The translations under genes and the position numbers were made by a program. Below, piece by piece: positions 1-64,000 of a stretch of DNA of 64,000 nt (positions within the stretch are counted from its first letter, which is position 1; each line of letters begins with the position of its first letter). The notes beneath the pieces are model-generated. The model ran no database searches, had not been told where the DNA came from, and was given only the letters and a program-made list of their open reading frames with translations. The DNA comes from Thermoanaerobaculia bacterium (GTDB taxonomy: Bacteria > Acidobacteriota > Thermoanaerobaculia > UBA5066 > Gp7-AA6): positions 654 to 64,653 of the forward strand of contig DATJZU010000144.1 of NCBI GenBank assembly GCA_035498835.1, written 5' to 3'.

Positions 1-225
1 GCGCGCCACGAGATCGCCGGCGGCGATGGTCTCGCCCTCGTCCGGCACGCGCGTGATGACGCGGCCGGCGCGCGAGAACGCGAGGTCCAGTGTCTGATCT
101 TCGGCGATCGCGAGGAGCCGCACCCGCACGCCACTGTCGTTTTCCTGGCGCACGAGGGCGCCATAACCCCAAGCGCCCGCCACGGCGACAGCAATCGCCA
201 CCCCGACCCAGGCCACCCTTCTCAT
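1..225 (-). CDS. Partial 5' end of an HlyD-family membrane-fusion (efflux adaptor) protein; the gene runs off the window start
   Basis: Minus-strand ORF with ATG at 223..225 translating to MRRVAWVGVAIAVAVAGAWGYGALVRQENDSGVRVRLLAIAEDQTLDLAFSRAGRVITRVPDEGETIAAGDLVAR. This shows a signal anchor followed by a beta-strand/lipoyl-like 'GxV..V..G..IAAGDLVARL' pattern typical of MFP N-termini. GC3 is high. The ORF is not in the supplied track because it is cut by the window edge. Confidence 0.4.
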   Translation of the reverse strand, partial: MRRVAWVGVAIAVAVAGAWGYGALVRQENDSGVRVRLLAIAEDQTLDLAFSRAGRVITRVPDEGETIAAGDLVAR

Positions 226-314
226 TGAAACCTTTCGCCGACCCTAGATCTTATCGCCAATCGGGCGCAAGGGCCCCCCCGGGGGGCGGGGGGACGCCGG
301 GTTAGACTGCCTCG

Positions 315-800
315 GTGGAAGGCCCCCTCGTCGGCATCATCATGGGCAGTAAGTCGGACTGGGAAACCATGCGGCATGCCTCGGAAACGCTGGTGCAGTT
401 CGGGATTTCCCACGAGTGCCGGATCGTCTCGGCCCACCGGACCCCGGGCTGGATGGCCGAGTACGCCTCGGCCGCGGCGGGCCGGGGTTTGGAGGTCCTG
501 CTGGCAGGGGCGGGAGGCGCCGCCCACCTGCCCGGCATGACCGCCGCCCACACGACGCTGCCCGTCCTGGGGGTGCCGGTCGAGAGCGCCGCCCTGAAAG
601 GCCTCGATTCGCTCCTGTCGATCGTGCAGATGCCGGGCGGCGTGCCCGTCGCGACCTTCGCCATCGGGAAGGCCGGCGCGATCAACGCGGCGCTCTTTGC
701 CGTGTCGATCCTGGCCGCCAAGCGGCCGGAGCTCGCACGCCGACTCGAGCAGTTCCGCGCGGAGCAGACGCAGCGGGTGATGGGAGAGACGGTTCCTTGA
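315..800 (+). CDS. purE: N5-carboxyaminoimidazole ribonucleotide mutase
   Basis: 161 aa protein carrying the PurE/AIR carboxylase hallmark sequences (GSKSDWETM..., [10 protein letters not shown]..., VLGVPV). Preceded by GGAAGG. Confidence 0.9.
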
Positions 801-1939
801 CGCGGGCGGTGCTCCCGGGCGCCGTCGTGGGCGTGCTCGGGAGCGGACAGCTCGGGCGGATGTTCGCGATCGCCGCCCGGCGAATGGGCTATCGCGTCCA
901 CACCTACTCTCCCGACTACGACACGCCGACGGGACAGGTCGCCGACGTCGAGGTCGCCGCGCCGTACGAGGACCTCGCTCGCGTGCGTGAGTTCGCGCGC
1001 GCGGTGGACGTCGTCACCTTCGAGTTCGAGAACGTCCCGGCGGCTGCGGTCGAGGCCGCGGCGGAGTCCACGCCGGTGCGCCCCGGCGGCGCGATCCTCG
1101 CGACGACGCAACACCGGCTGCGCGAGAAGACGTTCCTCGCGCGCGCCGGATTCCCGGTCACGTCCTTCGCCGAGGTGCGCTCCCTGCCGGACCTTCAGAA
1201 AGCGCTCGCCGCGCTCGGATGTCCCGCGGTCCTCAAGGCCTCGACGATGAGTTATGACGGCAAAGGCCAGTCGCGCATCGACGACCCGTCGCAGGCGCCG
1301 GCCGCCTGGGCCGCGCTCGCGGGCCGCGAGGCGATCCTGGAAGGATTCGTGGATTTCGAGAAGGAGGCCTCCGTCGTCGTCGGGCGGTCGCTCGACGGAG
1401 CGCTCTCCGACTTCGGCCTCATCGAGAACACCCACGCACGGCACATCCTGGACTACTCGGTCGCCCCGGGCGACGCGGCGAGCCCTCTCGCGCGCGAGGC
1501 TGTCCGGCTCGCCGGCGCCGTGGCCGAGGCGCTCGATCTTGTGGGCGTGCTCTGCGTCGAGCTCTTCGTGACGGCGGACGGCAAGCTCCGGATCAACGAG
1601 CTCGCGCCGCGGCCCCACAACTCGGGCCACCTGACGGTGGACGCCTGCGTGACGAGCCAGTTCGAGCAGCAGCTGCGCGCCGTCTGCGGCCTGCCGCTCG
1701 GATCGACGCGGTATCTCTCGGCGGCCGCGATGGCGAATCTGCTCGGAGATCTCTGGGAGAAGGGCGAGCCGGACTGGCGGGCGGCCGCCGCGTTTCCGGA
1801 CGTCAAGATCCACCTCTACGGGAAGAGCGAGGCGCGCCCTCGGCGCAAGATGGGGCACCTGACGGCGCTGGCCGATTCGCCCGCCCGGGCGCTCGCGCGC
1901 GCGCTGGAGGCCCGCGAGGCGCTCACGCGGGCGCATTGA
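797..1939 (+). CDS. purK: N5-CAIR synthetase (ATP-grasp)
   Basis: A TTG at 797 overlaps the purE stop (TTGA). The translation [22 protein letters not shown]...PRPHNSGH... shows ATP-grasp PurK motifs throughout. The upstream part of the long ORF 416..1939 is out-of-frame overlap with purE and is rejected. Confidence 0.85.
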
Positions 1940-2005
1940 AGCCGGGCGGGTCGAGATCGAGGCTTCCGCAGTCGATCCCCTTCCTGACCCGCCCGGAAGA
2001 GAGTT

Positions 2006-2767
2006 TCAAAGGCCTCGCGGCGAGGCGCGTTGCAGAATCCGATCGAGTCTGTCGAGCGCGATCTCAGCGGTATCCGTAATCGCCAGGTCCACCCGTTCCG
2101 ACGCATCCGTCGTCTCGGGGTTGATCTCCGCGACGAAGGCGCCGCGGCGGCGCGCTTCGCCCGCGAAGCCCGCCGCCGGATAGACGACCGCCGACGTCCC
2201 GACCACCAGGCAGACGTCGCAGTCGAGCGCCGCGAGCGCTCGCTCGAAGACCTCGGGATCGATCGGCTCGCCGAACCAGACGACGCCCGGCCGCAGCAGT
2301 CCGTTGCAGTGCTCGCAGCGCGGCGGCATCTCGGGGAAGGGCACGCGTGCGTCGCTCCAGCGCCGCGGCGCGCCGTCGCAGGCCGAGGCGCAGCCGACCT
2401 CCCAGAGCGAGCCGTGGAAGCGCACGACGTTCTCCGTCCCCGCGCGCTCGTGGAGTCCGTCCACGTTCTGCGTCACGAGCGTGAACCGCGGGAACCTCCG
2501 GCTCCATTCCGCGAGCACCTCGTGTGCGCGGTTGGGCCGCGCGCGCGCCACGAGCTCGCGCCGCCACGCGTACCACTCCCACACCGTCGCCGGATCGCGT
2601 GCGAAGGCCTCGGGCGTCGCGAGCTCCTCGGGGCGGAAATCCCGCCAGAGCCCGCCCGGCCCGCGAAAGGTCGGGATGCCGCTCGCCGCCGAGACGCCGG
2701 CGCCCGTGAGCACCGTCACGCGGCACGCGGTCCGGAGCCGCGCGGCGAGGACCCCGACGGCCTTCAT
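2006..2767 (-). CDS. cobB: NAD-dependent protein deacylase (Sir2/CobB family)
   Basis: 253 aa with GAGVSAASGIPTFRG, the zinc ribbon C..C..C..C (CASACDGAP...CEHC) and GTS..VYPAAG motifs. Convergent with purK. Confidence 0.85.
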   Translation of the reverse strand: MKAVGVLAARLRTACRVTVLTGAGVSAASGIPTFRGPGGLWRDFRPEELATPEAFARDPATVWEWYAWRRELVARARPNRAHEVLAEWSRRFPRFTLVTQNVDGLHERAGTENVVRFHGSLWEVGCASACDGAPRRWSDARVPFPEMPPRCEHCNGLLRPGVVWFGEPIDPEVFERALAALDCDVCLVVGTSAVVYPAAGFAGEARRRGAFVAEINPETTDASERVDLAITDTAEIALDRLDRILQRASPRGL

Positions 2768-2912
2768 ACCGTCACGAGGGCTCCGGCTCGCAGACGACGA
2801 GCTCGTCGCCCATCGGGACAGAGTCGGGCAGGGCGGAGGCGAGGCGGTCGCGCACCGATCGATTCTCTTCGAATTGACCGTGCGGCGGGCCGCGGAATAG
2901 TCTGCGCGGGAC

Positions 2913-3662
2913 TTGTTCGAGTACCAGACCCTGTTCGACGCCCGGGGCGACCTCTACAGCCGCGCCAATCGCCGCTATCCGGAGGCGCGCGCGGAAGAGG
3001 CGGCCGCCCTCCTGTCCCATCTCGCGCTCACTCCATCCTCCCGCTGGCTCGACGTCTCGGCGGGCGGCGGCTACCTCTCCGAGCGCGCCGTGGCGCAGGG
3101 GCTGCCCCCCGCCCGGGTCTCCTGCGACGAGTCGCTCCCTTTCCTTCGCTCCGGCACCCATTCCGGCCGCGTGGGAGCGGCGCGCGCGGCGGACCTCCCC
3201 TTCGCCGACGGGCGGTTCGACGGCGTGGCGTGTCTTGCGGCGCTCCACCATGCCGAGGATCCGGAGGCGGTGTTCCGCGAGCTTCTGCGCGTGACGGCGC
3301 CCGGCGGGCGCGCGGCGCTCGGCGACGTGGCGGAGGACTCCGAGGCGGCGCGTTTCCTCAACGGTTTCGTGGACCGCCACACGGCGCCGGGGCATCACGG
3401 GCGTTTCTACACTCTCCGGACCCTCGTGGGCTTCCTGCGGCGCGCCGGGGGAATCTCGATCCACGCCGAAAGCGTCCGCCTCTCGTGGACCTTCGACTCC
3501 CCCGACGACGCGACGCTCTTCTGCCGCGATCTCTTCGGCCTCGAGCGGTCCACGACCGACGGCGAGATCCGCTACGCGCTCGACGATCTCGGCGCGACCG
3601 GCGGCGCCGGCCGCTTCCACATCCCCTGGACGATGCTGCAGGTCTCGGCCGCGCGCGCGTGA
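2913..3662 (+). CDS. Class I SAM-dependent methyltransferase
   Basis: 249 aa. Motif I LDVSAGGGYLS and motif post-I/II (FDGVACLAALHH, APGGRAALGDV) are typical of Methyltransf_11/25. First gene of a 4-gene coupled operon. Confidence 0.75.
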   Translation: MFEYQTLFDARGDLYSRANRRYPEARAEEAAALLSHLALTPSSRWLDVSAGGGYLSERAVAQGLPPARVSCDESLPFLRSGTHSGRVGAARAADLPFADGRFDGVACLAALHHAEDPEAVFRELLRVTAPGGRAALGDVAEDSEAARFLNGFVDRHTAPGHHGRFYTLRTLVGFLRRAGGISIHAESVRLSWTFDSPDDATLFCRDLFGLERSTTDGEIRYALDDLGATGGAGRFHIPWTMLQVSAARA

Positions 3663-4441
3663 GGCCCGCCGATCTCATCCCGCGATTCCTGCTGCCGCCC
3701 GTGTCGGCGCTGGTGGGCGAGTCGGGTGGTCCGCCGGACATCGAGGAGGAGACGGGAATCTCGCGTGCGGCGTGGGTCGAGCTCGGACGCGCCTTTCCGC
3801 GCCTCGGCGCCGACCCGGGACCCGAGGCCGCCCGCGCGCGGCGCCGGTTCGGCTTCCTCATCGGGCGCGCGCTCGACAGCGAGCGCCATGGGCCGGTCTT
3901 CCCGAGGGGCAGGCCCGATCCCGCGCCGCACGTCTACGCGACCGCGCACGTGGGCGACCTGCGGAGCCTGCGGTATCTGATGCGGCGGCACGTCCCGCTC
4001 GCCAACATCGTCAATGCCTCCGACGCGGACCGCGTCCACATCCTCGAACGGGACCGGCTCGTCGACGCCGAGTCGCCGCACGCTTTCCCGCACGCTTTTC
4101 ACTTCCGACAGCCGCACCGCCTGCGCGCGGCCCTGCGGCGCGGGAGTCTCCTCGCGGCGGTGGACATGCCCGAGGAAGAGGGGACGGAGTTCTCGTGCCT
4201 CGGCGGCCGCATCCGGCTCGATGCCCGCCCGTTCCGTCTCGCGCGGATCGCCGGGGTGCCGTGCCGCGCCATTTTCCTGACGGCGCCGCGCGGCCGCCTC
4301 ACGATCTCGATCGGCCCGGTGCTGCCGCGCGAGGAAGGCACCGCGCTCGCGAAGTTTGCACGCGCCCTCGAGCGCGCCGTGGACCGCTGTCCCTACGACA
4401 TCGACGCCGCGACCTGGTGGAGCCGGATCGGCCGCGCATGA
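3659..4441 (+). CDS. Hypothetical protein (no recognisable motifs), translationally coupled between the methyltransferase and the AMP-ligase
   Basis: A GTG at 3659 overlaps the methyltransferase stop (GTGA). GC3 is very high and the frame is maintained for 260 codons to a TGA that overlaps the next ATG (ATGA at 4438..4441). The upstream 1.6 kb of ORF 2030..4441 is an arginine-rich antisense artefact. Confidence 0.5.
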   Translation: MRPADLIPRFLLPPVSALVGESGGPPDIEEETGISRAAWVELGRAFPRLGADPGPEAARARRRFGFLIGRALDSERHGPVFPRGRPDPAPHVYATAHVGDLRSLRYLMRRHVPLANIVNASDADRVHILERDRLVDAESPHAFPHAFHFRQPHRLRAALRRGSLLAAVDMPEEEGTEFSCLGGRIRLDARPFRLARIAGVPCRAIFLTAPRGRLTISIGPVLPREEGTALAKFARALERAVDRCPYDIDAATWWSRIGRA

Positions 4442-5739
4442 GCCTCTTCGAGGCTTTCGCCGAGGCCGCGCGCCGGCAGCCGCGACGGGCCGCCCTGCGG
4501 CGGGGCGACGAAGCGCTCGATCTCGGGCAGCTCCTCGCGCGGGTCGAGGCCAGCGCCGATGCGCTCTCCGGCGGCGACGGCCCGGTCGGGCTCGACGCCG
4601 CCGATCCGTTCGCGCTCGCCGAAGGATTCTTCGCGGCGAGGCGTGCCGGCCGGACGGCCGTGGTCCACGCCGCGGGCGTCCCGCCTCGGCTCCGCCGCGA
4701 GCGCGAGGAGCGCCTGCGCGCTTTGCTCCCGGCGCGATCCGACGAGACGGTCTTCTTCTCCTCCGGCAGCGTGTCGCGCGGCAAGGCCATCCCGCTCTCC
4801 GGCGACCGGATCCTGTACTCGGCGCTGGCCTACCCCGAGCGCGTGGGCCTTCGCCCGGAAGACCGCGTCGCCGTGGCCGTTCCGCTCGGACAGATCTTCG
4901 GCTTCGTGCGCGGGATCGTGAACTCGCTCCTCGTGGGCGCCGAGGCGATCTTCTTTGCGCCGCGACGCGACGCGCTCGCCGAGGCCGACGCTCGGGGCGC
5001 CTCCTTCGCATTGTTGTCGCCCGCGCACCTCGCCCTCTCGGCGCACTCCCACGGCAGGCTCCGGTTGCGCGGGGCGCTCACGGCGGGCGGACCGCTGGCG
5101 GAGGCGGCCGCCGCGCGCATCGAGAACGAGCGCGGAGTCCCGGTCCGTTTCGGCTATGGACTGACGGAGACGACGGCCCTCGGCTCCCGGCAGCACTTCG
5201 ACCGGCCTCGCCGATCGGGCAGCTCCGGTCCTCCGGCGCCCGGCCTCGCGTTCACGATCGCCGACGCCGGGGGCGACCCCGTCGCGCCGGGAGAGAGCGG
5301 CGAGATCCGCATCGCGGGCCGGTCGGTCTTCCGCGGCTACGCCGACCCGGCCGACGCGTCGCCGCTCGACGCGGCCGGCCGGCTGCGCACCGGAGACCTC
5401 GGGTACCTCGACGAGGTGGGCGAAGTCCACGTGCGCGGGCGGATTTCCGAGAGCATCCGGGCGCACGGACGATTCCTGTGCGCGGAAGAAGTCGAGGAGG
5501 CGGTGCTCGAGAAGGCGGGCGTGCGGGAGGCGGCGGCCGTGCCGCTCGGCGATTCCTTCGGTCTCCTGCTCGCGACGGACGACGCCTCCGAACGATTCCT
5601 CGAAGAGGTGCGGACGCACGTGTCGGAACGGCTGCCGCTCTTTGCGCGTCCGCGGCGCCTGCGCCGCGCCGAGACGATCCCGCGAACGCCGGCCGGCAAG
5701 CTCGATCGCCGGGCCGCCGCGAAATGGTTCGAGAGCTAG
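4438..5739 (+). CDS. AMP-dependent synthetase/ligase (adenylate-forming acyl-CoA ligase-like)
   Basis: 433 aa MSLFEAF... with the AMP-binding core (FFSSGSVSRGKAIPLSGD = the (S/T)SG(S/T)TGxPK-like P-loop variant, GYGLTETT, GEIRIAGRSVFRGY, TGDLGYLD, and the C-terminal PRTPAGKLDR lysine motif). Confidence 0.8.
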   Translation: MSLFEAFAEAARRQPRRAALRRGDEALDLGQLLARVEASADALSGGDGPVGLDAADPFALAEGFFAARRAGRTAVVHAAGVPPRLRREREERLRALLPARSDETVFFSSGSVSRGKAIPLSGDRILYSALAYPERVGLRPEDRVAVAVPLGQIFGFVRGIVNSLLVGAEAIFFAPRRDALAEADARGASFALLSPAHLALSAHSHGRLRLRGALTAGGPLAEAAAARIENERGVPVRFGYGLTETTALGSRQHFDRPRRSGSSGPPAPGLAFTIADAGGDPVAPGESGEIRIAGRSVFRGYADPADASPLDAAGRLRTGDLGYLDEVGEVHVRGRISESIRAHGRFLCAEEVEEAVLEKAGVREAAAVPLGDSFGLLLATDDASERFLEEVRTHVSERLPLFARPRRLRRAETIPRTPAGKLDRRAAAKWFES

Positions 5740-6866
5740 ACGCGAGCGTCCGGGCGGCGGCCGCACGGGCGGCGCGGCGCCGCGAGACGCCCTTCTATCT
5801 CTTCGACGCCCGCGAGCTCGAGCGGCAGATCCGGGAGTGGCGGACGGCGGCGCCCGGCCGGGTCTTCTATCCGTACAAATGCAATCGGGAGCCGCGCATC
5901 GTCCGCGCCGCGGCGCGCGCGGGCCTCGGCGCCGAGGTCACGACGCTCGCGGACTTCCGCCTCGCGCGGCGGCTCGGCCTTTCGGGCGCGCGGATCCTCG
6001 TCCAGGGCCCGGCCAAGACCGCGGCGCTCCTCGACGCCGGCCTCGCCGCCGGCGCGCTCTTCGTCGTCGATGGGAGAGAGGACGGAGACGCGCTCCTCGA
6101 GCGGGCCCGCGCGCTCCGGCGCGCCCCCCGCTATCTGCTGCGCCTCGCGCCGCGGTCCGTTTCGCGCGAGCAGACGGCCTTCGGCTTGCCGGCGCCGGCC
6201 TTCGGAAGCCTCGCCCGCGAGCTCGCGCGGCGCGGCGAGCCCGCCGCCGAAGGTCTGGCGTTCCATCTCGGGACCGGCCTTTCGTCCCCGGCGCCCTACC
6301 TCGAGGCGCTCGGCGAGGCGGCGGCCGTCGCAAAGAGGCTGGCCGGCATCGGCCGGCCCGTCGCGACGATCGACGTCGGCGGAGGATTCGCGGCACGGCT
6401 CGAGTCGCGCGGAAAGGAGCCGCCGCCTCCGGGGCCGCGGGCGGCCGAGTTCGTCTCGGCGCTGTCGCGCGCCGCGCGGCGACTCGGACTCGAGAACATC
6501 CGGCTCCTGTTCGAGCCCGGCCGCGCGATCGCGTCCGGCGCGTACCATCTCGTCGCGCGCGTCGTGCGCATGCGGGAGGGCCGGAAGCCGGCGGTCTATC
6601 TCGACGCGTCGTGCCTCTCGCACGCGCCGTTTGTCCCGCTCGGCCGCCATCCGATCGCGGTTCTGCCGCGGCGGCGGCGGCCCGCCCGCCGGAGAACCGT
6701 GGTCCTCGCCGGCCCACTCGGCGTCACCTCGGACGTCTTCGCGCCGGCGGCGCGGCTGCCGCCCCTCGCACCGGGAGATCTCGTCGTCATCGGCTCGGTC
6801 GGCGCCTACAACGGAAATGCGGCGAACGCGTGGGCGGCGCCGGTTCCGGAGGTCGTCGGGGACTGA
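5724..6866 (+). CDS. PLP-dependent decarboxylase of the Orn/DAP/Arg decarboxylase (alanine-racemase-like TIM barrel) family
   Basis: ATG at 5724 overlaps the ligase end by 16 nt. The translation FYPYKCNREPRIVRAAARAGLGAEV (PLP-lysine region YxxKCN), HLGTG, EPGRAIASGA and the C-terminal beta-sandwich GAYNGNAANAW are DapDC/ODC-fold hallmarks. Confidence 0.75.
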   Translation: MVRELDASVRAAAARAARRRETPFYLFDARELERQIREWRTAAPGRVFYPYKCNREPRIVRAAARAGLGAEVTTLADFRLARRLGLSGARILVQGPAKTAALLDAGLAAGALFVVDGREDGDALLERARALRRAPRYLLRLAPRSVSREQTAFGLPAPAFGSLARELARRGEPAAEGLAFHLGTGLSSPAPYLEALGEAAAVAKRLAGIGRPVATIDVGGGFAARLESRGKEPPPPGPRAAEFVSALSRAARRLGLENIRLLFEPGRAIASGAYHLVARVVRMREGRKPAVYLDASCLSHAPFVPLGRHPIAVLPRRRRPARRRTVVLAGPLGVTSDVFAPAARLPPLAPGDLVVIGSVGAYNGNAANAWAAPVPEVVGD

Positions 6867-6881
6867 CCGGCGGGCCTCCCT

Positions 6882-8771
6882 TCACGGCCGCACGTCGAAC
6901 GTCACGGTGTTCGACACGCTTCCGTCGGGATTCTCGACCCGGAGCGCGAGCGCGCCGGGCTTCGCGTAGAGCGCGTCCGGCACGATCACGGTGAGCCAGC
7001 CGCGATTGCCGTAGGTCGCCGGAAGCCGCGTCGCGCCGAGGGAAACGACGGCGCCGGGCCGGAATCCCGCGCCGTGGATGGACAACGCGGATTCTCCCGA
7101 CGGCTGCGCCTGAAACGCGACGCCGGCGCGGGTTCCGGGCGGCGCGATCTCGTCGACGCGCAGGACGTCTTCGGCGCAGAGCTCGGCGGAGACGTCCAGG
7201 CCGTCGAGGACGACGCGGCTGGGCGCGAGGCCGGCTCCGGCGGCGTATGCCTCGATCTTCGCGCGGCGCCCCTCGGGCGGAAGCACGATGAAGCCGGGCT
7301 GCGCGGCCTCGCTCGTCTCCTGAAGAGATCCGAACACCGTCTCACAGGCGGCGTTCGGCCATGACCGGGCGAGGTCGCGGTAGACGTCGGGGTTGCTGAA
7401 CCAGAAGAACCACCAGTTGCGGTGGGCCACGACCTCGAAGCGCCTCCCGGCTTTCTCGACCGCGTACCGCTCGACGCGCGGATCTCCCGGGGCTCGCCCC
7501 TCGAAGCGCCAGTCCGCGTCGTGGAAGCCGGAGAAAACGCCGATCAGGTGAAAGACGTCCACGTGGACGACGCGTGCATTCGGAAACTGCCGGTCGAACG
7601 CCGCGAGCTTCGGAAGGAAGCTCTCGGGCTCCCGCGGATCTCGGGCCGGCACGCGGACCGCGAACGCGAACGCCACGGCGCCCGCGGCGGCCGCGAACGT
7701 CACGGCGCGCGCGGGACGGCTTCGGAGCCGTCCAAGGAGCCCGTCGAGCGCGACGAACGCGGCGAGAAGGGCGAAGACGTAGATCAGGAACTGATGCCGC
7801 ATCGCGCCGCCGAAGGGATAGAGGCGGAGCGTCCCGAGGACCGACCCGGCGAGGACGAGCACGAGGGAGAAGAGGGCCGGCAGCAGGCGGCGCGGATCCT
7901 TCGGCCCTCCGTCGGCGACGAGCGCGAAGGCGAGCGCGAGCGCGAAAAAGACCGCCAGGCCGGCCAGCGCCCATCGCGCGCGCGGCGCCGCGAGCGGCGA
8001 GAGCAGATCGAAGGTATTGCGGAAGTTCCGGACGAGGAAGTGCGCCACCGCCTCGTATCGCCCGTCGAAATAGAAAAAGGGGAGGCCCTTCGACGTGCCG
8101 ACCCAGTGCCGCGCCAGGAGCTCGTAGAGCAGGAGGGCGAGCCCGGCGAGCGGGACGAACGTCGCGGCGATCGCCCTCCACCGCGTCGACAGCGCGCGCC
8201 GAATGTCGCGGCGGTATGACGGAACGATCGCCGCCGCGAGCAGAGGCGCGGCGACGCACGCGCCGAGATAGAGGCCGGCGAAGTAGTGAGCGAGCAGCGC
8301 CAGCCCGGCGAGAACCGCGAACGCGATCCGGCTCCGGAGCGCCGGAGACGGCCCCGGGGCGACGAGGTCGAGAAAGAAGAAAAAGCTGCCGAGGAGGAGC
8401 GCGACGGCGAGCGCGTAGGACTCGACCGTGAGCGACAGGTCGATCGGGCTGCCCGCGAACGCCATCGCGGCCGCACCGAGGAGCGCCACCTCTTCCCGCG
8501 CGCCGAGCTTCTCGAGGATCCGGCCGACCAGATAGACGGACACCGCGCCCGCCACGATCGAGATCGACCGATAGACGAGCGGCGTGTGGCCGAGGATCTG
8601 GACCGCCTTCAGGAGAACCGAATAGAGCGGCGGATGCGCCAGGGTCCGCCATTCCCGCGAGAGATTCCGCGCGATGAAGACGTGCCAGAAGCCGTTGAAG
8701 TCGATCGGGCGGCGGGCGCCGTCGACGAGCCGCGGTACCAGCGAAAGAAGCGCGACGGCACCGAGCAAAGC
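6882..8771 (-). CDS. Polytopic GT-C-like (ArnT/PMT-type) membrane glycosyltransferase-like protein with C-terminal IPT/TIG domain
   Basis: It has about 10 predicted TM helices and a C-terminal 70-aa IPT/TIG-like beta-sandwich (SIHGAGFRPGAVVSLGATRLPATYGNRGWLTVIVPDALYAKPGALALRVENPDGSVSNTVTFDV). The supplied ORF extends to 9074 but would overlap the divergent gene at 8793. The start is therefore placed at TTG 8771 (LLGAVALLSLVP...) and remains uncertain. Confidence 0.55.
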   Translation of the reverse strand, partial: ALLGAVALLSLVPRLVDGARRPIDFNGFWHVFIARNLSREWRTLAHPPLYSVLLKAVQILGHTPLVYRSISIVAGAVSVYLVGRILEKLGAREEVALLGAAAMAFAGSPIDLSLTVESYALAVALLLGSFFFFLDLVAPGPSPALRSRIAFAVLAGLALLAHYFAGLYLGACVAAPLLAAAIVPSYRRDIRRALSTRWRAIAATFVPLAGLALLLYELLARHWVGTSKGLPFFYFDGRYEAVAHFLVRNFRNTFDLLSPLAAPRARWALAGLAVFFALALAFALVADGGPKDPRRLLPALFSLVLVLAGSVLGTLRLYPFGGAMRHQFLIYVFALLAAFVALDGLLGRLRSRPARAVTFAAAAGAVAFAFAVRVPARDPREPESFLPKLAAFDRQFPNARVVHVDVFHLIGVFSGFHDADWRFEGRAPGDPRVERYAVEKAGRRFEVVAHRNWWFFWFSNPDVYRDLARSWPNAACETVFGSLQETSEAAQPGFIVLPPEGRRAKIEAYAAGAGLAPSRVVLDGLDVSAELCAEDVLRVDEIAPPGTRAGVAFQAQPSGESALSIHGAGFRPGAVVSLGATRLPATYGNRGWLTVIVPDALYAKPGALALRVENPDGSVSNTVTFDVRP

Positions 8772-8792
8772 CCGGTAAGCTCTCCGGCCAGC

Positions 8793-10172
8793 ATGGCGTC
8801 GGAGCCGCGGAAGACGGGCCTCCTCGATTCGGCGTGGCTCTTCGCTCTGGCCGTCGCCGTCCACGTCCCCTACCTCCTCGGACGCCCGTTCTTTTTCGCC
8901 GACGATTTCGGGTTGCTCGCGGACGCGGATAATCTCACGTCGGGCGCGACCCGTTTCTTCGACGTGCCGGCCTGGGGCGTCTGGCGCCTCGGCCAGCGGG
9001 CGCTCTGGTGGGCCGGTTACCGCGCCTTCGGCCTCGACCCCCTCCCCTACGCGTGGCTGAGCGTCCTCCTCCACGGGGCGGTCGTCGTGGCGCTCGCGGC
9101 GCTGCTCCGGCGTCTCTCATGGAGCCGGACAGCCGTCCTCGCCGGAGCGGCGGTCTTCGCGACGCTCGCGGTGCCCGCGCTCGCGGTGCGGTACATGGTC
9201 CAGAGCGCGGTCCTCGTCGCCGCGCTCCTCGTGATCCTCGCCGCCATCGCGCACGACGCCGGCCGTGTCCGCGGGGCGACTCTCCTCTTTCTCGCCGCCG
9301 CCCTCTTCTACGAGCAGGCGCTCTGCGCGCCGCTCGTCTTCGCGGCGATCAACGTCTGGCGCGCGCGCAAGCCTTTCGCGGGCCTCGGCGCGCCGATCGC
9401 GGCCGCCGTCGCCTTCGTCGCCGTCAACCTCTGGACGCTCCGCCACGCGACGAAGATCTTCGCGTACAACAGCCTCGGCCTCGGAAAAGAGGCGCTGCGG
9501 CAGATCGTGTTCGCACCGTGGCTCGCGGCCGGCGTGCCGCCGGGCGCAACGATGCGGACCTCCAGCGCGGTTCTGCTCCTCGCGGCGACGGCCGCGATCG
9601 TCATCGTCGCGCTGCGCTGGCTCCCGGCGCGCGGCGTTCTCCTCGGCGCCGCCCTCGCGTGGATCGCGGCACTCCCTTACGCCGGACGAAACGTCGGCTG
9701 GTGGCCTCCCTACTACTTCTACCTGCCGGGCGCGGGGCTCGCCGCCGCCGTTTCGGCGCCGCGGGTCCGCCTCTGGCCGCTCGCCTGCCTCCCGCTCGTG
9801 GTCTGGAACGTCCGGAGCAATCTCGCGGGAGGCCGCGCGACGCTCGCCGAGATGCATCGGTACGAGCAGGTGACGCGCGAGACGTCTCCGCAGACCGGCG
9901 TGCCTTACGCGATTTTCGTCAACGTCAATTCGGGTCTCGCCTGGGCGGGCTGGCAATTCGGGGGGACGCTGCGGGCGTTCGAGCTGTGGGACGCCCCCGG
10001 GGGCGCCGCCCGCTGCTACACGGGAAGCGACCTCGGGGAGACGCGGCAGCGAATGCGGCGCGATTTCCCCGGCGCGGTCCGCCGCGGCCGCTGGCCCGAA
10101 GATCGGCCGCCGGCGCTCCGCGGCGCGCGACCGCCGGCCCGCCGGCGTCTCTTCGCCTGGCCCGCGGGCTGA
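8793..10172 (+). CDS. Polytopic membrane protein, GT-C-like / YfhO-ArnT-like putative glycosyltransferase
   Basis: ATG at 8793 gives MASEPRKTGLLDSAWLFALAVAVHVPYLL..FFADDFGLL, an acidic first-loop motif as in GT-C enzymes. It has more than 10 TM segments and a soluble C-terminal domain. The upstream part of ORF 8286..10172 is antisense to the previous gene. Confidence 0.5.
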   Translation: MASEPRKTGLLDSAWLFALAVAVHVPYLLGRPFFFADDFGLLADADNLTSGATRFFDVPAWGVWRLGQRALWWAGYRAFGLDPLPYAWLSVLLHGAVVVALAALLRRLSWSRTAVLAGAAVFATLAVPALAVRYMVQSAVLVAALLVILAAIAHDAGRVRGATLLFLAAALFYEQALCAPLVFAAINVWRARKPFAGLGAPIAAAVAFVAVNLWTLRHATKIFAYNSLGLGKEALRQIVFAPWLAAGVPPGATMRTSSAVLLLAATAAIVIVALRWLPARGVLLGAALAWIAALPYAGRNVGWWPPYYFYLPGAGLAAAVSAPRVRLWPLACLPLVVWNVRSNLAGGRATLAEMHRYEQVTRETSPQTGVPYAIFVNVNSGLAWAGWQFGGTLRAFELWDAPGGAARCYTGSDLGETRQRMRRDFPGAVRRGRWPEDRPPALRGARPPARRRLFAWPAG

Positions 10173-10177
10173 CCCGC

Positions 10178-11917
10178 CTACTGAAGGTAGCCGAGCGCCC
10201 GGAGGCGCCGCACCTGCTCCGAGACGTCCACCGGCTGGCCGGAACTCTTTCTCTCGTTGGCCACCCAGCTCGCCCATCCCGGGGCGAGCACGTCCGTCTG
10301 CGCGACGGGAAGGAGTTTCGCGCCCGCCGCCCGGAATTCCGCCGAGACGACGCCCAGGTCCGTCCGGTCCGGCACGAGCCACGCGCGCGCGGAACCGTCG
10401 TCGCGGATCGACACGCGCACCGCGTCGCCCGAGAACGCGAACGTCTCGTCGTCGCGCGGAAAGAACGGGACGAGGCGCGTCAGATCGCCCGCGTAGCGCA
10501 CGCTCCCCTCGATCCGGCCGCCCGATCCCCTCCCGCGCACCGCGACCCAGCGGCCCGGCAACGCCGGGGCGAAGCTCCGCAGCACGACGTCGCGCGCGGC
10601 GACGAGCGCCGACAGCGCCGCGGGTGTCGCCGCGAGGTTCGACTTCTCGCCGGGGTCCCGCGCGAGATCGAAAACCGCCTCCCGCGGCAGGAGGGCGCGC
10701 ACGCGCTCGTCGCCGAAGAGGTGATCCGTCACGGGAGGCGACGGCGCCGGTCCCTTGTTGAAGAAGATCGTCTGCGTCATTCCCGACATCACCGCGACGC
10801 GCAGCGGCCCGTACCGGTAGGTCTCCGCGAGGAACGTCCTCCCGGCGGGCGCCTCGCCGCCCGAAAGCGCCCGCGAGAGGTCCACGCCGCGCCAGGAAGC
10901 CGCGGCCGCGGGGTCCGCGATCTTCGCGCGCGCCGCGAGCGTCGGCAGCAGATCGATCAGCCCGACCGGCTGCGTGACGATGCGTCCCGCCGGAATGCCC
11001 GGCCCGGCCACGACCAGCGGCACGCGCAGCAGCTCCTCGTAGAGCGACCAGCCGTGACCGAGGAACCCGTGGTCCAGGAATTCCTCGCCGTGGTCTGCCA
11101 GGAAGACGACCGTCGTGCGCCGGCGAACCTCCGGTTCGAGGGCCGAGAGAACGCGCGTCAGGCCGCGGTCCACGAGCGCGACTTCCGCGGCGTAGAGCCG
11201 GCGCCACTCCGCGAGCGTCGCCGCGTCGGGGAGCGGGTTCTTGCCGTAGAAGGAGAGGCTCGCGTCGCCCGGAACCGGCGCCTTCGGATCTTTCGGGCGC
11301 TCCTCCGGCGGACAGTAGGGCGAGTGCGGATCGACGAAATGCACGTAGGCGAAGAACGGCCGGTGCTGCTCCCGACGCAGCCACAGAGCGGCGTGCTCGG
11401 CCGTCGTCAGAGCGTCCGTCCACATCGAGGCCTCGGTCGGCGGCGCCCAGAACGTGTCGAATCCCTGTGCAAACCCGTTGTCGCGGTTGACGAGCACGTT
11501 GGCGGAGAAGCCGCCGGTTGCGTATCCCTTTGCGCGGAAGAGCTCCGCCATCGTGACGGCGTCCTCCGGCAGACGCTGCGGGAGATCGGCCCAATCCGTG
11601 ACTTCGTGACACCAGCGTGACGTGAAGAGGGAGGCGACGGAGGGCAGCGTCCAGGACGACTGCGCCCGGGCCTGCGTGAACCGCACGCCCGAGGCGGCGA
11701 GCGCGTCGATTGCCGGCGTCTTCCCCGGCCCCGCGCCGAAGACGCCGACGGCGTCGAGCCGTACCGTGTCGCCCAGCACGATGAGGACGTTGCCGGGCAC
11801 CTCCGGCGCGCGGCGGCAGCCGCCGGCGAGGGCCGCCGTGAGGGCCGCGAGACCGAGCAGCGCCCCTCCAGGAAAGACCGCCCCGACGGTCCGGACGCTT
11901 CTCCTCGCGCGCGCCAT
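10178..11917 (-). CDS. Sulfatase (alkaline-phosphatase superfamily) lipoprotein
   Basis: 579 aa with a lipobox LAGGC. The sulfatase N-domain shows the metal/active-site region (VLGDTVRLDAVGVFG...SWTLPSVASLFTS) and conserved His/Lys blocks (ADHGEEFLDHGFLGHGWSLYEE). C-terminal RALGYLQ. Confidence 0.8.
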   Translation of the reverse strand: MARARRSVRTVGAVFPGGALLGLAALTAALAGGCRRAPEVPGNVLIVLGDTVRLDAVGVFGAGPGKTPAIDALAASGVRFTQARAQSSWTLPSVASLFTSRWCHEVTDWADLPQRLPEDAVTMAELFRAKGYATGGFSANVLVNRDNGFAQGFDTFWAPPTEASMWTDALTTAEHAALWLRREQHRPFFAYVHFVDPHSPYCPPEERPKDPKAPVPGDASLSFYGKNPLPDAATLAEWRRLYAAEVALVDRGLTRVLSALEPEVRRRTTVVFLADHGEEFLDHGFLGHGWSLYEELLRVPLVVAGPGIPAGRIVTQPVGLIDLLPTLAARAKIADPAAAASWRGVDLSRALSGGEAPAGRTFLAETYRYGPLRVAVMSGMTQTIFFNKGPAPSPPVTDHLFGDERVRALLPREAVFDLARDPGEKSNLAATPAALSALVAARDVVLRSFAPALPGRWVAVRGRGSGGRIEGSVRYAGDLTRLVPFFPRDDETFAFSGDAVRVSIRDDGSARAWLVPDRTDLGVVSAEFRAAGAKLLPVAQTDVLAPGWASWVANERKSSGQPVDVSEQVRRLRALGYLQ

Positions 11918-11972
11918 TTGCGCGCCGCAGAATAAACGATCGGGCGACGGCGGCCGGTCCGTCGCCCGCGAG

Positions 11973-12000
11973 CGAGCTATATCAGTTCTGATATAGCTCG
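11973..12000. promoter_or_regulatory. Perfect 13+13 bp inverted repeat cGAGCTATATCAG-tt-CTGATATAGCTCg (AT-rich core) in the divergent intergenic region
   Basis: Read directly from the sequence. It lies between the sulfatase start (11917, minus strand) and the ORF at 12122 (plus strand). The AT-rich dyad in a 70% GC genome suggests an operator for a dimeric regulator. It is preceded by a second GC hairpin at 11942..11966. Confidence 0.35.
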
Positions 12001-12121
12001 GCCATCGCGTGGCACCTTCGTGCCCGCGCCGATGGCACTGGAAGGCGATTGAACACTCATCAACCGTCGCCTACCCTGACATCAAAACGAGCATCGATTT
12101 CTGGGGAAGGAACGCAACCCG

Positions 12122-12481
12122 ATGATCTCCGGCAAGCCTCTGGCAGCGAGGACCGAGCCTTCGGCCCCTCCGATGAATCCCGGGCCGGCCACCCGGCCCG
12201 ACCAGCGTCCCATCGTGACCGAGCACGGCCTATCGGTCGCGTGGAGCGTCAAGCCGGAGCGCAACAAGACCCGGACGATCCTGTACGAGCGTCTCACCGG
12301 AGAGGCCGCGCGAGAACGCGCCCGGCAGCCCGAGCCGCGGGGCGCGGGGCTCCCGGCCGAGATCGTCGATCAGATCGAGTACATCGAGGTGTGGAGCACG
12401 CCGAACGAGCCCGTCGGCTACGACTTCCGCGGCTATTCCTTCGGCGGCGTCCTCATCGCGTCGCGCTCGACCCGCGCGTAG
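12122..12481 (+). CDS. Hypothetical protein
   Basis: 119-aa ORF with protein-like composition (…IEYIEVWSTPNEPVGYDFRGYSFGGVLIASR). Preferred over the overlapping arginine-rich 12049 frame. No recognisable motif. Confidence 0.35.
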   Translation: MISGKPLAARTEPSAPPMNPGPATRPDQRPIVTEHGLSVAWSVKPERNKTRTILYERLTGEAARERARQPEPRGAGLPAEIVDQIEYIEVWSTPNEPVGYDFRGYSFGGVLIASRSTRA

Positions 12482-12489
12482 CGCAATTC

Positions 12490-12524
12490 AGTTCTAAGTT
12501 CTAAGTTTTAAGTTCTAAGTTTCA
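12490..12524. repeat. Tandem heptamer microsatellite (AGTTCTA)x4-5
   Basis: The sequence AGTTCTA AGTTCTA AGTTTTA AGTTCTA AGTTTCA is seen directly. It lies between convergent 3' ends and overlaps the sodA stop codon. It is AT-rich (29% GC) in a 70% GC background. Confidence 0.6.
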
Positions 12525-13151
12525 TCGCGCGGCTCCCGCGAGGTCGAGCGTCGTCTCCCGCACGCTCTCGAACCGCTCGGCGATGTCCCGCCAGTTCCAG
12601 ACGTTCCAGATCGCCTCGAAAAACTCCTGCTTCCGGTTCTGGTACTGCAGATAGAAGGCGTGCTCCCACGCGTCGATCACCATGATCGGCAGGCCGCCCT
12701 GCGACAGGTTCGACTGGTGGTCGTAGATCTGTGTCGTCAGCAGACGCTTGCCGACGGGCTCCCAGACGAGCGCCGCCCAGCCCGATCCCATGATCGTCGC
12801 CGCCGTTTGCGTCATCTGCCGGCGGAACTTCTCGTAGCTGCCGAAATCGTGCGCGATGGCATCGGCGAGGCCGCCCTCCGGCCGTCCCGCGTTCTTCGGC
12901 GCGAGGTTCTTCCAGAAGAGCGAGTGGAGCACGTGTCCCGACAGATGGAAGGCGAGCGCCTTCTCGAGGCCGGGCAGGCGCGTGAAGTCTTCCTTGTCGC
13001 GCGCTTCGTCGAGCTTTTCGAGCGTCTCGTTGGCGCCCTTCACGTAGGCCGCGTGGTGCTTGTCGTGATGCAGCTCCATGATCTTTCCGGAGATGTTCGG
13101 CTCCAGGGCCGCGTAGTCGTAATCGAGATCGGGCAGCTGGTACGAGGACAT
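12522..13151 (-). CDS. sodA: Fe/Mn superoxide dismutase
   Basis: 209 aa [33 protein letters not shown]...[15 protein letters not shown]. Metal ligands His/His/Asp/His are present. RBS AGGAGA upstream. The long N-terminal extension of the supplied ORF (to 13589) is not protein-like and is rejected. Confidence 0.9.
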
Positions 13152-13236
13152 GGGTTTCGTTCTCCTTTCGCTCAGACGACTCGGGGATGCGTTTGGTCGA
13201 GGGTTCTTCGGATGATGCCGCCACGGCGTCGTTCCG

Positions 13237-13524
13237 GTGCAGAAAGTTCCGGAGCGCGATGCAAACCGCGTCGATCTCTCCGCTCTCCAGGCACGCGGCG
13301 TACTCCTCGTACGAGTCGGTCCTCTCGATGCGATAACGGCGCGACAGACGGCGCCGTTTCTCCGGATCGTCGGAAACGAGTGCCGCCAGACGCGACTTGC
13401 GGCGGGCGCGGGCGAATGCGGGAGGGATCGCCGATTGCGCGATGTCGCCGAGGCCGACGATGGCGTAGCGGACAAGCGCCGCCTTCCGAGAAAAGCCGCC
13501 CGCGCGAATCGACCCTTCCGGCAT
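13237..13524 (-). pseudogene. Truncated 5' fragment of a Gfo/Idh/MocA-family NAD(P) oxidoreductase (Rossmann N-domain only)
   Basis: The frame of ORF 12508..13635 reads [84 protein letters not shown]. This is a textbook Gfo/Idh/MocA N-terminus, but similarity stops at FLH (about residue 95) and the frame then runs into the sodA leader without the catalytic C-domain. Confidence 0.45.
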
Positions 13525-13624
13525 GCGCCCTCCGGCTTCCGTGCTCTGCAAGAACCAAACCCGGGCGCCCGCGCGGCCGCGGGTGGCACTCGAGTTGCAG
13601 TGGCCGGGCGTCGGGGACTTTTTC

Positions 13625-14119
13625 ATGAAGAGCAAGGCAGCCCTCGGAAACCATCCGATTCATCCCCTCCTCGTCCCGATCCCCATCGGCGCCTTCTTCC
13701 TGGTGCTGTGGGGAGACATCGCGCAACTCCTGAGCGACGACCCATTCTGGTACCGCTTCTCCGCCGTGGCGATCGGGGTCGGCGTCACGTTCGCCATCGC
13801 GGCGGCGGCCGCGGGCGCGGTCGACTACCTGACTCTGTCGATGCCGCCCAAGGCCGGCGGCATCGCGACATGGCACGCACTCGCGGCCGGCTCGGCCGTC
13901 CTCTTCTACGGAGCGAGCGCCGTGATTCGACAGAGCGGAGCGGGTTTTCGGACCGGTCGCTGGTGGGCCGGCGTCATTTCCTCGACGATCGGCTTCCTCC
14001 TTCTCGCCGTGGCCGGCTGGCTCGGCGGCAAGCTCGCGCATGAAGAGCGAATCGGCGTCGTCGAGCCGGAGGCCGAAGAGCCGGCGCCCGCGAAGTCCCG
14101 GGTGTCGCGCGCGAGCTGA
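13625..14119 (+). CDS. DUF2231-like small membrane protein
   Basis: MKSKAALGNHPIHPLLVPIPIGAFFLVLWGD... The HP(I/L)HP motif plus 4 TM helices, with a hydrophilic C-terminus. Confidence 0.5.
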   Translation: MKSKAALGNHPIHPLLVPIPIGAFFLVLWGDIAQLLSDDPFWYRFSAVAIGVGVTFAIAAAAAGAVDYLTLSMPPKAGGIATWHALAAGSAVLFYGASAVIRQSGAGFRTGRWWAGVISSTIGFLLLAVAGWLGGKLAHEERIGVVEPEAEEPAPAKSRVSRAS

Positions 14120-14319
14120 TGGCTTCCCCGCGCCGATTTCGGGCCCGCATTCCCGCCGAGCGGCTCCCTCGGCTCGCTCGCGCCGGAGCGTGCGCCGGGT
14201 TCCCTGCTCTCGATCGCCTCCGTCCGCCTCGGGGAGCGGCCTGTGAGTTCCCGCATCGAGTCCCGCGGGTGCCGGAGGCCGCTGCTTCCTGAGTCGCCGC
14301 GTCGCGAAAGGCCCGAGCT

Positions 14320-17274
14320 ATGCTCCGAAACAGTGGTGAGGAGTTGAGTCGCCGCGCCGGACTCCGCACGGCCCTCGGGATCGCGCTCGCGGCCGCATTG
14401 CTGTCCGTGCTGGTCTTCGTGACCGCGCGCAATGCGCGCGACCTGATCGAGGCCGGCCGGTGGGTGGAGCACGCGCGGAGCGTCCTCGACGACGTCGATG
14501 GGCTCGGCTCGGCTCTCGCGATGGCCGAGTCGAGCTCGCGCGGATACGCGCTCACCGGGCGAGCGGACCTCCTCGAACCGTTCGCCTCGAACGTCGGAGC
14601 GGCCGAGGGACACCTGCAGAGCCTCGAGAACCTGACGGCAGACAATCCCGACCAGCTGCGGCGCATCCGCGAGGTCGCCGCGCTGGCCAGCCAGAAGATC
14701 TCGGAAATGAAACGCGTCGTGGCGGAGCGGGACCGCGGCGGATTGGCGGCGGCCGCCGAGTCGGTCACGAGCGGCCCCGGGCTCGACGCCACGAACCGGA
14801 TCCGCCGGCTCAGCACAGACATCCGGGACGCCGAGAGCAAGCTCCTGAGCCGCCGGACCGGCACCTTCGAGCGGACGGCGCGCGCGACGCTCATCTCCCT
14901 CGCACTGGGAGCCGCGCTTCTCTTCTCCTTCCTCGCCCTCATCGGAGTGCTGCTGCGACTCGACCTGGCGCGGCGCGCCGAGGCCGAGCAGAAGCTCCGG
15001 CTCTCCGAGGAAGAGTTGCGCACGACGCTCCGGAGCATCGGCGACGGCGTCGTCGCGACCGACGACCGCGGATGCGTGACGCTCATGAATCCGCTCGCGG
15101 AGCGGCTGACGGGCTGGACGGAGACGGAGGCTCTGGGACGCGACGCCACGGAGATCTTTCACATCGTCAACGAGCGGACCCGGCAGCCCGTCGAGAGCCC
15201 GATCACGCGGGTCCTGCGCGAGGGCCTCGTCAGCGGACTCGCCAACCACACCGTGCTCATCGCGCGCGGCGGTGCCGAGGTCCCCATCGCCGACAGCGGC
15301 GCGCCGATCCGGGACGCGGCGGGGAGGCTCCGGGGAGCCGTCCTCGTTTTCCGGGACATCGGCGCGACGCGGCGTGCGGAGCTCCAGGCGAATCGCCTGG
15401 CGTCCATCGTCTCCTCGTCTGCGGACGCGATCGTCGGCGAGGCGCTCGACGGGACGATCACCGCCTGGAATGCAGCGGCCGAGCAGCTCTTCGGCTATTC
15501 GGCCTCGGAAGTGATGGGGCGGTCCGTCGCCCTCCTCGAGGCGCCGGGCTTCGAGGAAGCCACGGCCCAGCGCCTCGTCCGCGTACGCCGCGGGGAGCGC
15601 GTCCAACAGTACGACACGGTTCGGATGCATCGGGACGGCCGTCGCCTGGCGGTATCCGTCTCGATCTCCCCGATTTACGACGAGGCGGGCGAGGTCATCG
15701 GCGCGTCCAAGATCGTTCGGGACATCGCGGGGCGGAAGGACGCGGAGTCGGCGCTGCGCGCGAGCGAGGAACGCTTCCGGCTCCTCTCGGACTCCGTGTC
15801 TTCCCTCGTCTGGGTCTGCGACGAAAAGGGAATGGCAACGTATGTGAATCGACGGTGGCACGACTATTCGGGCCAGCTCAAGGACGACTGCCTCGAAGAG
15901 TTCTGGCAGAGAACCGTGCACCCCGATGACCTCCCGGCCTTCCTCGCGAAGTGGCAGGTCTCGGTGGCGACCGGGACGCCCTTCGAGGCCGAAGCGCGCT
16001 TTCGCCGACAGGACGGCTCCTATCGCTGGTTCGTGGCCCGTTCGGCGCGGATTCCGAGCCGCTCCGGCCCGATCTGGGTCGGCACCGCCGCGGACATCGA
16101 CGACCTCAAGAACACCGCCGAGGCGCTGCGGTCGGCCAAGGAGGCCGCGGAGGAGGCGGCGCACGCGAAGGACCGGTTCCTCGCGGTGCTTTCGCACGAG
16201 CTGCGGACCCCTCTGACGCCGGCGCTCGCGGTCTCGCAAGTCCTCGAGCGCCGCGGCGACCTGCCCGGCGACGTGAAAGATTCCGTGTCCCTCATTCGCC
16301 GCAACGTCGAGCTCGAGGTGCTGCTCGTGGACGACCTGCTCGATCTCACGAAGATCGCCCGCGGCATGGTCGAGCTGAAGCGCCAGACCGTGGACGTCCA
16401 TGAGCTCCTGCAGCAGGTCGTCGACATCTGCCGCAGCGACCTGAACGGACGGCGTCAGAACCTCGCGCTCGAGCTCGGCGCGGCGGAGCACCATGTCGAC
16501 GCCGATGCGGCGCGCCTTCAGCAAGTCTTCTGGAACCTGCTGAAGAACGCGATCAAGTTCACGCCCGTCGGAGGCTCGATCGCGGTCCGGTCGGAGACCG
16601 CCGAGCCCGGGCGGATGCGCATCGTCGTGACCGATTCGGGCATCGGCATTCCCGCGGGCATCCTCCCCCGGATCTTCGAGCCGTTCGAGCGCGGACCCAA
16701 GACCGTCAGCCCGCGCGCCTCCGGACTCGGGCTGGGCCTGTCGATCTCCCGAACGCTGGTCGAGCTTCATGGCGGAAGCATTCACGCCGACAGCGAAGGC
16801 GAGGGGCGGGGAGCCACCTTCACGGTGGAGCTGGCGTCGTTCGTCGAGAAGGGTGTCACCGTCAGCGCGAGACGTCAGGCCGCGCGTCGGGCGCGCAAGT
16901 TCTCGATCCTCCTCGTCGAGGACCATGCGGACACCGCCGGCGCCCTCGGCCAGCTCCTGCAGGAAGAAGGCCATCGCGTCACGGTGGCCGACTCGGTGGG
17001 CGCCGCCCTCGAGGCCTTTCGCGCGGTTCCGACGGACCTGCTCATCACGGACCTCGGACTGCCGGATGGCAGCGGTCACGACCTCCTTGCGCGGTTGCGC
17101 CAGATCCGCCCCGTCCAGGGAATCGTCCTCTCGGGGTACGGCATGGACGCGGACGTCGCCAAGAGCAAGGCCGCCGGGTTCGCCTTTCACCTGACGAAGC
17201 CCGTGCCCATCGGTCGACTTCTTCGGACTCTCGACGACCTCGGGTCGGAGGCCGAGGCCGAGGCGGCCGGCTGA
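14320..17274 (+). CDS. Hybrid sensor histidine kinase: CHASE3 periplasmic sensor, TM helix, 3 PAS domains, HisKA, HATPase_c and a C-terminal receiver domain
   Basis: 984 aa. It has a CHASE3-like N-terminus between two TM helices. PAS repeats follow (TLRSIGDGVVATDD..., IVSSSADAIVGEALDGTITAWNAAAEQLFGYS, LLSDSVSSLVWVCDEKG). The H-box is LAVLSHELRTPLTP. The N/G1/G2 boxes are present (NLLKNAIKFTP, DSGIGIP, GLGLGLSISR). The REC domain (ILLVEDH...DLGLPDGSG...HLTKP) is present. Confidence 0.85.
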   Translation: MLRNSGEELSRRAGLRTALGIALAAALLSVLVFVTARNARDLIEAGRWVEHARSVLDDVDGLGSALAMAESSSRGYALTGRADLLEPFASNVGAAEGHLQSLENLTADNPDQLRRIREVAALASQKISEMKRVVAERDRGGLAAAAESVTSGPGLDATNRIRRLSTDIRDAESKLLSRRTGTFERTARATLISLALGAALLFSFLALIGVLLRLDLARRAEAEQKLRLSEEELRTTLRSIGDGVVATDDRGCVTLMNPLAERLTGWTETEALGRDATEIFHIVNERTRQPVESPITRVLREGLVSGLANHTVLIARGGAEVPIADSGAPIRDAAGRLRGAVLVFRDIGATRRAELQANRLASIVSSSADAIVGEALDGTITAWNAAAEQLFGYSASEVMGRSVALLEAPGFEEATAQRLVRVRRGERVQQYDTVRMHRDGRRLAVSVSISPIYDEAGEVIGASKIVRDIAGRKDAESALRASEERFRLLSDSVSSLVWVCDEKGMATYVNRRWHDYSGQLKDDCLEEFWQRTVHPDDLPAFLAKWQVSVATGTPFEAEARFRRQDGSYRWFVARSARIPSRSGPIWVGTAADIDDLKNTAEALRSAKEAAEEAAHAKDRFLAVLSHELRTPLTPALAVSQVLERRGDLPGDVKDSVSLIRRNVELEVLLVDDLLDLTKIARGMVELKRQTVDVHELLQQVVDICRSDLNGRRQNLALELGAAEHHVDADAARLQQVFWNLLKNAIKFTPVGGSIAVRSETAEPGRMRIVVTDSGIGIPAGILPRIFEPFERGPKTVSPRASGLGLGLSISRTLVELHGGSIHADSEGEGRGATFTVELASFVEKGVTVSARRQAARRARKFSILLVEDHADTAGALGQLLQEEGHRVTVADSVGAALEAFRAVPTDLLITDLGLPDGSGHDLLARLRQIRPVQGIVLSGYGMDADVAKSKAAGFAFHLTKPVPIGRLLRTLDDLGSEAEAEAAG

Positions 17275-17298
17275 CCGCGCGATCCTGTAGAAAAGAAT

Positions 17299-17325
17299 AA
17301 GGGCGGGCCCGAAGGCCCGCCCTTG
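17299..17325. terminator. Bidirectional GC hairpin between convergent genes (AAGGGCGGGCC-cgaag-GGCCCGCCCTT)
   Basis: Perfect 11-bp stem seen in the sequence, 25 nt after the kinase stop and 20 nt after the stop of the minus-strand small gene. Confidence 0.5.
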
Positions 17326-17344
17326 GAAACATCGAACGGACGAC

Positions 17345-17551
17345 TTACTCGGAATCGTCCGAGCCGGTGCCCTTGTGCTGTGAGCGGGGCTGGCTGCCCG
17401 GATAATTCTCGGTACCCGAGCCTCCCTGGCCTTGACGCCCGGGCTCATTGCCCTGACGTCCCGGTTCTCCCGAGCGCTGACCGGACTTGTTGTCCGGATC
17501 GTCTTTGCGGAACTTGTCGTCGCGGCGCTTGAGATCTTCTCTCTCTGCCAT
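17345..17551 (-). CDS. Small hydrophilic Gly/Gln-rich protein, KGG/YciG-like stress-protein candidate
   Basis: 68 aa MAEREDLKRRDDKFRKDDPDNKSGQRSGEPGRQGNEPGRQGQGGSGTENYPGSQPRSQHKGTGSDDSE. A strong SD AGGAGGAGACG precedes the ATG. It is the C-terminal in-frame part of an otherwise artefactual 377-aa ORF. Confidence 0.5.
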   Translation of the reverse strand: MAEREDLKRRDDKFRKDDPDNKSGQRSGEPGRQGNEPGRQGQGGSGTENYPGSQPRSQHKGTGSDDSE

Positions 17552-17681
17552 CGTCTCCTCCTGGAAATGCGCGCGAGGCTCCATTGCCGAGCGCGCCGTG
17601 GGTTGTGCAAGAAATGTTCCGCCGAAGCGGTGGCAACCGAATTGCAAAAACGCTTTCCGCCCTGTCGGTTCTTTCCACCCC

Positions 17682-17715
17682 GGCCGCGAGCGACCCGCTC
17701 GCGGCCCTTTTTTCC
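17682..17715 (+). terminator. Orphan rho-independent terminator (GGCCGCGAGCG-accc-GCTCGCGGCC + CTTTTTTCC) with no annotated plus-strand gene upstream
   Basis: Hairpin plus T-tract read directly. The 440-bp stretch 17552..17995 has no convincing ORF on either strand. Confidence 0.45.
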
Positions 17716-17995
17716 GTGACCAGTTGTCTTTGAGCCGAGCGAAGGCAGGGCCCCGTCCGCGCCACCGGGCAGGCAGATCGCCTACGGGCAAAGGCGATGA
17801 GGTCCGGGACCTCCGCGGGCGGGCATGGGTGTGGGGCGGGCTCCCGACCGGAGTCGCTCGCGCGGCCCCGCGAGGGAGAGGGCGGGAAGGAGGTTCGAGT
17901 CTTTCATAGAACCTTGTCGAGAGATCGAAGCAAGGCGGGTGCCAGCGTGGCCGGCCCCCTGGAACGGGAGTTGCTCCTCGGAACGCGGGGTGCTC

Positions 17996-18457
17996 ATGAG
18001 AAGCCGAAGAAAGCGGCGGCGTCCCGGCGACTCGGCGCTCGCCCGTTTTTCGCTGTGGGCCACGAAATGGGCGGGCAGCTCGGGGGCCTTCGCCGCCGCG
18101 TGCGGCGTGATCCTCGTGTGGCTCGTGACCGGCCCGATCTTCCGCTACTCGGACACGTGGCAGCTCGTCATCAACACGGGCACGACGATCGTCACCTTCC
18201 TCATGGTTTTCCTCATCCAGCGCGCGCAGAACAAGGAGTCGCGGGCGATTCATCTCAAGCTGAACGAGCTCGTCGCGGCGCTCGGAGGGGCGAGCAATCG
18301 GCTCGTCAACGTCGAAGACCTGACCGAGACCGATCTCGAGACGCTGGCTCGCCACTACCGCGAGCTCGCGGTCCTCGCCGGCAAGGACGCCTCCCTCACT
18401 GAGTCGCACTCGGTCGAGGAAGCGAGCCGGCGTCACGAGAAGAAGCGCGAGTCCTAG
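17996..18457 (+). CDS. Low-affinity iron permease (Fet4-like, PF04120) family small membrane protein
   Basis: 153 aa from ATG 17996: ...FSLWATKWAGSSGAFAAACGVILVWLVTGPIFRYSDTWQLVINTGTTIVTFLMVFLIQRAQNKESRAIHLKLNELV... This matches the conserved SDTWQLVINTGTTIVTFLMVFLIQ(N/R)xQN block of that family. The N-terminal 57 codons of the supplied ORF are arginine-rich and rejected. Confidence 0.75.
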   Translation: MRSRRKRRRPGDSALARFSLWATKWAGSSGAFAAACGVILVWLVTGPIFRYSDTWQLVINTGTTIVTFLMVFLIQRAQNKESRAIHLKLNELVAALGGASNRLVNVEDLTETDLETLARHYRELAVLAGKDASLTESHSVEEASRRHEKKRES

Positions 18458-18561
18458 CCGCCTGCTGGCACGTCTCATGCTCTGCAGGGATCCGACGGCG
18501 CGAATGGACGCGCCGCCGACACGTCCGGCGGAACCTTCCGCCGGAGCGCAGGAGGGATTCC

Positions 18562-18882
18562 ATGAATCGACACGTCCCCCGGCTTCTGGCCGCGGTCGCG
18601 CTTGCGGGCCTCTTAATCGGCGCCGCGTGCACGACCACGCAGAGCCCCGGCACTCAGATCGACGACGCCAGCATCCACGCCGCCGTCAAGACGAAGCTGA
18701 CCGCCGATCGTTTCTCGAACATCGTCAACGTGGACATCAACGTCACCAACGGCGTCGTCACGCTGGCGGGCGAAGTGCCCAACGCGCAAGTGAAGGCGGA
18801 CGCGGCGGCGGAGGCGAGCAGCGTCAAGGGCGTCGTCCGCGTCGTCAACAACCTGCAGGTCAAGACACCGCCGGCATCCTGA
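18562..18882 (+). CDS. BON-domain (OsmY-like) lipoprotein
   Basis: 106 aa. It has a signal peptide with lipobox IGAAC. The BON domain runs from DASIHAAVKTKL through VNVDINVTNGVVTLAGEV to VKGVVRVVNNLQV. Confidence 0.75.
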   Translation: MNRHVPRLLAAVALAGLLIGAACTTTQSPGTQIDDASIHAAVKTKLTADRFSNIVNVDINVTNGVVTLAGEVPNAQVKADAAAEASSVKGVVRVVNNLQVKTPPAS

Positions 18883-18913
18883 GAAAGTGCGTCCCGAAGG
18901 GAGGTGAACGACC

Positions 18914-19093
18914 ATGCTTCGACTGGCCCTGATCTTTCTCGCCATCGGAATCGTCGCGGCGCTGCTCGGCTTCACGGGCGTCGCCGGCGCGTCCTTCGCG
19001 ATCGCCAAAGTGTTCGCGCTGATTTTCGGCGTCCTGTTTCTGGTCTTTCTGCTCCTGGGAATGACCGCCGCAAGCAGGATCGCTTCCCCGTAG
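18914..19093 (+). CDS. DUF1328 (UPF0391) family small membrane protein
   Basis: 59 aa MLRLALIFLAIGIVAALLGFTGVAGASFAIAKVFALIFGVLFLVFLLLGM... This is the family's signature sequence. SD GGGAGGTGA. It lies below the 60-aa cutoff of the supplied track. Confidence 0.6.
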   Translation: MLRLALIFLAIGIVAALLGFTGVAGASFAIAKVFALIFGVLFLVFLLLGMTAASRIASP

Positions 19094-19111
19094 AGTCGAT
19101 CTCCAATACGA

Positions 19112-19147
19112 AAAGAGCGGGAGGACCACAGGGACCTCCCGCTCTTT
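19112..19147. terminator. Bidirectional hairpin AAAGAGCGGGAGG-N11-CTCCCGCTCTTT between convergent small genes
   Basis: 13-bp perfect stem seen in the sequence. The flanking A/T runs make it usable on both strands. Confidence 0.5.
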
Positions 19148-19165
19148 CCGTCGACGCCGAAATCG

Positions 19166-19351
19166 TCAGGGCGTGGGCGTGGTCGCCGGGGGCGTCATCT
19201 CGGACATCGCCGGAGTCGCCACCGGCGTCGGCGCCGAGGAGCTCGTGGTCGTTTCGGTGGTGGTCTGGGTGGTCTCCTTCTTTTCGCAGGCCATCGCGAA
19301 AAGAGACCCGAGCGCCAGGGCCGCGATCAGGCCGGCCAGCTTCCTCTTCAT
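19166..19351 (-). CDS. Small Thr/Pro-rich lipoprotein
   Basis: MKRKLAGLIAALALGSLFAMAC(lipobox)EKKETTQTTTETTTSSSAPTPVATPAMSEMTPPATTPTP. Strong SD GAAGGAGGACTC precedes the ATG. Confidence 0.5.
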   Translation of the reverse strand: MKRKLAGLIAALALGSLFAMACEKKETTQTTTETTTSSSAPTPVATPAMSEMTPPATTPTP

Positions 19352-19513
19352 GAGTCCTCCTTCTATCGGGCGGGCGTCACGAGGCGCCGCCCCGCAGGGG
19401 ACATGCAGAACGCGTGCCCTCCGGAGAGGCGCGACGCCCGCGGCACGCAACTTGCTCCGACTGGTCCTTTTCCGGACGCACTGGCGCGCTCCGGGGTCGA
19501 AAGGAGTCTCCGC

Positions 19514-19810
19514 ATGAGAAAAGTCGTTGCGATCATGGCCATCGCGGTCGTCTGCCTCGCGGCCGTTGCCGTGGCGGCGCCCGAAACCCGGACGGTCGTC
19601 GGCACGATCACGCGAATCGACAATGCGTCAAAGTCGATGGTCGTGAAAGACGCCTCCGGGACCGAAACCACCATTTACTGGAACGACGGCTCGAAGGTGG
19701 ACGGGGGCGAGCTGCGGGAAGGGTCGACGGTCAAGGTCGAGACCAAGGATCAGGACGGGAAGTCCGTCGCGACCTCGATCCAGGTGCAGATGCCGAAGAA
19801 GCCGTACTGA
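19514..19810 (+). CDS. Secreted small beta-rich protein (CusF-like/OB-fold-like), paralogous to the repeats in 27452..28096
   Basis: 98 aa with signal peptide MRKVVAIMAIAVVCLAAVAVAAPE. Mature part TVVGTITRIDNASKSMVVKDASGTETTIYWNDGSKVDGGELREGSTVKVETKDQDGKSVATSIQV. SD GAAAGGAG. It is followed by a hairpin + T-tract at 19837..19868. Confidence 0.6.
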   Translation: MRKVVAIMAIAVVCLAAVAVAAPETRTVVGTITRIDNASKSMVVKDASGTETTIYWNDGSKVDGGELREGSTVKVETKDQDGKSVATSIQVQMPKKPY

Positions 19811-19820
19811 TTCATCCGCG

Positions 19821-21659
19821 TCACGCTTGCGGGGGAGGTCCGGAATGGACTCCCCCGCTTTTTCCATCCAGGGCACGGCTGATGTTCACGGCGGCGGAAA
19901 TCAACGCGAGGTGCGTGAAGGCCTGAGGGAAATTCCCGAGGGCCTCGCCCGTCAGGCCGATCTCTTCCGCGTACAGCCCGAGGTGATTCGCGTATCCGAG
20001 CATCTTCTCGAAGGTGAGTCGCGACTCCTCGAGCCTTCCGGCGCGTGCGAGCGCCTCCGCCAGCCAGAACGTGCACATCGAGAAAGTTCCCTCCTCGCCT
20101 CCGACCCCGTCGGGCGAGACGCGATGGTCGTACCGATAGACGAGGTGGTCGCTCACGAGATCGCGCTGGATGGCATTCAGCGTCCCGAGCATCCGGGGAT
20201 CCGAGGGGGACACGAACTTGACCATGGGAGCCAGGAGCATTGCCGCGTCCAGGAGCTCCGCGTCGAGACACTGCACGAAGGAACGCCGCGGCCGGGAATA
20301 GCCCCGCGCCATCACGGTCTCGTACACGGCGTCCCGCACGGCGATCCAGCGCGGAAGATCCGCGGGAAGGCTTCGCTTCACGGCGATGCGCTGGGCGCGA
20401 TCGAGCGCCACCCAGCACATGAGCTTCGAAAACGTGAACTGGTGCCGGCCGCCGCGGACCTCCCAGATCCCTTCGTCCGGGTCCTGCCATCGATCGCACA
20501 CCCAGTCCGTCAGCGCCCGCACGCCCTCCCAGAGCCCGTGCGAGATCGGCTCGCCGTACTTGTTGTAGAGATAGACGGCGTCCATCACGTCGCCGGCGAT
20601 GTCGAGCTGGAACTGCTTGGCGGCGTCATTGCCGATCCGCACGGGACGCGATCCGCGGTAGCCCGCGAGGTGATCGAGCGTCTGCTCGGGGATCTCCGTG
20701 CGCCCATCGATGCCGTAAAGAACCTGCAGGCCGCGCTCGGGATCGATCTGCCGGCAGCGCGCCTCGATGAACTCCATGAAGCGCAGCGCCTCCTCCGTGA
20801 AGCCGACGCGCAGGAATGCGTAGACCGTGAACGCCGTATCGCGCATCCAGCTGTAGCGATAGTCCCAGTTTCGGTTGCCGCCGATGCGCTCGGGCAGGCT
20901 GGTCGTCGCCGCCGCCACGATGGCGCCCGTGGGCTCGTAGGTGAGGAGCTTCAACGTCAGGCAGGAACGCTTGACCATCTCGCGCCAGTGGCCCTGATAG
21001 TGGCTCCGCGCGATCCAGCCCTGCCAGAAACGCAGCGTCGCTCGAAACTCCCCCTGGCACCGGGCCGCGAGACTCTCCAGCGATGGCGGCGGCTGCGAAT
21101 CCGCCTGACACAGGAGGACGGGAATCTCGTCGCCCTCCTTCAGCGCGAAGTCGCAGGCGACCCCCCCGTCGCGAATCTCGCAGGCGAGCGGCGTGGCCAG
21201 GTCCACCGCCCGCTCGCCCGCCGAGAACCGAAATCCCGAAGAGGTCCGCTCGACGCGGGCCGGCACCCGCGCGTAGTCGAACGCGGGGACGCACTCCATG
21301 CGGAACGGGATCGTGCCGCGCACCCCCCGCACGAGCCGCACGACCGCGTGATCTTCGGGCTTCTTGCGGCCTCCCGTCGTGTGCACGGGCATGAAGTCGA
21401 CGATCTCTCCCACGCCGTCCGGCGTCAGGAATCGGGTCAGCAGAACGTTTGAATCGGGCAGGTACATCTGCCGCCGGCGCGCCTCCGACGTCGCCGCGAT
21501 CCGAAAGTGGCCGCCTTTCTCGCCGTCCAGGATTGCGGCGAAGAGACTCGGCGAATCGAAGTGCGGCAGACAAAGCCAGTCGATCGTCCCGTCCATCGCG
21601 ACGAGCGCCGCGGTGTGCATGTCGCCGATGACGCCGTGGTGCTCGATCGGGACGCTCAT
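19821..21659 (-). CDS. Glycoside hydrolase family 15 (glucoamylase/trehalase-like)
   Basis: 612 aa [44 protein letters not shown]... This is the classic GH15 N-terminus, followed by the (alpha/alpha)6 catalytic region (NRNWDYRYSWMRD). Its ATG overlaps the otsA stop (ATGA). The 380 upstream codons of the supplied ORF are artefactual. Confidence 0.85.
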   Translation of the reverse strand: MSVPIEHHGVIGDMHTAALVAMDGTIDWLCLPHFDSPSLFAAILDGEKGGHFRIAATSEARRRQMYLPDSNVLLTRFLTPDGVGEIVDFMPVHTTGGRKKPEDHAVVRLVRGVRGTIPFRMECVPAFDYARVPARVERTSSGFRFSAGERAVDLATPLACEIRDGGVACDFALKEGDEIPVLLCQADSQPPPSLESLAARCQGEFRATLRFWQGWIARSHYQGHWREMVKRSCLTLKLLTYEPTGAIVAAATTSLPERIGGNRNWDYRYSWMRDTAFTVYAFLRVGFTEEALRFMEFIEARCRQIDPERGLQVLYGIDGRTEIPEQTLDHLAGYRGSRPVRIGNDAAKQFQLDIAGDVMDAVYLYNKYGEPISHGLWEGVRALTDWVCDRWQDPDEGIWEVRGGRHQFTFSKLMCWVALDRAQRIAVKRSLPADLPRWIAVRDAVYETVMARGYSRPRRSFVQCLDAELLDAAMLLAPMVKFVSPSDPRMLGTLNAIQRDLVSDHLVYRYDHRVSPDGVGGEEGTFSMCTFWLAEALARAGRLEESRLTFEKMLGYANHLGLYAEEIGLTGEALGNFPQAFTHLALISAAVNISRALDGKSGGVHSGPPPQA

Positions 21660-23122
21660 GACGCGATCGCGGTCGGCAGGTAGTCCGCGACGCGCGGAAA
21701 CTCTGCGAGATCGCGCGAGATCGCGGCGCGAAGGAACGCGTCGAGCCAGTGGTAAATGTCTCGCTCGCGGATCGTGCGCCGCAGGCGGCTCATGCGCGCG
21801 CGCTGCTCCGCACGCGGCATGTCGAGCGCCCGGCGGAGCGCATCGGCCACGCCCTCGACGTCGTACGGATTGACGAGAAGCGCCGCGCGCTGCAGCTCCG
21901 CCGCCGCCCCGGCGAACTCGGACAGCACGAGCACGCCATCCTTCGAGACCCGTGTCGCGCAATACTCCTTCGCGACGAGATTCATTCCGTCCTTGAGCGG
22001 TGTCACGAGCGCGACATCGGCGGCGAGGTAATAGGCCGAAAGGCGCGGGCCCTCGAGCGGCCGGTGAAGATAGTGGACGGGCACCCATCCGGATCTCGTG
22101 AAGGTTCCGTTGATCTCGCCGACGAGCCGCTCGATCGCGGTGCGATGCTCGCGGTAGCCCCGAATCTCCTCGCGGCTCGGCACGGCGATCTGAACGAGCG
22201 TGACGTTGCCGCGCAGTTCGGGCGACGTCTCGAGAAGCCGGCGGAACGCCTCGAGCTTCTGCGCGATGCCCTTCGTATAGTCGAGCCGGTCGACGCCGAG
22301 CACGATGCGCCGGCCGGTCTCGTCGGCGCGCAGGCTCGCCGCCTTGGCGACGACCTCGGGCTGCCGCGCCCGGCGTTCGAGGGCGCGGGCGTCGATGGAG
22401 ATCGGGAAAGTCCCGACGCGCACATCGCGGTCTTCCCAACGGACGCTCATCACGGCGCCCTTCCCGGAGAAGCGGGCGCCGGGAAGGAGCAGTCGCACGC
22501 ACTGCAGGAAGTTCCGCCGGTCGCGGATCGTCTGGAAGCCGACGAGGTCGTAAGAGAGGAGCGACTGGAGGACCGGGAAGCGCCAGGGAAGCTTCAGGAA
22601 GACGTCGAGGGGCGGGAAGGGGATATGGAGGAAGAAAGCGATTCGCGAGGAGACGCCGAGCCGCCGCAGCTCCCCCGCCATCGCAAGGAGGTGATAGTCG
22701 TGGACCCAGAAAAAATCTCCGGGACGCGCGTCCTTCGCGGCCTCGGCCGCGAACCTCCGGTTGACGGCCTCGTAAGCGCGCCAGTACTCGGGATCGAAGC
22801 GGCACATCGAAAGCAGATCGTGGAAGAGCGGCCAGATCACCTCGTTCGAGAAGCCGTGGTAGAAGCGGTCGCGCTCACTGGCCGTCAACGGGACCGGTAC
22901 GAGCTCGTAGCCGAACCGCTCGCCGGAGGCTCGAAGCGCCGCGCGCGCGTCCGGCAGATCCTCCGCGACGGCGCCGCTCCAGCCGATCCAGCGCCCGCCC
23001 CGGCCCTCGAGGACCGGCCGGAGCGCCGTGACGAGACCTCCGCTGCCAGGCTCGACGCGCCACGCACCGTCTTCACGCGTGAGCGCGAAGGGCAGGCGGT
23101 TCGAAACCACCACGAGATTCAT
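21656..23122 (-). CDS. otsA: Alpha,alpha-trehalose-phosphate synthase (GT20)
   Basis: 488 aa [12 protein letters not shown]...GGLVTAL...WVHDYHL...[11 protein letters not shown]...LVNPYDVEG, full GT20 signature. Its start overlaps the otsB stop. Confidence 0.9.
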
Positions 23123-23994
23123 CGGCGATCCTTCCCGGACCGAGCCGGAGCCGCGGGCTCGGCGCGCAGCCACCGCAGGAGGAAATCCCGCAGCTCCTCG
23201 GGCGGCCGGAGCCACGCGGCGGCCGCGCTCTCCCGGCGCCGCGAACGCACGAGGACCGCGAGCCCGCGGCCGCGAAGCGCCGCGAAGGCGTCCTCGTCGG
23301 TCGCATCGTCGCCGAGGTAGGCGACGGCGGCCTCGCGTTTCTCTTCCTCGAGGATCGTCCGGACGACGCGGCCCTTGTTCGCATCCTCCGGCCGGAACTC
23401 GATTCCGCCGTCGAAGGGCCCGAGAACGAGGCCCGCGCGGCAGGCCGGCGCGCTCCAACGGGCGAGGACCGCTTCGCGCAGTCGCCGATAGCGCACCGGA
23501 TCCGGCCGCTCGTGCAGCGCAAAGCCGTAGGGCTTCCTCTCGAACAATCGCTCCGCGCCGCGCGCCGACGTCCAACGCGCAACGTCTTCGAGGAGCTCGG
23601 CGATCGCCCGCGACACCGGCGGGGCGTCGAGACGTCCCTCGGGTGTCATCCGCTCGAGGCCGTGCGAGCCCCAGAGCTCGGGGCGCGGGCGGAGCCAGCG
23701 CACGCGCTGACCGAGGTCGGACACCGCGCGCCCGCTCACGAGCACGAGGCGCGTCCGCCGCGCGGCGGCGATCTCGCTCAAGAGCTCGGCCACGCCGGCG
23801 TACGGCGCCGCGATGTCGCGCCCGCTCCGGAAGGGAGCGAGGGTCCCATCGTAGTCGGCGAGCAGCACGCGCGAAGGCGCGGCGGAAAACACGGCGAAGA
23901 ATCGATCGAATGCGTCCCCGCTCGCGGGATCGCTCGGGCGTCCCCGCACCGCGCCTTTCGGGCGACGGCGCCCGGTCGCCGGTCGGATCGTCAC
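23119..23994 (-). CDS. otsB: Trehalose-6-phosphate phosphatase (HAD family)
   Basis: HAD motif I LLADYDGTLAPF is present, as is motif III/IV (YLGDDATDEDAF). The start is uncertain: there is no in-frame ATG near the HAD core. GTG 23994 is chosen, and the 100-codon arginine-rich extension to 24285 is rejected. Confidence 0.75.
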   Translation of the reverse strand: MTIRPATGRRRPKGAVRGRPSDPASGDAFDRFFAVFSAAPSRVLLADYDGTLAPFRSGRDIAAPYAGVAELLSEIAAARRTRLVLVSGRAVSDLGQRVRWLRPRPELWGSHGLERMTPEGRLDAPPVSRAIAELLEDVARWTSARGAERLFERKPYGFALHERPDPVRYRRLREAVLARWSAPACRAGLVLGPFDGGIEFRPEDANKGRVVRTILEEEKREAAVAYLGDDATDEDAFAALRGRGLAVLVRSRRRESAAAAWLRPPEELRDFLLRWLRAEPAAPARSGKDRR

Positions 23995-24084
23995 TCGAAC
24001 CGAAACTGCAGAAAGCGTGCCGGCCGGCGCGGCGCTCCGCTCCTGGCAAGCGATTTGCTCCGGCCTCGGACGAGGAGGTGCGTC

Positions 24085-24189
24085 ATGGCCTGTCAGCACG
24101 AAGGATGCCGGTGCAACGAAGCGCGCGTCGAACGCGAGGGGCGGAAGTTCTGCAGCGAGACCTGCGCCGACCGCGCGCACGAGGGGTAG
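24085..24189 (+). CDS. Bacterial metallothionein (SmtA/BmtA-like), terminated by an in-frame TAG; the Cys-rich C-terminus continues to TGA 24234
   Basis: A perfect SD GAGGAGG lies 6 nt before the ATG. The product is MACQHEGCRCNEARVEREGRKFCSETCADRAHEG*. After the TAG the same frame reads SAPCPCGHPDCAAV*. The combined pattern C-x-C...KFCSETCA...GH...CPCGHPDC mirrors the SmtA zinc-finger-like fold. Confidence 0.5.
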   Translation: MACQHEGCRCNEARVEREGRKFCSETCADRAHEG

Positions 24190-24304
24190 AGCGCGCCGTG
24201 CCCGTGCGGCCACCCCGACTGCGCCGCCGTCTGAAATCTCCCGGATCCAGCAACCGCCGGGCGAAGGTCGCCCGTTCGGGAACAACCAACCACAGGAGGA
24301 AGAG

Positions 24305-24670
24305 ATGAAGTCCGTTTACGCCCAGCCGCACGTGCTCTCCGCTTCGACGCTCAAGGGAGACAAAGTGCGCAATTCCGCCGGCGACGACCTCGGCAACATC
24401 GAGGAATTCATGATCGATCTCGAGACGGGGCGGATCGCCTACGCGGTCCTTTCGTTCGGCGGATTCCTCGGGGTCGGCAACAAGCTGTTCGCCGTCCCCT
24501 GGCCGGCGATGGCGCTCGACACCGACAAGCACGAGTTCGTGCTCAATGTGGACAAGGCACTTCTGAAGAACGCGCCGGGATTCGACAAGGGTCACTGGCC
24601 GGACATGGCGGATCGGAGCTGGGGATCGCAGGTCTACAAGTACTACGGCATCGATCCCTACTGGCAGTAA
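24305..24670 (+). CDS. PRC-barrel domain protein
   Basis: 121 aa. SD AGGAGGAAG. The core LKGDKVRNSAGDDLGNIEEFMIDLETGRIAYAVLSFGGFLGVGNKLFAVPW is a canonical PRC-barrel. Confidence 0.8.
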   Translation: MKSVYAQPHVLSASTLKGDKVRNSAGDDLGNIEEFMIDLETGRIAYAVLSFGGFLGVGNKLFAVPWPAMALDTDKHEFVLNVDKALLKNAPGFDKGHWPDMADRSWGSQVYKYYGIDPYWQ

Positions 24671-24684
24671 GCGAAAGGATTTCC

Positions 24685-25575
24685 ATGGCCCGGAGGCGAG
24701 CGGCGGCGGCCAAACGAGTCGCGCACTCATCGCGCGCCGCCGCCCCGCCTCGGCCGGTTTGGACCGGCCAGATCTCTTTCGGCCTGGTCACGATCCCGAT
24801 CGCGCTCTCGAGCGCCGTCGAAGCGTCGGAGCGAATCTCCTTCCACCTGCTCCACCGCAAGGATCTCGCGCCCATCCACTACAAGAAGTTCTGCAGTCTC
24901 GAGGACGTCGAGGTGAGCAACGACGAGGTCGTCCGCGGCCGACGGAGCGGCAAGACGAAGTGGACGGTCGTCGAAAAGGAAGATCTCGAGAAGGCGGCGG
25001 AGGAAGCGTCGCCGGCCGACAGCCGGAACACCATCGAGGTGCTCGAGTTCGTTTCGCCGAGTACGATCGACTTTCTCTCGCTCGACGAGCCCTACTACGT
25101 CGTGCCCCGAAAGGGAGGCGAGAAGGCCTACGTTCTCCTCCGGCGCGCGCTCACCGAGCGAAGCCGGACGGGAATCGTGCGCGTCACGCTGCGCACCCGG
25201 CCGCACCTGGCGGCGCTGTCACCCCGGGGCGAGGCCTTGACGCTCGTCACGCTACGGCCCTTCGAGGAGATGCGCGACGCCTCGCGCTGGGGCCTGCCGC
25301 CGCCGTCCGCGCGTCCCGCCGAGGTCGCGCTCGCCGAGCAGCTCGTGGACCGGCTCTCGGGCGGAGGCTGGGACCCGGCGCGGCATCCCGACACCTATCG
25401 GCGCGCGCTCCAGAAGCTGCTCGCCTCGAAGAGCGCCCGGGGCGCGCGGGGCGCGGCCCCCGAACCCTCCGGCGAAAACGTGGTCGACCTGATGGAAGCC
25501 CTCCGGCGGAGCGTGGCCGGCCGCGTGGGGCGACGCCCTCGAAACGCCGCTCCGCGCAAGGCCAGCACCGCCTGA
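24685..25575 (+). CDS. ku: Ku protein (NHEJ DNA-end binding)
   Basis: VWTGQISFGLVTIPIALSSA... Ku core with a basic C-terminal tail. It lies 14 nt after the PRC-barrel gene. No ligD is present in the window. Confidence 0.85.
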   Translation: MARRRAAAAKRVAHSSRAAAPPRPVWTGQISFGLVTIPIALSSAVEASERISFHLLHRKDLAPIHYKKFCSLEDVEVSNDEVVRGRRSGKTKWTVVEKEDLEKAAEEASPADSRNTIEVLEFVSPSTIDFLSLDEPYYVVPRKGGEKAYVLLRRALTERSRTGIVRVTLRTRPHLAALSPRGEALTLVTLRPFEEMRDASRWGLPPPSARPAEVALAEQLVDRLSGGGWDPARHPDTYRRALQKLLASKSARGARGAAPEPSGENVVDLMEALRRSVAGRVGRRPRNAAPRKASTA

Positions 25576-25632
25576 GACGGCCGGGGCCGGCGAACGCCGG
25601 CCCCGCCCTCCATTCGAAGGACCGAATCTTCC

Positions 25633-25782
25633 CTACGCGACCGGCCTGCCCTGAATCAGCCGGATGAGCAGGATCACCACGGCGGCGACGAGCAGGATGT
25701 GGATGAAGCCGGACAGCGTGTAGCCGGACACGAGACCGAGCACCCAGAGGACGAGCAAAATCACGAAGATCGTCCAGAGCAT
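25633..25782 (-). CDS. lmo0937-family small membrane protein
   Basis: 49 aa MLWTIFVILLVLWVLGLVSGYTLSGFIHILLVAAVVILLIRLIQGRPVA. SD AAGGAAGGAG. This is the C-terminal part of a longer artefactual ORF. Confidence 0.55.
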   Translation of the reverse strand: MLWTIFVILLVLWVLGLVSGYTLSGFIHILLVAAVVILLIRLIQGRPVA

Positions 25783-25870
25783 TGATTCACTCCTTCCTTG
25801 CGCCCGGACCGTCGAAGACCGTCCGGCGCCATCGGAAGAGAGCGAAAAACGTGCCAGGGAAAGGAATGAG

Positions 25871-27124
25871 CTAGCGCCGCGCCTGCGGCTTGGACGGCTT
25901 CCGAACCGCCGGCGGCGCCTTCTTCGCGGCCTTCTTCGGCTCGCGTTCCGCGTCCGCGGCGCCGGGAAGCAGGCCGCGCACGACGTCCTCACGCACGGTG
26001 TCGCCCTCCGTCAGGATGTAGGCGCGATGCACCATGTTGCGAAGCTCGCGCACGTTGCCGGGCCAGTCGCGCGCCTGGAGCAGCTGGATCGCGGCCGGCT
26101 CGAAGTGCTTGACGCCGGACTTCTCCTGCTGGTCGATCTCGCGCAGGAAGTGCTCGGCCAGAATCGGGATGTCCTCGCGCCGCTCCTTGAGCGCCGGAAG
26201 CCGCAGGGGAAAGACATTGAGCCGATAGTAGAGGTCCTCGCGAAGCTTTCCTTCGCGCATCGCCACTTCCGGATCGCGATTCGTCGCCGAGAGGAGCCGC
26301 ACGTCCACGCGAATCTCCTGCGCGCCGCCGACGCGCCGCAGGCTCTTCTCCTCGAGGACGCGCAGCAGACGCACCTGCAGCTCCGCGCTCATCTCGGTGA
26401 TCTCGTCGAGGAAGAGCGTCCCTTCGTTGGCCTCTTCGAAATAGCCGACGCGCCGCTTGTCCGCGCCGGTGAAGGAGCCGCGCTCGTGCCCGAAGAGCTC
26501 GCTTTCGATGAGCGTCGGCGAAACCGCTCCGCAGTTGAACGCCACGAAGGGTTTCCCGGCCCGCCGCGAGAGCCGATGGATGGTTCGAGCGGCCACTTCC
26601 TTCCCGCTGCCGGACGCGCCCGAGATCAGGACGGGCGCGGCGGTGCGCGCGACCTTCCGAAGCGACTCGAAGACCGTCTGCATCGCTTCCGACCGCCCGA
26701 CCATTTCTCCCAGTCGGCCCGTTTCCTGGAGCTCCGTCCGCAGCTCGTCGAGCTCGAGCTCCAGCCGGCGCCGCTCGGCGACCCGCTGGTACACGGCCTC
26801 AAGCTGCGGGGGACGCAAGGGTTTCAGGAGATAGTCGGCCGCGCCGGCACGCAGCGCCTCGATCGCGTGATCGATGGCGCTCGATCCGGTGATCACGATC
26901 GCGTCCATGTCGGGCGCCGCCTGTCGCGCCTCGCGCAGGATCTCGAGACCGTCGCCGTCCGGCAGCGAGATGTCCACGATGAGGAGATGCGGCGCCGACT
27001 CCCGAAGCGCGTCGGACGCCTGGCGCGCCGTGCCGACGCCACGCGGCTCTCCGCCAAGATCCCGGATCGCCGTTTCGAGACTCTTGCGGAGGGACGCGTC
27101 GTCCTCGACGATCAGCGTTCTCAA
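25871..27124 (-). CDS. Sigma-54-dependent response regulator (REC + AAA+ sigma-54 activator) lacking a C-terminal HTH
   Basis: The REC domain is present (LIVEDDASL...DISLPDGDG...LLKP). Walker A GASGSGKE, the GAFTGA-variant GSFTGA and the Arg finger are present. The C-terminus ends in a Lys/Pro-rich tail with no Fis-type HTH. Preferred start is TTG 27124 (MRTLIVEDD), which overlaps the upstream ORF stop (TTGA). The alternative ATG at 27184 adds 20 arginine-rich residues. Confidence 0.8.
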   Translation of the reverse strand: MRTLIVEDDASLRKSLETAIRDLGGEPRGVGTARQASDALRESAPHLLIVDISLPDGDGLEILREARQAAPDMDAIVITGSSAIDHAIEALRAGAADYLLKPLRPPQLEAVYQRVAERRRLELELDELRTELQETGRLGEMVGRSEAMQTVFESLRKVARTAAPVLISGASGSGKEVAARTIHRLSRRAGKPFVAFNCGAVSPTLIESELFGHERGSFTGADKRRVGYFEEANEGTLFLDEITEMSAELQVRLLRVLEEKSLRRVGGAQEIRVDVRLLSATNRDPEVAMREGKLREDLYYRLNVFPLRLPALKERREDIPILAEHFLREIDQQEKSGVKHFEPAAIQLLQARDWPGNVRELRNMVHRAYILTEGDTVREDVVRGLLPGAADAEREPKKAAKKAPPAVRKPSKPQARR

Positions 27125-27351
27125 CGCGGCTCGTCCGGTCCGCCGAGAAGCTCCGAGCGCCCGCGCTCGAAGATCTCGAAACATCGCGCCAGTTCGCGCC
27201 GCGCCACGTCGAGCAGCGTGGACGGATCCTCGCCTTTCGCCGCCCGCCGGCTGGCCGTCTCGAGATTCAGCGCGACGGCCGAAAGCGGCGCCGAAACGTC
27301 ATGGAGGAAGCGGCGTAGCCTCGCGGGCTCGATGGAGTTCTCAAGTTGCAT
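27121..27351 (-). CDS. 76-aa ORF consisting only of a HisKA/DHp-like helix pair (H-box RRFLHDVSAPLSAV), coupled to the sigma-54 activator
   Basis: [65 protein letters not shown]... It has no ATP-binding domain and its stop overlaps the regulator start. Confidence 0.4.
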   Translation of the reverse strand: MQLENSIEPARLRRFLHDVSAPLSAVALNLETASRRAAKGEDPSTLLDVARRELARCFEIFERGRSELLGGPDEPR

Positions 27352-27376
27352 GGAATTCGATCCTATCTCGCCTCCG

Positions 27377-27417
27377 GGGCCCGTCCGGCGGCGGTAAAAA
27401 AAGGGCCCCGCCGGAAC
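27377..27417 (-). terminator. Rho-independent terminator of the tandem-repeat protein gene (GGCCCCGTTCCGGCGGGGCC + CTTTTTTTACC on minus strand)
   Basis: Hairpin plus T7 tract read from the reverse complement of about 27380..27415. Confidence 0.5.
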
Positions 27418-27451
27418 GGGGCCTTTCGTCTCGAAACGTTCGGATGAGCGA

Positions 27452-28096
27452 TCAGGCCTTCCCGCTGTACCGCGCGATCGCCGTGATGCTCTCGCCCGAC
27501 TCTCCCTTTCGCCGCGTGACCTTCACCCGCTCGCCGACCGCAATCGTTCCGGAGACCGCCGCGTTCTCGTCGAGATCGAAGCTGTAGTCCTTGTTGTTGG
27601 GACCCGTCACGACGATCTTCTTGCCGGCCTCGTATTTCTTGACCACGCCGACGACCGACTCGGTCTTGGACTTCGTGTCGGGCGCGTTCACGTGCTCGTT
27701 CTTCGTCGTGCTCTCAGTATGCGACTTGGGCATCGTGGCGGCCATCGTCGCGCTCCTGGAAGCCTCCGAGACGACCGACACGCGCTCGTGTCCGTCCGTG
27801 CCCTTCCAGTATTCGACCTTGGCCTGTTGCCCGACGACGACCGCGCCCTCGACGCGCGCGTTCTCGTCGAGGTCGAAGGAGTAGGTCTTGTCCTTCGGTC
27901 CGGCGATCTTGATCTTCTTGCCGGCCTCGTATTCCTTGACCGTGCCGACGACCGTCTCCATCTTCGCCTTGGTATCCGGGCCAGGCCCCGAGTGCTTCAC
28001 CGTGGTTTCCGTGGACGTCGTGGTTTGCGTCTCCTGGGCCGCGACGAAGCTCGCGGCGGCCAGAAGCCCCGCAGCCAGCAGAAACGTGCGTTTCAT
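27452..28096 (-). CDS. Secreted protein with two tandem ~80-aa CusF-like/OB-like repeats (paralog of 19514..19810)
   Basis: A strong SD AAGGAGAGAGAG precedes ATG 28096. Signal peptide MKRTFLLAAGLLAAASFVAA. Repeat 1 is VVGTVKEYEAGKKIKIAGPKDKTYSFDLDENARVEG. Repeat 2 is VVGVVKKYEAGKKIVVTGPNNKDYSFDLDENAAVSG. Confidence 0.6.
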   Translation of the reverse strand: MKRTFLLAAGLLAAASFVAAQETQTTTSTETTVKHSGPGPDTKAKMETVVGTVKEYEAGKKIKIAGPKDKTYSFDLDENARVEGAVVVGQQAKVEYWKGTDGHERVSVVSEASRSATMAATMPKSHTESTTKNEHVNAPDTKSKTESVVGVVKKYEAGKKIVVTGPNNKDYSFDLDENAAVSGTIAVGERVKVTRRKGESGESITAIARYSGKA

Positions 28097-28304
28097 CTCT
28101 CTCTCCTTTACGTAGGGCTTCTGCGCGAAGCCACGAGAGGTTCTTTCAAGAGTCGTGCCGACTCGAGACGTGAAATAAGCGCCGAGGGTCCACCGGGATT
28201 CCCGGACCGAGACGCCCCCGAGGCGCACGCTTTCGCGACGCCTCCGCGTTTCAGCCGAGCGCGGCGCACCGCGCGGCCCCCGCGCCGCGAATCCGTCGCG
28301 GCCA

Positions 28305-28562
28305 TCACGCGGAGTGCACGTTCCCCGCCCTCTCCGTCGGGGACGGGAACGAATGCACCTTGCCGCCTCGGGATAAGTCCCGATCGCCGGCGGGCTTCTG
28401 GCGCACGAGAAGCAGGCTCAACAGCAGCGTGGCGAAGACGAGCGCTATGTACACCACTCCCGAGACTCGGAAGAAAAGGGAGATTCCCAGAATGACGGCG
28501 ATGAGAAATGCGAGCGAAGAGTCCCGAAGGATCGTGGACGCCCGTCCGACCGAGGGCCTCAT
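28305..28562 (-). CDS. Small 2-TM membrane protein (hypothetical)
   Basis: 85 aa with two clear hydrophobic helices. Its ATG overlaps the stop of the upstream small ORF (ATGA). Confidence 0.35.
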   Translation of the reverse strand: MRPSVGRASTILRDSSLAFLIAVILGISLFFRVSGVVYIALVFATLLLSLLLVRQKPAGDRDLSRGGKVHSFPSPTERAGNVHSA

Positions 28563-28768
28563 CCTTCCTCCCGCAGTTGAACGCGCGTGTCGAGCTCGCG
28601 GTAGCCTGGCAGCCGGATCGGAACATTTCCTGTCGGAACGGGACGAGACGGCCGATCCGCGCCGCCGTCATCTTCGTCCGCCGGATTCGGGTCCTGGATC
28701 TCGTCCCCGCGGACGAGGGCTCCGATTTCGGGGCCGGAAGATCCATTGACGATCTCGGAGCGGTTCAT
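28559..28768 (-). CDS. Small acidic hypothetical protein
   Basis: 69 aa MNRSEIVNGSSGPEIGALVRGDEIQDPNPADEDDGGADRPSRPVPTGNVPIRLPGYRELDTRVQLREEG. A strong SD CAGGAGG lies 7 nt upstream. Confidence 0.35.
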   Translation of the reverse strand: MNRSEIVNGSSGPEIGALVRGDEIQDPNPADEDDGGADRPSRPVPTGNVPIRLPGYRELDTRVQLREEG

Positions 28769-29004
28769 GACGAACCTCCTGAAGAGCGACCGCTGTTCTT
28801 CATCGAGATTCCTCGGTGCACTCCTCATGCCAGCCCGTCGTCGGGACTTCGACGGCCGCGCCGCCATGCCCAGAACGAGAATGCGGATCGCAGTCCGCAC
28901 GAAAACGCCTCCCCGCGGCTGGCAGGGTCCTTGCTCCCCGGAGAGAATGATTGGTGTCCGGCCGCGAGTCCCGAGGGGGGCGTTAGCGGCCTCGTTTGCC
29001 CGGA

Positions 29005-30189
29005 CTACCCCGTTCGTTCCTCCGGCGCGCGCTGATGCTCACCGTTCAGAACCTTCTGCACGACGCGTTCCGCGCGGCTCTCGGGGGCATTTTCCAGCGC
29101 CGAGTGATCGGCGATTACCTCGTCGCTCAGGTGCTCGGCGAGCCACACGCGCTCGATCGCCGGATAGGCAGCGACGATCGGAAGCAGGATGACGCCGGCC
29201 ACCCCGAAGAGACTGACGCCCAACACGAGCGTGACGAACACCGCGAGGCTCGACAGCCGCAGACGCCGGCCGTAGACCCGGGGAATGATCACGGAATTCT
29301 CGAGCAGGTGATAAAGCAGATACAGAGCGGCGACGGCGAACCCCGCGAAGGGCGACACCGTCATCGCGAGCAGCGCGGCCGGGGTCATCGAGACGAGGAC
29401 GCCGAGAACGGGAACGACGTCGCAGATCGCGGCGAGCAGGGCGAGCGGCAGCGCGGCCGGAACGCGAAGAACGGCCAGCACGCCGAGCGTGAAGACACCG
29501 TAGAGGGTGGAAATCAGGAATTGACCCTGAACGTACGCCATCACGACATCGGAGATCTCCGGCAGCGTCTGCGCCATCTTGCTCCGGTGCCGGCGGGGAA
29601 CGTAGGCGAGCAGCCAGGCGTACACCCGCTTCCCGTCGAGAAGGAGATACAGCACGAGGACGAACAGGACCGCGGCTCCGACCACACCGGTGACCGCGAC
29701 GCGACCCCACGCCAGCGGCCTCTTGAGCGACGCGGCGACTTCCGGCGAGGACGGCAGATCCATGATCTGCAGCGCCAGGCGCGCGAGGACGGGATAGTCT
29801 GCGGACACCCGGCGTTCCACCCGCGCGCGATAGAGCGGGTAGTTCTGCGCGAGCGTCGTGATTTGCGATCCGAGCGAGGGGACGACGAACACGAGGACGC
29901 CCCCGACGACGGCGAGGATCAGAAAGCCCACGAGCGCCACCGCGAGCTTTCGGGAAAGGCCGCGCCGCTCGAGGCGTCGGACGGCCGGAGCGAGCGCCAG
30001 AGCCAGCAGCAGAGCCAGCAGGAGCAGGAAGATTTCCGGAAGGATCCGGACGGCGGCCCAGGCCAGGCCGATCGCGGCGATCACCTTGAGGATCGTGGTC
30101 GCGGGGATTCGAAGCTCGGCCTTTTGCCGTTCGGGCTCCGGAGTGTCGATCGACGAGTTTCGCGGCTTCACGAACCCAGCGGCCAGCAA
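29005..30189 (-). CDS. AI-2E family transporter (PerM/YdiK-like, UPF0118)
   Basis: 394 aa with 8 TM helices. It has the characteristic long central loop and motifs (VPRRHRSKMAQTLPEISDVVMAYVQGQFLIS, LLENSVIIPRVYG). Confidence 0.8.
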   Translation of the reverse strand: MLAAGFVKPRNSSIDTPEPERQKAELRIPATTILKVIAAIGLAWAAVRILPEIFLLLLALLLALALAPAVRRLERRGLSRKLAVALVGFLILAVVGGVLVFVVPSLGSQITTLAQNYPLYRARVERRVSADYPVLARLALQIMDLPSSPEVAASLKRPLAWGRVAVTGVVGAAVLFVLVLYLLLDGKRVYAWLLAYVPRRHRSKMAQTLPEISDVVMAYVQGQFLISTLYGVFTLGVLAVLRVPAALPLALLAAICDVVPVLGVLVSMTPAALLAMTVSPFAGFAVAALYLLYHLLENSVIIPRVYGRRLRLSSLAVFVTLVLGVSLFGVAGVILLPIVAAYPAIERVWLAEHLSDEVIADHSALENAPESRAERVVQKVLNGEHQRAPEERTG

Positions 30190-30251
30190 GAGTCGCGCCC
30201 GGGTCTAGAATCTCTTCCGCGGCGACGCGGACGGGCCCCGCGGCACGCTTC

Positions 30252-32324
30252 ATGAAAGCCATGGACATTCCCGACCGAACCCCTCGAAATCTCGCGTCCG
30301 GAGCGGTTTGGGACCTGGTGCGCGGCGTCAGCCTTGCCGCCGCCTACCTGCTTCTTGCGCGGGCGGGGCTCGGATTTCACGCGGTCAGCCAGTTCGCGAC
30401 GCTCGTTTGGGCACCGAGCGGCATCGCCCTCGCGTCCATGCTCCTCTGGGGCTTCGGCATGTGGCCCGCCGTCGCGGTGGCGGCCTTCGCGGCGAATCTC
30501 TGGAACGGCGCTCCGGCCGCCGTGGCCCTCGCGATCGCCGCGGGAAACACGGGCGAGGCGGTCTTCGCGACCTGGGCGCTGCGGAAGATCCCGGGCTTCC
30601 GTGCCGAGCTCGACCGTCTGCCGGACGTCCTCGGACTCGCTCTCCTCGGAGGCGTCGCCGCGCCGACGATCAGCGCGACGGTGGGCGTCGTGAGCCTCGC
30701 CGCCGCCGGAATCGTCGGTCCGGCCACGATCGACCCGACGTGGCGCGCCTGGTGGCTGGGCGACGCGATCGCGATCCTCATCGTCACGCCCCTCCTTCTG
30801 ACGTGGCGTGCCCGGCCGCCGCGGGCCGGCCTCGCCGCGAGAATGGAGTTCGCGGCCCTCGTCGTCCTCCTGGCGCTGGCCGGCCTCCTGATCTTCGAGC
30901 TCCGGTTCCGCGCGACGACGATGGTGCTGACGCCGTTCCTGATCTGGGCGGCTCTCCGCTTCGAGGTGCGCGGCGCCGTGTGGGGGACGTTCCTCGCCGC
31001 GGCAATCGCCATCTGGGCCACCGCTCGCGGCCACGGCCCGTTCGCATCGGCCTCGGTCGAAGAGGGACTTCTTCATCTTCAGACATTCATGGGCCTGACG
31101 TCGGCGACCTTCCTCGTTCTCGGCGCGACGGCGTTGGAGCGCCGAAAAGCCGAGCAGGCTCTTCGCGCGGAAAAGGAACACGCCGAAGAAGCGAGCCACG
31201 CCAAGGACCGATTCCTCGCCACGCTCTCCCACGAGCTGCGGACGCCCCTCACCCCGGTGCTCGCCTACAGCTCGATGCTCGAGCAGGACGAGAGCCTGCC
31301 GCGCGGGGTTCGCGATCGTCTCGAGATCGTGAAACGCAACGCGCGGCTCGAGGCCCGACTCATCGACGACCTGCTCGATCTGACCCGCGTGTCGTCGGGG
31401 AAGCTCGTCATCCGTACGACGAGCGTCTCCGTCGCGAAAGCTCTCGATCACGCCGTGGAAGTCTGCCGGGACGAAGCCGCAACCGCCGGCGTCACCGTCG
31501 TTCGGGAGAACGCGCCGGAGACGGCCTTCGTCCGGGCCGACCCCGCGCGTCTGCGGCAGGTCTTCTGGAACATTCTCGAGAACGCGATCAAGTTCACGCC
31601 GCGCGGCGGCCGGGTCGTCGTCCACGACTCGCCGGCGCCGGGCGGCCGCGTGGCGGTCGAGATCTCGGACTCGGGCTGCGGAATCGAAGCATCCGAGGTC
31701 GCACGCATCTTCCGTCCCTTCGAACAGGCTTCCCACGGCAAAGGCGGCCTCGGTCTCGGGCTCGCCATCTCGCGGGCGCTCGTCGAGTCTCAGGGCGGAT
31801 CCCTGACTGCGGCGAGCCGGGGCCCCGGCGAGGGCGCGACCTTTCGAATCGAGCTTCCGGAGGGTTCGGCGTCCGACGCCGCCGCGCCACCTCCCGGTCC
31901 GCCGGGTACCGCCCCGGAGCCGCACGAGCGCCGGATCCTCCTTGTCGAGGACCACCCCGACTCGGCGCGCGCGGCGGCGGATCTCCTGCGGGAGCTCTCT
32001 TATCGCGTCGTCGTGGCGGCCAATGTCGCCGAGGCCCTCGAGGCGTCCGCTGTGGAGCCCTTCGATCTCGTGCTCTCGGACCTGGGCCTCCCGGACGGCA
32101 GCGGCCTCGATCTCATGCAGACGCTGCACCAGCGCCACGGGCTGCGCGGGATCGCGATCTCGGGATACGGCATGGAGGAGGATCGCCGGGCCTCCCAGGA
32201 GGCGGGCTTCGTGGACCACCTCGTCAAACCGATCTCCTTCGAGCGCCTCGCGGCCGCCCTCGAGCGCTTCTTCGCCGAGGAAGCGGCGCCGCAAGTCGAA
32301 GCGTCCGCGGCGCCGGCGTCCTAA
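30252..32324 (+). CDS. Hybrid sensor histidine kinase with N-terminal MASE1-type integral membrane sensor, HisKA, HATPase_c and receiver
   Basis: 690 aa. The N-terminal 300 aa form about 8 TM helices of MASE1 style. H-box LATLSHELRTPLTP. N/G boxes are present. The C-terminal REC domain shows ILLVEDHPDS...DLGLPDGSG...HLVKP. Confidence 0.85.
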   Translation: MKAMDIPDRTPRNLASGAVWDLVRGVSLAAAYLLLARAGLGFHAVSQFATLVWAPSGIALASMLLWGFGMWPAVAVAAFAANLWNGAPAAVALAIAAGNTGEAVFATWALRKIPGFRAELDRLPDVLGLALLGGVAAPTISATVGVVSLAAAGIVGPATIDPTWRAWWLGDAIAILIVTPLLLTWRARPPRAGLAARMEFAALVVLLALAGLLIFELRFRATTMVLTPFLIWAALRFEVRGAVWGTFLAAAIAIWATARGHGPFASASVEEGLLHLQTFMGLTSATFLVLGATALERRKAEQALRAEKEHAEEASHAKDRFLATLSHELRTPLTPVLAYSSMLEQDESLPRGVRDRLEIVKRNARLEARLIDDLLDLTRVSSGKLVIRTTSVSVAKALDHAVEVCRDEAATAGVTVVRENAPETAFVRADPARLRQVFWNILENAIKFTPRGGRVVVHDSPAPGGRVAVEISDSGCGIEASEVARIFRPFEQASHGKGGLGLGLAISRALVESQGGSLTAASRGPGEGATFRIELPEGSASDAAAPPPGPPGTAPEPHERRILLVEDHPDSARAAADLLRELSYRVVVAANVAEALEASAVEPFDLVLSDLGLPDGSGLDLMQTLHQRHGLRGIAISGYGMEEDRRASQEAGFVDHLVKPISFERLAAALERFFAEEAAPQVEASAAPAS

Positions 32325-33541
32325 GCCTTCGCCGCTTCGAGCGACTTCCGGGCGCGGGCTCGGTCCGCGACCGCCGCGACGACGTACTCCGCGTCGCGCG
32401 CCATCCCGTGAATCATCGTCGAGGAGAACGCGTAGAGAAAGTGGAGCCCGACGAAGTAGAGGCCGGGATGCTCCGCGACGATTCCGCGCGCGTGCCCGGG
32501 CTCGTCCTTGCCGCCCGGCAGCTCCAGGTCGATCCACGAGAAGCCCGGCGTGAAACCGGTCGACCAGATCACGTTCGCGACGTGGAGGACGCGGCCGTCG
32601 GAGAGCAGCGGCTTGCCGTCGCGGATTCCGGCGACACGCGGCGTACGGCGGACTCCGGCCGCCGCGAGCTGCTTCGGTTTGACGCGGATGAGGGGTCCGC
32701 CCTTCGTGATGACGCTCTCCCGCGCCTTGCGGCCGAGCGGATTGTCGCGCGTCAGGACCCGGTGAAACAGGCCCCGGAACACGAACGGCAGCAGAACGTG
32801 ACGCGCCGCGGGCCCGTCGATGCGGAAGGGAACGGCGCCCGTGCCGCGTCCCGCCAACCAGGTCTCGTGCGTCCGCGCCGACTCGATCGCGATCTCCGCG
32901 CCCGAGTTCCCCGCCCCGACGACGAGCACGCCGCCTTCGGCGAGCTGGCCCGGGCTGCGGTAGGCGCTCGAGTGGAGCTGCACGATGCGCGGGTCGAGCT
33001 CCCGGGAGAACTCCGGAATGCGCGGTCTCTGATACGTCGCCATGGCAACGACGACCTGCGCGGCTTCGAAGCGATGCCGTCCGGAGTCGGGATCTGCCGC
33101 CGTCGCGACGTAGTGGTCGCCTTCCCGCCAGAGCCGGTCGACCCGCACCCCGGTTCGGACGGGCAGCGCGAACCGCGCCGCGTAGCTCTCGAGATAGTCC
33201 GCCATCTCGTCCTTGGTCGGGAAGCTGTGGGGCGGCGCCGGGAACGGCATGCCGGCGAGGCCGTCGTATCGGGCGGGCGTGAAGAGGCGGAGCGAGTCCC
33301 AACGATTCCGCCATGCGTCGCCGATGCGCGCGTTGCCGTCCAGGATCAGGAACCGCAGGCCCGTGCGCGCGAGAAAGTGGCCGACCGAGAGCCCGGCCTG
33401 TCCCGCGCCGATCACGAGCACGTCCAAACGCTCGGTGCGGCTCTCCGCGGGCGAGGGACGCGGCGTCAGTCGCAGGAAGGCCGATCCCTCCTCGATCAGC
33501 GCCGCCCCGGCGTCCTTCGGCTCGGTCTTCGTGCGGTTCAT
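32321..33541 (-). CDS. Flavin-containing monooxygenase-like NAD(P)/FAD-binding oxidoreductase
   Basis: Two dinucleotide-binding motifs are present (VLVIGAGQAGLSVG and VLVVGAGNSGAEIA), plus an FMO-type linker. Its start overlaps the kinase stop. Confidence 0.75.
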   Translation of the reverse strand: MNRTKTEPKDAGAALIEEGSAFLRLTPRPSPAESRTERLDVLVIGAGQAGLSVGHFLARTGLRFLILDGNARIGDAWRNRWDSLRLFTPARYDGLAGMPFPAPPHSFPTKDEMADYLESYAARFALPVRTGVRVDRLWREGDHYVATAADPDSGRHRFEAAQVVVAMATYQRPRIPEFSRELDPRIVQLHSSAYRSPGQLAEGGVLVVGAGNSGAEIAIESARTHETWLAGRGTGAVPFRIDGPAARHVLLPFVFRGLFHRVLTRDNPLGRKARESVITKGGPLIRVKPKQLAAAGVRRTPRVAGIRDGKPLLSDGRVLHVANVIWSTGFTPGFSWIDLELPGGKDEPGHARGIVAEHPGLYFVGLHFLYAFSSTMIHGMARDAEYVVAAVADRARARKSLEAAKA

Positions 33542-33662
33542 GTTCGTCCTCCTTGCCGACGACGTGCACGGTACGCGGAGTGCGGGCCCCGCGCGTCGGA
33601 AGAACCTCCCAATTGTCGGCCACTTCCGGCATGGGGGATTCTCCCCACGACGGTGGCCGAGA

Positions 33663-35333
33663 TCAGATCAAGCCGTGCTCGTAGGCGAAAGCCGTCGCGG
33701 CCGCCCGGGACGAGACGCCGACCTTGTCGAAAATGTTGCTCAGGTGGCGGTCCACGGTCTTCTCGCTCAGGAAGAGCTCCGCGGCGATCGCCTTGTTCGT
33801 CTTGCCGCCGGCCACGAGGCGCAGCACCTGTAGTTCCCGGGCCGTCAGGCCGTGCGGCCGCGCGTCCGCCGGGGGCTTCGGCGGCGCCTCGAGGCGCGCG
33901 AGGTCGGGCGCGGCGCCCAGGTCCCGGTACACGGCGCGCGCGGCATCCGTTTCGAGGCGCCAGCCGTCCTCGTCTCCGAGCTCCCGGCAGGCCCGGCCGA
34001 CGAGCTCGCGCACGCGCGCCGCGAGATACGGCGCCCCGAGCGAGCGCCAGATCTCGAAAGAGCGGCGCAGCGGCTCGAGCGCCGCCGCCGCGTCGCCCTC
34101 CGCCAGCCGCACGGCGCCCCGCGCGCGCGCGGCCATCGCGGAGACGACGTCCGTGTCGAGCCTCGCCGCGGCGTCTTCGAGCTCGCCGGCGGCGCGGCGG
34201 GCCTCGTCGAGATCGCACGCGGCGATCATGATCTCGACGTGCGCCGGAAGCAGGCGCGTCCGCTCGGTCCAGTCCACGGCCGCCCTCACGACCCGCCGCA
34301 TCGCCGAGGCGGCGGCCTCGATTCTCCCCTGTGCGGCGCGCAGCAGCGCGAGGCCCGGCTGAGGCTCGGAGCCCCGGCGGCTCGCGCTCGCGTAGGCCTC
34401 CTCGGCCTCGGCGAACTCGCCGCGAAGGCGATGGAGCTCCGCCCGCTGGTAGAAGGCCGGCGCCGCCGCGCGCTCGGGTGTGCTCGCGAGGAGCCTCTCC
34501 GAAGCGCGCCGCGCTTCCGCGATCGCTTCCGACCACTGTCCGTTCCACTGCAGAATCTCGGAACGATGGACGAGACACTGTCCCGTGAAGGAGACGCCGC
34601 CCGGCTGCGAGTCACAAAAAGTCTTCAGAGCCTCGGTCCACTCGCGCGCCCGCCCGAGCGCGTACACGTTTTGGCAGCATCGGATCACGATGCAGTAGAT
34701 GAGCCCCGTCACGAGCGGCGTGACCTCGCCCGCGGAGACGGCGACCATCGCCTCGTCCAGGAGCTCGAGCCCTTCCGTGACGCGGCCCTCCCCGAGAAAC
34801 GCCTGACCTTCGAGGTTCCGCGCGAAGGCGAGCAGGTCCGTGTCGGAGAAGCGCCGCGCGATCGCGGCCGCCTCGGCTGCGGCGGCGCGCGCGGCGTCCC
34901 ACTCCCGGAACGCGAGATGCTGGCGGGCGGCGGACAGCAACAGGTAGCCGCGCTCGGCGCAGTCGAGGCCGGCCTCGTCGAGCACGCGCCGGGCGCGCGC
35001 GTGCCATCCCGTGCCGCGGCCCGTCTCGCCGAGGGACAGGAGTCGAAAACCGAGCCAGAAGGCGGAACGCGCCGCCGCCGCGGCGTTGCCCAACGCGAGA
35101 TGCGCCTGATGGGCGCGCTCGAGCGCCTGCAGGAACTCCGCATCGCGGCCGAGCAGCCCTGCGGACATCGCGAGCCGGTCGAGATCACCCGCGTCGAGCG
35201 GGTCGGCGACGTCGGCTGCGGAGAGCGCCTCGAACGCGGCGGCGAAGTCGCGACACGCATACGCCTTTCGTCCGCGCACGAGCGGCGGCTCCGGAGGACG
35301 GCGCGAAGATCTGGCGGCGCGACGGGCCTTCAT
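33663..35333 (-). CDS. LuxR-family transcriptional regulator with large N-terminal TPR/MalT-like helical domain
   Basis: The C-terminal 60 aa show the LuxR HTH (LTARELQVLRLVAGGKTNKAIAAELFLSEKTVDRHLSNIFDKVGVSSRAAA). The upstream 480 aa are Ala/Leu-rich helical repeats. Confidence 0.8.
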   Translation of the reverse strand: MKARRAARSSRRPPEPPLVRGRKAYACRDFAAAFEALSAADVADPLDAGDLDRLAMSAGLLGRDAEFLQALERAHQAHLALGNAAAAARSAFWLGFRLLSLGETGRGTGWHARARRVLDEAGLDCAERGYLLLSAARQHLAFREWDAARAAAAEAAAIARRFSDTDLLAFARNLEGQAFLGEGRVTEGLELLDEAMVAVSAGEVTPLVTGLIYCIVIRCCQNVYALGRAREWTEALKTFCDSQPGGVSFTGQCLVHRSEILQWNGQWSEAIAEARRASERLLASTPERAAAPAFYQRAELHRLRGEFAEAEEAYASASRRGSEPQPGLALLRAAQGRIEAAASAMRRVVRAAVDWTERTRLLPAHVEIMIAACDLDEARRAAGELEDAAARLDTDVVSAMAARARGAVRLAEGDAAAALEPLRRSFEIWRSLGAPYLAARVRELVGRACRELGDEDGWRLETDAARAVYRDLGAAPDLARLEAPPKPPADARPHGLTARELQVLRLVAGGKTNKAIAAELFLSEKTVDRHLSNIFDKVGVSSRAAATAFAYEHGLI

Positions 35334-35391
35334 CGCGGTGAGTCTATTGGGTCGAGCGAGTTTTCGGGCGCCGGCCGCCTGGGGACTCGCC

Positions 35392-36141
35392 TCAGTCCGC
35401 GAGCGCCGGCAACGTCGCCAGCACCTCCGCGGCCTTCGGCCGATTCCGGACGGGCTCGTCCTTCCGGATCGTGCCGTCTTTGAAGACCAGGACGCGTTTG
35501 GCGAACCGCGAGATGTCCGGCTCGTGGGTGACGAGAACGATCGTCAGGCCGTGGTCGTTGAGATCCTGAAAGATCTCGAGGATTTCGACGGAAGTGCGGC
35601 TGTCGAGATTCCCGGTCGGCTCGTCCGCGAGCAGGATCGCCGGCCGATTGACGAGAGCGCGCGCGATGGCGACGCGCTGTTGCTGGCCGCCGGACATCTG
35701 TGAAGGAAAGTGCCGCGCCCGGTCGCCGAGGCCGACCATCTCGAGCGCCTTCAACGCCCGCGCCTCCCGTTCGCCCCGGTCGACGCGCGTATACAGGGTC
35801 GGCAGCTCGACGTTCTCGAGCGCCGTCGTCCGGGCCAGGAGATTGAATCCTTGAAAGACGAAGCCGATCTTCTGATTTCGGATCGCCGCGAGCGCTCGCC
35901 GGTCGTGCCCCGCCACGTCGATGCCGTCGAGCAAATACCGCCCGGCGGACGGACGATCGAGGCAGCCGAGCAGATTCATGAAGGTCGACTTTCCGCTGCC
36001 GCTTGCCCCCATGATGGCGACGAATTCGCCCGGCCCGATCTCCACATCGACACCGCGGAGCGCGTGCACGCGGGTCTCGCCGAGCTCGTAGTACTTGTGG
36101 AGGTTCTCGACCCGGATGACCGGCGGCGGAGCGCTCGCCAC
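35392..36141 (-). CDS. ABC transporter ATP-binding protein (MacB/LolD-type)
   Basis: A GTG start overlaps the upstream stop. Walker [11 protein letters not shown]-loop, signature [15 protein letters not shown], Walker [13 protein letters not shown] and H-loop are present. Confidence 0.85.
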
Positions 36142-37469
36142 TAGCGTCGAAGACCGCCGGGGGTCTGCGGCTTCGCCGTGACGGATCGGATGATGAGGTC
36201 GTCTCCCTCTTTGAGGGACCCCTTGAGCACTTCCCTCACCTGCGTGTATGAATGATCCGTGATGCCGAGCGCGATTTGGATCGGCTCCAACGAGTCGCCG
36301 GAACCCCGTTTCCAGACGACCACGACGTCGCGCCGTGCGGGGCGCGGACCGCTCGACGCGCCCGGCCCGGCCGCATCGGACGCCGGCGGACGCGCGGTGG
36401 CCGCGGGCTCCGACTCGATTCCGCGCCGCGCGTAGAGACCCTCGATCTCTTCCAGCGGAATCGGCGGCTTGTAGCGGAGTGCCGTGTTCGGAACTTTCAG
36501 GATGTCGTCCACCGCGGCGACCGGGATCGTCACGTAGGCCGTCATTCCCGGAAAGAGCTTCATGTCGCGATTCTCGAACTCGATGATCGTGTCGTACGTC
36601 ACGACGTTCTGAATCGTCGTCGGGTTCATCCGTACCTGGCGAACCGTTCCGCCGAAGGACTCCTTCGGAAACGCGTCGACTTTGAAGGTGACGGGGCTGC
36701 CGACCGTGATGTTTCCCACGTCCGACTCGTCGGTCTTCGTGTAGACGAGCATCTTGGTGAGATCCTGGGCGATCGTGAAGATCGTCGGCGCCTGCAGTGA
36801 GGCGGCGACCGTCTGGCCGAGCTCGACGTTGCGGGCGACGACGGTGCCGTCGATGGGAGAGCGAATCACCGTGTAGTTGAGATTGGTCTGGGCGACTTCG
36901 AGCGCCGCGGTCTTCTGCTTGACCTGCGCGTCGGCCTGCGTGACGTTGGCGACGGCCGCACCCACGCTCGCCTTGGCGGAATCGTCCGCGGCCCTCGCGA
37001 GGTCGAGCTGCTGCTGGCTGAGCAGGTTGTCCTTGTTCAAGGCGGCGCTGCGCTCGTCGTCCGCCTTCGCCTGTGCGGCGACGGCCCGCGCCCGGTCCAG
37101 GTTTGCCCGCGCCGCGATCGCGTTGGCCTTCGCGTCGTCGAGGTCCGCAGACGCCTGGAGCACCGCGCCCTGAAACAGGGCGGGATCGATGAGCGCGATG
37201 ACGTCGCCCTTGTGGACCCGGGAGTTGAAGTCGGCGTTGAGCTTCGCGATGCTGCCCGAGACCTGCGATCCGACCTGGACAGTCACGACGGCGTTGATGG
37301 TACCGGTGGCCTCCACGACGTCCCGAATGGGGCCACGCTCGACCTTCGCGGTGAAGTGCTGCATCGAAGCCCGGCGGGTCGCGCTCAGCAGTCCCAGGAG
37401 CCCGACGACGAGGACGAGTCCCGCCAGCGCCAGCCACTTGCGCCTGGTCATGTCGCGCGCACCGGCCAT
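36141..37469 (-). CDS. Efflux periplasmic adaptor (membrane fusion protein, MacA/HlyD family)
   Basis: A signal anchor is followed by beta-barrel/lipoyl segments and a long Ala/Gln-rich coiled coil (AKANAIAARANLDRARAVAAQAKADDERSAALNKDNLLSQQQLDLARAADDSAKASVGAAVANV). The start could instead be the internal ATG at about 37451. Confidence 0.8.
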   Translation of the reverse strand: MAGARDMTRRKWLALAGLVLVVGLLGLLSATRRASMQHFTAKVERGPIRDVVEATGTINAVVTVQVGSQVSGSIAKLNADFNSRVHKGDVIALIDPALFQGAVLQASADLDDAKANAIAARANLDRARAVAAQAKADDERSAALNKDNLLSQQQLDLARAADDSAKASVGAAVANVTQADAQVKQKTAALEVAQTNLNYTVIRSPIDGTVVARNVELGQTVAASLQAPTIFTIAQDLTKMLVYTKTDESDVGNITVGSPVTFKVDAFPKESFGGTVRQVRMNPTTIQNVVTYDTIIEFENRDMKLFPGMTAYVTIPVAAVDDILKVPNTALRYKPPIPLEEIEGLYARRGIESEPAATARPPASDAAGPGASSGPRPARRDVVVVWKRGSGDSLEPIQIALGITDHSYTQVREVLKGSLKEGDDLIIRSVTAKPQTPGGLRR

Positions 37470-37479
37470 CCGCGGGGCG

Positions 37480-38697
37480 TCACTCGTATCGCAGCGCTTC
37501 GATCGGGTCGAGGCCGGACGCTCGCCGCGCCGGGTAGTAGCCGAACGAGACCCCGACGGCGGCGGAGAAGAGGGCCGCGACCAGCACCGCCTCGAAGGAA
37601 ATCTCGAGTGGCCAGTGGAGCGTCTCGCCTACCAGATAGGAGCATCCGATCCCGAGAAGAACGCCCGCGGCCCCGCCGACGAGGCTCAACAGGACGGCCT
37701 CGCTCAGGAACTGGAGCTGGATGGCTTCGTCGGTCGCGCCCACGGCGACGCGCACGCCGATCTCCCGCGTGCGCTCGGTGACGGAGACGAGCATGACGTT
37801 CATGATGCCGATTCCGCCGACGAGAAGGGAGATCGACGCGACGACGATCAGGAGAACCTTCAGCGTCTTGCTGGCGTCGAGCTGGGCCTGAATGATGTCC
37901 TCGGGATTGCGGATGTTGAAATCGTCCTCCTCCTCCGGCCGCAGGTGATGGCGGTCCCGGAGGATCGCCGCCGCTTCCTGACCGGCGGCCTTGACCGCGT
38001 CCGACGAAACGGCCGAGCAGAGGATGTCGTCGAGCCAGCTCACTCCCTTGAGCTTCTTCTGCGCGGTCGTGTAAGGCAGGATGACCGTGTCGTCCTGATC
38101 CTGGCCGGAAAGGGAGAGCCCCTTCGGCTGGAGCGTCGCGACGACCTTGCACGGCAGGTTCGTCACGCGGATCACCTTGCCGATCGGATCCTCCGTTCCG
38201 AAGAGCTGCGCCCGCACCGACCGGCCGATGACGCAGACGTCCGCGGCCCGCTCGACGTCGTCCGCGGAAAAGACGGCCCCCTGATCGATCACCCAGCGCT
38301 TGATGTCGAAGTACTCGGGCGACACGCCCCGGTAAGAAGTGTGCCAGTTCTGGTTGCCGTAGATCACCTGGACCGGATCGTCGACGTTCGGCGACATTGC
38401 CTTGATGAGCGAGATCTGGTTCTTGATGGCGACGCCGTCGGAAACGGTGAGTGTGGTCGTGTCGTGGGTGCCCGTGCGCACGCCGTTGATCGCGCGGCCG
38501 CCGGCTTCGATCCAGACGAAGTTGTCGCCGAGGTTCTGCAGTTGTTGCTCGACGCGGGCCTGCCCGGCCTGGCCGATGGCGACGACGCAGATCACGGCCG
38601 CGATGCCGATCATGATGCCCAGAACCGTCAGCGCGCTTCGCATCTTGTTCCGGAGCAGCGCAACCAGCGCCGACCGAAGCATCGACGAATAGCTCAC
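37480..38697 (-). CDS. ABC transporter permease, MacB/FtsX family
   Basis: The N-terminal TM helix is followed by a large periplasmic domain and then 3 C-terminal TM helices (FtsX fold). It ends with ...YYPARRASGLDPIEALRYE. Confidence 0.85.
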   Translation of the reverse strand: MSYSSMLRSALVALLRNKMRSALTVLGIMIGIAAVICVVAIGQAGQARVEQQLQNLGDNFVWIEAGGRAINGVRTGTHDTTTLTVSDGVAIKNQISLIKAMSPNVDDPVQVIYGNQNWHTSYRGVSPEYFDIKRWVIDQGAVFSADDVERAADVCVIGRSVRAQLFGTEDPIGKVIRVTNLPCKVVATLQPKGLSLSGQDQDDTVILPYTTAQKKLKGVSWLDDILCSAVSSDAVKAAGQEAAAILRDRHHLRPEEEDDFNIRNPEDIIQAQLDASKTLKVLLIVVASISLLVGGIGIMNVMLVSVTERTREIGVRVAVGATDEAIQLQFLSEAVLLSLVGGAAGVLLGIGCSYLVGETLHWPLEISFEAVLVAALFSAAVGVSFGYYPARRASGLDPIEALRYE

Positions 38698-38824
38698 GGC
38701 TTTCGTAGCTTAGCGCCGATGCGCGAAATCGTACCGGGCATGGGCTGTCCGGCCACGCTCGAGCGGCGACGTCCGGGTCGCGCGGTGCGCGGAGGAAACG
38801 TCTCGGCGTTTCAAGAGGCCGAGT

Positions 38825-41800
38825 CTATTGCTCGAGCGGCTCGCCCAGCACGACGGCGATCCGGTGCTCGCGCCCGTCGTCGACAAGCGGGATCTCGCGC
38901 CCATCGACCGGCCCGCCGTCGAGCGAAATATGCGTGACGCCTCGCATGACTCCGCGAGGGTTCTCGACGGAGAGGCGGTATCGGGCCGAGTGGTAGCGGA
39001 AGAGGATCTCGTACCGCGGCCAGGCGCGGGGAATGCACGGATCCACGTGGAGCACCGCGCCGCGCAGGCGGAAGCCCAGGATCCACTCGACGCCCGCGCG
39101 ATACATCCAGCCGGCCGCGCCCGTGTACCAGGTCCAGCCGCCGCGCCCCGCATGCGGCCGCTCGGAATAGACGTCCCCGGCCATCACGTACGGCTCGACC
39201 TTGTAGCGATAGAGGCCGGATCGGGTGCTCGCGTGGTTGATGGGATTCAGGAGCGCGAAGAGCTCTCCGGCCTTGTCCCCATCCCCGAGCGCCGCGAACG
39301 CGATCATGGCCCACACGGCGGCGTGCGTGTACTGGCCGCCGTTCTCGCGCACCCCGGGGACGTATCCCTTGACGTAGCCCGGCTCGAGCTTCGTGCGGTC
39401 GAACGGAGGCGTGAGGAGCAGAACGAGCCCGTCGCCCCTCCGGATGAGATGCTCGTCCACGGCGGCCATGGCGCGGCGGCGCCGCTCGGGATCCGCCGCT
39501 CCGGAGATCACTCCCCACGATTGAGCGATCGAGTCGATGCGGCACTCGTCATTGGACGCCGACCCGAGAGGGGTCCCGTCGTCGAAGTAGGCGCGGCGAT
39601 ACCAGTCGCCGTCCCAGCCCTCGCGATCGAGCGTGTCCTTCAATGAGGCGGCGTGGGCGCGCCAGGTCCGGGCCCGCTCGTTTTCCCCGCGGCGCTCTGC
39701 AAGAGCGGCGAACTCGACCAGGTTGGTGTGCAGGAACCAGCCGAGCCACACGCTCTCGCCCCGGCCCTCGACGCCGACGCGATTCATCCCGTCGTTCCAG
39801 TCGCCGGTGCCCATCAACGGCAGGCCGTGGGAACCGACCGCGAGGCTGCGGTCCAGGGCGCGGGCGCAATGCTCGTAGAGCGACGCCACCTGTGGGGAGA
39901 TCTTGGGCTCGAAGTAGCGGTCGGTCTCCGCGGGCTCGAGCGGCGGGGCCTCGAGAAACGGCGCCGGTTCGTCGAGGACGCCGTAGTCGCCCGTGACCTC
40001 GACGTAGTGGTGCGCGGCGTAGGGAAGCCAGAGGAGGTCGTCCGAGATTCGGGTCCGCACGCCCTTCCCCTCGGGGTCATGCCACCAGTGCTGCACGTCT
40101 CCCTCTTGGAACTGCCGCGATGCGGCGCGCAGCAGATGCTCGCGCGCCAGCTCCCGCCGGGCGACCGTGAACGACATGGCGTCCTGAAGCTGGTCGCGGA
40201 AGCCCCAGGCGCCTCCCGCCTGATAGAACGCCGCGCGGGCCCGGTAACGGCACGCCACCACCTGGTACAGGAGCCAGCGATTCAGCATCAAGTCCATCGA
40301 GCGGTCCGGAGTGCGGACCTGGAGAGCGGAGAGGGTGTCCTCCCATTCACGACGAACCTGTGACAGCGCGGCGTCGAGGTCCTCCGTGCGGTAGCGCGTC
40401 ACGAGTCGCCTTGCCTCCGCCGTGTCGGAGCCCTGGCCGAGCAGGAAACGGATTTGCGCGCGCTGTCCGGCCTCCAGCCGCAACCGCACCTGGAGAACGG
40501 CGCAGGGATCCAGACGGGCCCCGGCGCTCCCGGACAACACGCGTTCGGGGGCGAGCCCCGCCGGAGCGTCGAGCCCCCCGTTGCGCCCCAGGAACTCCGT
40601 TCGGTCGGCCGTCCACGCCGTCTGCCGTCCTTCCGCGTCGGCGAACGCGACTCGGCCCGCGTACGGCTCATTCCAGAAGTTGCGCGCGAAAAGAGCCCCG
40701 GTCTCGTCGAGCTCGGTCACGAGGAACGGGGCCGCGGCACCGCGCTGCGCCCCGAGGACCCATTCCGTGTAGGCGGTCACCGTCAGTGTCCGCGCCTGAC
40801 CCGACCGGTTCTCGAGATCGAGGCGGGAGACCTTGACCGGATCCTCGCGCGGAACGAAGAAGAGCAGGTCCGTACCGATTCCGTGATGTTCGTGCTCGAA
40901 ACGGCTGTACCCCTGGCCGTGACGAACGAGGTACGAGCCTTCGTCCCGTATCGGCAGCGGCGTCGGGCACCAGATCTCTCCGGTCTCTTCGTCTCGAACG
41001 AAGAGGGCTTCCCCGCATGGATCGCCGACGGGGTCGTTGGACCAGGGTGTGAGCTGGTTCTGACGGCTGTTGCCCGACCACGTGTAGCCCGCTCCGGATT
41101 CCGACACGAGACAGCCGAAGGTCGAGTTGGCCAGGACATTGATCCAGGGAGCCGGAGTCCACTGCCGCTCTCCCAGGATCGTGACGTACTCGGAGCCGTC
41201 GCCGGAGAAGCCGCCCAGACCGTTGAAGAACTCCAGAGGAAGGCGGGGCGGCGGGACGTCCGCTGGCGGCGGCGGCGCGAGGATCGCCGCCGCGGCCGGC
41301 GGCGCCGGGGCGCTTCGCAGGAGACGCAGGACCTGCTCCGACAGGGTCCCATGGCGGGAGAGCAGGATGACCCGCGCGGCCACGGCGAGCGCGTCGCGCT
41401 CCTCGCCAGAGAGAAGCTCCCCGCGCAGGACGAACACGTCTCCCACCGGGCTCTCCGCCCCGGCGCCGGCCAGGCGGGCCCCCGCGCGGACCAGAGACTC
41501 CAAAGCGGAGCCGAGCTCGGGCGAGTAGGAGGTGGGCTGCTCGTTGATGATGACGAGATCCACGGCGAGGCCCTTCAGTTTCCAATACTCGTGGGCGCGC
41601 AGGAGCTGACGCACGATGCCCTGGTCCTCGACCTGATCGATCCGGACGAGCACGATCGGCCGTTCGCCCGAGATCCCATGTCTCCAGAGAACCGAAGGCC
41701 CCTTCCGGTTGCGCAGGATCGTCTCGGCGGAGGCGCGCAAAGTCGGGTCGGAGTACAGAACGCGGGTCGCGAGGCGCTGAAACAGATGCGCCTCGTCGCT

Positions 41801-44800
41801 GGTGACGCCGAGATGCCGCAACTGGACCTGGGCCTGGGTCCAGGAGAGGTTCGAGACGCGATCGAACGTGGCCGGATCCCGGTACTTGTCGGCCAGCTCG
41901 AGCGCACGCTCACGCGAATCGGCGACCATCAACGCGAGCTGAACGCGCGCCGTCGCCCCGGGGGCCAGGCGCACCCGCCGGCGAATGCTGAAGACCGGAT
42001 CCAGGACGGTTCCGACGGTATTCGAGAGCGGCCGTCGGTCCTCGATGGCGCTGGGATTTCGGATCGACCGCCCCCGGCCCAGAAATCGCCCGCGATCCGT
42101 CTCGTACTGCAGCACCTCCGACAACTCGCCCTGCGCCGTCATCACCTGCGCCGCCCAGATCGGCGCCTCGCGATCGCGAGGGCGGCGCCGGGCGAGCAAC
42201 GCCTCCGTCGCGGGGGAGAACTCGGTCTGGACGAAGAGGTTCGAGAACGCGGGATGGACGGCGTCGGCGTCGGGCGGCGCGAGCACGATCTCCGTGTACG
42301 ACGTGATCTCGATCTCTCGGGCGCGCGCCCCGAGATTGGTCAGGGAGATCCGCCGCATTTCGGCGTCGTCTTCCGTCGAGACGAGGACCTGAAGATTGGT
42401 CGCGATCGGCCCGTCGCGGCGATGAATCTCCACGCGATCTTCCGAATAGACGGCCTCGTAGGAGTCCGGTTCGACTCCCGCCGGCTGATACCCGGCCGAC
42501 CAGGTCTTTCCCGACTCCGCGTCGGTCAGGAAGACGTAGGTACCCCAGGGGTCACGCGTCGAGTCCTCGCGCCAGCGCGTGACGGCGAGCCCTCCCCAGC
42601 GGCTGTAGCCGGATCCGGCGGCCGTCATCATCACGCAGTAACGTCCGTTGGACAGCAGGTGAGTTCGCGGCGTCGGATCGTGGGGCGAACGAAAACGACG
42701 CAGGACCGGCGGGACGTCCTCCCGAACGTGAAGCTGCGCGGCCCCGTCTTCGGGCACCGGACGCGCCACCGCCACGGTGCGCGGCGTGCGCTCCTGAAGG
42801 AGAAGGTCGGTGGCCTGGACGCTCGGGTCGGCGCCGAAACGGCGGCGCATCGTCGATTCGAGCAGCAGGTTCGCGAGCGCCACGATCGTCATGCCCTGGT
42901 GGTGGGCCATGTAGGCCTTCACCACCGCGAAGGTCTCGCCCTCGGGCAGCCGCGAGGCGGTGTAATCGATCGATTCGTAGAAGCCGTATCGGCCGAGCGC
43001 GCCGATCGATGCGAGCCGCTCGAAGTTCGCGAGCGCGGCGACGGGCTCGACCATGGCGGCCAGCGCCGTCGCATACGGCGCCACGACCAGATCCTCCGAC
43101 AGGCCGCGCTTCAATCCCAGACCGCTGACGCCAAAGTTGGAGTACTGGTACGTGAAGTTCAAGTCCCACGCGTTGTAGGCGGCCTCGGAGATCCCCCACG
43201 GCACCCGTCGCTCCTCTCCGTACCGGATCTGCCGCCGCACCGCGAGCCGAACGGTCTGATCGAGCAGACTGCCCGACGGCGCCTCGAGCACGAGATCGGG
43301 CATCAGATACTCGAACATGGATCCGGACCAGGACATCAACGCGGACCCGCGGCCGACCGGAGTCAGCGGGCGACTCAGGTGGAACCAGTGATCGACCGGC
43401 GCGTCCCCGCGCGCGATCGCGACGAAGCTCGCCAGCCGCGCCTCCGACGCCAGGAGGTCATAGTGGCCCGGGTCGGCGGCGCGATCCGAGGCTCGGTACC
43501 CGATCGAAAAGAGCTCGCGGCGGCGATCCAGCAGAAACGAGAAGTCCATCTCCTCCGCAATTCGGCCGGCAGCGGCGGCGGCGGCGGCGAGACGCCGGGC
43601 GAAGGCGTCCGCCGGATCGTCCCGCCCCCGGATCGCTTCGTCGTCGCGCGCGTGGCTCGCCACGCTGTCCCGCAGAGCTTGCGCCCATTCGAGCGCGAGC
43701 GCGGTTTGCGGGCTTTCGTCTTCCTGTTGCAGCGCGAGGACGACGTCCACGAGCGTTTCGGTATGCCGGGACAGAGAGGCCAGCCGTTCCTCCCATTCGG
43801 AGAACGAGCCGGGCGCCCGCGCGAGCAACGCACGGGTCTCCTCGAGAGCGCTCTCGAGCTGGCGGGTCGTGACGACGCGGCCCGGGCTGCGCCGCGCGGC
43901 GACGATCGCGGCTTCGCGCAGGAGCTCCAGCGTGTCGCCGATCCCGTCGAGCGCGCTCTCCATGGGGATCGGCTCGTTCACGCGCTCGAGGCATGCCTGC
44001 CGAAGAGCGATCAGGTGCGCCGCGAGGTTGCCGCTGTCAACCGTCGAGACGTATCGGGGCTCGAGCGGCGCGAGATTCGCCGTGTCGTACCAGTTGTAGA
44101 AGTGTCCCCGGAAGCGATCCAGGCGTCCCAGAGTGGCGAGGGTCGCCTCGAGGCGCTGCAGCATCTCACCGGTTCCGATCCACCCCAGGTCGTTGGCCGC
44201 GACGGTCGAGAGAAGAGCGAGCCCGATGTTGGTCGGCGACGTCCGGCCGGCGATCTGCGGCTGCGGCAGTTCCTGAAAGTTGTCCGCCGGAAGACCGTGC
44301 GTCTCGGGTCCGACGAACCGCTCGAAAAAGTGCCAGGTGCGGCGTGCGATCCGGCGGAACTCGCCCGCTTGAGCGGCAGAGATCCGCGCGCTCGGCGACT
44401 CGCGCGGCGGCACACTGACCCAGCGGGCGACCAGAGGCGACAGAAGCCAGAACGCCACGAAGGGCGCGGCCCACCACCTCCCGGCGTCGGCTCCAAAGCC
44501 CGCCACCAGGAGGCCCGCGGCGGCCCCCAGCCCGACCGCCGAGCGCATGCGGCGATAGAAACCGGAGATCTCCAGATCCAGAGAGCGATGCGCCTGTGCC
44601 GCCGGCACCCACTCCAGCCGATGCCGCCGCGACACGGCCATACGCCAGAGAGTGCGCGCGATCGCATCGGATCGGAGCCAGGCCGTGTGCGCCAGAAAAA
44701 CCAGACGCGCAGCCGCTTGCGCCAGCCCGATGGCGAGGTCCGAGACGACGCCCCGCACGAAGCTGCGCTTGGCGACGCCCGGGTGTTCGGGGAGAAGACC

Positions 44801-47356
44801 CGTGAAGAACGACAGCAGCGTGGGGAAAACGAACACGAAGAGGATGAAGAGCGTCCCGAGGCGAGCGCCGGCTCCCGGCAGGCACCACGCGGTGAGCAGC
44901 GTCGCAAAGGTCGCCGGCGGCGCGAGGCTCCGCCGGAGGTTGTCGAGCATCTTCCAGCGACCCATGAGAGGAATCGCGCTTCGCGTACGGCTGGCGCGGG
45001 GGCCGTTCCCGACGATCCAGGGCAACAACTGCCAGTCACCTCGCACCCAGCGGTGCTGGCGCGAGGCGGCCACCTCGTAATGGCCCGGGAAGCCTTCGAA
45101 GAGCTCGATGTCCGAAACAAATCCGGCTCGGGCGAACAGCCCTTCGAAGAGATCGTGGGAGAGTTGCGTATTGTCCGGCACCCGGTCGCCGAGCGCGCGC
45201 TCGAACGCGTCCACGTCGTAGATGCCCTTGCCGGTGTAGATCGCCTCGCCGAAGAGGTCCTGGTACACATCCGAGACAGCGAAGGCGTAGGGATCGATGC
45301 CGCGAGGGCCCGAGAAGATGAGCTGGAAGAGCGTGCCGAAGCCGGTTTCGGGCAACGTGGGAGCGACGCGCGGCTGGAGAATCGCATGCCCCTCGACGAC
45401 TCGTTCCGCCGCCGCGTCGAAGATGGGCACGTTCAGCGGGTGGGCGATCGTTCCAATCAGCCCGCGTGCGGCCTCCCGCGGCAGCCGCGTGTCCGCGTCC
45501 AGCGTGATGACGTACCGGATGCCGGCGGGCGGCGGCGCGCCGCCTTCCACCGACAGAAAGGACGTGTCCGTCGCGCCGCGCAGGAGACGGTTGAGCTCGC
45601 GAAGCTTCCCGCGCTTCCTTTCCCATCCCATCCAGACCCCTTCGCCCTCGTTCCAGAGGCGGCGCCGATGGAAGACCCAGAAGCGGTCGCCTCCCCCGGC
45701 CGCAGGCCCGTGCCGGTCGTTGAGCTCCCTTACCGCGGCGCGCGCCGCCGCGACGAGTGCGTCGTCCTCGGGCAGGCTCTCCGAAGGCGCGTCGGACCAG
45801 TCCGACAGGAGCGCGAACCGGAGCTCGGGATCCGGATTGGCGAGGTAGTGCACCTCCAACCGCTGCACCACCTCGCGAATCTCGGTGTCATCGGTCAGGA
45901 GCATGGGAATCACGATCAGTGCGCGCGCCTGTTCCGGCACGCCGGCGGCGAGCTCGAGCTTGGGCAGTCGCCGCGGCCCGATGAGCGCCGTCACGAACCG
46001 CTGCACGAGACCGGTCGCCAGGTCCGAGGCCGGTACCAACGCGAGGACGGCGAGCAGGCCCAGAGAGGCGCGGGAAGCGCCGGCCACATCGGCGAGCGCC
46101 AGAGGAACGGCGAGGATCGCGGCGGTTCCGAGGGCGATCGTGCCCAGGTAGCCGGGAGTCGCGGCAGCGAACCACGCGCGCCGCAGCCATTGCCGGACCG
46201 GGACGTGGAACTCGAGCTCGACCTCGAGCCGCGCGCGCCCCCGGGAGATCAGGTAGTAGCCGGGGTCGGCAAGACGCGGATCGGGAGCGGCCTCCGAATC
46301 CCCCGGCGAGGTCTCGGCGCTCCGAGCCATGGCGACGGCACGGCGCGCCACCTCGAGCTCGTCATGGACGCTCCCGCGTGACAGATCCTCGACCGCGTGC
46401 CGATAGCGATCGCGTGTCGCGAAGTCCATCTCGGCGACGCGCGTGCCCGCGGAGAGCGCTTCGTGAACGAGGCTCACGCTCTCGAAGAACTCCGCCCAGT
46501 CGGCCGAAGAAAGGAGCCGCATGCTCGTGATGACGTTGCGTACCGTCGCGTGGCTGGCGACCTGTGCCTGGTGCTCGAGATGGACGGCCTCTTCGGCCGT
46601 GGTCCCATCGCGGGCGAATCGGCGATCGAGCCAGGCGAGCGCCGGAGTGACCGCGGGATCCTGTTCGCGGAGTCTCCGGGCGAGCTGGACCGCGAAGGCC
46701 GAGGTGAACGGCAGTTGCTCCAGCATCTGAATCACGGCCGCCGGACCCGGGCTCGGGATGCCGCCGGTCGAGAGCTGCGTGTCGGCGATCGCGTCGGCCT
46801 GTTCCCGCGCGATGCCCCGCGCGGCGACGCGCTCGGCCAGGCGACGAAGATTCTCGACCAGAACCACGCGCAGCGAGATCGCCAACGCCCACAGCTCGCC
46901 GATCGTGAGAGGCTGCACGGCCTGGTAGGCGCGGACGAAGCGGCGCAGCGTGTCGAGATCGATTCGACTGTCCGTGTGCGAGACGAACGACCAGGCCAGC
47001 CCGTAGACGCGCGGGTAGCCTTCGAGCGGTCCGGAAGCGAGCTTGGGCAGCTCCCGGTAGAACCCGGGTGGCAGGTCCTGCTGGATCTCCCGGATCTGCT
47101 CCTCGACGATGTGGGAGTTGTTGAGCAGCCACTCCGCCGCCGGAGAGATGGCACGGGTCCTTCGGCTGGCCTCCGCGATCGCCCGCTGAGCCTGCAGAAG
47201 CACCCGCGAGTTCTCGCGCAGCCGCGGCAGCAACGGACGGCCGCGCCTTTGTCGGAGGTGGACGGGCTGTTCGGCGGCGAGCTTCGCGGCGAACTGCTCC
47301 AGATGATCCGCCGAAAAGAGCTCGGCGCGAATGGGGTCGCCGTCCGCGCGCATCAT
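38825..47356 (-). CDS. Cyclic beta-1,2-glucan synthase (NdvB/ChvB/Cgs-like; GT84 glycosyltransferase + GH94 phosphorylase-like domains)
   Basis: 2843-aa single ORF with uniformly high GC3. The N-terminal membrane/GT domain carries the D,D,D...QxxRW-like motifs ([26 protein letters not shown]). C-terminal GH94/GT36 domains are present (…[12 protein letters not shown]…, …[10 protein letters not shown]…). The size and architecture are those of NdvB. The 1975-aa plus-strand ORF antisense to it is an artefact. Confidence 0.85.
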
Positions 47357-47562
47357 CCTCTTCTTACCACGCGGAAAGAAACGCCGAGCCGCGGGTCGGC
47401 TCGGCCGGGGGAAAGATACGAAGGGCTCAGGCCGCCGCGGGCGTCTCCTCCCGCAGGTTCTTGAGCGCGCGCATCACTCCGGAGACAGAAAGCCTCCGGT
47501 GCACCTTTGTGCGTTCTCGATCCATTGCGACCCGCATGGATTTCGTGTTCCCCTCGTACGCC

Positions 47563-48107
47563 TCACCCACCGGAGACCGCCTGAACTGCCGCGAGCAGGG
47601 TCGCCAGCCCGAAGGAGCTCTCGTGCCGGACGTTGTTGATGAAGAAGGCCGGCGCCACGGCGACACCGCTTCGGACGCCTCCCCGTCGGATGCCCCGGAT
47701 CTTCTCGGAGTGGACGTGGGCGAGCATCTCGCGGCGGAACCGAATCAGGTCCAGGCCGACCTGCGCCGCATGCCGTTGGAGCCGGACCCGGTCCCTCGGA
47801 GTCTCGCCTTCGAACAGGGATCGTGCATCTCCCAGAACCTGCCCTGCGAGGACGCGCACTCCGCGGCCTGGGCTGCCTCCTCGGAATGCCGGAATTGCTC
47901 GGGCTGCGGAAAGCTGCGGTAGACGTAGCGCAGACGCGTGCCCATCTTCTTCTGGATCTTCTTGACGGTGCCGTACGCCTGCGCGCACGCCGGCGAAGCG
48001 AAGTCGCCGTAAGCAACCAGCGTCGTGCTTGCGAGGGGCGAGCCGCGAACGTGGTCCTTCGCCGAAACTTTCCGCGCGAGTCTTTGTCCCGGTCGCTTCG
48101 CGTTCAC
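47563..48107 (-). pseudogene. DsbA-like thioredoxin-fold protein with SPAC (SxxC) motif, disrupted by a single-base frameshift in a C-run
   Basis: Frame A (GTG 48107, SD GGAAGGTGA) gives ...GSPLASTTLVAYGDFASPACAQAY...ECASSQGRFWEMHD. A different frame continues the same family C-terminus ...LFEGETPRDRVRLQRHAAQVGLDLIRFRREML...GVAVAPAFFINN... The switch occurs at plus-strand GGG 47817..47819. Total length is 545 nt (3n-1). Confidence 0.5.
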
Positions 48108-48342
48108 CGTTTCACCTTCCGGCCCGGCATGCGATCTCGAAATGATGTTCCGACATTCCGAGCGATCGATCGTGCACCGCCGGGCCCTCATCATGGCCGT
48201 CGGGTCGGCGCCGGGTCCAATCGTTTGTTTCGATCGAGTTCAGACTCGCGAGCGCTGGAGTCAGAACGCGTGTCGAGCCGTTCGCGGTGCATGCGACCAC
48301 TCCGGGCCGCCCCGTCGCCCGCGGTGGCTCGGACGCAAGCGC

Positions 48343-49428
48343 TCACGGGGCCGCATACGTTCCTCCGCCGGTCGCGCCGGCGATGGGAGTCCGCCTGGGT
48401 GCCGCGCCCTCGCCGCGCGGCCCCGCCGCCGCGAGTATCCGGAGACGTGTCTTTTCGATCACGGATTCGGGTGTCTGCACGAGATCACGGGCGAGTCCGA
48501 CGAGACTAAGGAGAGCGATGAGCCACTTTGTGGGATCCCACTGATACCAGCGCACGCCGTTGCGAAAGTCCGACGGGAACTTGTGATGAAAATTGTGGTA
48601 CCCCTCGCCGTTCGTCACGAAAGAGAGAAGCGCGTTGTCGCGCCCGGAGTTCCCCCGCGTGTAGGGCTGACTTCCGTACAGATGCGCCACGGAGTTGACC
48701 AGGAAGGTCGTGTGGTGAATGAGCGCGATCCGGAGAAAACCGCCCCAGAGCAGCCCGCCGAGCGGACGGCCGAAGAAAGCGCCGATCAGGGTCGGAATCC
48801 CGAGACCTCCGAGAACGCCGATGAGACCGTTGAAACGGAATTGCCAGCGGACCAGGCGGTTCGCCTGGAGATCCGGGACATTGTCGTAGGTGCGCTCGGG
48901 CGGCTCCGTATAGAAGAGCCAGAGGATGTGCGCCCAGAGCCCGCCCCGCTGGATGCTGTACGGGTCCCAGTGCCGATCCACGTAGCGGTGATGGTCCCGG
49001 TGGTCCGAGGACCACTTCAGGGCCGAATTCTGAAGCGCCATCGACCCGAAGAAGAGATAGAAGGCCTGGACGGCCGGGTGACAGACGTAAGCCTTGTGCG
49101 AGAAGCAGCGATGGTAGCCCGCAGTCACGGAAAAGCTCACGAGGCCGAAGAGCAGGACGAAGAGAGCGGGCTCCCACCAGCGGATACCGAAGGCGACCGC
49201 ATAGGCCGCAGTCCCCGCGACGCCGATCACTGGCGTCAGCGAGAGAAACAGGATGTTGAGCCAGCTCTTCTGCCTTTGCTGGACGGATCCAGAGGCGTCC
49301 GGAGGCTTCGCGACGACGGCCCTCCGAATCACGAGCCGCCCCCGGCCGTCTCGCGACGGCGCCTCGGAGACTGCTCCGAGTCGATTCTTTGGCCGATCTG
49401 CTCCATCGTCACATTGCGCCCCATCCAC
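48343..49428 (-). CDS. Membrane fatty-acid (acyl-CoA/acyl-lipid Delta9-type) desaturase
   Basis: Three histidine boxes are present (HRCFSH, HRDHHRY, HNFHH) with the appropriate TM topology. The start is uncertain (ATG 49428 or an internal start about 30 codons later). Confidence 0.85.
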   Translation of the reverse strand: MDGAQCDDGADRPKNRLGAVSEAPSRDGRGRLVIRRAVVAKPPDASGSVQQRQKSWLNILFLSLTPVIGVAGTAAYAVAFGIRWWEPALFVLLFGLVSFSVTAGYHRCFSHKAYVCHPAVQAFYLFFGSMALQNSALKWSSDHRDHHRYVDRHWDPYSIQRGGLWAHILWLFYTEPPERTYDNVPDLQANRLVRWQFRFNGLIGVLGGLGIPTLIGAFFGRPLGGLLWGGFLRIALIHHTTFLVNSVAHLYGSQPYTRGNSGRDNALLSFVTNGEGYHNFHHKFPSDFRNGVRWYQWDPTKWLIALLSLVGLARDLVQTPESVIEKTRLRILAAAGPRGEGAAPRRTPIAGATGGGTYAAP

Positions 49429-49656
49429 ATCTGTCGATGATGCGGCCCCAGCGCGGGCAAATCCAATCGTTTGTTGCGTCGGCGTTGAGAGCCTCTTGTT
49501 CCTCTGCTGGCCGCTGGCGCTGCTCGCGCTCGTGCTCTACCCGTTCGTCTGGCTCTTCCTGCTGCCTTTTCGCCTGCTGGGAATCGCGGTCGAGGGCGTT
49601 TTCGGGCTGCTCCGGGCCCTGATCCTGTTGCCCGCCAGGGCGCTCGGGTCGAGACC

Positions 49657-49860
49657 CTAGCGTTCGCGCCCCGCCCCTGAGCCGCCTTCCTGCCGGCCCA
49701 CGCCAGAGCCGCCGTGCTTGTCCGGAGTGGATCCCTTCGGTCCACTGGCGCCGTCGCGGGATCCCGATTTCCCGGGGCCCTCGTGCCTGATGCGATCGTG
49801 CGGACCTTTTCCATCCCGGTTCCGGCTCTTCGAGCCTCCGCTGCTTGGACTTCTGGTCAT
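49657..49860 (-). CDS. Small hydrophilic Gly-rich protein, second KGG/YciG-like stress-protein candidate
   Basis: MTRSPSSGGSKSRNRDGKGPHDRIRHEGPGKSGSRDGASGPKGSTPDKHGGSGVGRQEGGSGAGRER. SD GAAGGGAG 5 nt upstream. It lies 30 nt downstream of the gene at 49891..50280. Confidence 0.4.
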   Translation of the reverse strand: MTRSPSSGGSKSRNRDGKGPHDRIRHEGPGKSGSRDGASGPKGSTPDKHGGSGVGRQEGGSGAGRER

Positions 49861-49890
49861 CACGCTCCCTTCAATGGATGATCCTTCATG

Positions 49891-50280
49891 TCACTGGGGC
49901 TCTTCCCGCAGAAACTGCTGTCGAGCTCTCGCCGCAATCTGGGGATCGGTCATCTTGTCGGCCGTCACGACCGCAACGATGCGGCCGGCGAGCCCTTCTT
50001 CGCCAAGCCGCTTTTCGAGCTGGTGCTTTGCTTCGCCCGGTCCGAGGATGAGGATCGCTTCGGCATCGCGGAGGCGGGAGATGACGGCGTCGAAGTACTT
50101 GCGCAGGTGCTCTGCATATCGTCTCTCGTATTGATCCTCCGCGCCATGCTCCTTCCTTATCGAGAACCGCGTGTGCTTCTCGACGTTCGACTCGAGCCGG
50201 CTCGTCACCTCGCCTTCACCGGTGAGCGTCGCGAACACGGCCTCTCGATGGTCGATCCATACCGTCACGTCCCGTCTCAT
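49891..50280 (-). CDS. Hypothetical cytoplasmic protein
   Basis: 129 aa from the ATG with SD CCAGGAGG: MRRDVTVWIDHREAVFATLTGEGEVTSRLES...ILGPGEAKHQLEKRL...VTADKMTDPQI... No confident family assignment. Confidence 0.5.
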   Translation of the reverse strand: MRRDVTVWIDHREAVFATLTGEGEVTSRLESNVEKHTRFSIRKEHGAEDQYERRYAEHLRKYFDAVISRLRDAEAILILGPGEAKHQLEKRLGEEGLAGRIVAVVTADKMTDPQIAARARQQFLREEPQ

Positions 50281-50596
50281 CGAATCCTCCTGGCCCGGCA
50301 CCGGCCCCGCACGAAAGCAGCGTGCGCGCCCGAACGGCGATCTGCGAATCTCACGAAACCCGTTTCTCGGGCGGCCGTGCCGCCTTGTTCTCGTGGTCTC
50401 TGCGCATCGTCCCAGAGCCTAGCACCCGGTTCACACAGAGCGGACGGGGCATCGGCCGCGTGAGCATCGTGAATGACCGGCGCAGTCTCAGGCGCGATGC
50501 CGGCGCTTCGGCTCTGAGCCGCGGCGATCGGGAGTCGATCGTCCCGGCCGAAAGAAGCGAATGCGCGGGAGTATTCTGACGACAAATGGAGGTCGC

Positions 50597-50959
50597 ATGA
50601 CGACTCGACGCGCGTTGATCCTCGCCGTCCTGGCTTCGCTCTCGACCGCGCTCGCCCCGGCAGCCGCCGAGAAGACCGGCGTGCTCGAGGTGACCTACTA
50701 CTACCTGCCCGGCTGACCGATCTGCGCAAAGATCAAGCCCGCCGTGAGCGGGCTCGGGGAGGAGTACAAGGGGAAAGCCCGGGGCGAGAACCTCGACGCC
50801 ACGACGCCCGAGAACCGGAAGGTCGTGAAGTCGCTCGGCTTCGACAATCACGGTCTCGTCATCCGATCGGCGGATGGCAAGGTCCTCTGGAAGGAGCCCG
50901 ACCACGAGGTGAAGATGGAGGACGTGCGCCGGGAGCTCGACAAGCTGCTCGGTAAGTAG
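50597..50959 (+). CDS. Exported thioredoxin-fold protein with in-frame TGA (candidate selenocysteine) in a UxxC redox motif
   Basis: SD GGAGG 5 nt before ATG 50597. Signal peptide MTTRRALILAVLASLSTALAPAAA. The translation then reads EKTGVLEVTYYYLPG-[TGA 50714..50716]-PICAKIKPAVSGLGEEYKGKARGENLDATTPENRKVVKSLGFDNHGLVIRSADGKVLWKEPDHEVKMEDVRRELDKLLGK. High GC3 is maintained on both sides of the TGA in the same frame. The TGA sits exactly where thioredoxins have the first Cys of CGPC (…U-P-I-C-A-K-I-x-P). Confidence 0.55.
50736..50754 (+). promoter_or_regulatory. Stem-loop AGCCCGC-CGUGA-GCGGGCU 20 nt downstream of the in-frame UGA; candidate bacterial SECIS element
   Basis: 7-bp GC stem with a 5-nt apical loop containing GU, spanning +20 to +38 from the UGA. 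This matches the expected position of a bacterial SECIS. Seen directly; function inferred. Confidence 0.4.
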
Positions 50960-50994
50960 CGCCGGGGCGCGGCCGCGGCGGGCTCGCGGCGAAC

Positions 50995-52656
50995 TCAGGT
51001 CAGAGCCAGATACTCGTGCGCGAGGCGCACGACCATGGAGCCTTCTCCGACGGCGGAGGCCACGCGGTTCATCGCTCCCGCGCGCACGTCGCCCGCAGCG
51101 AACACCCCCGCCACGCTCGTCTCGAGGGGAAACGGCTCCCGCTGTTCTTTCCAGGTTTTCGGATAGGCCTCGGCCGCCATCAGATCGCGGCCCGTGAGAA
51201 CGAAGCCTTTCGCGTCGCGCAGGACGCCGGCCGGCAGCCAGTCGCTTCGCGGCCGCGTCCCGATGAAAACGAAAACGGCGTCGGCTTCTTCGGTTCGACA
51301 CGAGCCGTCGTCGAGCGAACGCAGAGTCACCCGTTCCACGTGACCGGCGCCTTCGACGCCGGCGATCTCCGTCCGGGCGCGCAGATGGATGTTCCAGGTC
51401 TTCTCGATCTGCTCGATCAGGTACTGCGACATCGTCTCCTGCAGGCCTTCGCGGCGCACGACGATCTGCACATCCTCCGCATACCGCGCCAGGTGCATGG
51501 CTCCCTGGCCGGCGGAGTTGCCGCCGCCCACGACGAAGACTCGCCGGCCGCGGAACGCCGGCGCTTCTGTGGTCGCGGCGCCGTAATAGACGCCGGCGCC
51601 CGCGTGCTCCGCGACTCCGGGAGCCGGATGCTCCCGGTAGAACATGCCCGTGGCGGCCAGCATGGCTCGCGTGACGAGCTCGCGGCCGTCCGACAGCGCG
51701 AGACGCTTGTATCCGCCGCCGATCGAGACGCCCGTCACCTCGAGCGGCGCGAGGAACTCGGCGCCGAGGCGCTGCGCCTGCATGATGGCGCGGCGCGTCA
51801 GCTCGCTGCCGCTGACACCGGCGGGGAACCCGAGGTAGTTTTCGATGCGGGAGCTCGTCCCCGCCTGTCCGCCCGGGGAGTGGCGGTCGAGCAGGATCGT
51901 CCGCAGGCCTTCGGAGGCGCCGTACACCGCCGCCGCGAGCCCGGCGGGACCCGCCCCGACGACCACGAGGTCATAGACCTCGAAGGCGGCCGACAGCGGC
52001 CGGCCGAGACGTTCGGCCACCTGGCGCGGCTCCGGGTTCGTCAGGACGCTCCCGTCCTCGAAGAAGAGGGCCGGGAGCGCGTCGGTGCCGATGCCCGCGG
52101 CCTCGAGAAGCGTCCGCGCGTCCGCCTCGCGCTCGACGTCCAGCCAGCGGTACGGAACGAGGTTGCTCGCGAGAAAGTCCTTGATCTCGTGGGATCGCGT
52201 GGCCCACTGATGCCCGATCAGCCGCAGGCCGCACGCTTCCGGCAGCGACTCCGCCTGCCAGGCGTCGAGCAGGTCGTCGACGACCGGATAGAGCCGTTCC
52301 TCGGGCGGATCCCAGGGCTTCGAGAGGTAATGATCGAGGTGCGCTTCGTTGATCGCGCGGATCGCCGCTTCGATGTCCGAATATGCCGTCAGCAGGACAC
52401 GCCGCGCGAGAGGGTACAGCTCGCGGGAGCGGGCGAGCACTTCCCCGCCGAGCATCCCGGGCATGCGCTGGTCGCTGATCACCATCGCCAGCGAATCGCC
52501 GCGGCTCTTCAGATCGCGCGCCGTCTCGAGCGCCTCCGATCCCGAGCCGGCGCTCACGACCATGTACTGGTCCCTGTACCGGGAGCGGAGGTCTCGCCGC
52601 ACCGCCGCGAGGACCTGCGGATCGTCATCCACGACGAGGAGAACGGGTTTGCTCAC
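50995..52656 (-). CDS. Response-regulator receiver domain fused to a thioredoxin-disulfide reductase-like FAD/NAD(P) oxidoreductase
   Basis: GTG 52656 overlaps the upstream kinase stop (GTGA). REC domain: VLLVVDDDPQV...ISDQRMPGM...YLSKP. The C-terminal 320 aa are TrxB-like (DLVVVGAGPAGLAAAVY, FVVGGGNSAGQ, GVFAAGDV). The redox-active CxxC of TrxB is not obvious at the usual place. Confidence 0.75.
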   Translation of the reverse strand: MSKPVLLVVDDDPQVLAAVRRDLRSRYRDQYMVVSAGSGSEALETARDLKSRGDSLAMVISDQRMPGMLGGEVLARSRELYPLARRVLLTAYSDIEAAIRAINEAHLDHYLSKPWDPPEERLYPVVDDLLDAWQAESLPEACGLRLIGHQWATRSHEIKDFLASNLVPYRWLDVEREADARTLLEAAGIGTDALPALFFEDGSVLTNPEPRQVAERLGRPLSAAFEVYDLVVVGAGPAGLAAAVYGASEGLRTILLDRHSPGGQAGTSSRIENYLGFPAGVSGSELTRRAIMQAQRLGAEFLAPLEVTGVSIGGGYKRLALSDGRELVTRAMLAATGMFYREHPAPGVAEHAGAGVYYGAATTEAPAFRGRRVFVVGGGNSAGQGAMHLARYAEDVQIVVRREGLQETMSQYLIEQIEKTWNIHLRARTEIAGVEGAGHVERVTLRSLDDGSCRTEEADAVFVFIGTRPRSDWLPAGVLRDAKGFVLTGRDLMAAEAYPKTWKEQREPFPLETSVAGVFAAGDVRAGAMNRVASAVGEGSMVVRLAHEYLALT

Positions 52657-54068
52657 GCCCGGCCTTCGGCGCCCTCGATCTCGGCAAGCGGCAGCGTGAC
52701 CTGAAACTCCGTCCGGCCCGGCCGCGACTCGACCGCGATCTCCCCCTCGTTGTGCTGGACGAGCCGGCGGACGATGTCGAGGCCCAGGCCCGTCCCCTGC
52801 CCGGCGGCCTTCGTCGTGAAAAAGGGATCGAAGATCCGGTCGCGGATCTCGGCCGGGATGCCGGGGCCGTTGTCGGCGATCCGCACGACGACGCGCCGGG
52901 ACTCCCGACCGGCCTCGACCTCGACGCGACCCGATTCGGGGACGGCGTCGAGCGCGTTGTCGATCAGGTTGCCCCAGATCTGGTTCAGCTCGCCCACGAA
53001 CCCGCGGACGCGAGGCAAGCCAGGGTCGACTTTCACGGACACGGCGACCGACTTCCCGCGCGCCTTCGACTTGAGAACCGCGACCGTGTTCGCGAGGCTC
53101 TTGGCGAGATCCACCGGCTCGGCGACGGTTGCCTGGTCCATGTGCGTGAAACCCTTGACCGCCAGGACCAGCCCCGCGATCCGGGTCGCGGCCTCCTGGA
53201 TCTCCGAGGCGAGCCGGCGGAGAGAACAGCCCGCGGCGGCCCAGCGCAACGCGGCATTGAGCGCGGGCCCCTGGACGGCGCCGGAGAGCCGATCGAGCGC
53301 TTCGGTCGTCACGGCGGTTTCGGCCAGGGCTTCGGCGGCGGCCGTATCGAGGCCGCGGCCGGCGAGCCAGCCGGTGATGGCCTCTTCGCGTTCGGCGTGC
53401 TCGATCGGCGACCGGACCCCCTGCTCGGGCGCGGCGGCGCACGCGTTGCGCACGCCGTCGATGGCGTCGAACTGCGAGACGGTGAGACCCGCCGTGGCGA
53501 GAGCGCGCGCCGCCTGCTCGGCGTCCTCGAGCCGGTTCGCGAAAAGCGCCGCGCTTCGTTCGATCGCGGACGCGGGGTTGTTCAGCTCGTGGGCGAGCCC
53601 CGCCGAGAGACGCCCGAGCGAGATCATCTTCTCGTCGTGCAGCTCGTTCGACGTGAATTCCCGCGCTCGATCGATCATCCGATGGACGAGGATCGACGTG
53701 AGCTCGTGGCACTCTCTGGCGAGGGCGTTCATGTGCTCGCGGGGCACGACGAGGACCTCCGAGGGCTCCTGGACGAGCGACCGGCCCGGCGCCGCGACGA
53801 GGCGGGAGTACGGAAGCAAGCCCGTCACGTCGCCATCCCGCCACTCCGCCAGCTTGTGAGGGCCCGAGCCGCGATCGATGAAGATGGCGATCCGGCCCGA
53901 GAGAACGACGAACAGACCTTCCACCGGCGCGCCCCGCGTCGAGAGCGTGTCGCCCACCTCCAGGCGCCGGAGGGTCCCGTGCGCCGCCAGCCACTCGAGC
54001 TCCTGGCGAGGCGCGGCTCCGATCGTCTTGTGGTTCGCGAGCCGATCGACGAGCTCGGTCGACGTCAT
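52653..54068 (-). CDS. Histidine kinase with N-terminal cyclic-nucleotide-binding (cNMP/CAP-effector) domain
   Basis: cNMP-binding beta-roll (LEVGDTLSTRGAPVEGLFVVLSGRIAIF...GDVTGLL), then H-box LSAGLAHELNNPASAI, N box WGNLIDNALDA and G boxes (DNGPGIP, GTGLGLDIV). Cytoplasmic, with no TM segment. Confidence 0.8.
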   Translation of the reverse strand: MTSTELVDRLANHKTIGAAPRQELEWLAAHGTLRRLEVGDTLSTRGAPVEGLFVVLSGRIAIFIDRGSGPHKLAEWRDGDVTGLLPYSRLVAAPGRSLVQEPSEVLVVPREHMNALARECHELTSILVHRMIDRAREFTSNELHDEKMISLGRLSAGLAHELNNPASAIERSAALFANRLEDAEQAARALATAGLTVSQFDAIDGVRNACAAAPEQGVRSPIEHAEREEAITGWLAGRGLDTAAAEALAETAVTTEALDRLSGAVQGPALNAALRWAAAGCSLRRLASEIQEAATRIAGLVLAVKGFTHMDQATVAEPVDLAKSLANTVAVLKSKARGKSVAVSVKVDPGLPRVRGFVGELNQIWGNLIDNALDAVPESGRVEVEAGRESRRVVVRIADNGPGIPAEIRDRIFDPFFTTKAAGQGTGLGLDIVRRLVQHNEGEIAVESRPGRTEFQVTLPLAEIEGAEGRA

Positions 54069-54386
54069 GGGACTGACACCAGGGGCCGAATCCTACATCC
54101 GGCGTTCCAAGGAAGAAGCGCCGCACGGTACGGCTCGCGGCCGGGCCGTGTCGGGTGCGCCCGAACGGCCGCTCGCCTGGTCTCGTATCTGACGAACCCG
54201 GATGCGACTCACGCTCTCCCTTGCGCCCTCGAGGTCAAATCATCGGCCAGTCGAGTCTCGATGGCGCGCCTGCTTTCTGGTCGAGGCCGGCGATAAAGCG
54301 CCCGTCCGTTCGACGACAGCCTCGAACCCCGGTTGCGGGGCGAGGGATTGGCGGCGGCGCGGACGGCGGCCGTGCCCGCTCGGGTA

Positions 54387-54438
54387 TTGACAAGAGGCGA
54401 ATGTTGCATAAATATGCCTCCCTGTGAATGATAATTCT
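54387..54438 (+). promoter_or_regulatory. argR/arg-operon promoter: -35 TTGACA (54387..54392), -10-like TAAATA (~54409..54414), and tandem ARG boxes tTGCATAAATATGCc and TGAATGATAATTCt
   Basis: Read from the sequence. The TGAAT-N4-ATTC box (54425..54437) matches the ArgR/AhrC operator consensus. A second related box overlaps the -10, 21 bp upstream. The argR ATG follows at 54448. Confidence 0.45.
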
Positions 54439-54447
54439 GGAAGCGCA

Positions 54448-54972
54448 ATGCGGCGCCGCGAGGCCATTCGGCGTCTCGTCGTGGAGCGGACGGTGCGCTC
54501 TCAGAAGGAGCTCGCCCGGCTGCTGAGGGCCCGCGGCGTGGCGGCGGCGCAGCCGACGCTGTCCCGCGACATCCGGGAGCTCGGCCTCGTCAAGGGGCCC
54601 GCAGGCTACTCGGCTCCGGAGGCCGGCTTGCCGACGACGCTCCTGGCCGCCTCGGCCTCCATCGCGCATCGCCGACTTCAGACCTTCGAGCGCCTCGTCA
54701 ACGACTTCGTGCTCTCCGTCGAAGCGGCGGGCACGCTCGTCGTGCTCCGGACGCCCCCCGCCGACGCCCAGCCCGTAGCCCTGGCGATCGACGCGGCCGC
54801 CCTCGACGGCGTCATCGGAACCATCGCCGGCGACGACACGATCTTCCTCGCCGCCCGCTCCGCGGAACAGGCCGAGGACCTCGCCCTCCGGTTTCGCAAG
54901 GCGATCGGAGCGCGGCCGGCCGAGGGGCCCACGCGCTTCCCCCGCCGCCGCAAGCCGGGCCGGCGCGCCTAG
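54448..54972 (+). CDS. argR: Arginine repressor
   Basis: MRRREAIRRLVVERTVRSQKELARLLRARGVAAAQPTLSRDIRELGLVK (winged-helix) plus a C-terminal oligomerisation/arginine-binding domain (GTIAGDDTIFL). Confidence 0.8.
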   Translation: MRRREAIRRLVVERTVRSQKELARLLRARGVAAAQPTLSRDIRELGLVKGPAGYSAPEAGLPTTLLAASASIAHRRLQTFERLVNDFVLSVEAAGTLVVLRTPPADAQPVALAIDAAALDGVIGTIAGDDTIFLAARSAEQAEDLALRFRKAIGARPAEGPTRFPRRRKPGRRA

Positions 54973-55013
54973 CGCCGGCACCCTTCCTCGCGCTGCGGGA
55001 AAGCCATCGAGCC

Positions 55014-56060
55014 ATGTCGTCGAATTCGTGTCCAGCCGTTTCCGTGGTGGGCGCCACCGGCTACGCCGGATCGGAGCTCGTGGCCCTTCTCGCGCGGCAT
55101 CCCCACGCCGCCTTCGCCGAGCTCTATTCCGGGCCCGGAGGAACGACCGTGCCCTTCGCCGCGCTCCACCGAAGCCTCGCGAGGCGCGAGGGCCCCGCCG
55201 CCCGGCCCCTCGACGTGGACGCGCTGCTCGAAGCGGCGCCCGACGTCGTCTTCCTGGCGACACCCAACGAGGTCTCCGCCGAGCTCGTGCCCGAGCTGCT
55301 CGACCGGGAACCGGGCCTGCGTATCGTCGATCTCTCGGGGGCGTTCCGCCTTTCGAGCGCCGACGACTACCCGGCGTGGTACGGGTTTCGCCATCCCCGT
55401 CCGGCACTGCTCGACGAGGCGGTCTACGGCCTGACCGAATGGTGCGACGGCGAGGGCGATCTCTCGAGGGCGCGGCTCGTCGCCAACCCCGGCTGCTATC
55501 CGACCTCGGTCCTCCTCGGCCTGAAGCCGATCGTTCCGCTGCTCGACGCGGAGGCCCCGGTCGTGTGCGACTGCAAGAGCGGCGTCTCGGGCGCCGGCAA
55601 GAAGACCGAGCTCGCGTATTCCTTCGCGGAGCTCTCCGGCAATCTCCGGGCCTACGGCGCGGGCACGCATCGCCACGAGCCCGAGATGCGCCAGCAACTC
55701 GGCCTGGCCTCCGAGTCCCCGTTCGTGTTCGTGCCGCACCTGCTGCCGGCGGTGCGGGGCATTCTCTCGACCCTCCACGTCCGCCTTGCGCGGGCCGTCG
55801 CCGCGGAAGAGGTGGCGTCGGCCTATGCGGCCGCCTATGCGACGCACCCGCTCGTCGATGTCTACCCGGCCGGGGCGCTTCCCGACTTGAACGCCGTCGT
55901 CGGCACGCCCCGCGCGGCCATCGGCTTCTGCCTGCTGCCCGCTGGCCGCGGGGCGGTCGTGGTGTCGGTCCTCGACAACCTGCTCAAGGGCGCGGCCTCG
56001 CAGGCGATCCAGAACTACAACGTCATGCTCGGCCTCGACGAGGCCGCGGGGCTGATGTGA
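55014..56060 (+). CDS. argC: N-acetyl-gamma-glutamyl-phosphate reductase
   Basis: VSVVGATGYAGSEL... and the active-site NPGCYPTS are present. 348 aa. Confidence 0.9.
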   Translation: MSSNSCPAVSVVGATGYAGSELVALLARHPHAAFAELYSGPGGTTVPFAALHRSLARREGPAARPLDVDALLEAAPDVVFLATPNEVSAELVPELLDREPGLRIVDLSGAFRLSSADDYPAWYGFRHPRPALLDEAVYGLTEWCDGEGDLSRARLVANPGCYPTSVLLGLKPIVPLLDAEAPVVCDCKSGVSGAGKKTELAYSFAELSGNLRAYGAGTHRHEPEMRQQLGLASESPFVFVPHLLPAVRGILSTLHVRLARAVAAEEVASAYAAAYATHPLVDVYPAGALPDLNAVVGTPRAAIGFCLLPAGRGAVVVSVLDNLLKGAASQAIQNYNVMLGLDEAAGLM

Positions 56061-56842
56061 GCGCGGCGGTGCCTCTGGTCATCAAGCTCGGCGGCAGCCT
56101 GCTCGAGGACGAGGCGGCGCGGGCCGGGGTCGTCTCCGCGATCGCGGGGCGTTGGCTCGCCGGCGAACGCCCCGTCCTCGTGCACGGCGGCGGCAAACGG
56201 ATCGACGCCGCGCTTGCGGCGCGCGGGATCGCCCGGCGCGTTCACGAGGGCCTGCGCGTGACGGACCGGGAAACGCTCGAGGTCGTCGTCGCGGTGCTCG
56301 CCGACGTCAACGCGGGGCTCGTGCGCGAGCTGCGCGCGGGCGGCGCGGAGGCCTTCGGACTCTCCGAGGCCGAAGGCGGGCTGATCGAGGCCGATGATCA
56401 TCCTCCCGTCGGCGGCGTCGAGGTCGGCTTCGTCGGAAGAGTGACCGGCGTCGCGTCGGATCGACTCGTCGGGCTGCTCGAGCGAGACAGCCTGCCCGTC
56501 CTCGCGCCGCTCGCCCGGGGGCCGAACGGCGGCCCGCTCAACGTCAACGCCGACGCGGCGGCCGCCGCGATCGCGGCCGCTCTCGGCGCACGGCGCCTCC
56601 TCTTCCTGACCGACGTCGAAGGCGTCGCCGATGAGGCCGGGCGTTTTCTGGAGCTCCTCGATCCCGCCTCGGCGCAGCGGCTTCTCGAAAGCCCCGCCGT
56701 CTCCGGCGGGATGCGGCCGAAGCTCGCCGCCTGTCTCGCCGCTTCCGGCGCCGGCGTGCGCGAAGTCGTCATCGCGGGGCCGGCCCGGCGCGACGACGCG
56801 CTGGCCGGCGGCCGCGGAGGAACCTGCCTTGTCGCCGCTTGA
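56057..56842 (+). CDS. argB: Acetylglutamate kinase
   Basis: GTG overlaps the argC stop. The translation shows LVIKLGGSLLEDE...VLVHGGG... (amino-acid kinase family). Confidence 0.85.
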   Translation: MSAAVPLVIKLGGSLLEDEAARAGVVSAIAGRWLAGERPVLVHGGGKRIDAALAARGIARRVHEGLRVTDRETLEVVVAVLADVNAGLVRELRAGGAEAFGLSEAEGGLIEADDHPPVGGVEVGFVGRVTGVASDRLVGLLERDSLPVLAPLARGPNGGPLNVNADAAAAAIAAALGARRLLFLTDVEGVADEAGRFLELLDPASAQRLLESPAVSGGMRPKLAACLAASGAGVREVVIAGPARRDDALAGGRGGTCLVAA

Positions 56843-58022
56843 GGCGCCGGCCGCCGTCGAAGCGCGCGAGCGCGCCCACGTGGCGGCGACCTACGCGCGG
56901 TCGCCCTTCCACCCGCGGACGGGGCGCGGCGCCCGGCTGATCGACGCGGACGGCCGGCGCTACTGGGACCTGCTCGCCGGAATCGCCGTCAACGCCCTCG
57001 GATACCGCCACCCGCGCCTCGTCCGGACCCTGCGCGGCGAAGCCGCCAACGTCTGGCACGTCTCGAACCTCTACTACCACCCGGCCCCGGGACGCCTCGC
57101 GGAGCGTCTGACGGCGGCCTCCGGGCTGTCGCGGGCCTTCTTTTGCAACAGCGGCACGGAGGCCAACGAGGCGGCGCTGAAGTTCGCGCGCCTTCGGAAT
57201 CCGGGCCGCGCCGAGGTCGTGGCGCTCGAAGAGAGTTTCCACGGCCGAACTTTCGGCGCGCTCTCGGTCACGGGACACGCCGCCTACCGGGCGCCGTTTG
57301 TCCCCTTGCTGCCCGGGGCGCGCTTCGTGCCGCCGAACGACGAGGCCGCGCTCTCCGACGCCATCTCCGATCGGACGTCGGCAATCGTCCTCGAGCCGGT
57401 GCTCGGCGAAGGCGGCGTCATCCCCCTGACCGCGGCGTACCTGAAGACGGCGCGCGCGCTCGCGGACCGCTTCGGCGCAACGCTCGTCTTCGACGAGATC
57501 CAGTGCGGCCTCGGCCGCACGGGGACGCTCTTCGCCTTCGAGGCGGCCGCCGTCCGGCCGGACGTTCTCACACTGGCCAAGCCGCTCGGCGGCGGCCTTC
57601 CGCTCGGCGCCACGCTGCTCGGTCCCGCCTTCGACGCCCTGATCGGCCCGGGCCAGCACGGCTCGACCTTCGGCGGAAACCCGGTGGCCTGCCGCCTGGG
57701 GCTGGCCGTCCTCGACGAGATCGAGGAGGCCGGCCTGCTCGATCGCGTCGCCCGCCTCGGAGAGTGGCTCTCCGCGAAGCTCGAGAGGTTGCGCCGCCGC
57801 GTCCCCGCGATCGTCGACGTGCGCGGCCGCGGGCTCATGTGGGGCATCGAGCTCGACCGGGAAGCGGGGCCCGTCGCCCGCCGGCTGCTCGACGCCGGCT
57901 TCGTCGTCGGAACGGCGCGCCAGACGGTGCTGCGCCTCCTGCCTCCTTACGTCGTTCCCCAATCGGCGCTCGCCGCGTTCGTCCGGACCCTCGAAACCGT
58001 GTTGAAGGAGTCGCCTCGATGA
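56829..58022 (+). CDS. argD: Acetylornithine aminotransferase (class III PLP)
   Basis: The TTG start overlaps the argB end. Motifs FFCNSGTEANEAALK and the PLP-lysine region DVLTLAKPLGGGLPLGA are present. Confidence 0.85.
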   Translation: MSPLEAPAAVEARERAHVAATYARSPFHPRTGRGARLIDADGRRYWDLLAGIAVNALGYRHPRLVRTLRGEAANVWHVSNLYYHPAPGRLAERLTAASGLSRAFFCNSGTEANEAALKFARLRNPGRAEVVALEESFHGRTFGALSVTGHAAYRAPFVPLLPGARFVPPNDEAALSDAISDRTSAIVLEPVLGEGGVIPLTAAYLKTARALADRFGATLVFDEIQCGLGRTGTLFAFEAAAVRPDVLTLAKPLGGGLPLGATLLGPAFDALIGPGQHGSTFGGNPVACRLGLAVLDEIEEAGLLDRVARLGEWLSAKLERLRRRVPAIVDVRGRGLMWGIELDREAGPVARRLLDAGFVVGTARQTVLRLLPPYVVPQSALAAFVRTLETVLKESPR

Positions 58023-59257
58023 AAAGAGTCCGCCGCGTCGCGCTCGCCTACTCGGGCGGTCTCGACACCTCGATCATCATTCCCTGGCTGCTCGAGAACT
58101 ACGACTGCGAGGTCGTCGCCGTCGCCGCCGACGTCGGACAGGAGGAAGAGACCTCGGGACTCGCCGAGAAGGCCCGCCGCACCGGCGCCTCGGACTTCCA
58201 CCTCCTGGACCTGCGCGAGGAGTTCGCCGGCGACTACCTGTTTCCGGTGCTGCGGTCCGGCGCCATCTACGAGCGCGAGTACCTCCTCGGCACCGCGGCG
58301 GCGCGGCCTCTGATCGCGCGGAAACAGGTCGAGGTCGCGCTTCAGACCGGCTGCGACGCGCTGGCCCACGGATGCACAGGCAAGGGAAACGACCAGGTCC
58401 GGTTCGAGCTCGCCTACCAGGCGCTCGCCCCCGAGCTCGCCGTCATCGCCCCCTGGCGCGAGTGGAACATCACCTCGCGCGAGGACGCGATCGACTACGC
58501 CCGGGCGCGCGGAATCCCGGTCGCGGCGACGAAGCGCGATCCCTACTCGCGCGACCGCAACCTCTGGCACCTTTCGCACGAGGGAGGCCGCCTCGAGGAC
58601 CCGGCGTGGGAGCCCGAGCCGTCGCTCTTCCGCCTGACGGTCGCCCCCGAGGACGCGCCGAACGAGCCCGAGCGCGTCTCGATCGAGTTCGAGTCGGGCC
58701 GGCCGGTGGCGGTCGATGGCGAGCGTCTCTCGCCGGCGCAGCTGATCGCCCGGCTGAATGCGATCGGCGGACGCCACGGCGTCGGGCGCTGCGACATCGT
58801 CGAGAACCGGCTCGTCGGGATCAAGTCGCGCGGCGTCTACGAGACGCCCGGCGGGACGCTCCTCGTGACGGCACTGCGCGCCCTCGAGTCCCTCACGCTC
58901 GACCGCGACACGGCGCACGAGAAGGAGCGCCTGGCGCTGCGCTACGCCGAGCTCGTGTACTTCGGCCAGTGGTTCACGACGCTGCGCGAGGGGTTGGACG
59001 CCTTCTTCGAGAGCGTCTGCGAGCCGGTCACCGGCCGCGTCACGCTCAAGCTTTACCGCGGCGCGGCGACGGTCTGCGGCCGCACCTCGCCCTGCGCGCT
59101 CTACGACGCCGGCCTCGCCTCCTTCGACATGACGGGGTATACGGCCGCCGACTCGGCCGGCTTCATCCGGCTCTTCGGTTTGCCGCACCGCGGCCGCAAG
59201 CGTCTCGAGCCTCAGCGGCTCGAAACGCGCAGCCGCACCGCGGCGGGCCGCCGTTGA
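58019..59257 (+). CDS. argG: Argininosuccinate synthase
   Basis: MKRVRRVALAYSGGLDTS (PP-loop) ...GCTGKGNDQVRFE... The ATG overlaps the argD stop. Confidence 0.9.
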   Translation: MKRVRRVALAYSGGLDTSIIIPWLLENYDCEVVAVAADVGQEEETSGLAEKARRTGASDFHLLDLREEFAGDYLFPVLRSGAIYEREYLLGTAAARPLIARKQVEVALQTGCDALAHGCTGKGNDQVRFELAYQALAPELAVIAPWREWNITSREDAIDYARARGIPVAATKRDPYSRDRNLWHLSHEGGRLEDPAWEPEPSLFRLTVAPEDAPNEPERVSIEFESGRPVAVDGERLSPAQLIARLNAIGGRHGVGRCDIVENRLVGIKSRGVYETPGGTLLVTALRALESLTLDRDTAHEKERLALRYAELVYFGQWFTTLREGLDAFFESVCEPVTGRVTLKLYRGAATVCGRTSPCALYDAGLASFDMTGYTAADSAGFIRLFGLPHRGRKRLEPQRLETRSRTAAGRR

Positions 59258-60627
59258 CCGCCCGCGCCAACCTCTGGGGCGGCGGCTTCGAAGAGAAGAC
59301 GTCGGCGCGGCTGTCGCGTCTCAACGACTCGCTCGCGTTCGACCGGGCCCTGCTCGCCGAGGACGTGGAGGGCTCGATCGCCTGGGCACAGGCCCTCGGG
59401 CGCGCGCGCATGCTCTCCCCCCGCGAGGCGCGGCGCCTCGTCGCCGGCCTCGAGAAGGTCGCCCGGCGCGCCGCGCCGCGCCGCGGCCACGAGGACGTCC
59501 ACTCCTACGTCGAGGCCGCGCTCGCGCGGCACATCGGCCCTCTCGCCGGCAAGCTCCACACCGGCCGCTCGCGCAACGACCAGGTCGCGGTGGACCTGCG
59601 CCTCTGGCTCAAGCGCGCGCTGGCGCAAGGCCGGCGGGGCCTGCTCGAGGTGGCCGCGGCCCTCGCGCGGCGCGCACGACGCGAAGCGGCGACGGCGATG
59701 CCCGGGTACACGCACGGCCGCCGCGCCGAGCCCGTGACCTTCGGCCACTGGTGCCTCGCGTACGTGGAAATGCTCCGCCGCGACGTCTCCCGTTTCGACG
59801 ACGCGCTCTCCCGCGCGGACGAGTGCCCGCTCGGATCCGCGGCGCTCGCCGGCACCCCCCTGCCGGTCGACCGTCGCGCGCTCGCGCGGCGTCTCGGATT
59901 TGCCCGGCCGACAGCCAATTCCCTCGACGCCGTCTCGGACCGGGACGCGGTCCTCGACTACCTCCACTCCGGCGCGATGGCGCTCTCGCATCTGTCGCGT
60001 TTCGCCGAAGACGTGATCGCGTTCTCCTCCGACGAGCACGCGTTCCTCGCCCTTCCGGACCGGCTGGCGACCGGGTCTTCGCGCATGCCGCAGAAGAAAA
60101 ACCCGGATCTGCTCGAGCTCGTGCGCGGCCACGCGGCGCGGGCCGCGGGCGATCTCGCCGGTCTGCTGGCGCTCGTCAAGGGACTGCCGCTCGCGTACGA
60201 CAAGGACTTGCAGCTCGACAAGGAGCCGGCTTTCCGGATGCGCGAGACGCTCTCCGCCGTACTTCCGGCCGTGGCGGAGCTCGCCGCCTCGCTCCGGCTC
60301 GACCGCGCGAAGATGCGGGCCGCCGCCGGCGACGAAAGGCTCCTCGCGGCGGACCTCGCCGACGCGATCGCGCGGCGCGGCGTCCCCTTCCGCGAGGCCC
60401 ACGCCGCCGTCGGGCGCCGCCTCGCCCGCGCCCGGCGCGCCGGAGCGAGCCTCGGCGATCTTCCGCCGGGCGACGGCGTCGAAGCGCGCGATCTCGAGGC
60501 CCTCGACCTGGACCGGGCGCTCGCGCGCCGCGGCGCTTTCGGCGGCACGGCGCCCGCGCGCGTCCGCCAGGCCGCACGGGAGGCGGCGCGCTCCATCGCG
60601 GCGGCCCGGTTACGGAGGGTGCGGTGA
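59254..60627 (+). CDS. argH: Argininosuccinate lyase
   Basis: The TTG start overlaps the argG stop. Fumarate-lyase signature GSSRMPQKKNPD. Confidence 0.9.
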   Translation: MTARANLWGGGFEEKTSARLSRLNDSLAFDRALLAEDVEGSIAWAQALGRARMLSPREARRLVAGLEKVARRAAPRRGHEDVHSYVEAALARHIGPLAGKLHTGRSRNDQVAVDLRLWLKRALAQGRRGLLEVAAALARRARREAATAMPGYTHGRRAEPVTFGHWCLAYVEMLRRDVSRFDDALSRADECPLGSAALAGTPLPVDRRALARRLGFARPTANSLDAVSDRDAVLDYLHSGAMALSHLSRFAEDVIAFSSDEHAFLALPDRLATGSSRMPQKKNPDLLELVRGHAARAAGDLAGLLALVKGLPLAYDKDLQLDKEPAFRMRETLSAVLPAVAELAASLRLDRAKMRAAAGDERLLAADLADAIARRGVPFREAHAAVGRRLARARRAGASLGDLPPGDGVEARDLEALDLDRALARRGAFGGTAPARVRQAAREAARSIAAARLRRVR

Positions 60628-61817
60628 GGCTGCCGGCCGGATTCGTGGCATCGGGCGTGCGCTCCGGCGTGCGCAAGAGCCGGCCCGATCTCGCGCTCAT
60701 CGTCTGCGAGAAGGGCGCGACGGCGGCGGCCCTCTTCACCCGAAACCGCTTTCCGGCGGCGCCGGTCGTCCTCTCGCGCGCGGCGCTGCGCGAGAGCGGC
60801 GGCCGCGTCCAGGCCGCGGTGATCAACGCCGGATGCGCCAACGCCATCACGGGGCGGGCCGGCGCCGCCGCCGCGCGCCGCGTGCAACGCCGCGCCGCCG
60901 AGCTGCTGCACTGCCCGCCCGAGCGGGTTTTCCTCGCCTCCACCGGAGTGATCGGCGTCGTGCTCCCGGACGCGCGGATCCGCATGGCCCTTCCGGCTGC
61001 CGTGGCGCGCCTGTCGGCCGGCGGCCTCGACGCCGCGTCGCACGCGATCCTGACGACCGACGTGGGGCCCAAGGTCGCCGCGGCGAGCTTCCAGGCGGGC
61101 GGGCGCCGGCGCCGCGTCGTGGGCTTCGCCAAGGGCGCCGGCATGATTCATCCGGACATGGCCACGATGCTCGCGTTCGTGCTCACCGATGCGGCCGCCG
61201 CGCCGGGGTACCTCAAGGCGGCGCTCCGCCGCGCGGCCGACGAGACCTTCCACGCGATCTCGGTGGACGGCGACACGTCGACCAACGACACGGTTCTGCT
61301 CCTCGCGTCCGGCGCGGCGGACGCAGCAGATGCCGCTGCGCTCGAGGAGGGCGGCCCCGGGAGCGCCGAGTTCGAGGGCGCGCTGACCCGCGTGTGCAGC
61401 GAGCTCGCCTGGAGAATCGTCCGCGACGGCGAGGGCGCGACCCGCGTCATGGAGGTGACGATCGAAGGCGCCGCCAGCCGGCGCGACGCGAAGCTCGCCG
61501 CGCATGCCGTCGCCACCTCGCCCCTGGTGAAGACGGCCCTGCACGGCGGCGACCCCAACTGGGGGCGGATCCTGGCCGCGGTCGGGCGCAGCGGCGCCCG
61601 CGTCGCGCCCGCGCGCGCGCGCCTCGCCGTCAACGGGCTGTGTCTCGTCGAGGGCGGCGCGCCGGCCGCCTATCGCGAGCGCGACGCCGCGCGGCTCTTC
61701 GCCCGGGAGCGCGTCCCGATCACCGTCCACCTCGGCGCCGGCACGGCATCCGCCCGCGTCCTCTCGAGCGACCTCGGGCACGACTACGTCTCGCTGAACG
61801 CGGATTACCGCAGCTGA
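60624..61817 (+). CDS. argJ: Bifunctional ornithine acetyltransferase / N-acetylglutamate synthase
   Basis: The GTG start overlaps the argH stop. The autoproteolysis site ...GFAKGAGMIHPDMATML (ATML threonine) is typical of ArgJ. Confidence 0.85.
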   Translation: MRLPAGFVASGVRSGVRKSRPDLALIVCEKGATAAALFTRNRFPAAPVVLSRAALRESGGRVQAAVINAGCANAITGRAGAAAARRVQRRAAELLHCPPERVFLASTGVIGVVLPDARIRMALPAAVARLSAGGLDAASHAILTTDVGPKVAAASFQAGGRRRRVVGFAKGAGMIHPDMATMLAFVLTDAAAAPGYLKAALRRAADETFHAISVDGDTSTNDTVLLLASGAADAADAAALEEGGPGSAEFEGALTRVCSELAWRIVRDGEGATRVMEVTIEGAASRRDAKLAAHAVATSPLVKTALHGGDPNWGRILAAVGRSGARVAPARARLAVNGLCLVEGGAPAAYRERDAARLFARERVPITVHLGAGTASARVLSSDLGHDYVSLNADYRS

Positions 61818-61844
61818 CGCCGGCGGGTTCCCCGCCGCCCCGGA

Positions 61845-62891
61845 TCAGTACCCTTCGGCCTCGCTCGCCGCCGCGGCCACCTTGCCCCGATGGAGCCGGT
61901 GGACGACGACGGAGTACAGGACCGCCAGCGGGAAGCCGATCGCGAACCAGACGAGCGCGGTCTTCAGACCGGCCGGGTCTCCCCCCGCGTTCCGGGCGGT
62001 CAGCGAGAGCGCGGGATCGGTCGCGCGCAGCATCATCGGAAAGACGCACACGGCCGTCGCCGTCGAGAGGCCGGCAACGAAGGCGCACGAGCCCAGGAAC
62101 GCGGGGAGATCCTTTCCGCGCGAGAGCCCGCGCAGGGCCGTCACGAGGCCGGCCGCGCCAGCGGCGCCCAGAAGCCAGGCGAGCGGCCGCGAGGCGAGCC
62201 CGCCGAAGAACGTCGGATCCACCTTCACCGTGGCGATCGTGAGCACCGGCCAGAGCGCGGCCACCGCCACGTAGACCCGTCGGCCGACGCGGCGGCTTCG
62301 GTCCTGGACGAGACCGTCGGTCTTCCAGCAGAGGAACGCCGCCCCGTGAGCGACGAGGACCGCCAGGGCGAAGACCCCGACGAGCACCGTGTACCAGTCC
62401 AGGATGCCGACCGGCTCGCGCGCGGAAAAGTCGGTGAAGAGGGCGAGATCGAACCACCCCTCGCGGTTCAGCGGCAGCCCGCGCAGCAGGTTGCCGAGCG
62501 CGGCCCCGAGAAAGACCGGCAGAAGCGCGCTCGCCACGCCGAAGAAGAAATCCCAGGACTGCCGCCAGACGCCGTCCGCGACGTGGCTGCGGAACTCGAT
62601 CGAGATTCCCCGGAGGATGAGGCACCACAGGACGAGGAAGATCGCGAAATAGAAGCCGGAAGCCCCGGAGGCCAGAACGCGGGGAAACCCGACGAAAAGG
62701 AGGCCGGCCCCGGCCAGCAGCCACACCTCGTTGCCGTCCCAGAAGGGACCGATGGCCCCGAGCACCTGGCGCCTCTCCGCGTCCGTCCGCGCGACCCAGA
62801 GGTGCAGGGCGCCCGCGCCGAAGTCGTAGCCGTCGAGGACGACGTAGATCGTCAGGAACACGACGACGATCGCGTACCAGATCTCAACCAT
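61845..62891 (-). CDS. cydB: Cytochrome bd ubiquinol oxidase subunit II
   Basis: 348 aa. It starts MVEIWYAIVVVFLTIYVVLDGYDFGAGALHL. It has 8 TM helices. Its start overlaps the cydA stop. Confidence 0.85.
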   Translation of the reverse strand: MVEIWYAIVVVFLTIYVVLDGYDFGAGALHLWVARTDAERRQVLGAIGPFWDGNEVWLLAGAGLLFVGFPRVLASGASGFYFAIFLVLWCLILRGISIEFRSHVADGVWRQSWDFFFGVASALLPVFLGAALGNLLRGLPLNREGWFDLALFTDFSAREPVGILDWYTVLVGVFALAVLVAHGAAFLCWKTDGLVQDRSRRVGRRVYVAVAALWPVLTIATVKVDPTFFGGLASRPLAWLLGAAGAAGLVTALRGLSRGKDLPAFLGSCAFVAGLSTATAVCVFPMMLRATDPALSLTARNAGGDPAGLKTALVWFAIGFPLAVLYSVVVHRLHRGKVAAAASEAEGY

Positions 62892-64000
62892 GGGACGCCT
62901 CGCCCGCGAGGTGGCCCGCCGCGGGGCCCCGGTCGATCTCGCGGCCGATCAGGAAGAGAAAGAGAACGCCCATGACGAGATAGAGGCCGCAGAATCCGAG
63001 GAGCGTGAACAGCGTCGTTCCCGCGTGAACGTTCGCGCTCGATCCCTCGGACGTCCGGAAGAGCCCGTACACGAGCCACGGCTGCCGCCCGAGCTCCGCC
63101 GTCGTCCATCCGGCGGTGACGGCGATGTAAGGAATCGGGAACGAGAGCATCAGCACCCAGAGGAGCGGCCGGGTGCGCTCGAGCCGGCGCGTCGCGGCGA
63201 GGAGGGCCGCGACGAGCATGATCGCGATCATGATCGTTCCCAGTCCCGCCATGATGTGGAAGGCGTAGTAGAGCAGCGCGACGTTGTCCGGCCAGTCTCT
63301 CTCGGAAAAGTCTTCGAGACCGCGCACGTCCGAGTAGAAGTGGCCGTAGGCGAGAAACGACAGCGCCTGCGGGATCTCGATCGGATTGTCCAGGCGGCGC
63401 GCGGCGACGTCCGGCTGGCCGATCAGATGGAGGCCTGCGCCGGGACCCCCGCGGAAGCGGCCCTCCATGGCGGCGAGCGTCACCGGCTGATGCCGCGCGA
63501 CGAGCTTCGCCTGACGATCCCCCGTCGGGAAGGCGACCAGGACCGACGAGACGAGGCCGGCGGCGACGCCCAGCCGGAGGAAGCGCCGCGCCTGTTCCCG
63601 ATGCCGGCCCTGGAGCGTGTAGAAGGCGCCGGCCGCCGCCACGACGAACGACGCCGTGACGACCGAGGAGACCATGTTGTGCGCGTACTCCGCGAGGGCC
63701 CACGGGCTCAGGACGAAGTCCCGGAAGCTCGCGAGCCGCAGGTTGCCGTCGGGCCCGACCGCGTGCCCGGCCGGGAGCTGCATGAATGCGTTCGTCGCGA
63801 TGATGAAGTAGCCGGAAAGCCAGCTGCCCAGAAAAAGCGCGACGGCCGCCAGGAAGTGCCCCCGCCGGGACAGCCGCCTCTCTCCCCAGACGAGGAGCGA
63901 AAGGAAGCTCGACTCGAGGACGAAGGCGAAGAGCCCCTCCATCGCCAGGGTCTGGCCGATCACGTTTCCGGCGTATTGCGAAAACCGAGCCCAGTTCGTG
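62884..64000 (-). CDS. cydA: Cytochrome bd ubiquinol oxidase subunit I (C-terminal part; gene continues beyond window end)
   Basis: The Q-loop and C-terminal TM helices of CydA are present. The ORF is open at the window edge. Confidence 0.85.
   Translation of the reverse strand, partial: TNWARFSQYAGNVIGQTLAMEGLFAFVLESSFLSLLVWGERRLSRRGHFLAAVALFLGSWLSGYFIIATNAFMQLPAGHAVGPDGNLRLASFRDFVLSPWALAEYAHNMVSSVVTASFVVAAAGAFYTLQGRHREQARRFLRLGVAAGLVSSVLVAFPTGDRQAKLVARHQPVTLAAMEGRFRGGPGAGLHLIGQPDVAARRLDNPIEIPQALSFLAYGHFYSDVRGLEDFSERDWPDNVALLYYAFHIMAGLGTIMIAIMLVAALLAATRRLERTRPLLWVLMLSFPIPYIAVTAGWTTAELGRQPWLVYGLFRTSEGSSANVHAGTTLFTLLGFCGLYLVMGVLFLFLIGREIDRGPAAGHLAGEASHG

What the first reader, a model, noticed from the sequence alone, without database searches (positions are those of the whole stretch)
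50995..54068. cNMP-binding histidine kinase + REC-thioredoxin-reductase fusion convergent on the Sec-thioredoxin gene
A cytoplasmic histidine kinase whose only sensory module is a cyclic-nucleotide-binding domain is GTGA-coupled to a response regulator whose output domain is a TrxB-like flavoprotein rather than a DNA-binding domain. This pair terminates 35 nt from the 3' end of the candidate selenoprotein thioredoxin. Together they look like a second-messenger-controlled disulfide-reduction module, an output logic not commonly described for two-component systems.
Basis: inference. Interest (0 to 1): 0.6.

Follow-up and report, generated by a model that had tools for sequence, protein, structure and literature searches.

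The report
Kinase-controlled flavoenzyme lacking thioredoxin-reductase cysteines
The two genes are a real, widely conserved signalling pair, but the flavoprotein output has lost every redox cysteine that defines a thioredoxin reductase, and the neighbouring selenoprotein gene is an exported bystander, so the pair is not a disulfide-reduction module and its chemistry is unknown.

Summary
A soluble 471-aa histidine kinase (52653-54068, minus strand) has a Pfam cNMP_binding domain. Its stop overlaps by GTGA the start of a 553-aa response regulator (50995-52656, minus strand), which ends 35 nt from a TGA-interrupted thioredoxin-like gene.

The regulator is REC, then a mycoredoxin-like domain, then a TrxR-like FAD/NAD(P)H module. 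Both CxxC motifs are gone: WCxxC is WATRS, and CAxC is GAATT. This loss is family-wide, in 80 genome loci from several phyla and in about 100 distant representatives. The FAD and NADPH motifs and a replacement signature, YYGAAxTEA, stay nearly invariant. It is therefore not a thioredoxin-disulfide reductase, and it does not look like a decayed domain either.

The kinase-regulator pair is conserved: a homologous kinase is adjacent in 74 of 80 loci, with a 4-nt overlap in 15. A sister family fuses a cNMP_binding domain directly to the same flavoprotein module. The kinase's ligand pocket is not a canonical cyclic-nucleotide site.

The selenoprotein gene is a neighbour only in a close subclade. 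It carries a signal peptide, so a partnership is unlikely.

New leads are a small zf-UBP gene (22 of 80 loci by ORF clustering) and ergothioneine genes egtB/egtD (10 of 80) linked to the pair elsewhere.

The parts
52653..54068 (-). Soluble sensor histidine kinase, 471 aa
   Evidence: ORF. Pfam cNMP_binding plus HATPase_c. The H, N, G1, F and G2 boxes are invariant in 62 orthologues. No TM segment. AF2 model pLDDT 78.9.
53715..53969 (-). CAP/cNMP-type effector (sensor) domain, residues 34-118, with the family motif G-x-LP[YF]SR in place of a canonical phosphate-binding cassette
   Evidence: Pfam PF00027, 36.5 bits. Alignment to CRP and PycTIR. Family alignment.
53589..53591 (-). Codon of the phospho-acceptor His160 (LSAGLAHELNNP)
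   Evidence: H-box invariant in 62 orthologues and in 55 close homologues.
53277..53480 (-). All-helical insertion (residues about 197-264) between the two helices of the dimerisation/phosphotransfer hairpin
   Evidence: AF2 secondary structure. Poorly conserved stretch in the family alignment.
52683..52988 (-). ATP-binding catalytic domain (HATPase_c, residues 361-462)
   Evidence: Pfam, 95 bits. Foldseek matches to ZraS, CckA and HK853.
52653..52656 (-). GTGA overlap of the kinase stop and the regulator start (translational coupling)
   Evidence: Sequence. The same 4-nt overlap occurs in 15 loci and in L081/L085/L087/L088.
50995..52656 (-). Response regulator with flavoenzyme output, 553 aa
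   Evidence: ORF. Domains. AF2 model pLDDT 92.4, pTM 0.86.
52264..52644 (-). Receiver (REC) domain, residues 5-131. D10, D11, D62, T90 and K113 are all present.
   Evidence: Pfam, 56.6 bits. These residues are invariant in 41 sequences from several phyla and conserved in 80 loci.
52006..52224 (-). Mycoredoxin/glutaredoxin-like thioredoxin-fold domain (residues 145-217). Its CxxC is replaced by ATRS (SPxS in most relatives). The cis-Pro (P195) is kept.
   Evidence: TIGR02200, 33 bits. Alignment over the full length of M. tuberculosis mycoredoxin 2LQO: WCGYC versus WATRS. Family motifs.
51007..51975 (-). TrxR-fold FAD/NAD(P)H module (residues 228-550). GAGPAG, GGGNSAGQ, VRR and AAGDVR are kept.
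   Evidence: phmmer against TrxR 4GCM, E = 4e-46. Foldseek against TrxR in the FR conformation (5MH4), TM 0.95, rmsd 1.7 A. Motif conservation.
51562..51588 (-). YYGAATTEA (residues 357-365), the family signature at the position of the TrxR redox-active CA[TV]C-D
   Evidence: Residue-by-residue alignments to three TrxRs. Y357, Y358, G359 and E364 are invariant. The signature is present in all 80 loci and in the distant representatives.
50597..50959 (+). Neighbour, not part of the module: an exported thioredoxin-like candidate selenoprotein. It has a signal peptide, TGA at 50714-50716 in a UxxC motif, and a hairpin at 50736-50754.
   Evidence: Translation. Hairpin with GU in the loop, starting 19 nt after the UGA. 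The TGA and hairpin nucleotides are invariant in 5 loci while the signal-peptide region diverges. More than 100 homologue clusters are called as 71-aa post-TGA fragments. Hydrophobic N-terminus.

Best explanation
This is a self-contained two-gene signalling module in which a two-component system controls an enzyme rather than transcription.

Proposed steps:
1. The soluble kinase binds an unidentified small ligand in its CAP-type effector domain. A cyclic nucleotide is possible, but the site is not canonical.
2. The kinase autophosphorylates on His160.
3. It transfers the phosphate to Asp62 of the regulator's receiver domain.
4. The receiver then switches the activity of the attached flavoenzyme. 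That enzyme consists of a cysteine-free mycoredoxin-like domain plus a TrxR-fold module that still binds FAD and NAD(P)H but has no redox-active disulfide.

Because the dithiol relay is missing, the enzyme cannot reduce thioredoxin by the TrxR mechanism. It most likely passes electrons from NAD(P)H through the flavin directly to a non-protein-disulfide acceptor. Candidates are a low-molecular-weight sulfur compound such as oxidised ergothioneine, a quinone or metal, or a small partner protein such as the zf-UBP protein.

What is shown: the domain anatomy, loss of the cysteines, retention of the cofactor and phosphorylation motifs, conservation of the pair, and the cNMP-fused sister family. What is inferred: phosphotransfer, regulation of catalysis, and the identities of ligand and acceptor.

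The convergent Sec-thioredoxin-like gene is a lineage-specific neighbour encoding an exported protein. It is not a partner.
For: Anatomy and motifs.

Family-wide loss of CxxC with conserved cofactor motifs. All 80 loci have G[VI]YYGAAxTEA and W[SA]xxSH, and keep GAGPAG, GGGNSAGQ, R[RK] and AAGDVR. About 100 representatives at 50% identity or less have GV[YF]YG[AS]xx[TS]EA. Y357, Y358, G359 and E364 are invariant across phyla.

Functional receiver and kinase residues: D10, D11, D62, T90 and K113 are invariant, and the H/N/G1/F/G2 boxes are invariant.

Conservation of the pair. At least 595 species-level genomes carry the regulator. A homologous kinase is adjacent in 74 of 80 loci by tblastn and 67 of 80 by full-length clustering. 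The gap is a 4-nt overlap in 15 loci and 30 nt or less in 17 more.

Rosetta-stone link. Eight of eight tested sister proteins carry cNMP_binding fused directly to the same Grx-like plus TrxR-like module. They are 40-49% identical to window residues about 140-551.

Structure. The model is confident (pLDDT 92.4, pTM 0.86) and superposes on TrxR in the flavin-reducing conformation.

No link to the Sec-Trx gene.

Leads on the acceptor. egtB/egtD lie in four different arrangements next to the pair in 10 of 80 loci from at least 4 phyla. A zf-UBP gene follows the pair in 22 of 80 loci by ORF clustering, 23 by tblastn.
Against: There are no biochemical data for any family member, and no paper on it was found in the library.

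Retention of cofactor motifs does not prove catalysis. The flavoprotein could be a redox or NAD(P)H sensor.

Many distant family members lack the phospho-acceptor Asp, so phosphorylation is not universally required.

The egtBD and zf-UBP genes are absent from this window, so those leads may not apply to this organism.

The Trx-U gene does stay next to the regulator in several close relatives (L085-L088). A lineage-specific link is therefore unlikely but not strictly excluded.

The model coordinates could not be inspected, so what faces the flavin is inferred from alignments only.
Confidence: 0.6

Rival explanations
1. One reading: a cyclic-nucleotide-controlled thioredoxin reductase that reduces the adjacent selenocysteine thioredoxin.
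For: Best sequence and fold matches are to true TrxRs. The FAD and NADPH motifs are intact. The Trx-U gene is convergent 35 nt away here and in L088, and near the regulator in L085-L087. The TGA and hairpin look like a genuine Sec site.
Against: There is no CxxC in either the TrxR-like or the Grx-like domain, here or anywhere in the family. The only cysteine conserved in the close subfamily is the single C453. TIGR01292 scores below its cut-off. The Trx-U protein has a signal peptide while the kinase and regulator are soluble. The gene is absent from 80 of 80 species loci and from relatives at 92-93% identity.
Confidence: 0.03
2. The flavoprotein module is a non-catalytic sensor or scaffold. 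It binds FAD and/or NAD(P)H to report redox state. With the receiver it acts by protein-protein interaction, for example on the zf-UBP protein, or as a phosphate sink.
For: Both catalytic disulfides are lost. Many distant relatives have degenerate receivers lacking the Asp, as expected for domains used as scaffolds. No metabolic operon partner is conserved across the whole family.
Against: Sequence conservation is very high: 49-57% identity over the full 550 aa between phyla and 84-95% within the class. It includes the NADPH 2'-phosphate Arg pair, the GD motif and a strictly conserved replacement motif at the former active site, with a [TS]-E dyad where TrxR has Cys138-Asp139. This pattern is more typical of a changed catalysis than of a ligand sensor.
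Confidence: 0.2
3. A specific version of the main model: the enzyme works in ergothioneine metabolism. It would be an NAD(P)H-dependent reductase of oxidised ergothioneine, or of the sulfenic intermediate of its biosynthesis. The cysteine-free mycoredoxin-like domain would bind the thione, and the kinase would sense a related metabolite.
For: EgtB (DinB_2 plus FGE-sulfatase, 146 bits) and EgtD (Methyltransf_33, 287 bits) flank the pair in 10 of 80 loci. The arrangements are egtB-egtD-HK-RR, HK-RR-zfUBP-egtB-egtD, RR followed by egtB only (L066), and convergent. They occur in Vicinamibacterales, Ignavibacteriales, several Bacteroidota genera and a Burkholderiales MAG. From my own knowledge: YpdA/Bdr shows that a TrxR-fold flavoprotein without CxxC can reduce a low-molecular-weight disulfide, and the CRP-family protein PrfA shows that CAP-type domains can bind a thiol (glutathione).
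Against: Seventy of 80 loci have no egt genes within 6 kb, and there are none in this 64-kb window. Contexts of the cNMP-fused sisters show none either. The chance expectation was estimated only roughly, and genome-wide co-occurrence was not tested.
Confidence: 0.12

Closest known systems
Low-molecular-weight thioredoxin reductase (TrxB; e.g. S. aureus 4GCM, L. lactis 5MH4, E. coli 1TDE)
   Same: Same two-domain FAD/NADPH fold (TM 0.95 to 5MH4), 26-32% identity in the Foldseek matches. GxGxxG, GGGNSA, the RR pair and the GD motifs are present.
   Different: No redox-active CA[TV]C; GAATT is in its place. There is an insertion of about 19 residues with conserved W502, R506 and E512. REC and Grx-like domains are fused N-terminally. 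It scores below the TIGR01292 cut-off.
AhpF and NTRC (thioredoxin-fold domain fused to a TrxR module)
   Same: A thioredoxin-fold domain and a TrxR-fold module in one chain. AhpF is the top Foldseek hit by E-value and TIGR03140 and TIGR03143 are hit.
   Different: In AhpF and NTRC both modules carry CxxC and relay electrons between them; here neither does. The domain arrangement does not superpose (rmsd above 18 A).
TrxR-fold flavoproteins without CxxC: YpdA/Bdr bacillithiol-disulfide reductase and TrxR-like ferredoxin-NADP+ reductases (YumC, C. tepidum FNR 3AB1)
   Same: They show how such a fold works without the dithiol: electrons go from the flavin directly to a small disulfide or an iron-sulfur protein (own knowledge). 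Weak sequence matches: TIGR04018 at 60 bits and 3AB1 at 73 bits.
   Different: Much more distant in sequence than true TrxRs. They have no REC or Grx-like domain. They lack the YYGAAxTEA signature as far as the alignments here show.
'REC-thioredoxin reductase' class of response regulators in Galperin's censuses
   Same: Same catalogued domain combination. It is called 'Mycobacterium-like' and was also found in Heimdallarchaeota (PMC5847659).
   Different: The census lists the architecture only. It does not mention the missing cysteines, the middle domain, the cognate cNMP-type kinase or the neighbours.
Response regulators with enzymatic outputs (CheB, RpfG HD-GYP, PleD/WspR GGDEF, PP2C phosphatases)
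   Same: The same logic: phosphorylation of REC gates an attached enzyme. The REC domain is closest to the HD-GYP/NosR type (113 bits; 2RJN).
   Different: Here the output is a redox flavoenzyme, not a signalling-nucleotide, methylesterase or phosphatase domain.
cNMP_binding-TrxR-like fusion proteins (automatic names 'thioredoxin reductase (NADPH)' or 'FAD-dependent oxidoreductase')
   Same: Same Grx-like plus TrxR-like module without CxxC, 40-49% identical. The sensor domain type matches that of the kinase here.
   Different: The sensor is fused directly, with no kinase or receiver step. Their binding-cassette motif (G[DE]...L[ST]G) differs from the kinase's LP[YF]SR.

Membership tests
Thioredoxin-disulfide reductase (TIGR01292 / EC 1.8.1.9) | Redox-active CxxC (CA[TV]C) in the NADPH domain | tested here: not met
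   Aligned to 4GCM, 7AAW and 4ZN0, C-A-V-C corresponds to G-A-(A)-T-T. Absent in 80 of 80 loci and in all distant representatives.
Thioredoxin-disulfide reductase (TIGR01292 / EC 1.8.1.9) | FAD (GxGxxG, GD) and NADPH (GxGxxA, HRR) binding motifs | tested here: met
   GAGPAG, AAGDVR, GGGNSAGQ and VRR are conserved. The third Arg of HRRxxxR is Gln.
Thioredoxin-disulfide reductase (TIGR01292 / EC 1.8.1.9) | Score at or above the curated family cut-off | tested here: not met
   213.9 bits against a cut-off of 343.45.
Thioredoxin-disulfide reductase (TIGR01292 / EC 1.8.1.9) | NADPH-dependent reduction of thioredoxin | not testable with these tools
   Needs an enzyme assay.
Two-component system (histidine kinase plus response regulator) | Kinase H-box His and N, G1, F and G2 boxes | tested here: met
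   LSAGLAHELNNP, NQxWxNLIDNA, DNGxGIP, IFDPFFTTK and GxGTGLGLD are invariant in 62 orthologues.
Two-component system (histidine kinase plus response regulator) | Receiver with acidic pair, phospho-Asp, Thr and Lys | tested here: met
   D10, D11, D62, T90 and K113 are invariant in 41 sequences and conserved in 80 loci.
Two-component system (histidine kinase plus response regulator) | Cognate genes adjacent and co-transcribed | tested here: met
   GTGA overlap here. A kinase homologue is adjacent in 74 of 80 loci. 15 loci have the 4-nt overlap.
Two-component system (histidine kinase plus response regulator) | Phosphotransfer from kinase to regulator | not testable with these tools
   Needs an in-vitro phosphotransfer assay.
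Cyclic-nucleotide-binding domain (PF00027) as a cNMP receptor | Profile match above the Pfam gathering score | tested here: met
   36.5 bits against 27.5. The beta-barrel plus C-helix is predicted.
Cyclic-nucleotide-binding domain (PF00027) as a cNMP receptor | Phosphate-binding cassette G-E-x(n)-R-[ST]-A | tested here: not met
   The CRP Glu72 position is Leu, the loop is shorter, and there is no conserved R-[ST]-A. The conserved motif is G-x-LP[YF]SR. The alignment in this region is uncertain.
Cyclic-nucleotide-binding domain (PF00027) as a cNMP receptor | Binding of cAMP or cGMP | not testable with these tools
   Needs a binding assay.
Glutaredoxin / mycoredoxin | Thioredoxin fold with cis-Pro | tested here: met
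   Full-length alignment to mycoredoxin 2LQO (27.6 bits). P195 is invariant. A beta-alpha-beta-alpha-beta-beta-alpha pattern is predicted at residues 145-216.
Glutaredoxin / mycoredoxin | Active-site CxxC or CxxS | tested here: not met
   WCGYC aligns with WATRS. Relatives have WSPxS. TIGR02200 scores 33 bits against a cut-off of 89.5.
AhpF | N-terminal double thioredoxin fold with CxxC, plus a TrxR module with CxxC | tested here: not met
   One Trx-fold domain only and no CxxC. TIGR03140 scores 135 bits against a cut-off of 503.
YpdA/Bdr bacillithiol-disulfide reductase | Family profile match | tested here: not met
   TIGR04018 scores 60 bits against a cut-off of 340. It resembles this family only in being a CxxC-less TrxR fold.
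Bacterial selenoprotein (neighbouring gene only) | Conserved in-frame UGA at a redox motif, with a downstream hairpin | tested here: met
   UGA lies in UxxC. The hairpin is at 50736-50754 with GU in the loop. Both are invariant in 5 loci. Homologues are called as post-TGA fragments.
Bacterial selenoprotein (neighbouring gene only) | Cys-containing homologues; selA/selB/selD and tRNA-Sec in the genome | tested here: inconclusive
   The only full-length homologue listed has Ser at the position (P0273). No tRNA-Sec was found in the 64-kb window. The rest of the genome was not available.

The most novel reading that the evidence does not exclude
The pair is the core of an undescribed redox-signalling system. 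A CAP-type kinase senses a thiol- or thione-related metabolite, not a cyclic nucleotide. By phosphorylation it switches on a cysteine-free TrxR-derived flavoenzyme that recycles oxidised ergothioneine or a related low-molecular-weight sulfur compound, with the small zf-UBP zinc protein as an accessory or target. This would be the first dedicated bacterial ergothioneine reductase and the first flavin redox enzyme shown to be gated by a receiver domain.
Probability: 0.1. Interest if true: 0.8.

Novelty: new variant of a known kind. Interest (0 to 1): 0.45.

Why it matters
Databases name these proteins 'thioredoxin reductase (NADPH)', 'FAD-dependent oxidoreductase' or simply 'response regulator'. 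Response-regulator censuses list the architecture as REC plus thioredoxin reductase.

This analysis shows that the whole family, present in at least 595 species-level genomes of Acidobacteriota, Bacteroidota, Ignavibacteriota, Chloroflexota, cyanobacteria and others, has no redox cysteines, so the TrxR name is misleading. The family nevertheless looks like an active NAD(P)H flavoenzyme whose activity is set by a dedicated kinase, or by a directly fused sensor of the same type in the sister family.

That makes it a widespread uncharacterised case of post-translational two-component control of redox chemistry. It comes with concrete, testable leads on the substrate (ergothioneine genes, the zf-UBP partner). 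For this window in particular, the proposed thioredoxin-reductase/selenoprotein pairing can be set aside.

Tried and rejected
- **Rfam and tRNA scans.** Rfam at gathering thresholds found nothing in the window, and ARAGORN found only tRNA-Arg.
- **Trio conservation.** tblastn of the Trx-U protein and its N- and C-terminal halves against 80 loci gave no hits. Flanking genes of the window (argR, argC, the desaturase, the 136-aa ORF) are not syntenic with any locus, so only the pair travels together.
- **Literature.** Searches for REC-TrxB, fused response regulator/thioredoxin reductase, cNMP-binding plus thioredoxin reductase, and zf-UBP plus ergothioneine found nothing specific. One search had a syntax error. 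Galperin's 2006 and 2010 reviews are not held.
- **Structure jobs.** The afdb50 fold library is not installed. Model coordinates are not exposed, so flavin-facing residues and inter-domain contacts could not be read.
- **Kinase model.** Foldseek with the kinase model returned only kinase cores and nothing on the sensor's ligand.
- **Contexts of cNMP-fused sisters** (L090-L096) were uninformative, apart from a CMD/AhpD-like gene directly upstream in one.
- **Promoter and terminator scan** of 50300-54500 found nothing above shuffles and no terminator in the 35-nt convergent gap.
- **Rejected idea: the flavoprotein is a YumC-type ferredoxin reductase or a YpdA.** The sequence is far closer to true TrxR and AhpF.
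- **Rejected idea: the domain is simply degenerate.** The cofactor motifs and the replacement motif are too strongly conserved.

Full report
**1. Observation**

The window is about 70% G+C. Close homologues are named as Thermoanaerobaculia (Acidobacteriota) MAG proteins, and the kinase is identical to HTO77481.1 on a 75-kb contig.

On the minus strand, a 471-aa ORF (52653-54068) is followed by a 553-aa ORF (50995-52656). The second ORF's GTG start overlaps the first ORF's TGA stop as GTGA. Homologues share the N-terminus MxKP..L.VDDDPQV, which confirms that start.

Pfam and NCBIfam give, for the first protein, cNMP_binding (34-118), a weak HisKA match around the H-box, and HATPase_c. For the second they give Response_reg, a weak mycoredoxin-type match (148-217), and a thioredoxin-reductase-like Pyr_redox_2 module (228-550).

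The regulator's stop lies 35 nt from the TAG of a plus-strand ORF that reads through a TGA in the context YYYLPG-U-PIC. The coordinates and the description are correct.

**2. The 'TrxB-like' output is not a thioredoxin reductase**

Residue-by-residue alignments to three solved TrxRs place GAATT where they have the redox-active CAVC. TIGR01292 scores 214 bits against a cut-off of 343.

The domain between REC and the flavoprotein aligns over its whole length with M. tuberculosis mycoredoxin. WCGYC in mycoredoxin corresponds to WATRS here.

This is a family property, not a local defect:
- In 80 loci from species-representative genomes, with 49-90% identity over the full length, every protein has G[VI]YYGAAxTEA and W[SA]xxSH.
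- The same holds in about 100 representatives of 50%-identity clusters.
- No cysteine column is conserved family-wide. In the close subfamily only the single C453 is conserved.

In contrast, several features are conserved or invariant across phyla:
- the FAD motifs (GAGPAG, AAGDVR);
- the NADPH motif (GGGNSAGQ);
- two of the three 2'-phosphate arginines;
- the GGQAGTSSRIENYLGFP stretch;
- a [TS]-E dyad at the positions of TrxR Cys138-Asp139.

An AlphaFold2 model built on 82 sequences is confident (pLDDT 92.4, pTM 0.86). Its flavoprotein part superposes on L. lactis TrxR in the flavin-reducing conformation (TM 0.95, rmsd 1.7 A).

The module therefore looks like a working NAD(P)H/FAD enzyme whose dithiol relay has been replaced by something else. 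It is neither a TrxR nor a decayed remnant.

**3. The two-component part is sound and the pair is the conserved unit**

The receiver residues D10, D11, D62, T90 and K113 are invariant. The kinase H, N, G1, F and G2 boxes are invariant in 62 orthologues. Neither protein has a membrane-like segment.

A homologue of this kinase lies next to it in 74 of 80 loci by tblastn, and in 67 of 80 by full-length clustering. It is usually upstream, with a 4-nt overlap in 15 loci and a gap of 30 nt or less in 17 more. In a few lineages the kinase has another N-terminal module (L072, L073, L079).

No other gene of the window is syntenic with any locus.

**4. Link between the sensor type and the flavoenzyme**

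A search of 1.8 billion cluster representatives found proteins of the same length that match only residues about 140-551. All eight that were scanned carry a Pfam cNMP_binding domain in place of REC. They also lack CxxC.

So the same sensor type is coupled to the same flavoenzyme in two ways: directly, or through a kinase and receiver. This is a Rosetta-stone argument that the sensor-flavoenzyme pairing is functional. Some partner kinases (L051, L070, L080) have binding-cassette sequences like the fused type.

**5. Is the ligand a cyclic nucleotide?**

This is unresolved and doubtful. The Pfam score is above threshold, but PDB matches are weak (E about 0.1). In the alignments the CRP Glu72 position is Leu, the cassette is shorter, and no R-[ST]-A is conserved. 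The only strongly conserved sensor motif is G-x-LP[YF]SR.

The kinase model shows the beta-barrel and C-helix feeding a long helix that bears His160. It also shows an all-helical insertion (197-264) at the hairpin tip. Foldseek returned only kinase cores.

**6. The Sec-thioredoxin-like gene**

It is probably a real selenoprotein gene:
- The UGA sits in a UxxC motif.
- A 7-bp hairpin with GU in its loop starts 19 nt downstream of the UGA.
- The UGA and hairpin nucleotides are invariant in five loci, although the signal-peptide region has diverged.
- More than 100 homologue clusters are called as 71-aa post-TGA fragments.

It is not a partner of the pair:
- It has a signal peptide (MTTRRALILAVLASLSTALAPAAA).
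- It is absent from all 80 species loci, including those at 86-90% regulator identity.
- It is absent next to regulators at 92-93% identity.
- It is adjacent only in some close relatives, with a 200-aa gene inserted in two of them.

This is local synteny within a subclade.

**7. Leads on function**

Clustering of all ORFs in the 80 loci shows two accessory associations:
- A zf-UBP protein of about 90 aa (PF02148) is encoded directly after the pair in 22 loci by ORF clustering (23 by tblastn) from at least six phyla-level groups.
- EgtB (DinB_2 plus FGE-sulfatase) and EgtD (histidine methyltransferase), the ergothioneine genes, flank the pair in 10 loci. The arrangements are egtB-egtD-HK-RR, HK-RR-zfUBP-egtB-egtD, RR followed by egtB only (L066), and convergent.

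My rough estimate is that chance would give well under one such locus among 80. Neither gene is in this window, and the contexts of fused sisters show neither.

From my own knowledge, YpdA/Bdr and YumC-type reductases show that TrxR folds without CxxC can pass electrons directly from the flavin to a small disulfide or a ferredoxin. A role in recycling a low-molecular-weight sulfur compound is therefore mechanistically reasonable, but it is unproven.

**8. Comparison with what is known, and verdict**

The REC plus thioredoxin reductase architecture is listed in Galperin's census ('Mycobacterium-like', also found in Heimdallarchaeota). No function is given there (PMC5847659). I found no paper on the family, its kinase, or its neighbours in the library.

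It works like other enzyme-output response regulators. It is not a member of the TrxR, AhpF, glutaredoxin or YpdA families, because it fails their defining tests.

Verdict:
- It is a new variant of a known kind.
- Interest is moderate. It comes mainly from the family-wide loss of the cysteines, the sensor swap, and the ergothioneine and zf-UBP leads.

Noticed in passing
L010, L011, L018, L020, L021, L022, L033, L036, L039, L040, L042, L043, L049, L051, L053-L056, L065, L068-L070, L075 (typically about 7656-7975 in locus coordinates): A zf-UBP (PF02148) protein of about 90 aa is encoded right after the kinase-regulator pair on the same strand, in 22 of 80 loci by ORF clustering (23 by tblastn) from several phyla. 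It is absent from this window. It could be a third component or a target of the system.
   Followed up: partly
L010, L011, L032, L035, L036, L040, L055, L056, L066, L069: The ergothioneine biosynthesis genes egtB and egtD lie next to the pair in four different gene arrangements: upstream on the same strand, downstream on the same strand after zf-UBP, downstream with egtB only (L066), and convergent. This suggests a functional link to ergothioneine.
   Followed up: partly
window 50597-50959 (+); TGA at 50714-50716; hairpin at 50736-50754: A candidate exported selenoprotein with a UxxC motif. The TGA and a SECIS-like hairpin are nucleotide-invariant in relatives, while the signal-peptide region diverges. 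Its N-terminus, TRRALIL, resembles a twin-arginine signal. The one full-length homologue listed (P0273) has Ser at the Sec position. Pfam does not recognise it as a thioredoxin.
   Followed up: partly
window 53277-53480 (-), kinase residues about 197-264: A poorly conserved all-helical insertion sits at the tip of the kinase's dimerisation hairpin, between the His160 helix and the second helix. This is unusual for HisKA-type kinases.
   Followed up: no
P0162, P0210, P0217, P0221, P0228, P0231, P0250, P0260; loci L090-L096: A sister family has cNMP_binding fused directly to the same cysteine-free Grx-like plus TrxR-like module. It includes members in an archaeal gene context (L095). In L090 a CMD/AhpD-like gene ends 11 nt upstream. 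P0143 has an N-terminal SnoaL-like domain in front of the same architecture; its REC region was not detected by Pfam.
   Followed up: partly
Representatives P0131, P0135, P0140, P0147-P0149 and others: Many distant REC-type members lack the phospho-acceptor Asp (for example LVLAAQ, LVIASP). They are pseudo-receivers, so part of the family must be regulated without phosphorylation.
   Followed up: no
Among the 120 best hits, the regulator is more conserved (84-95% identity) than its kinase (71-90%). This is consistent with stronger constraint on the flavoenzyme than on the sensor.
   Followed up: no
window 38825-47356 (-): A 2843-aa protein with GH94 supersandwich and catalytic domains and a glucoamylase-like domain. 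From my own knowledge, its size and domains are those of a cyclic beta-1,2-glucan synthase.
   Followed up: no
window 47745-48194 (-): A DsbA-like Thioredoxin_4 ORF that matches only the first half of the profile. It has SPAC where CxxC is expected, and its C-terminus looks out of frame. It may be a frameshifted or decayed gene.
   Followed up: no
window 14320-17274 (+), 30252-32324 (+), 25871-27184 (-), 33663-35333 (-): The window is rich in other signalling genes: a CHASE3-PAS hybrid kinase, a MASE1 hybrid kinase, a sigma-54-dependent response regulator, and a TPR-LuxR regulator next to an FMO-like flavoprotein (32321-33541).
   Followed up: no
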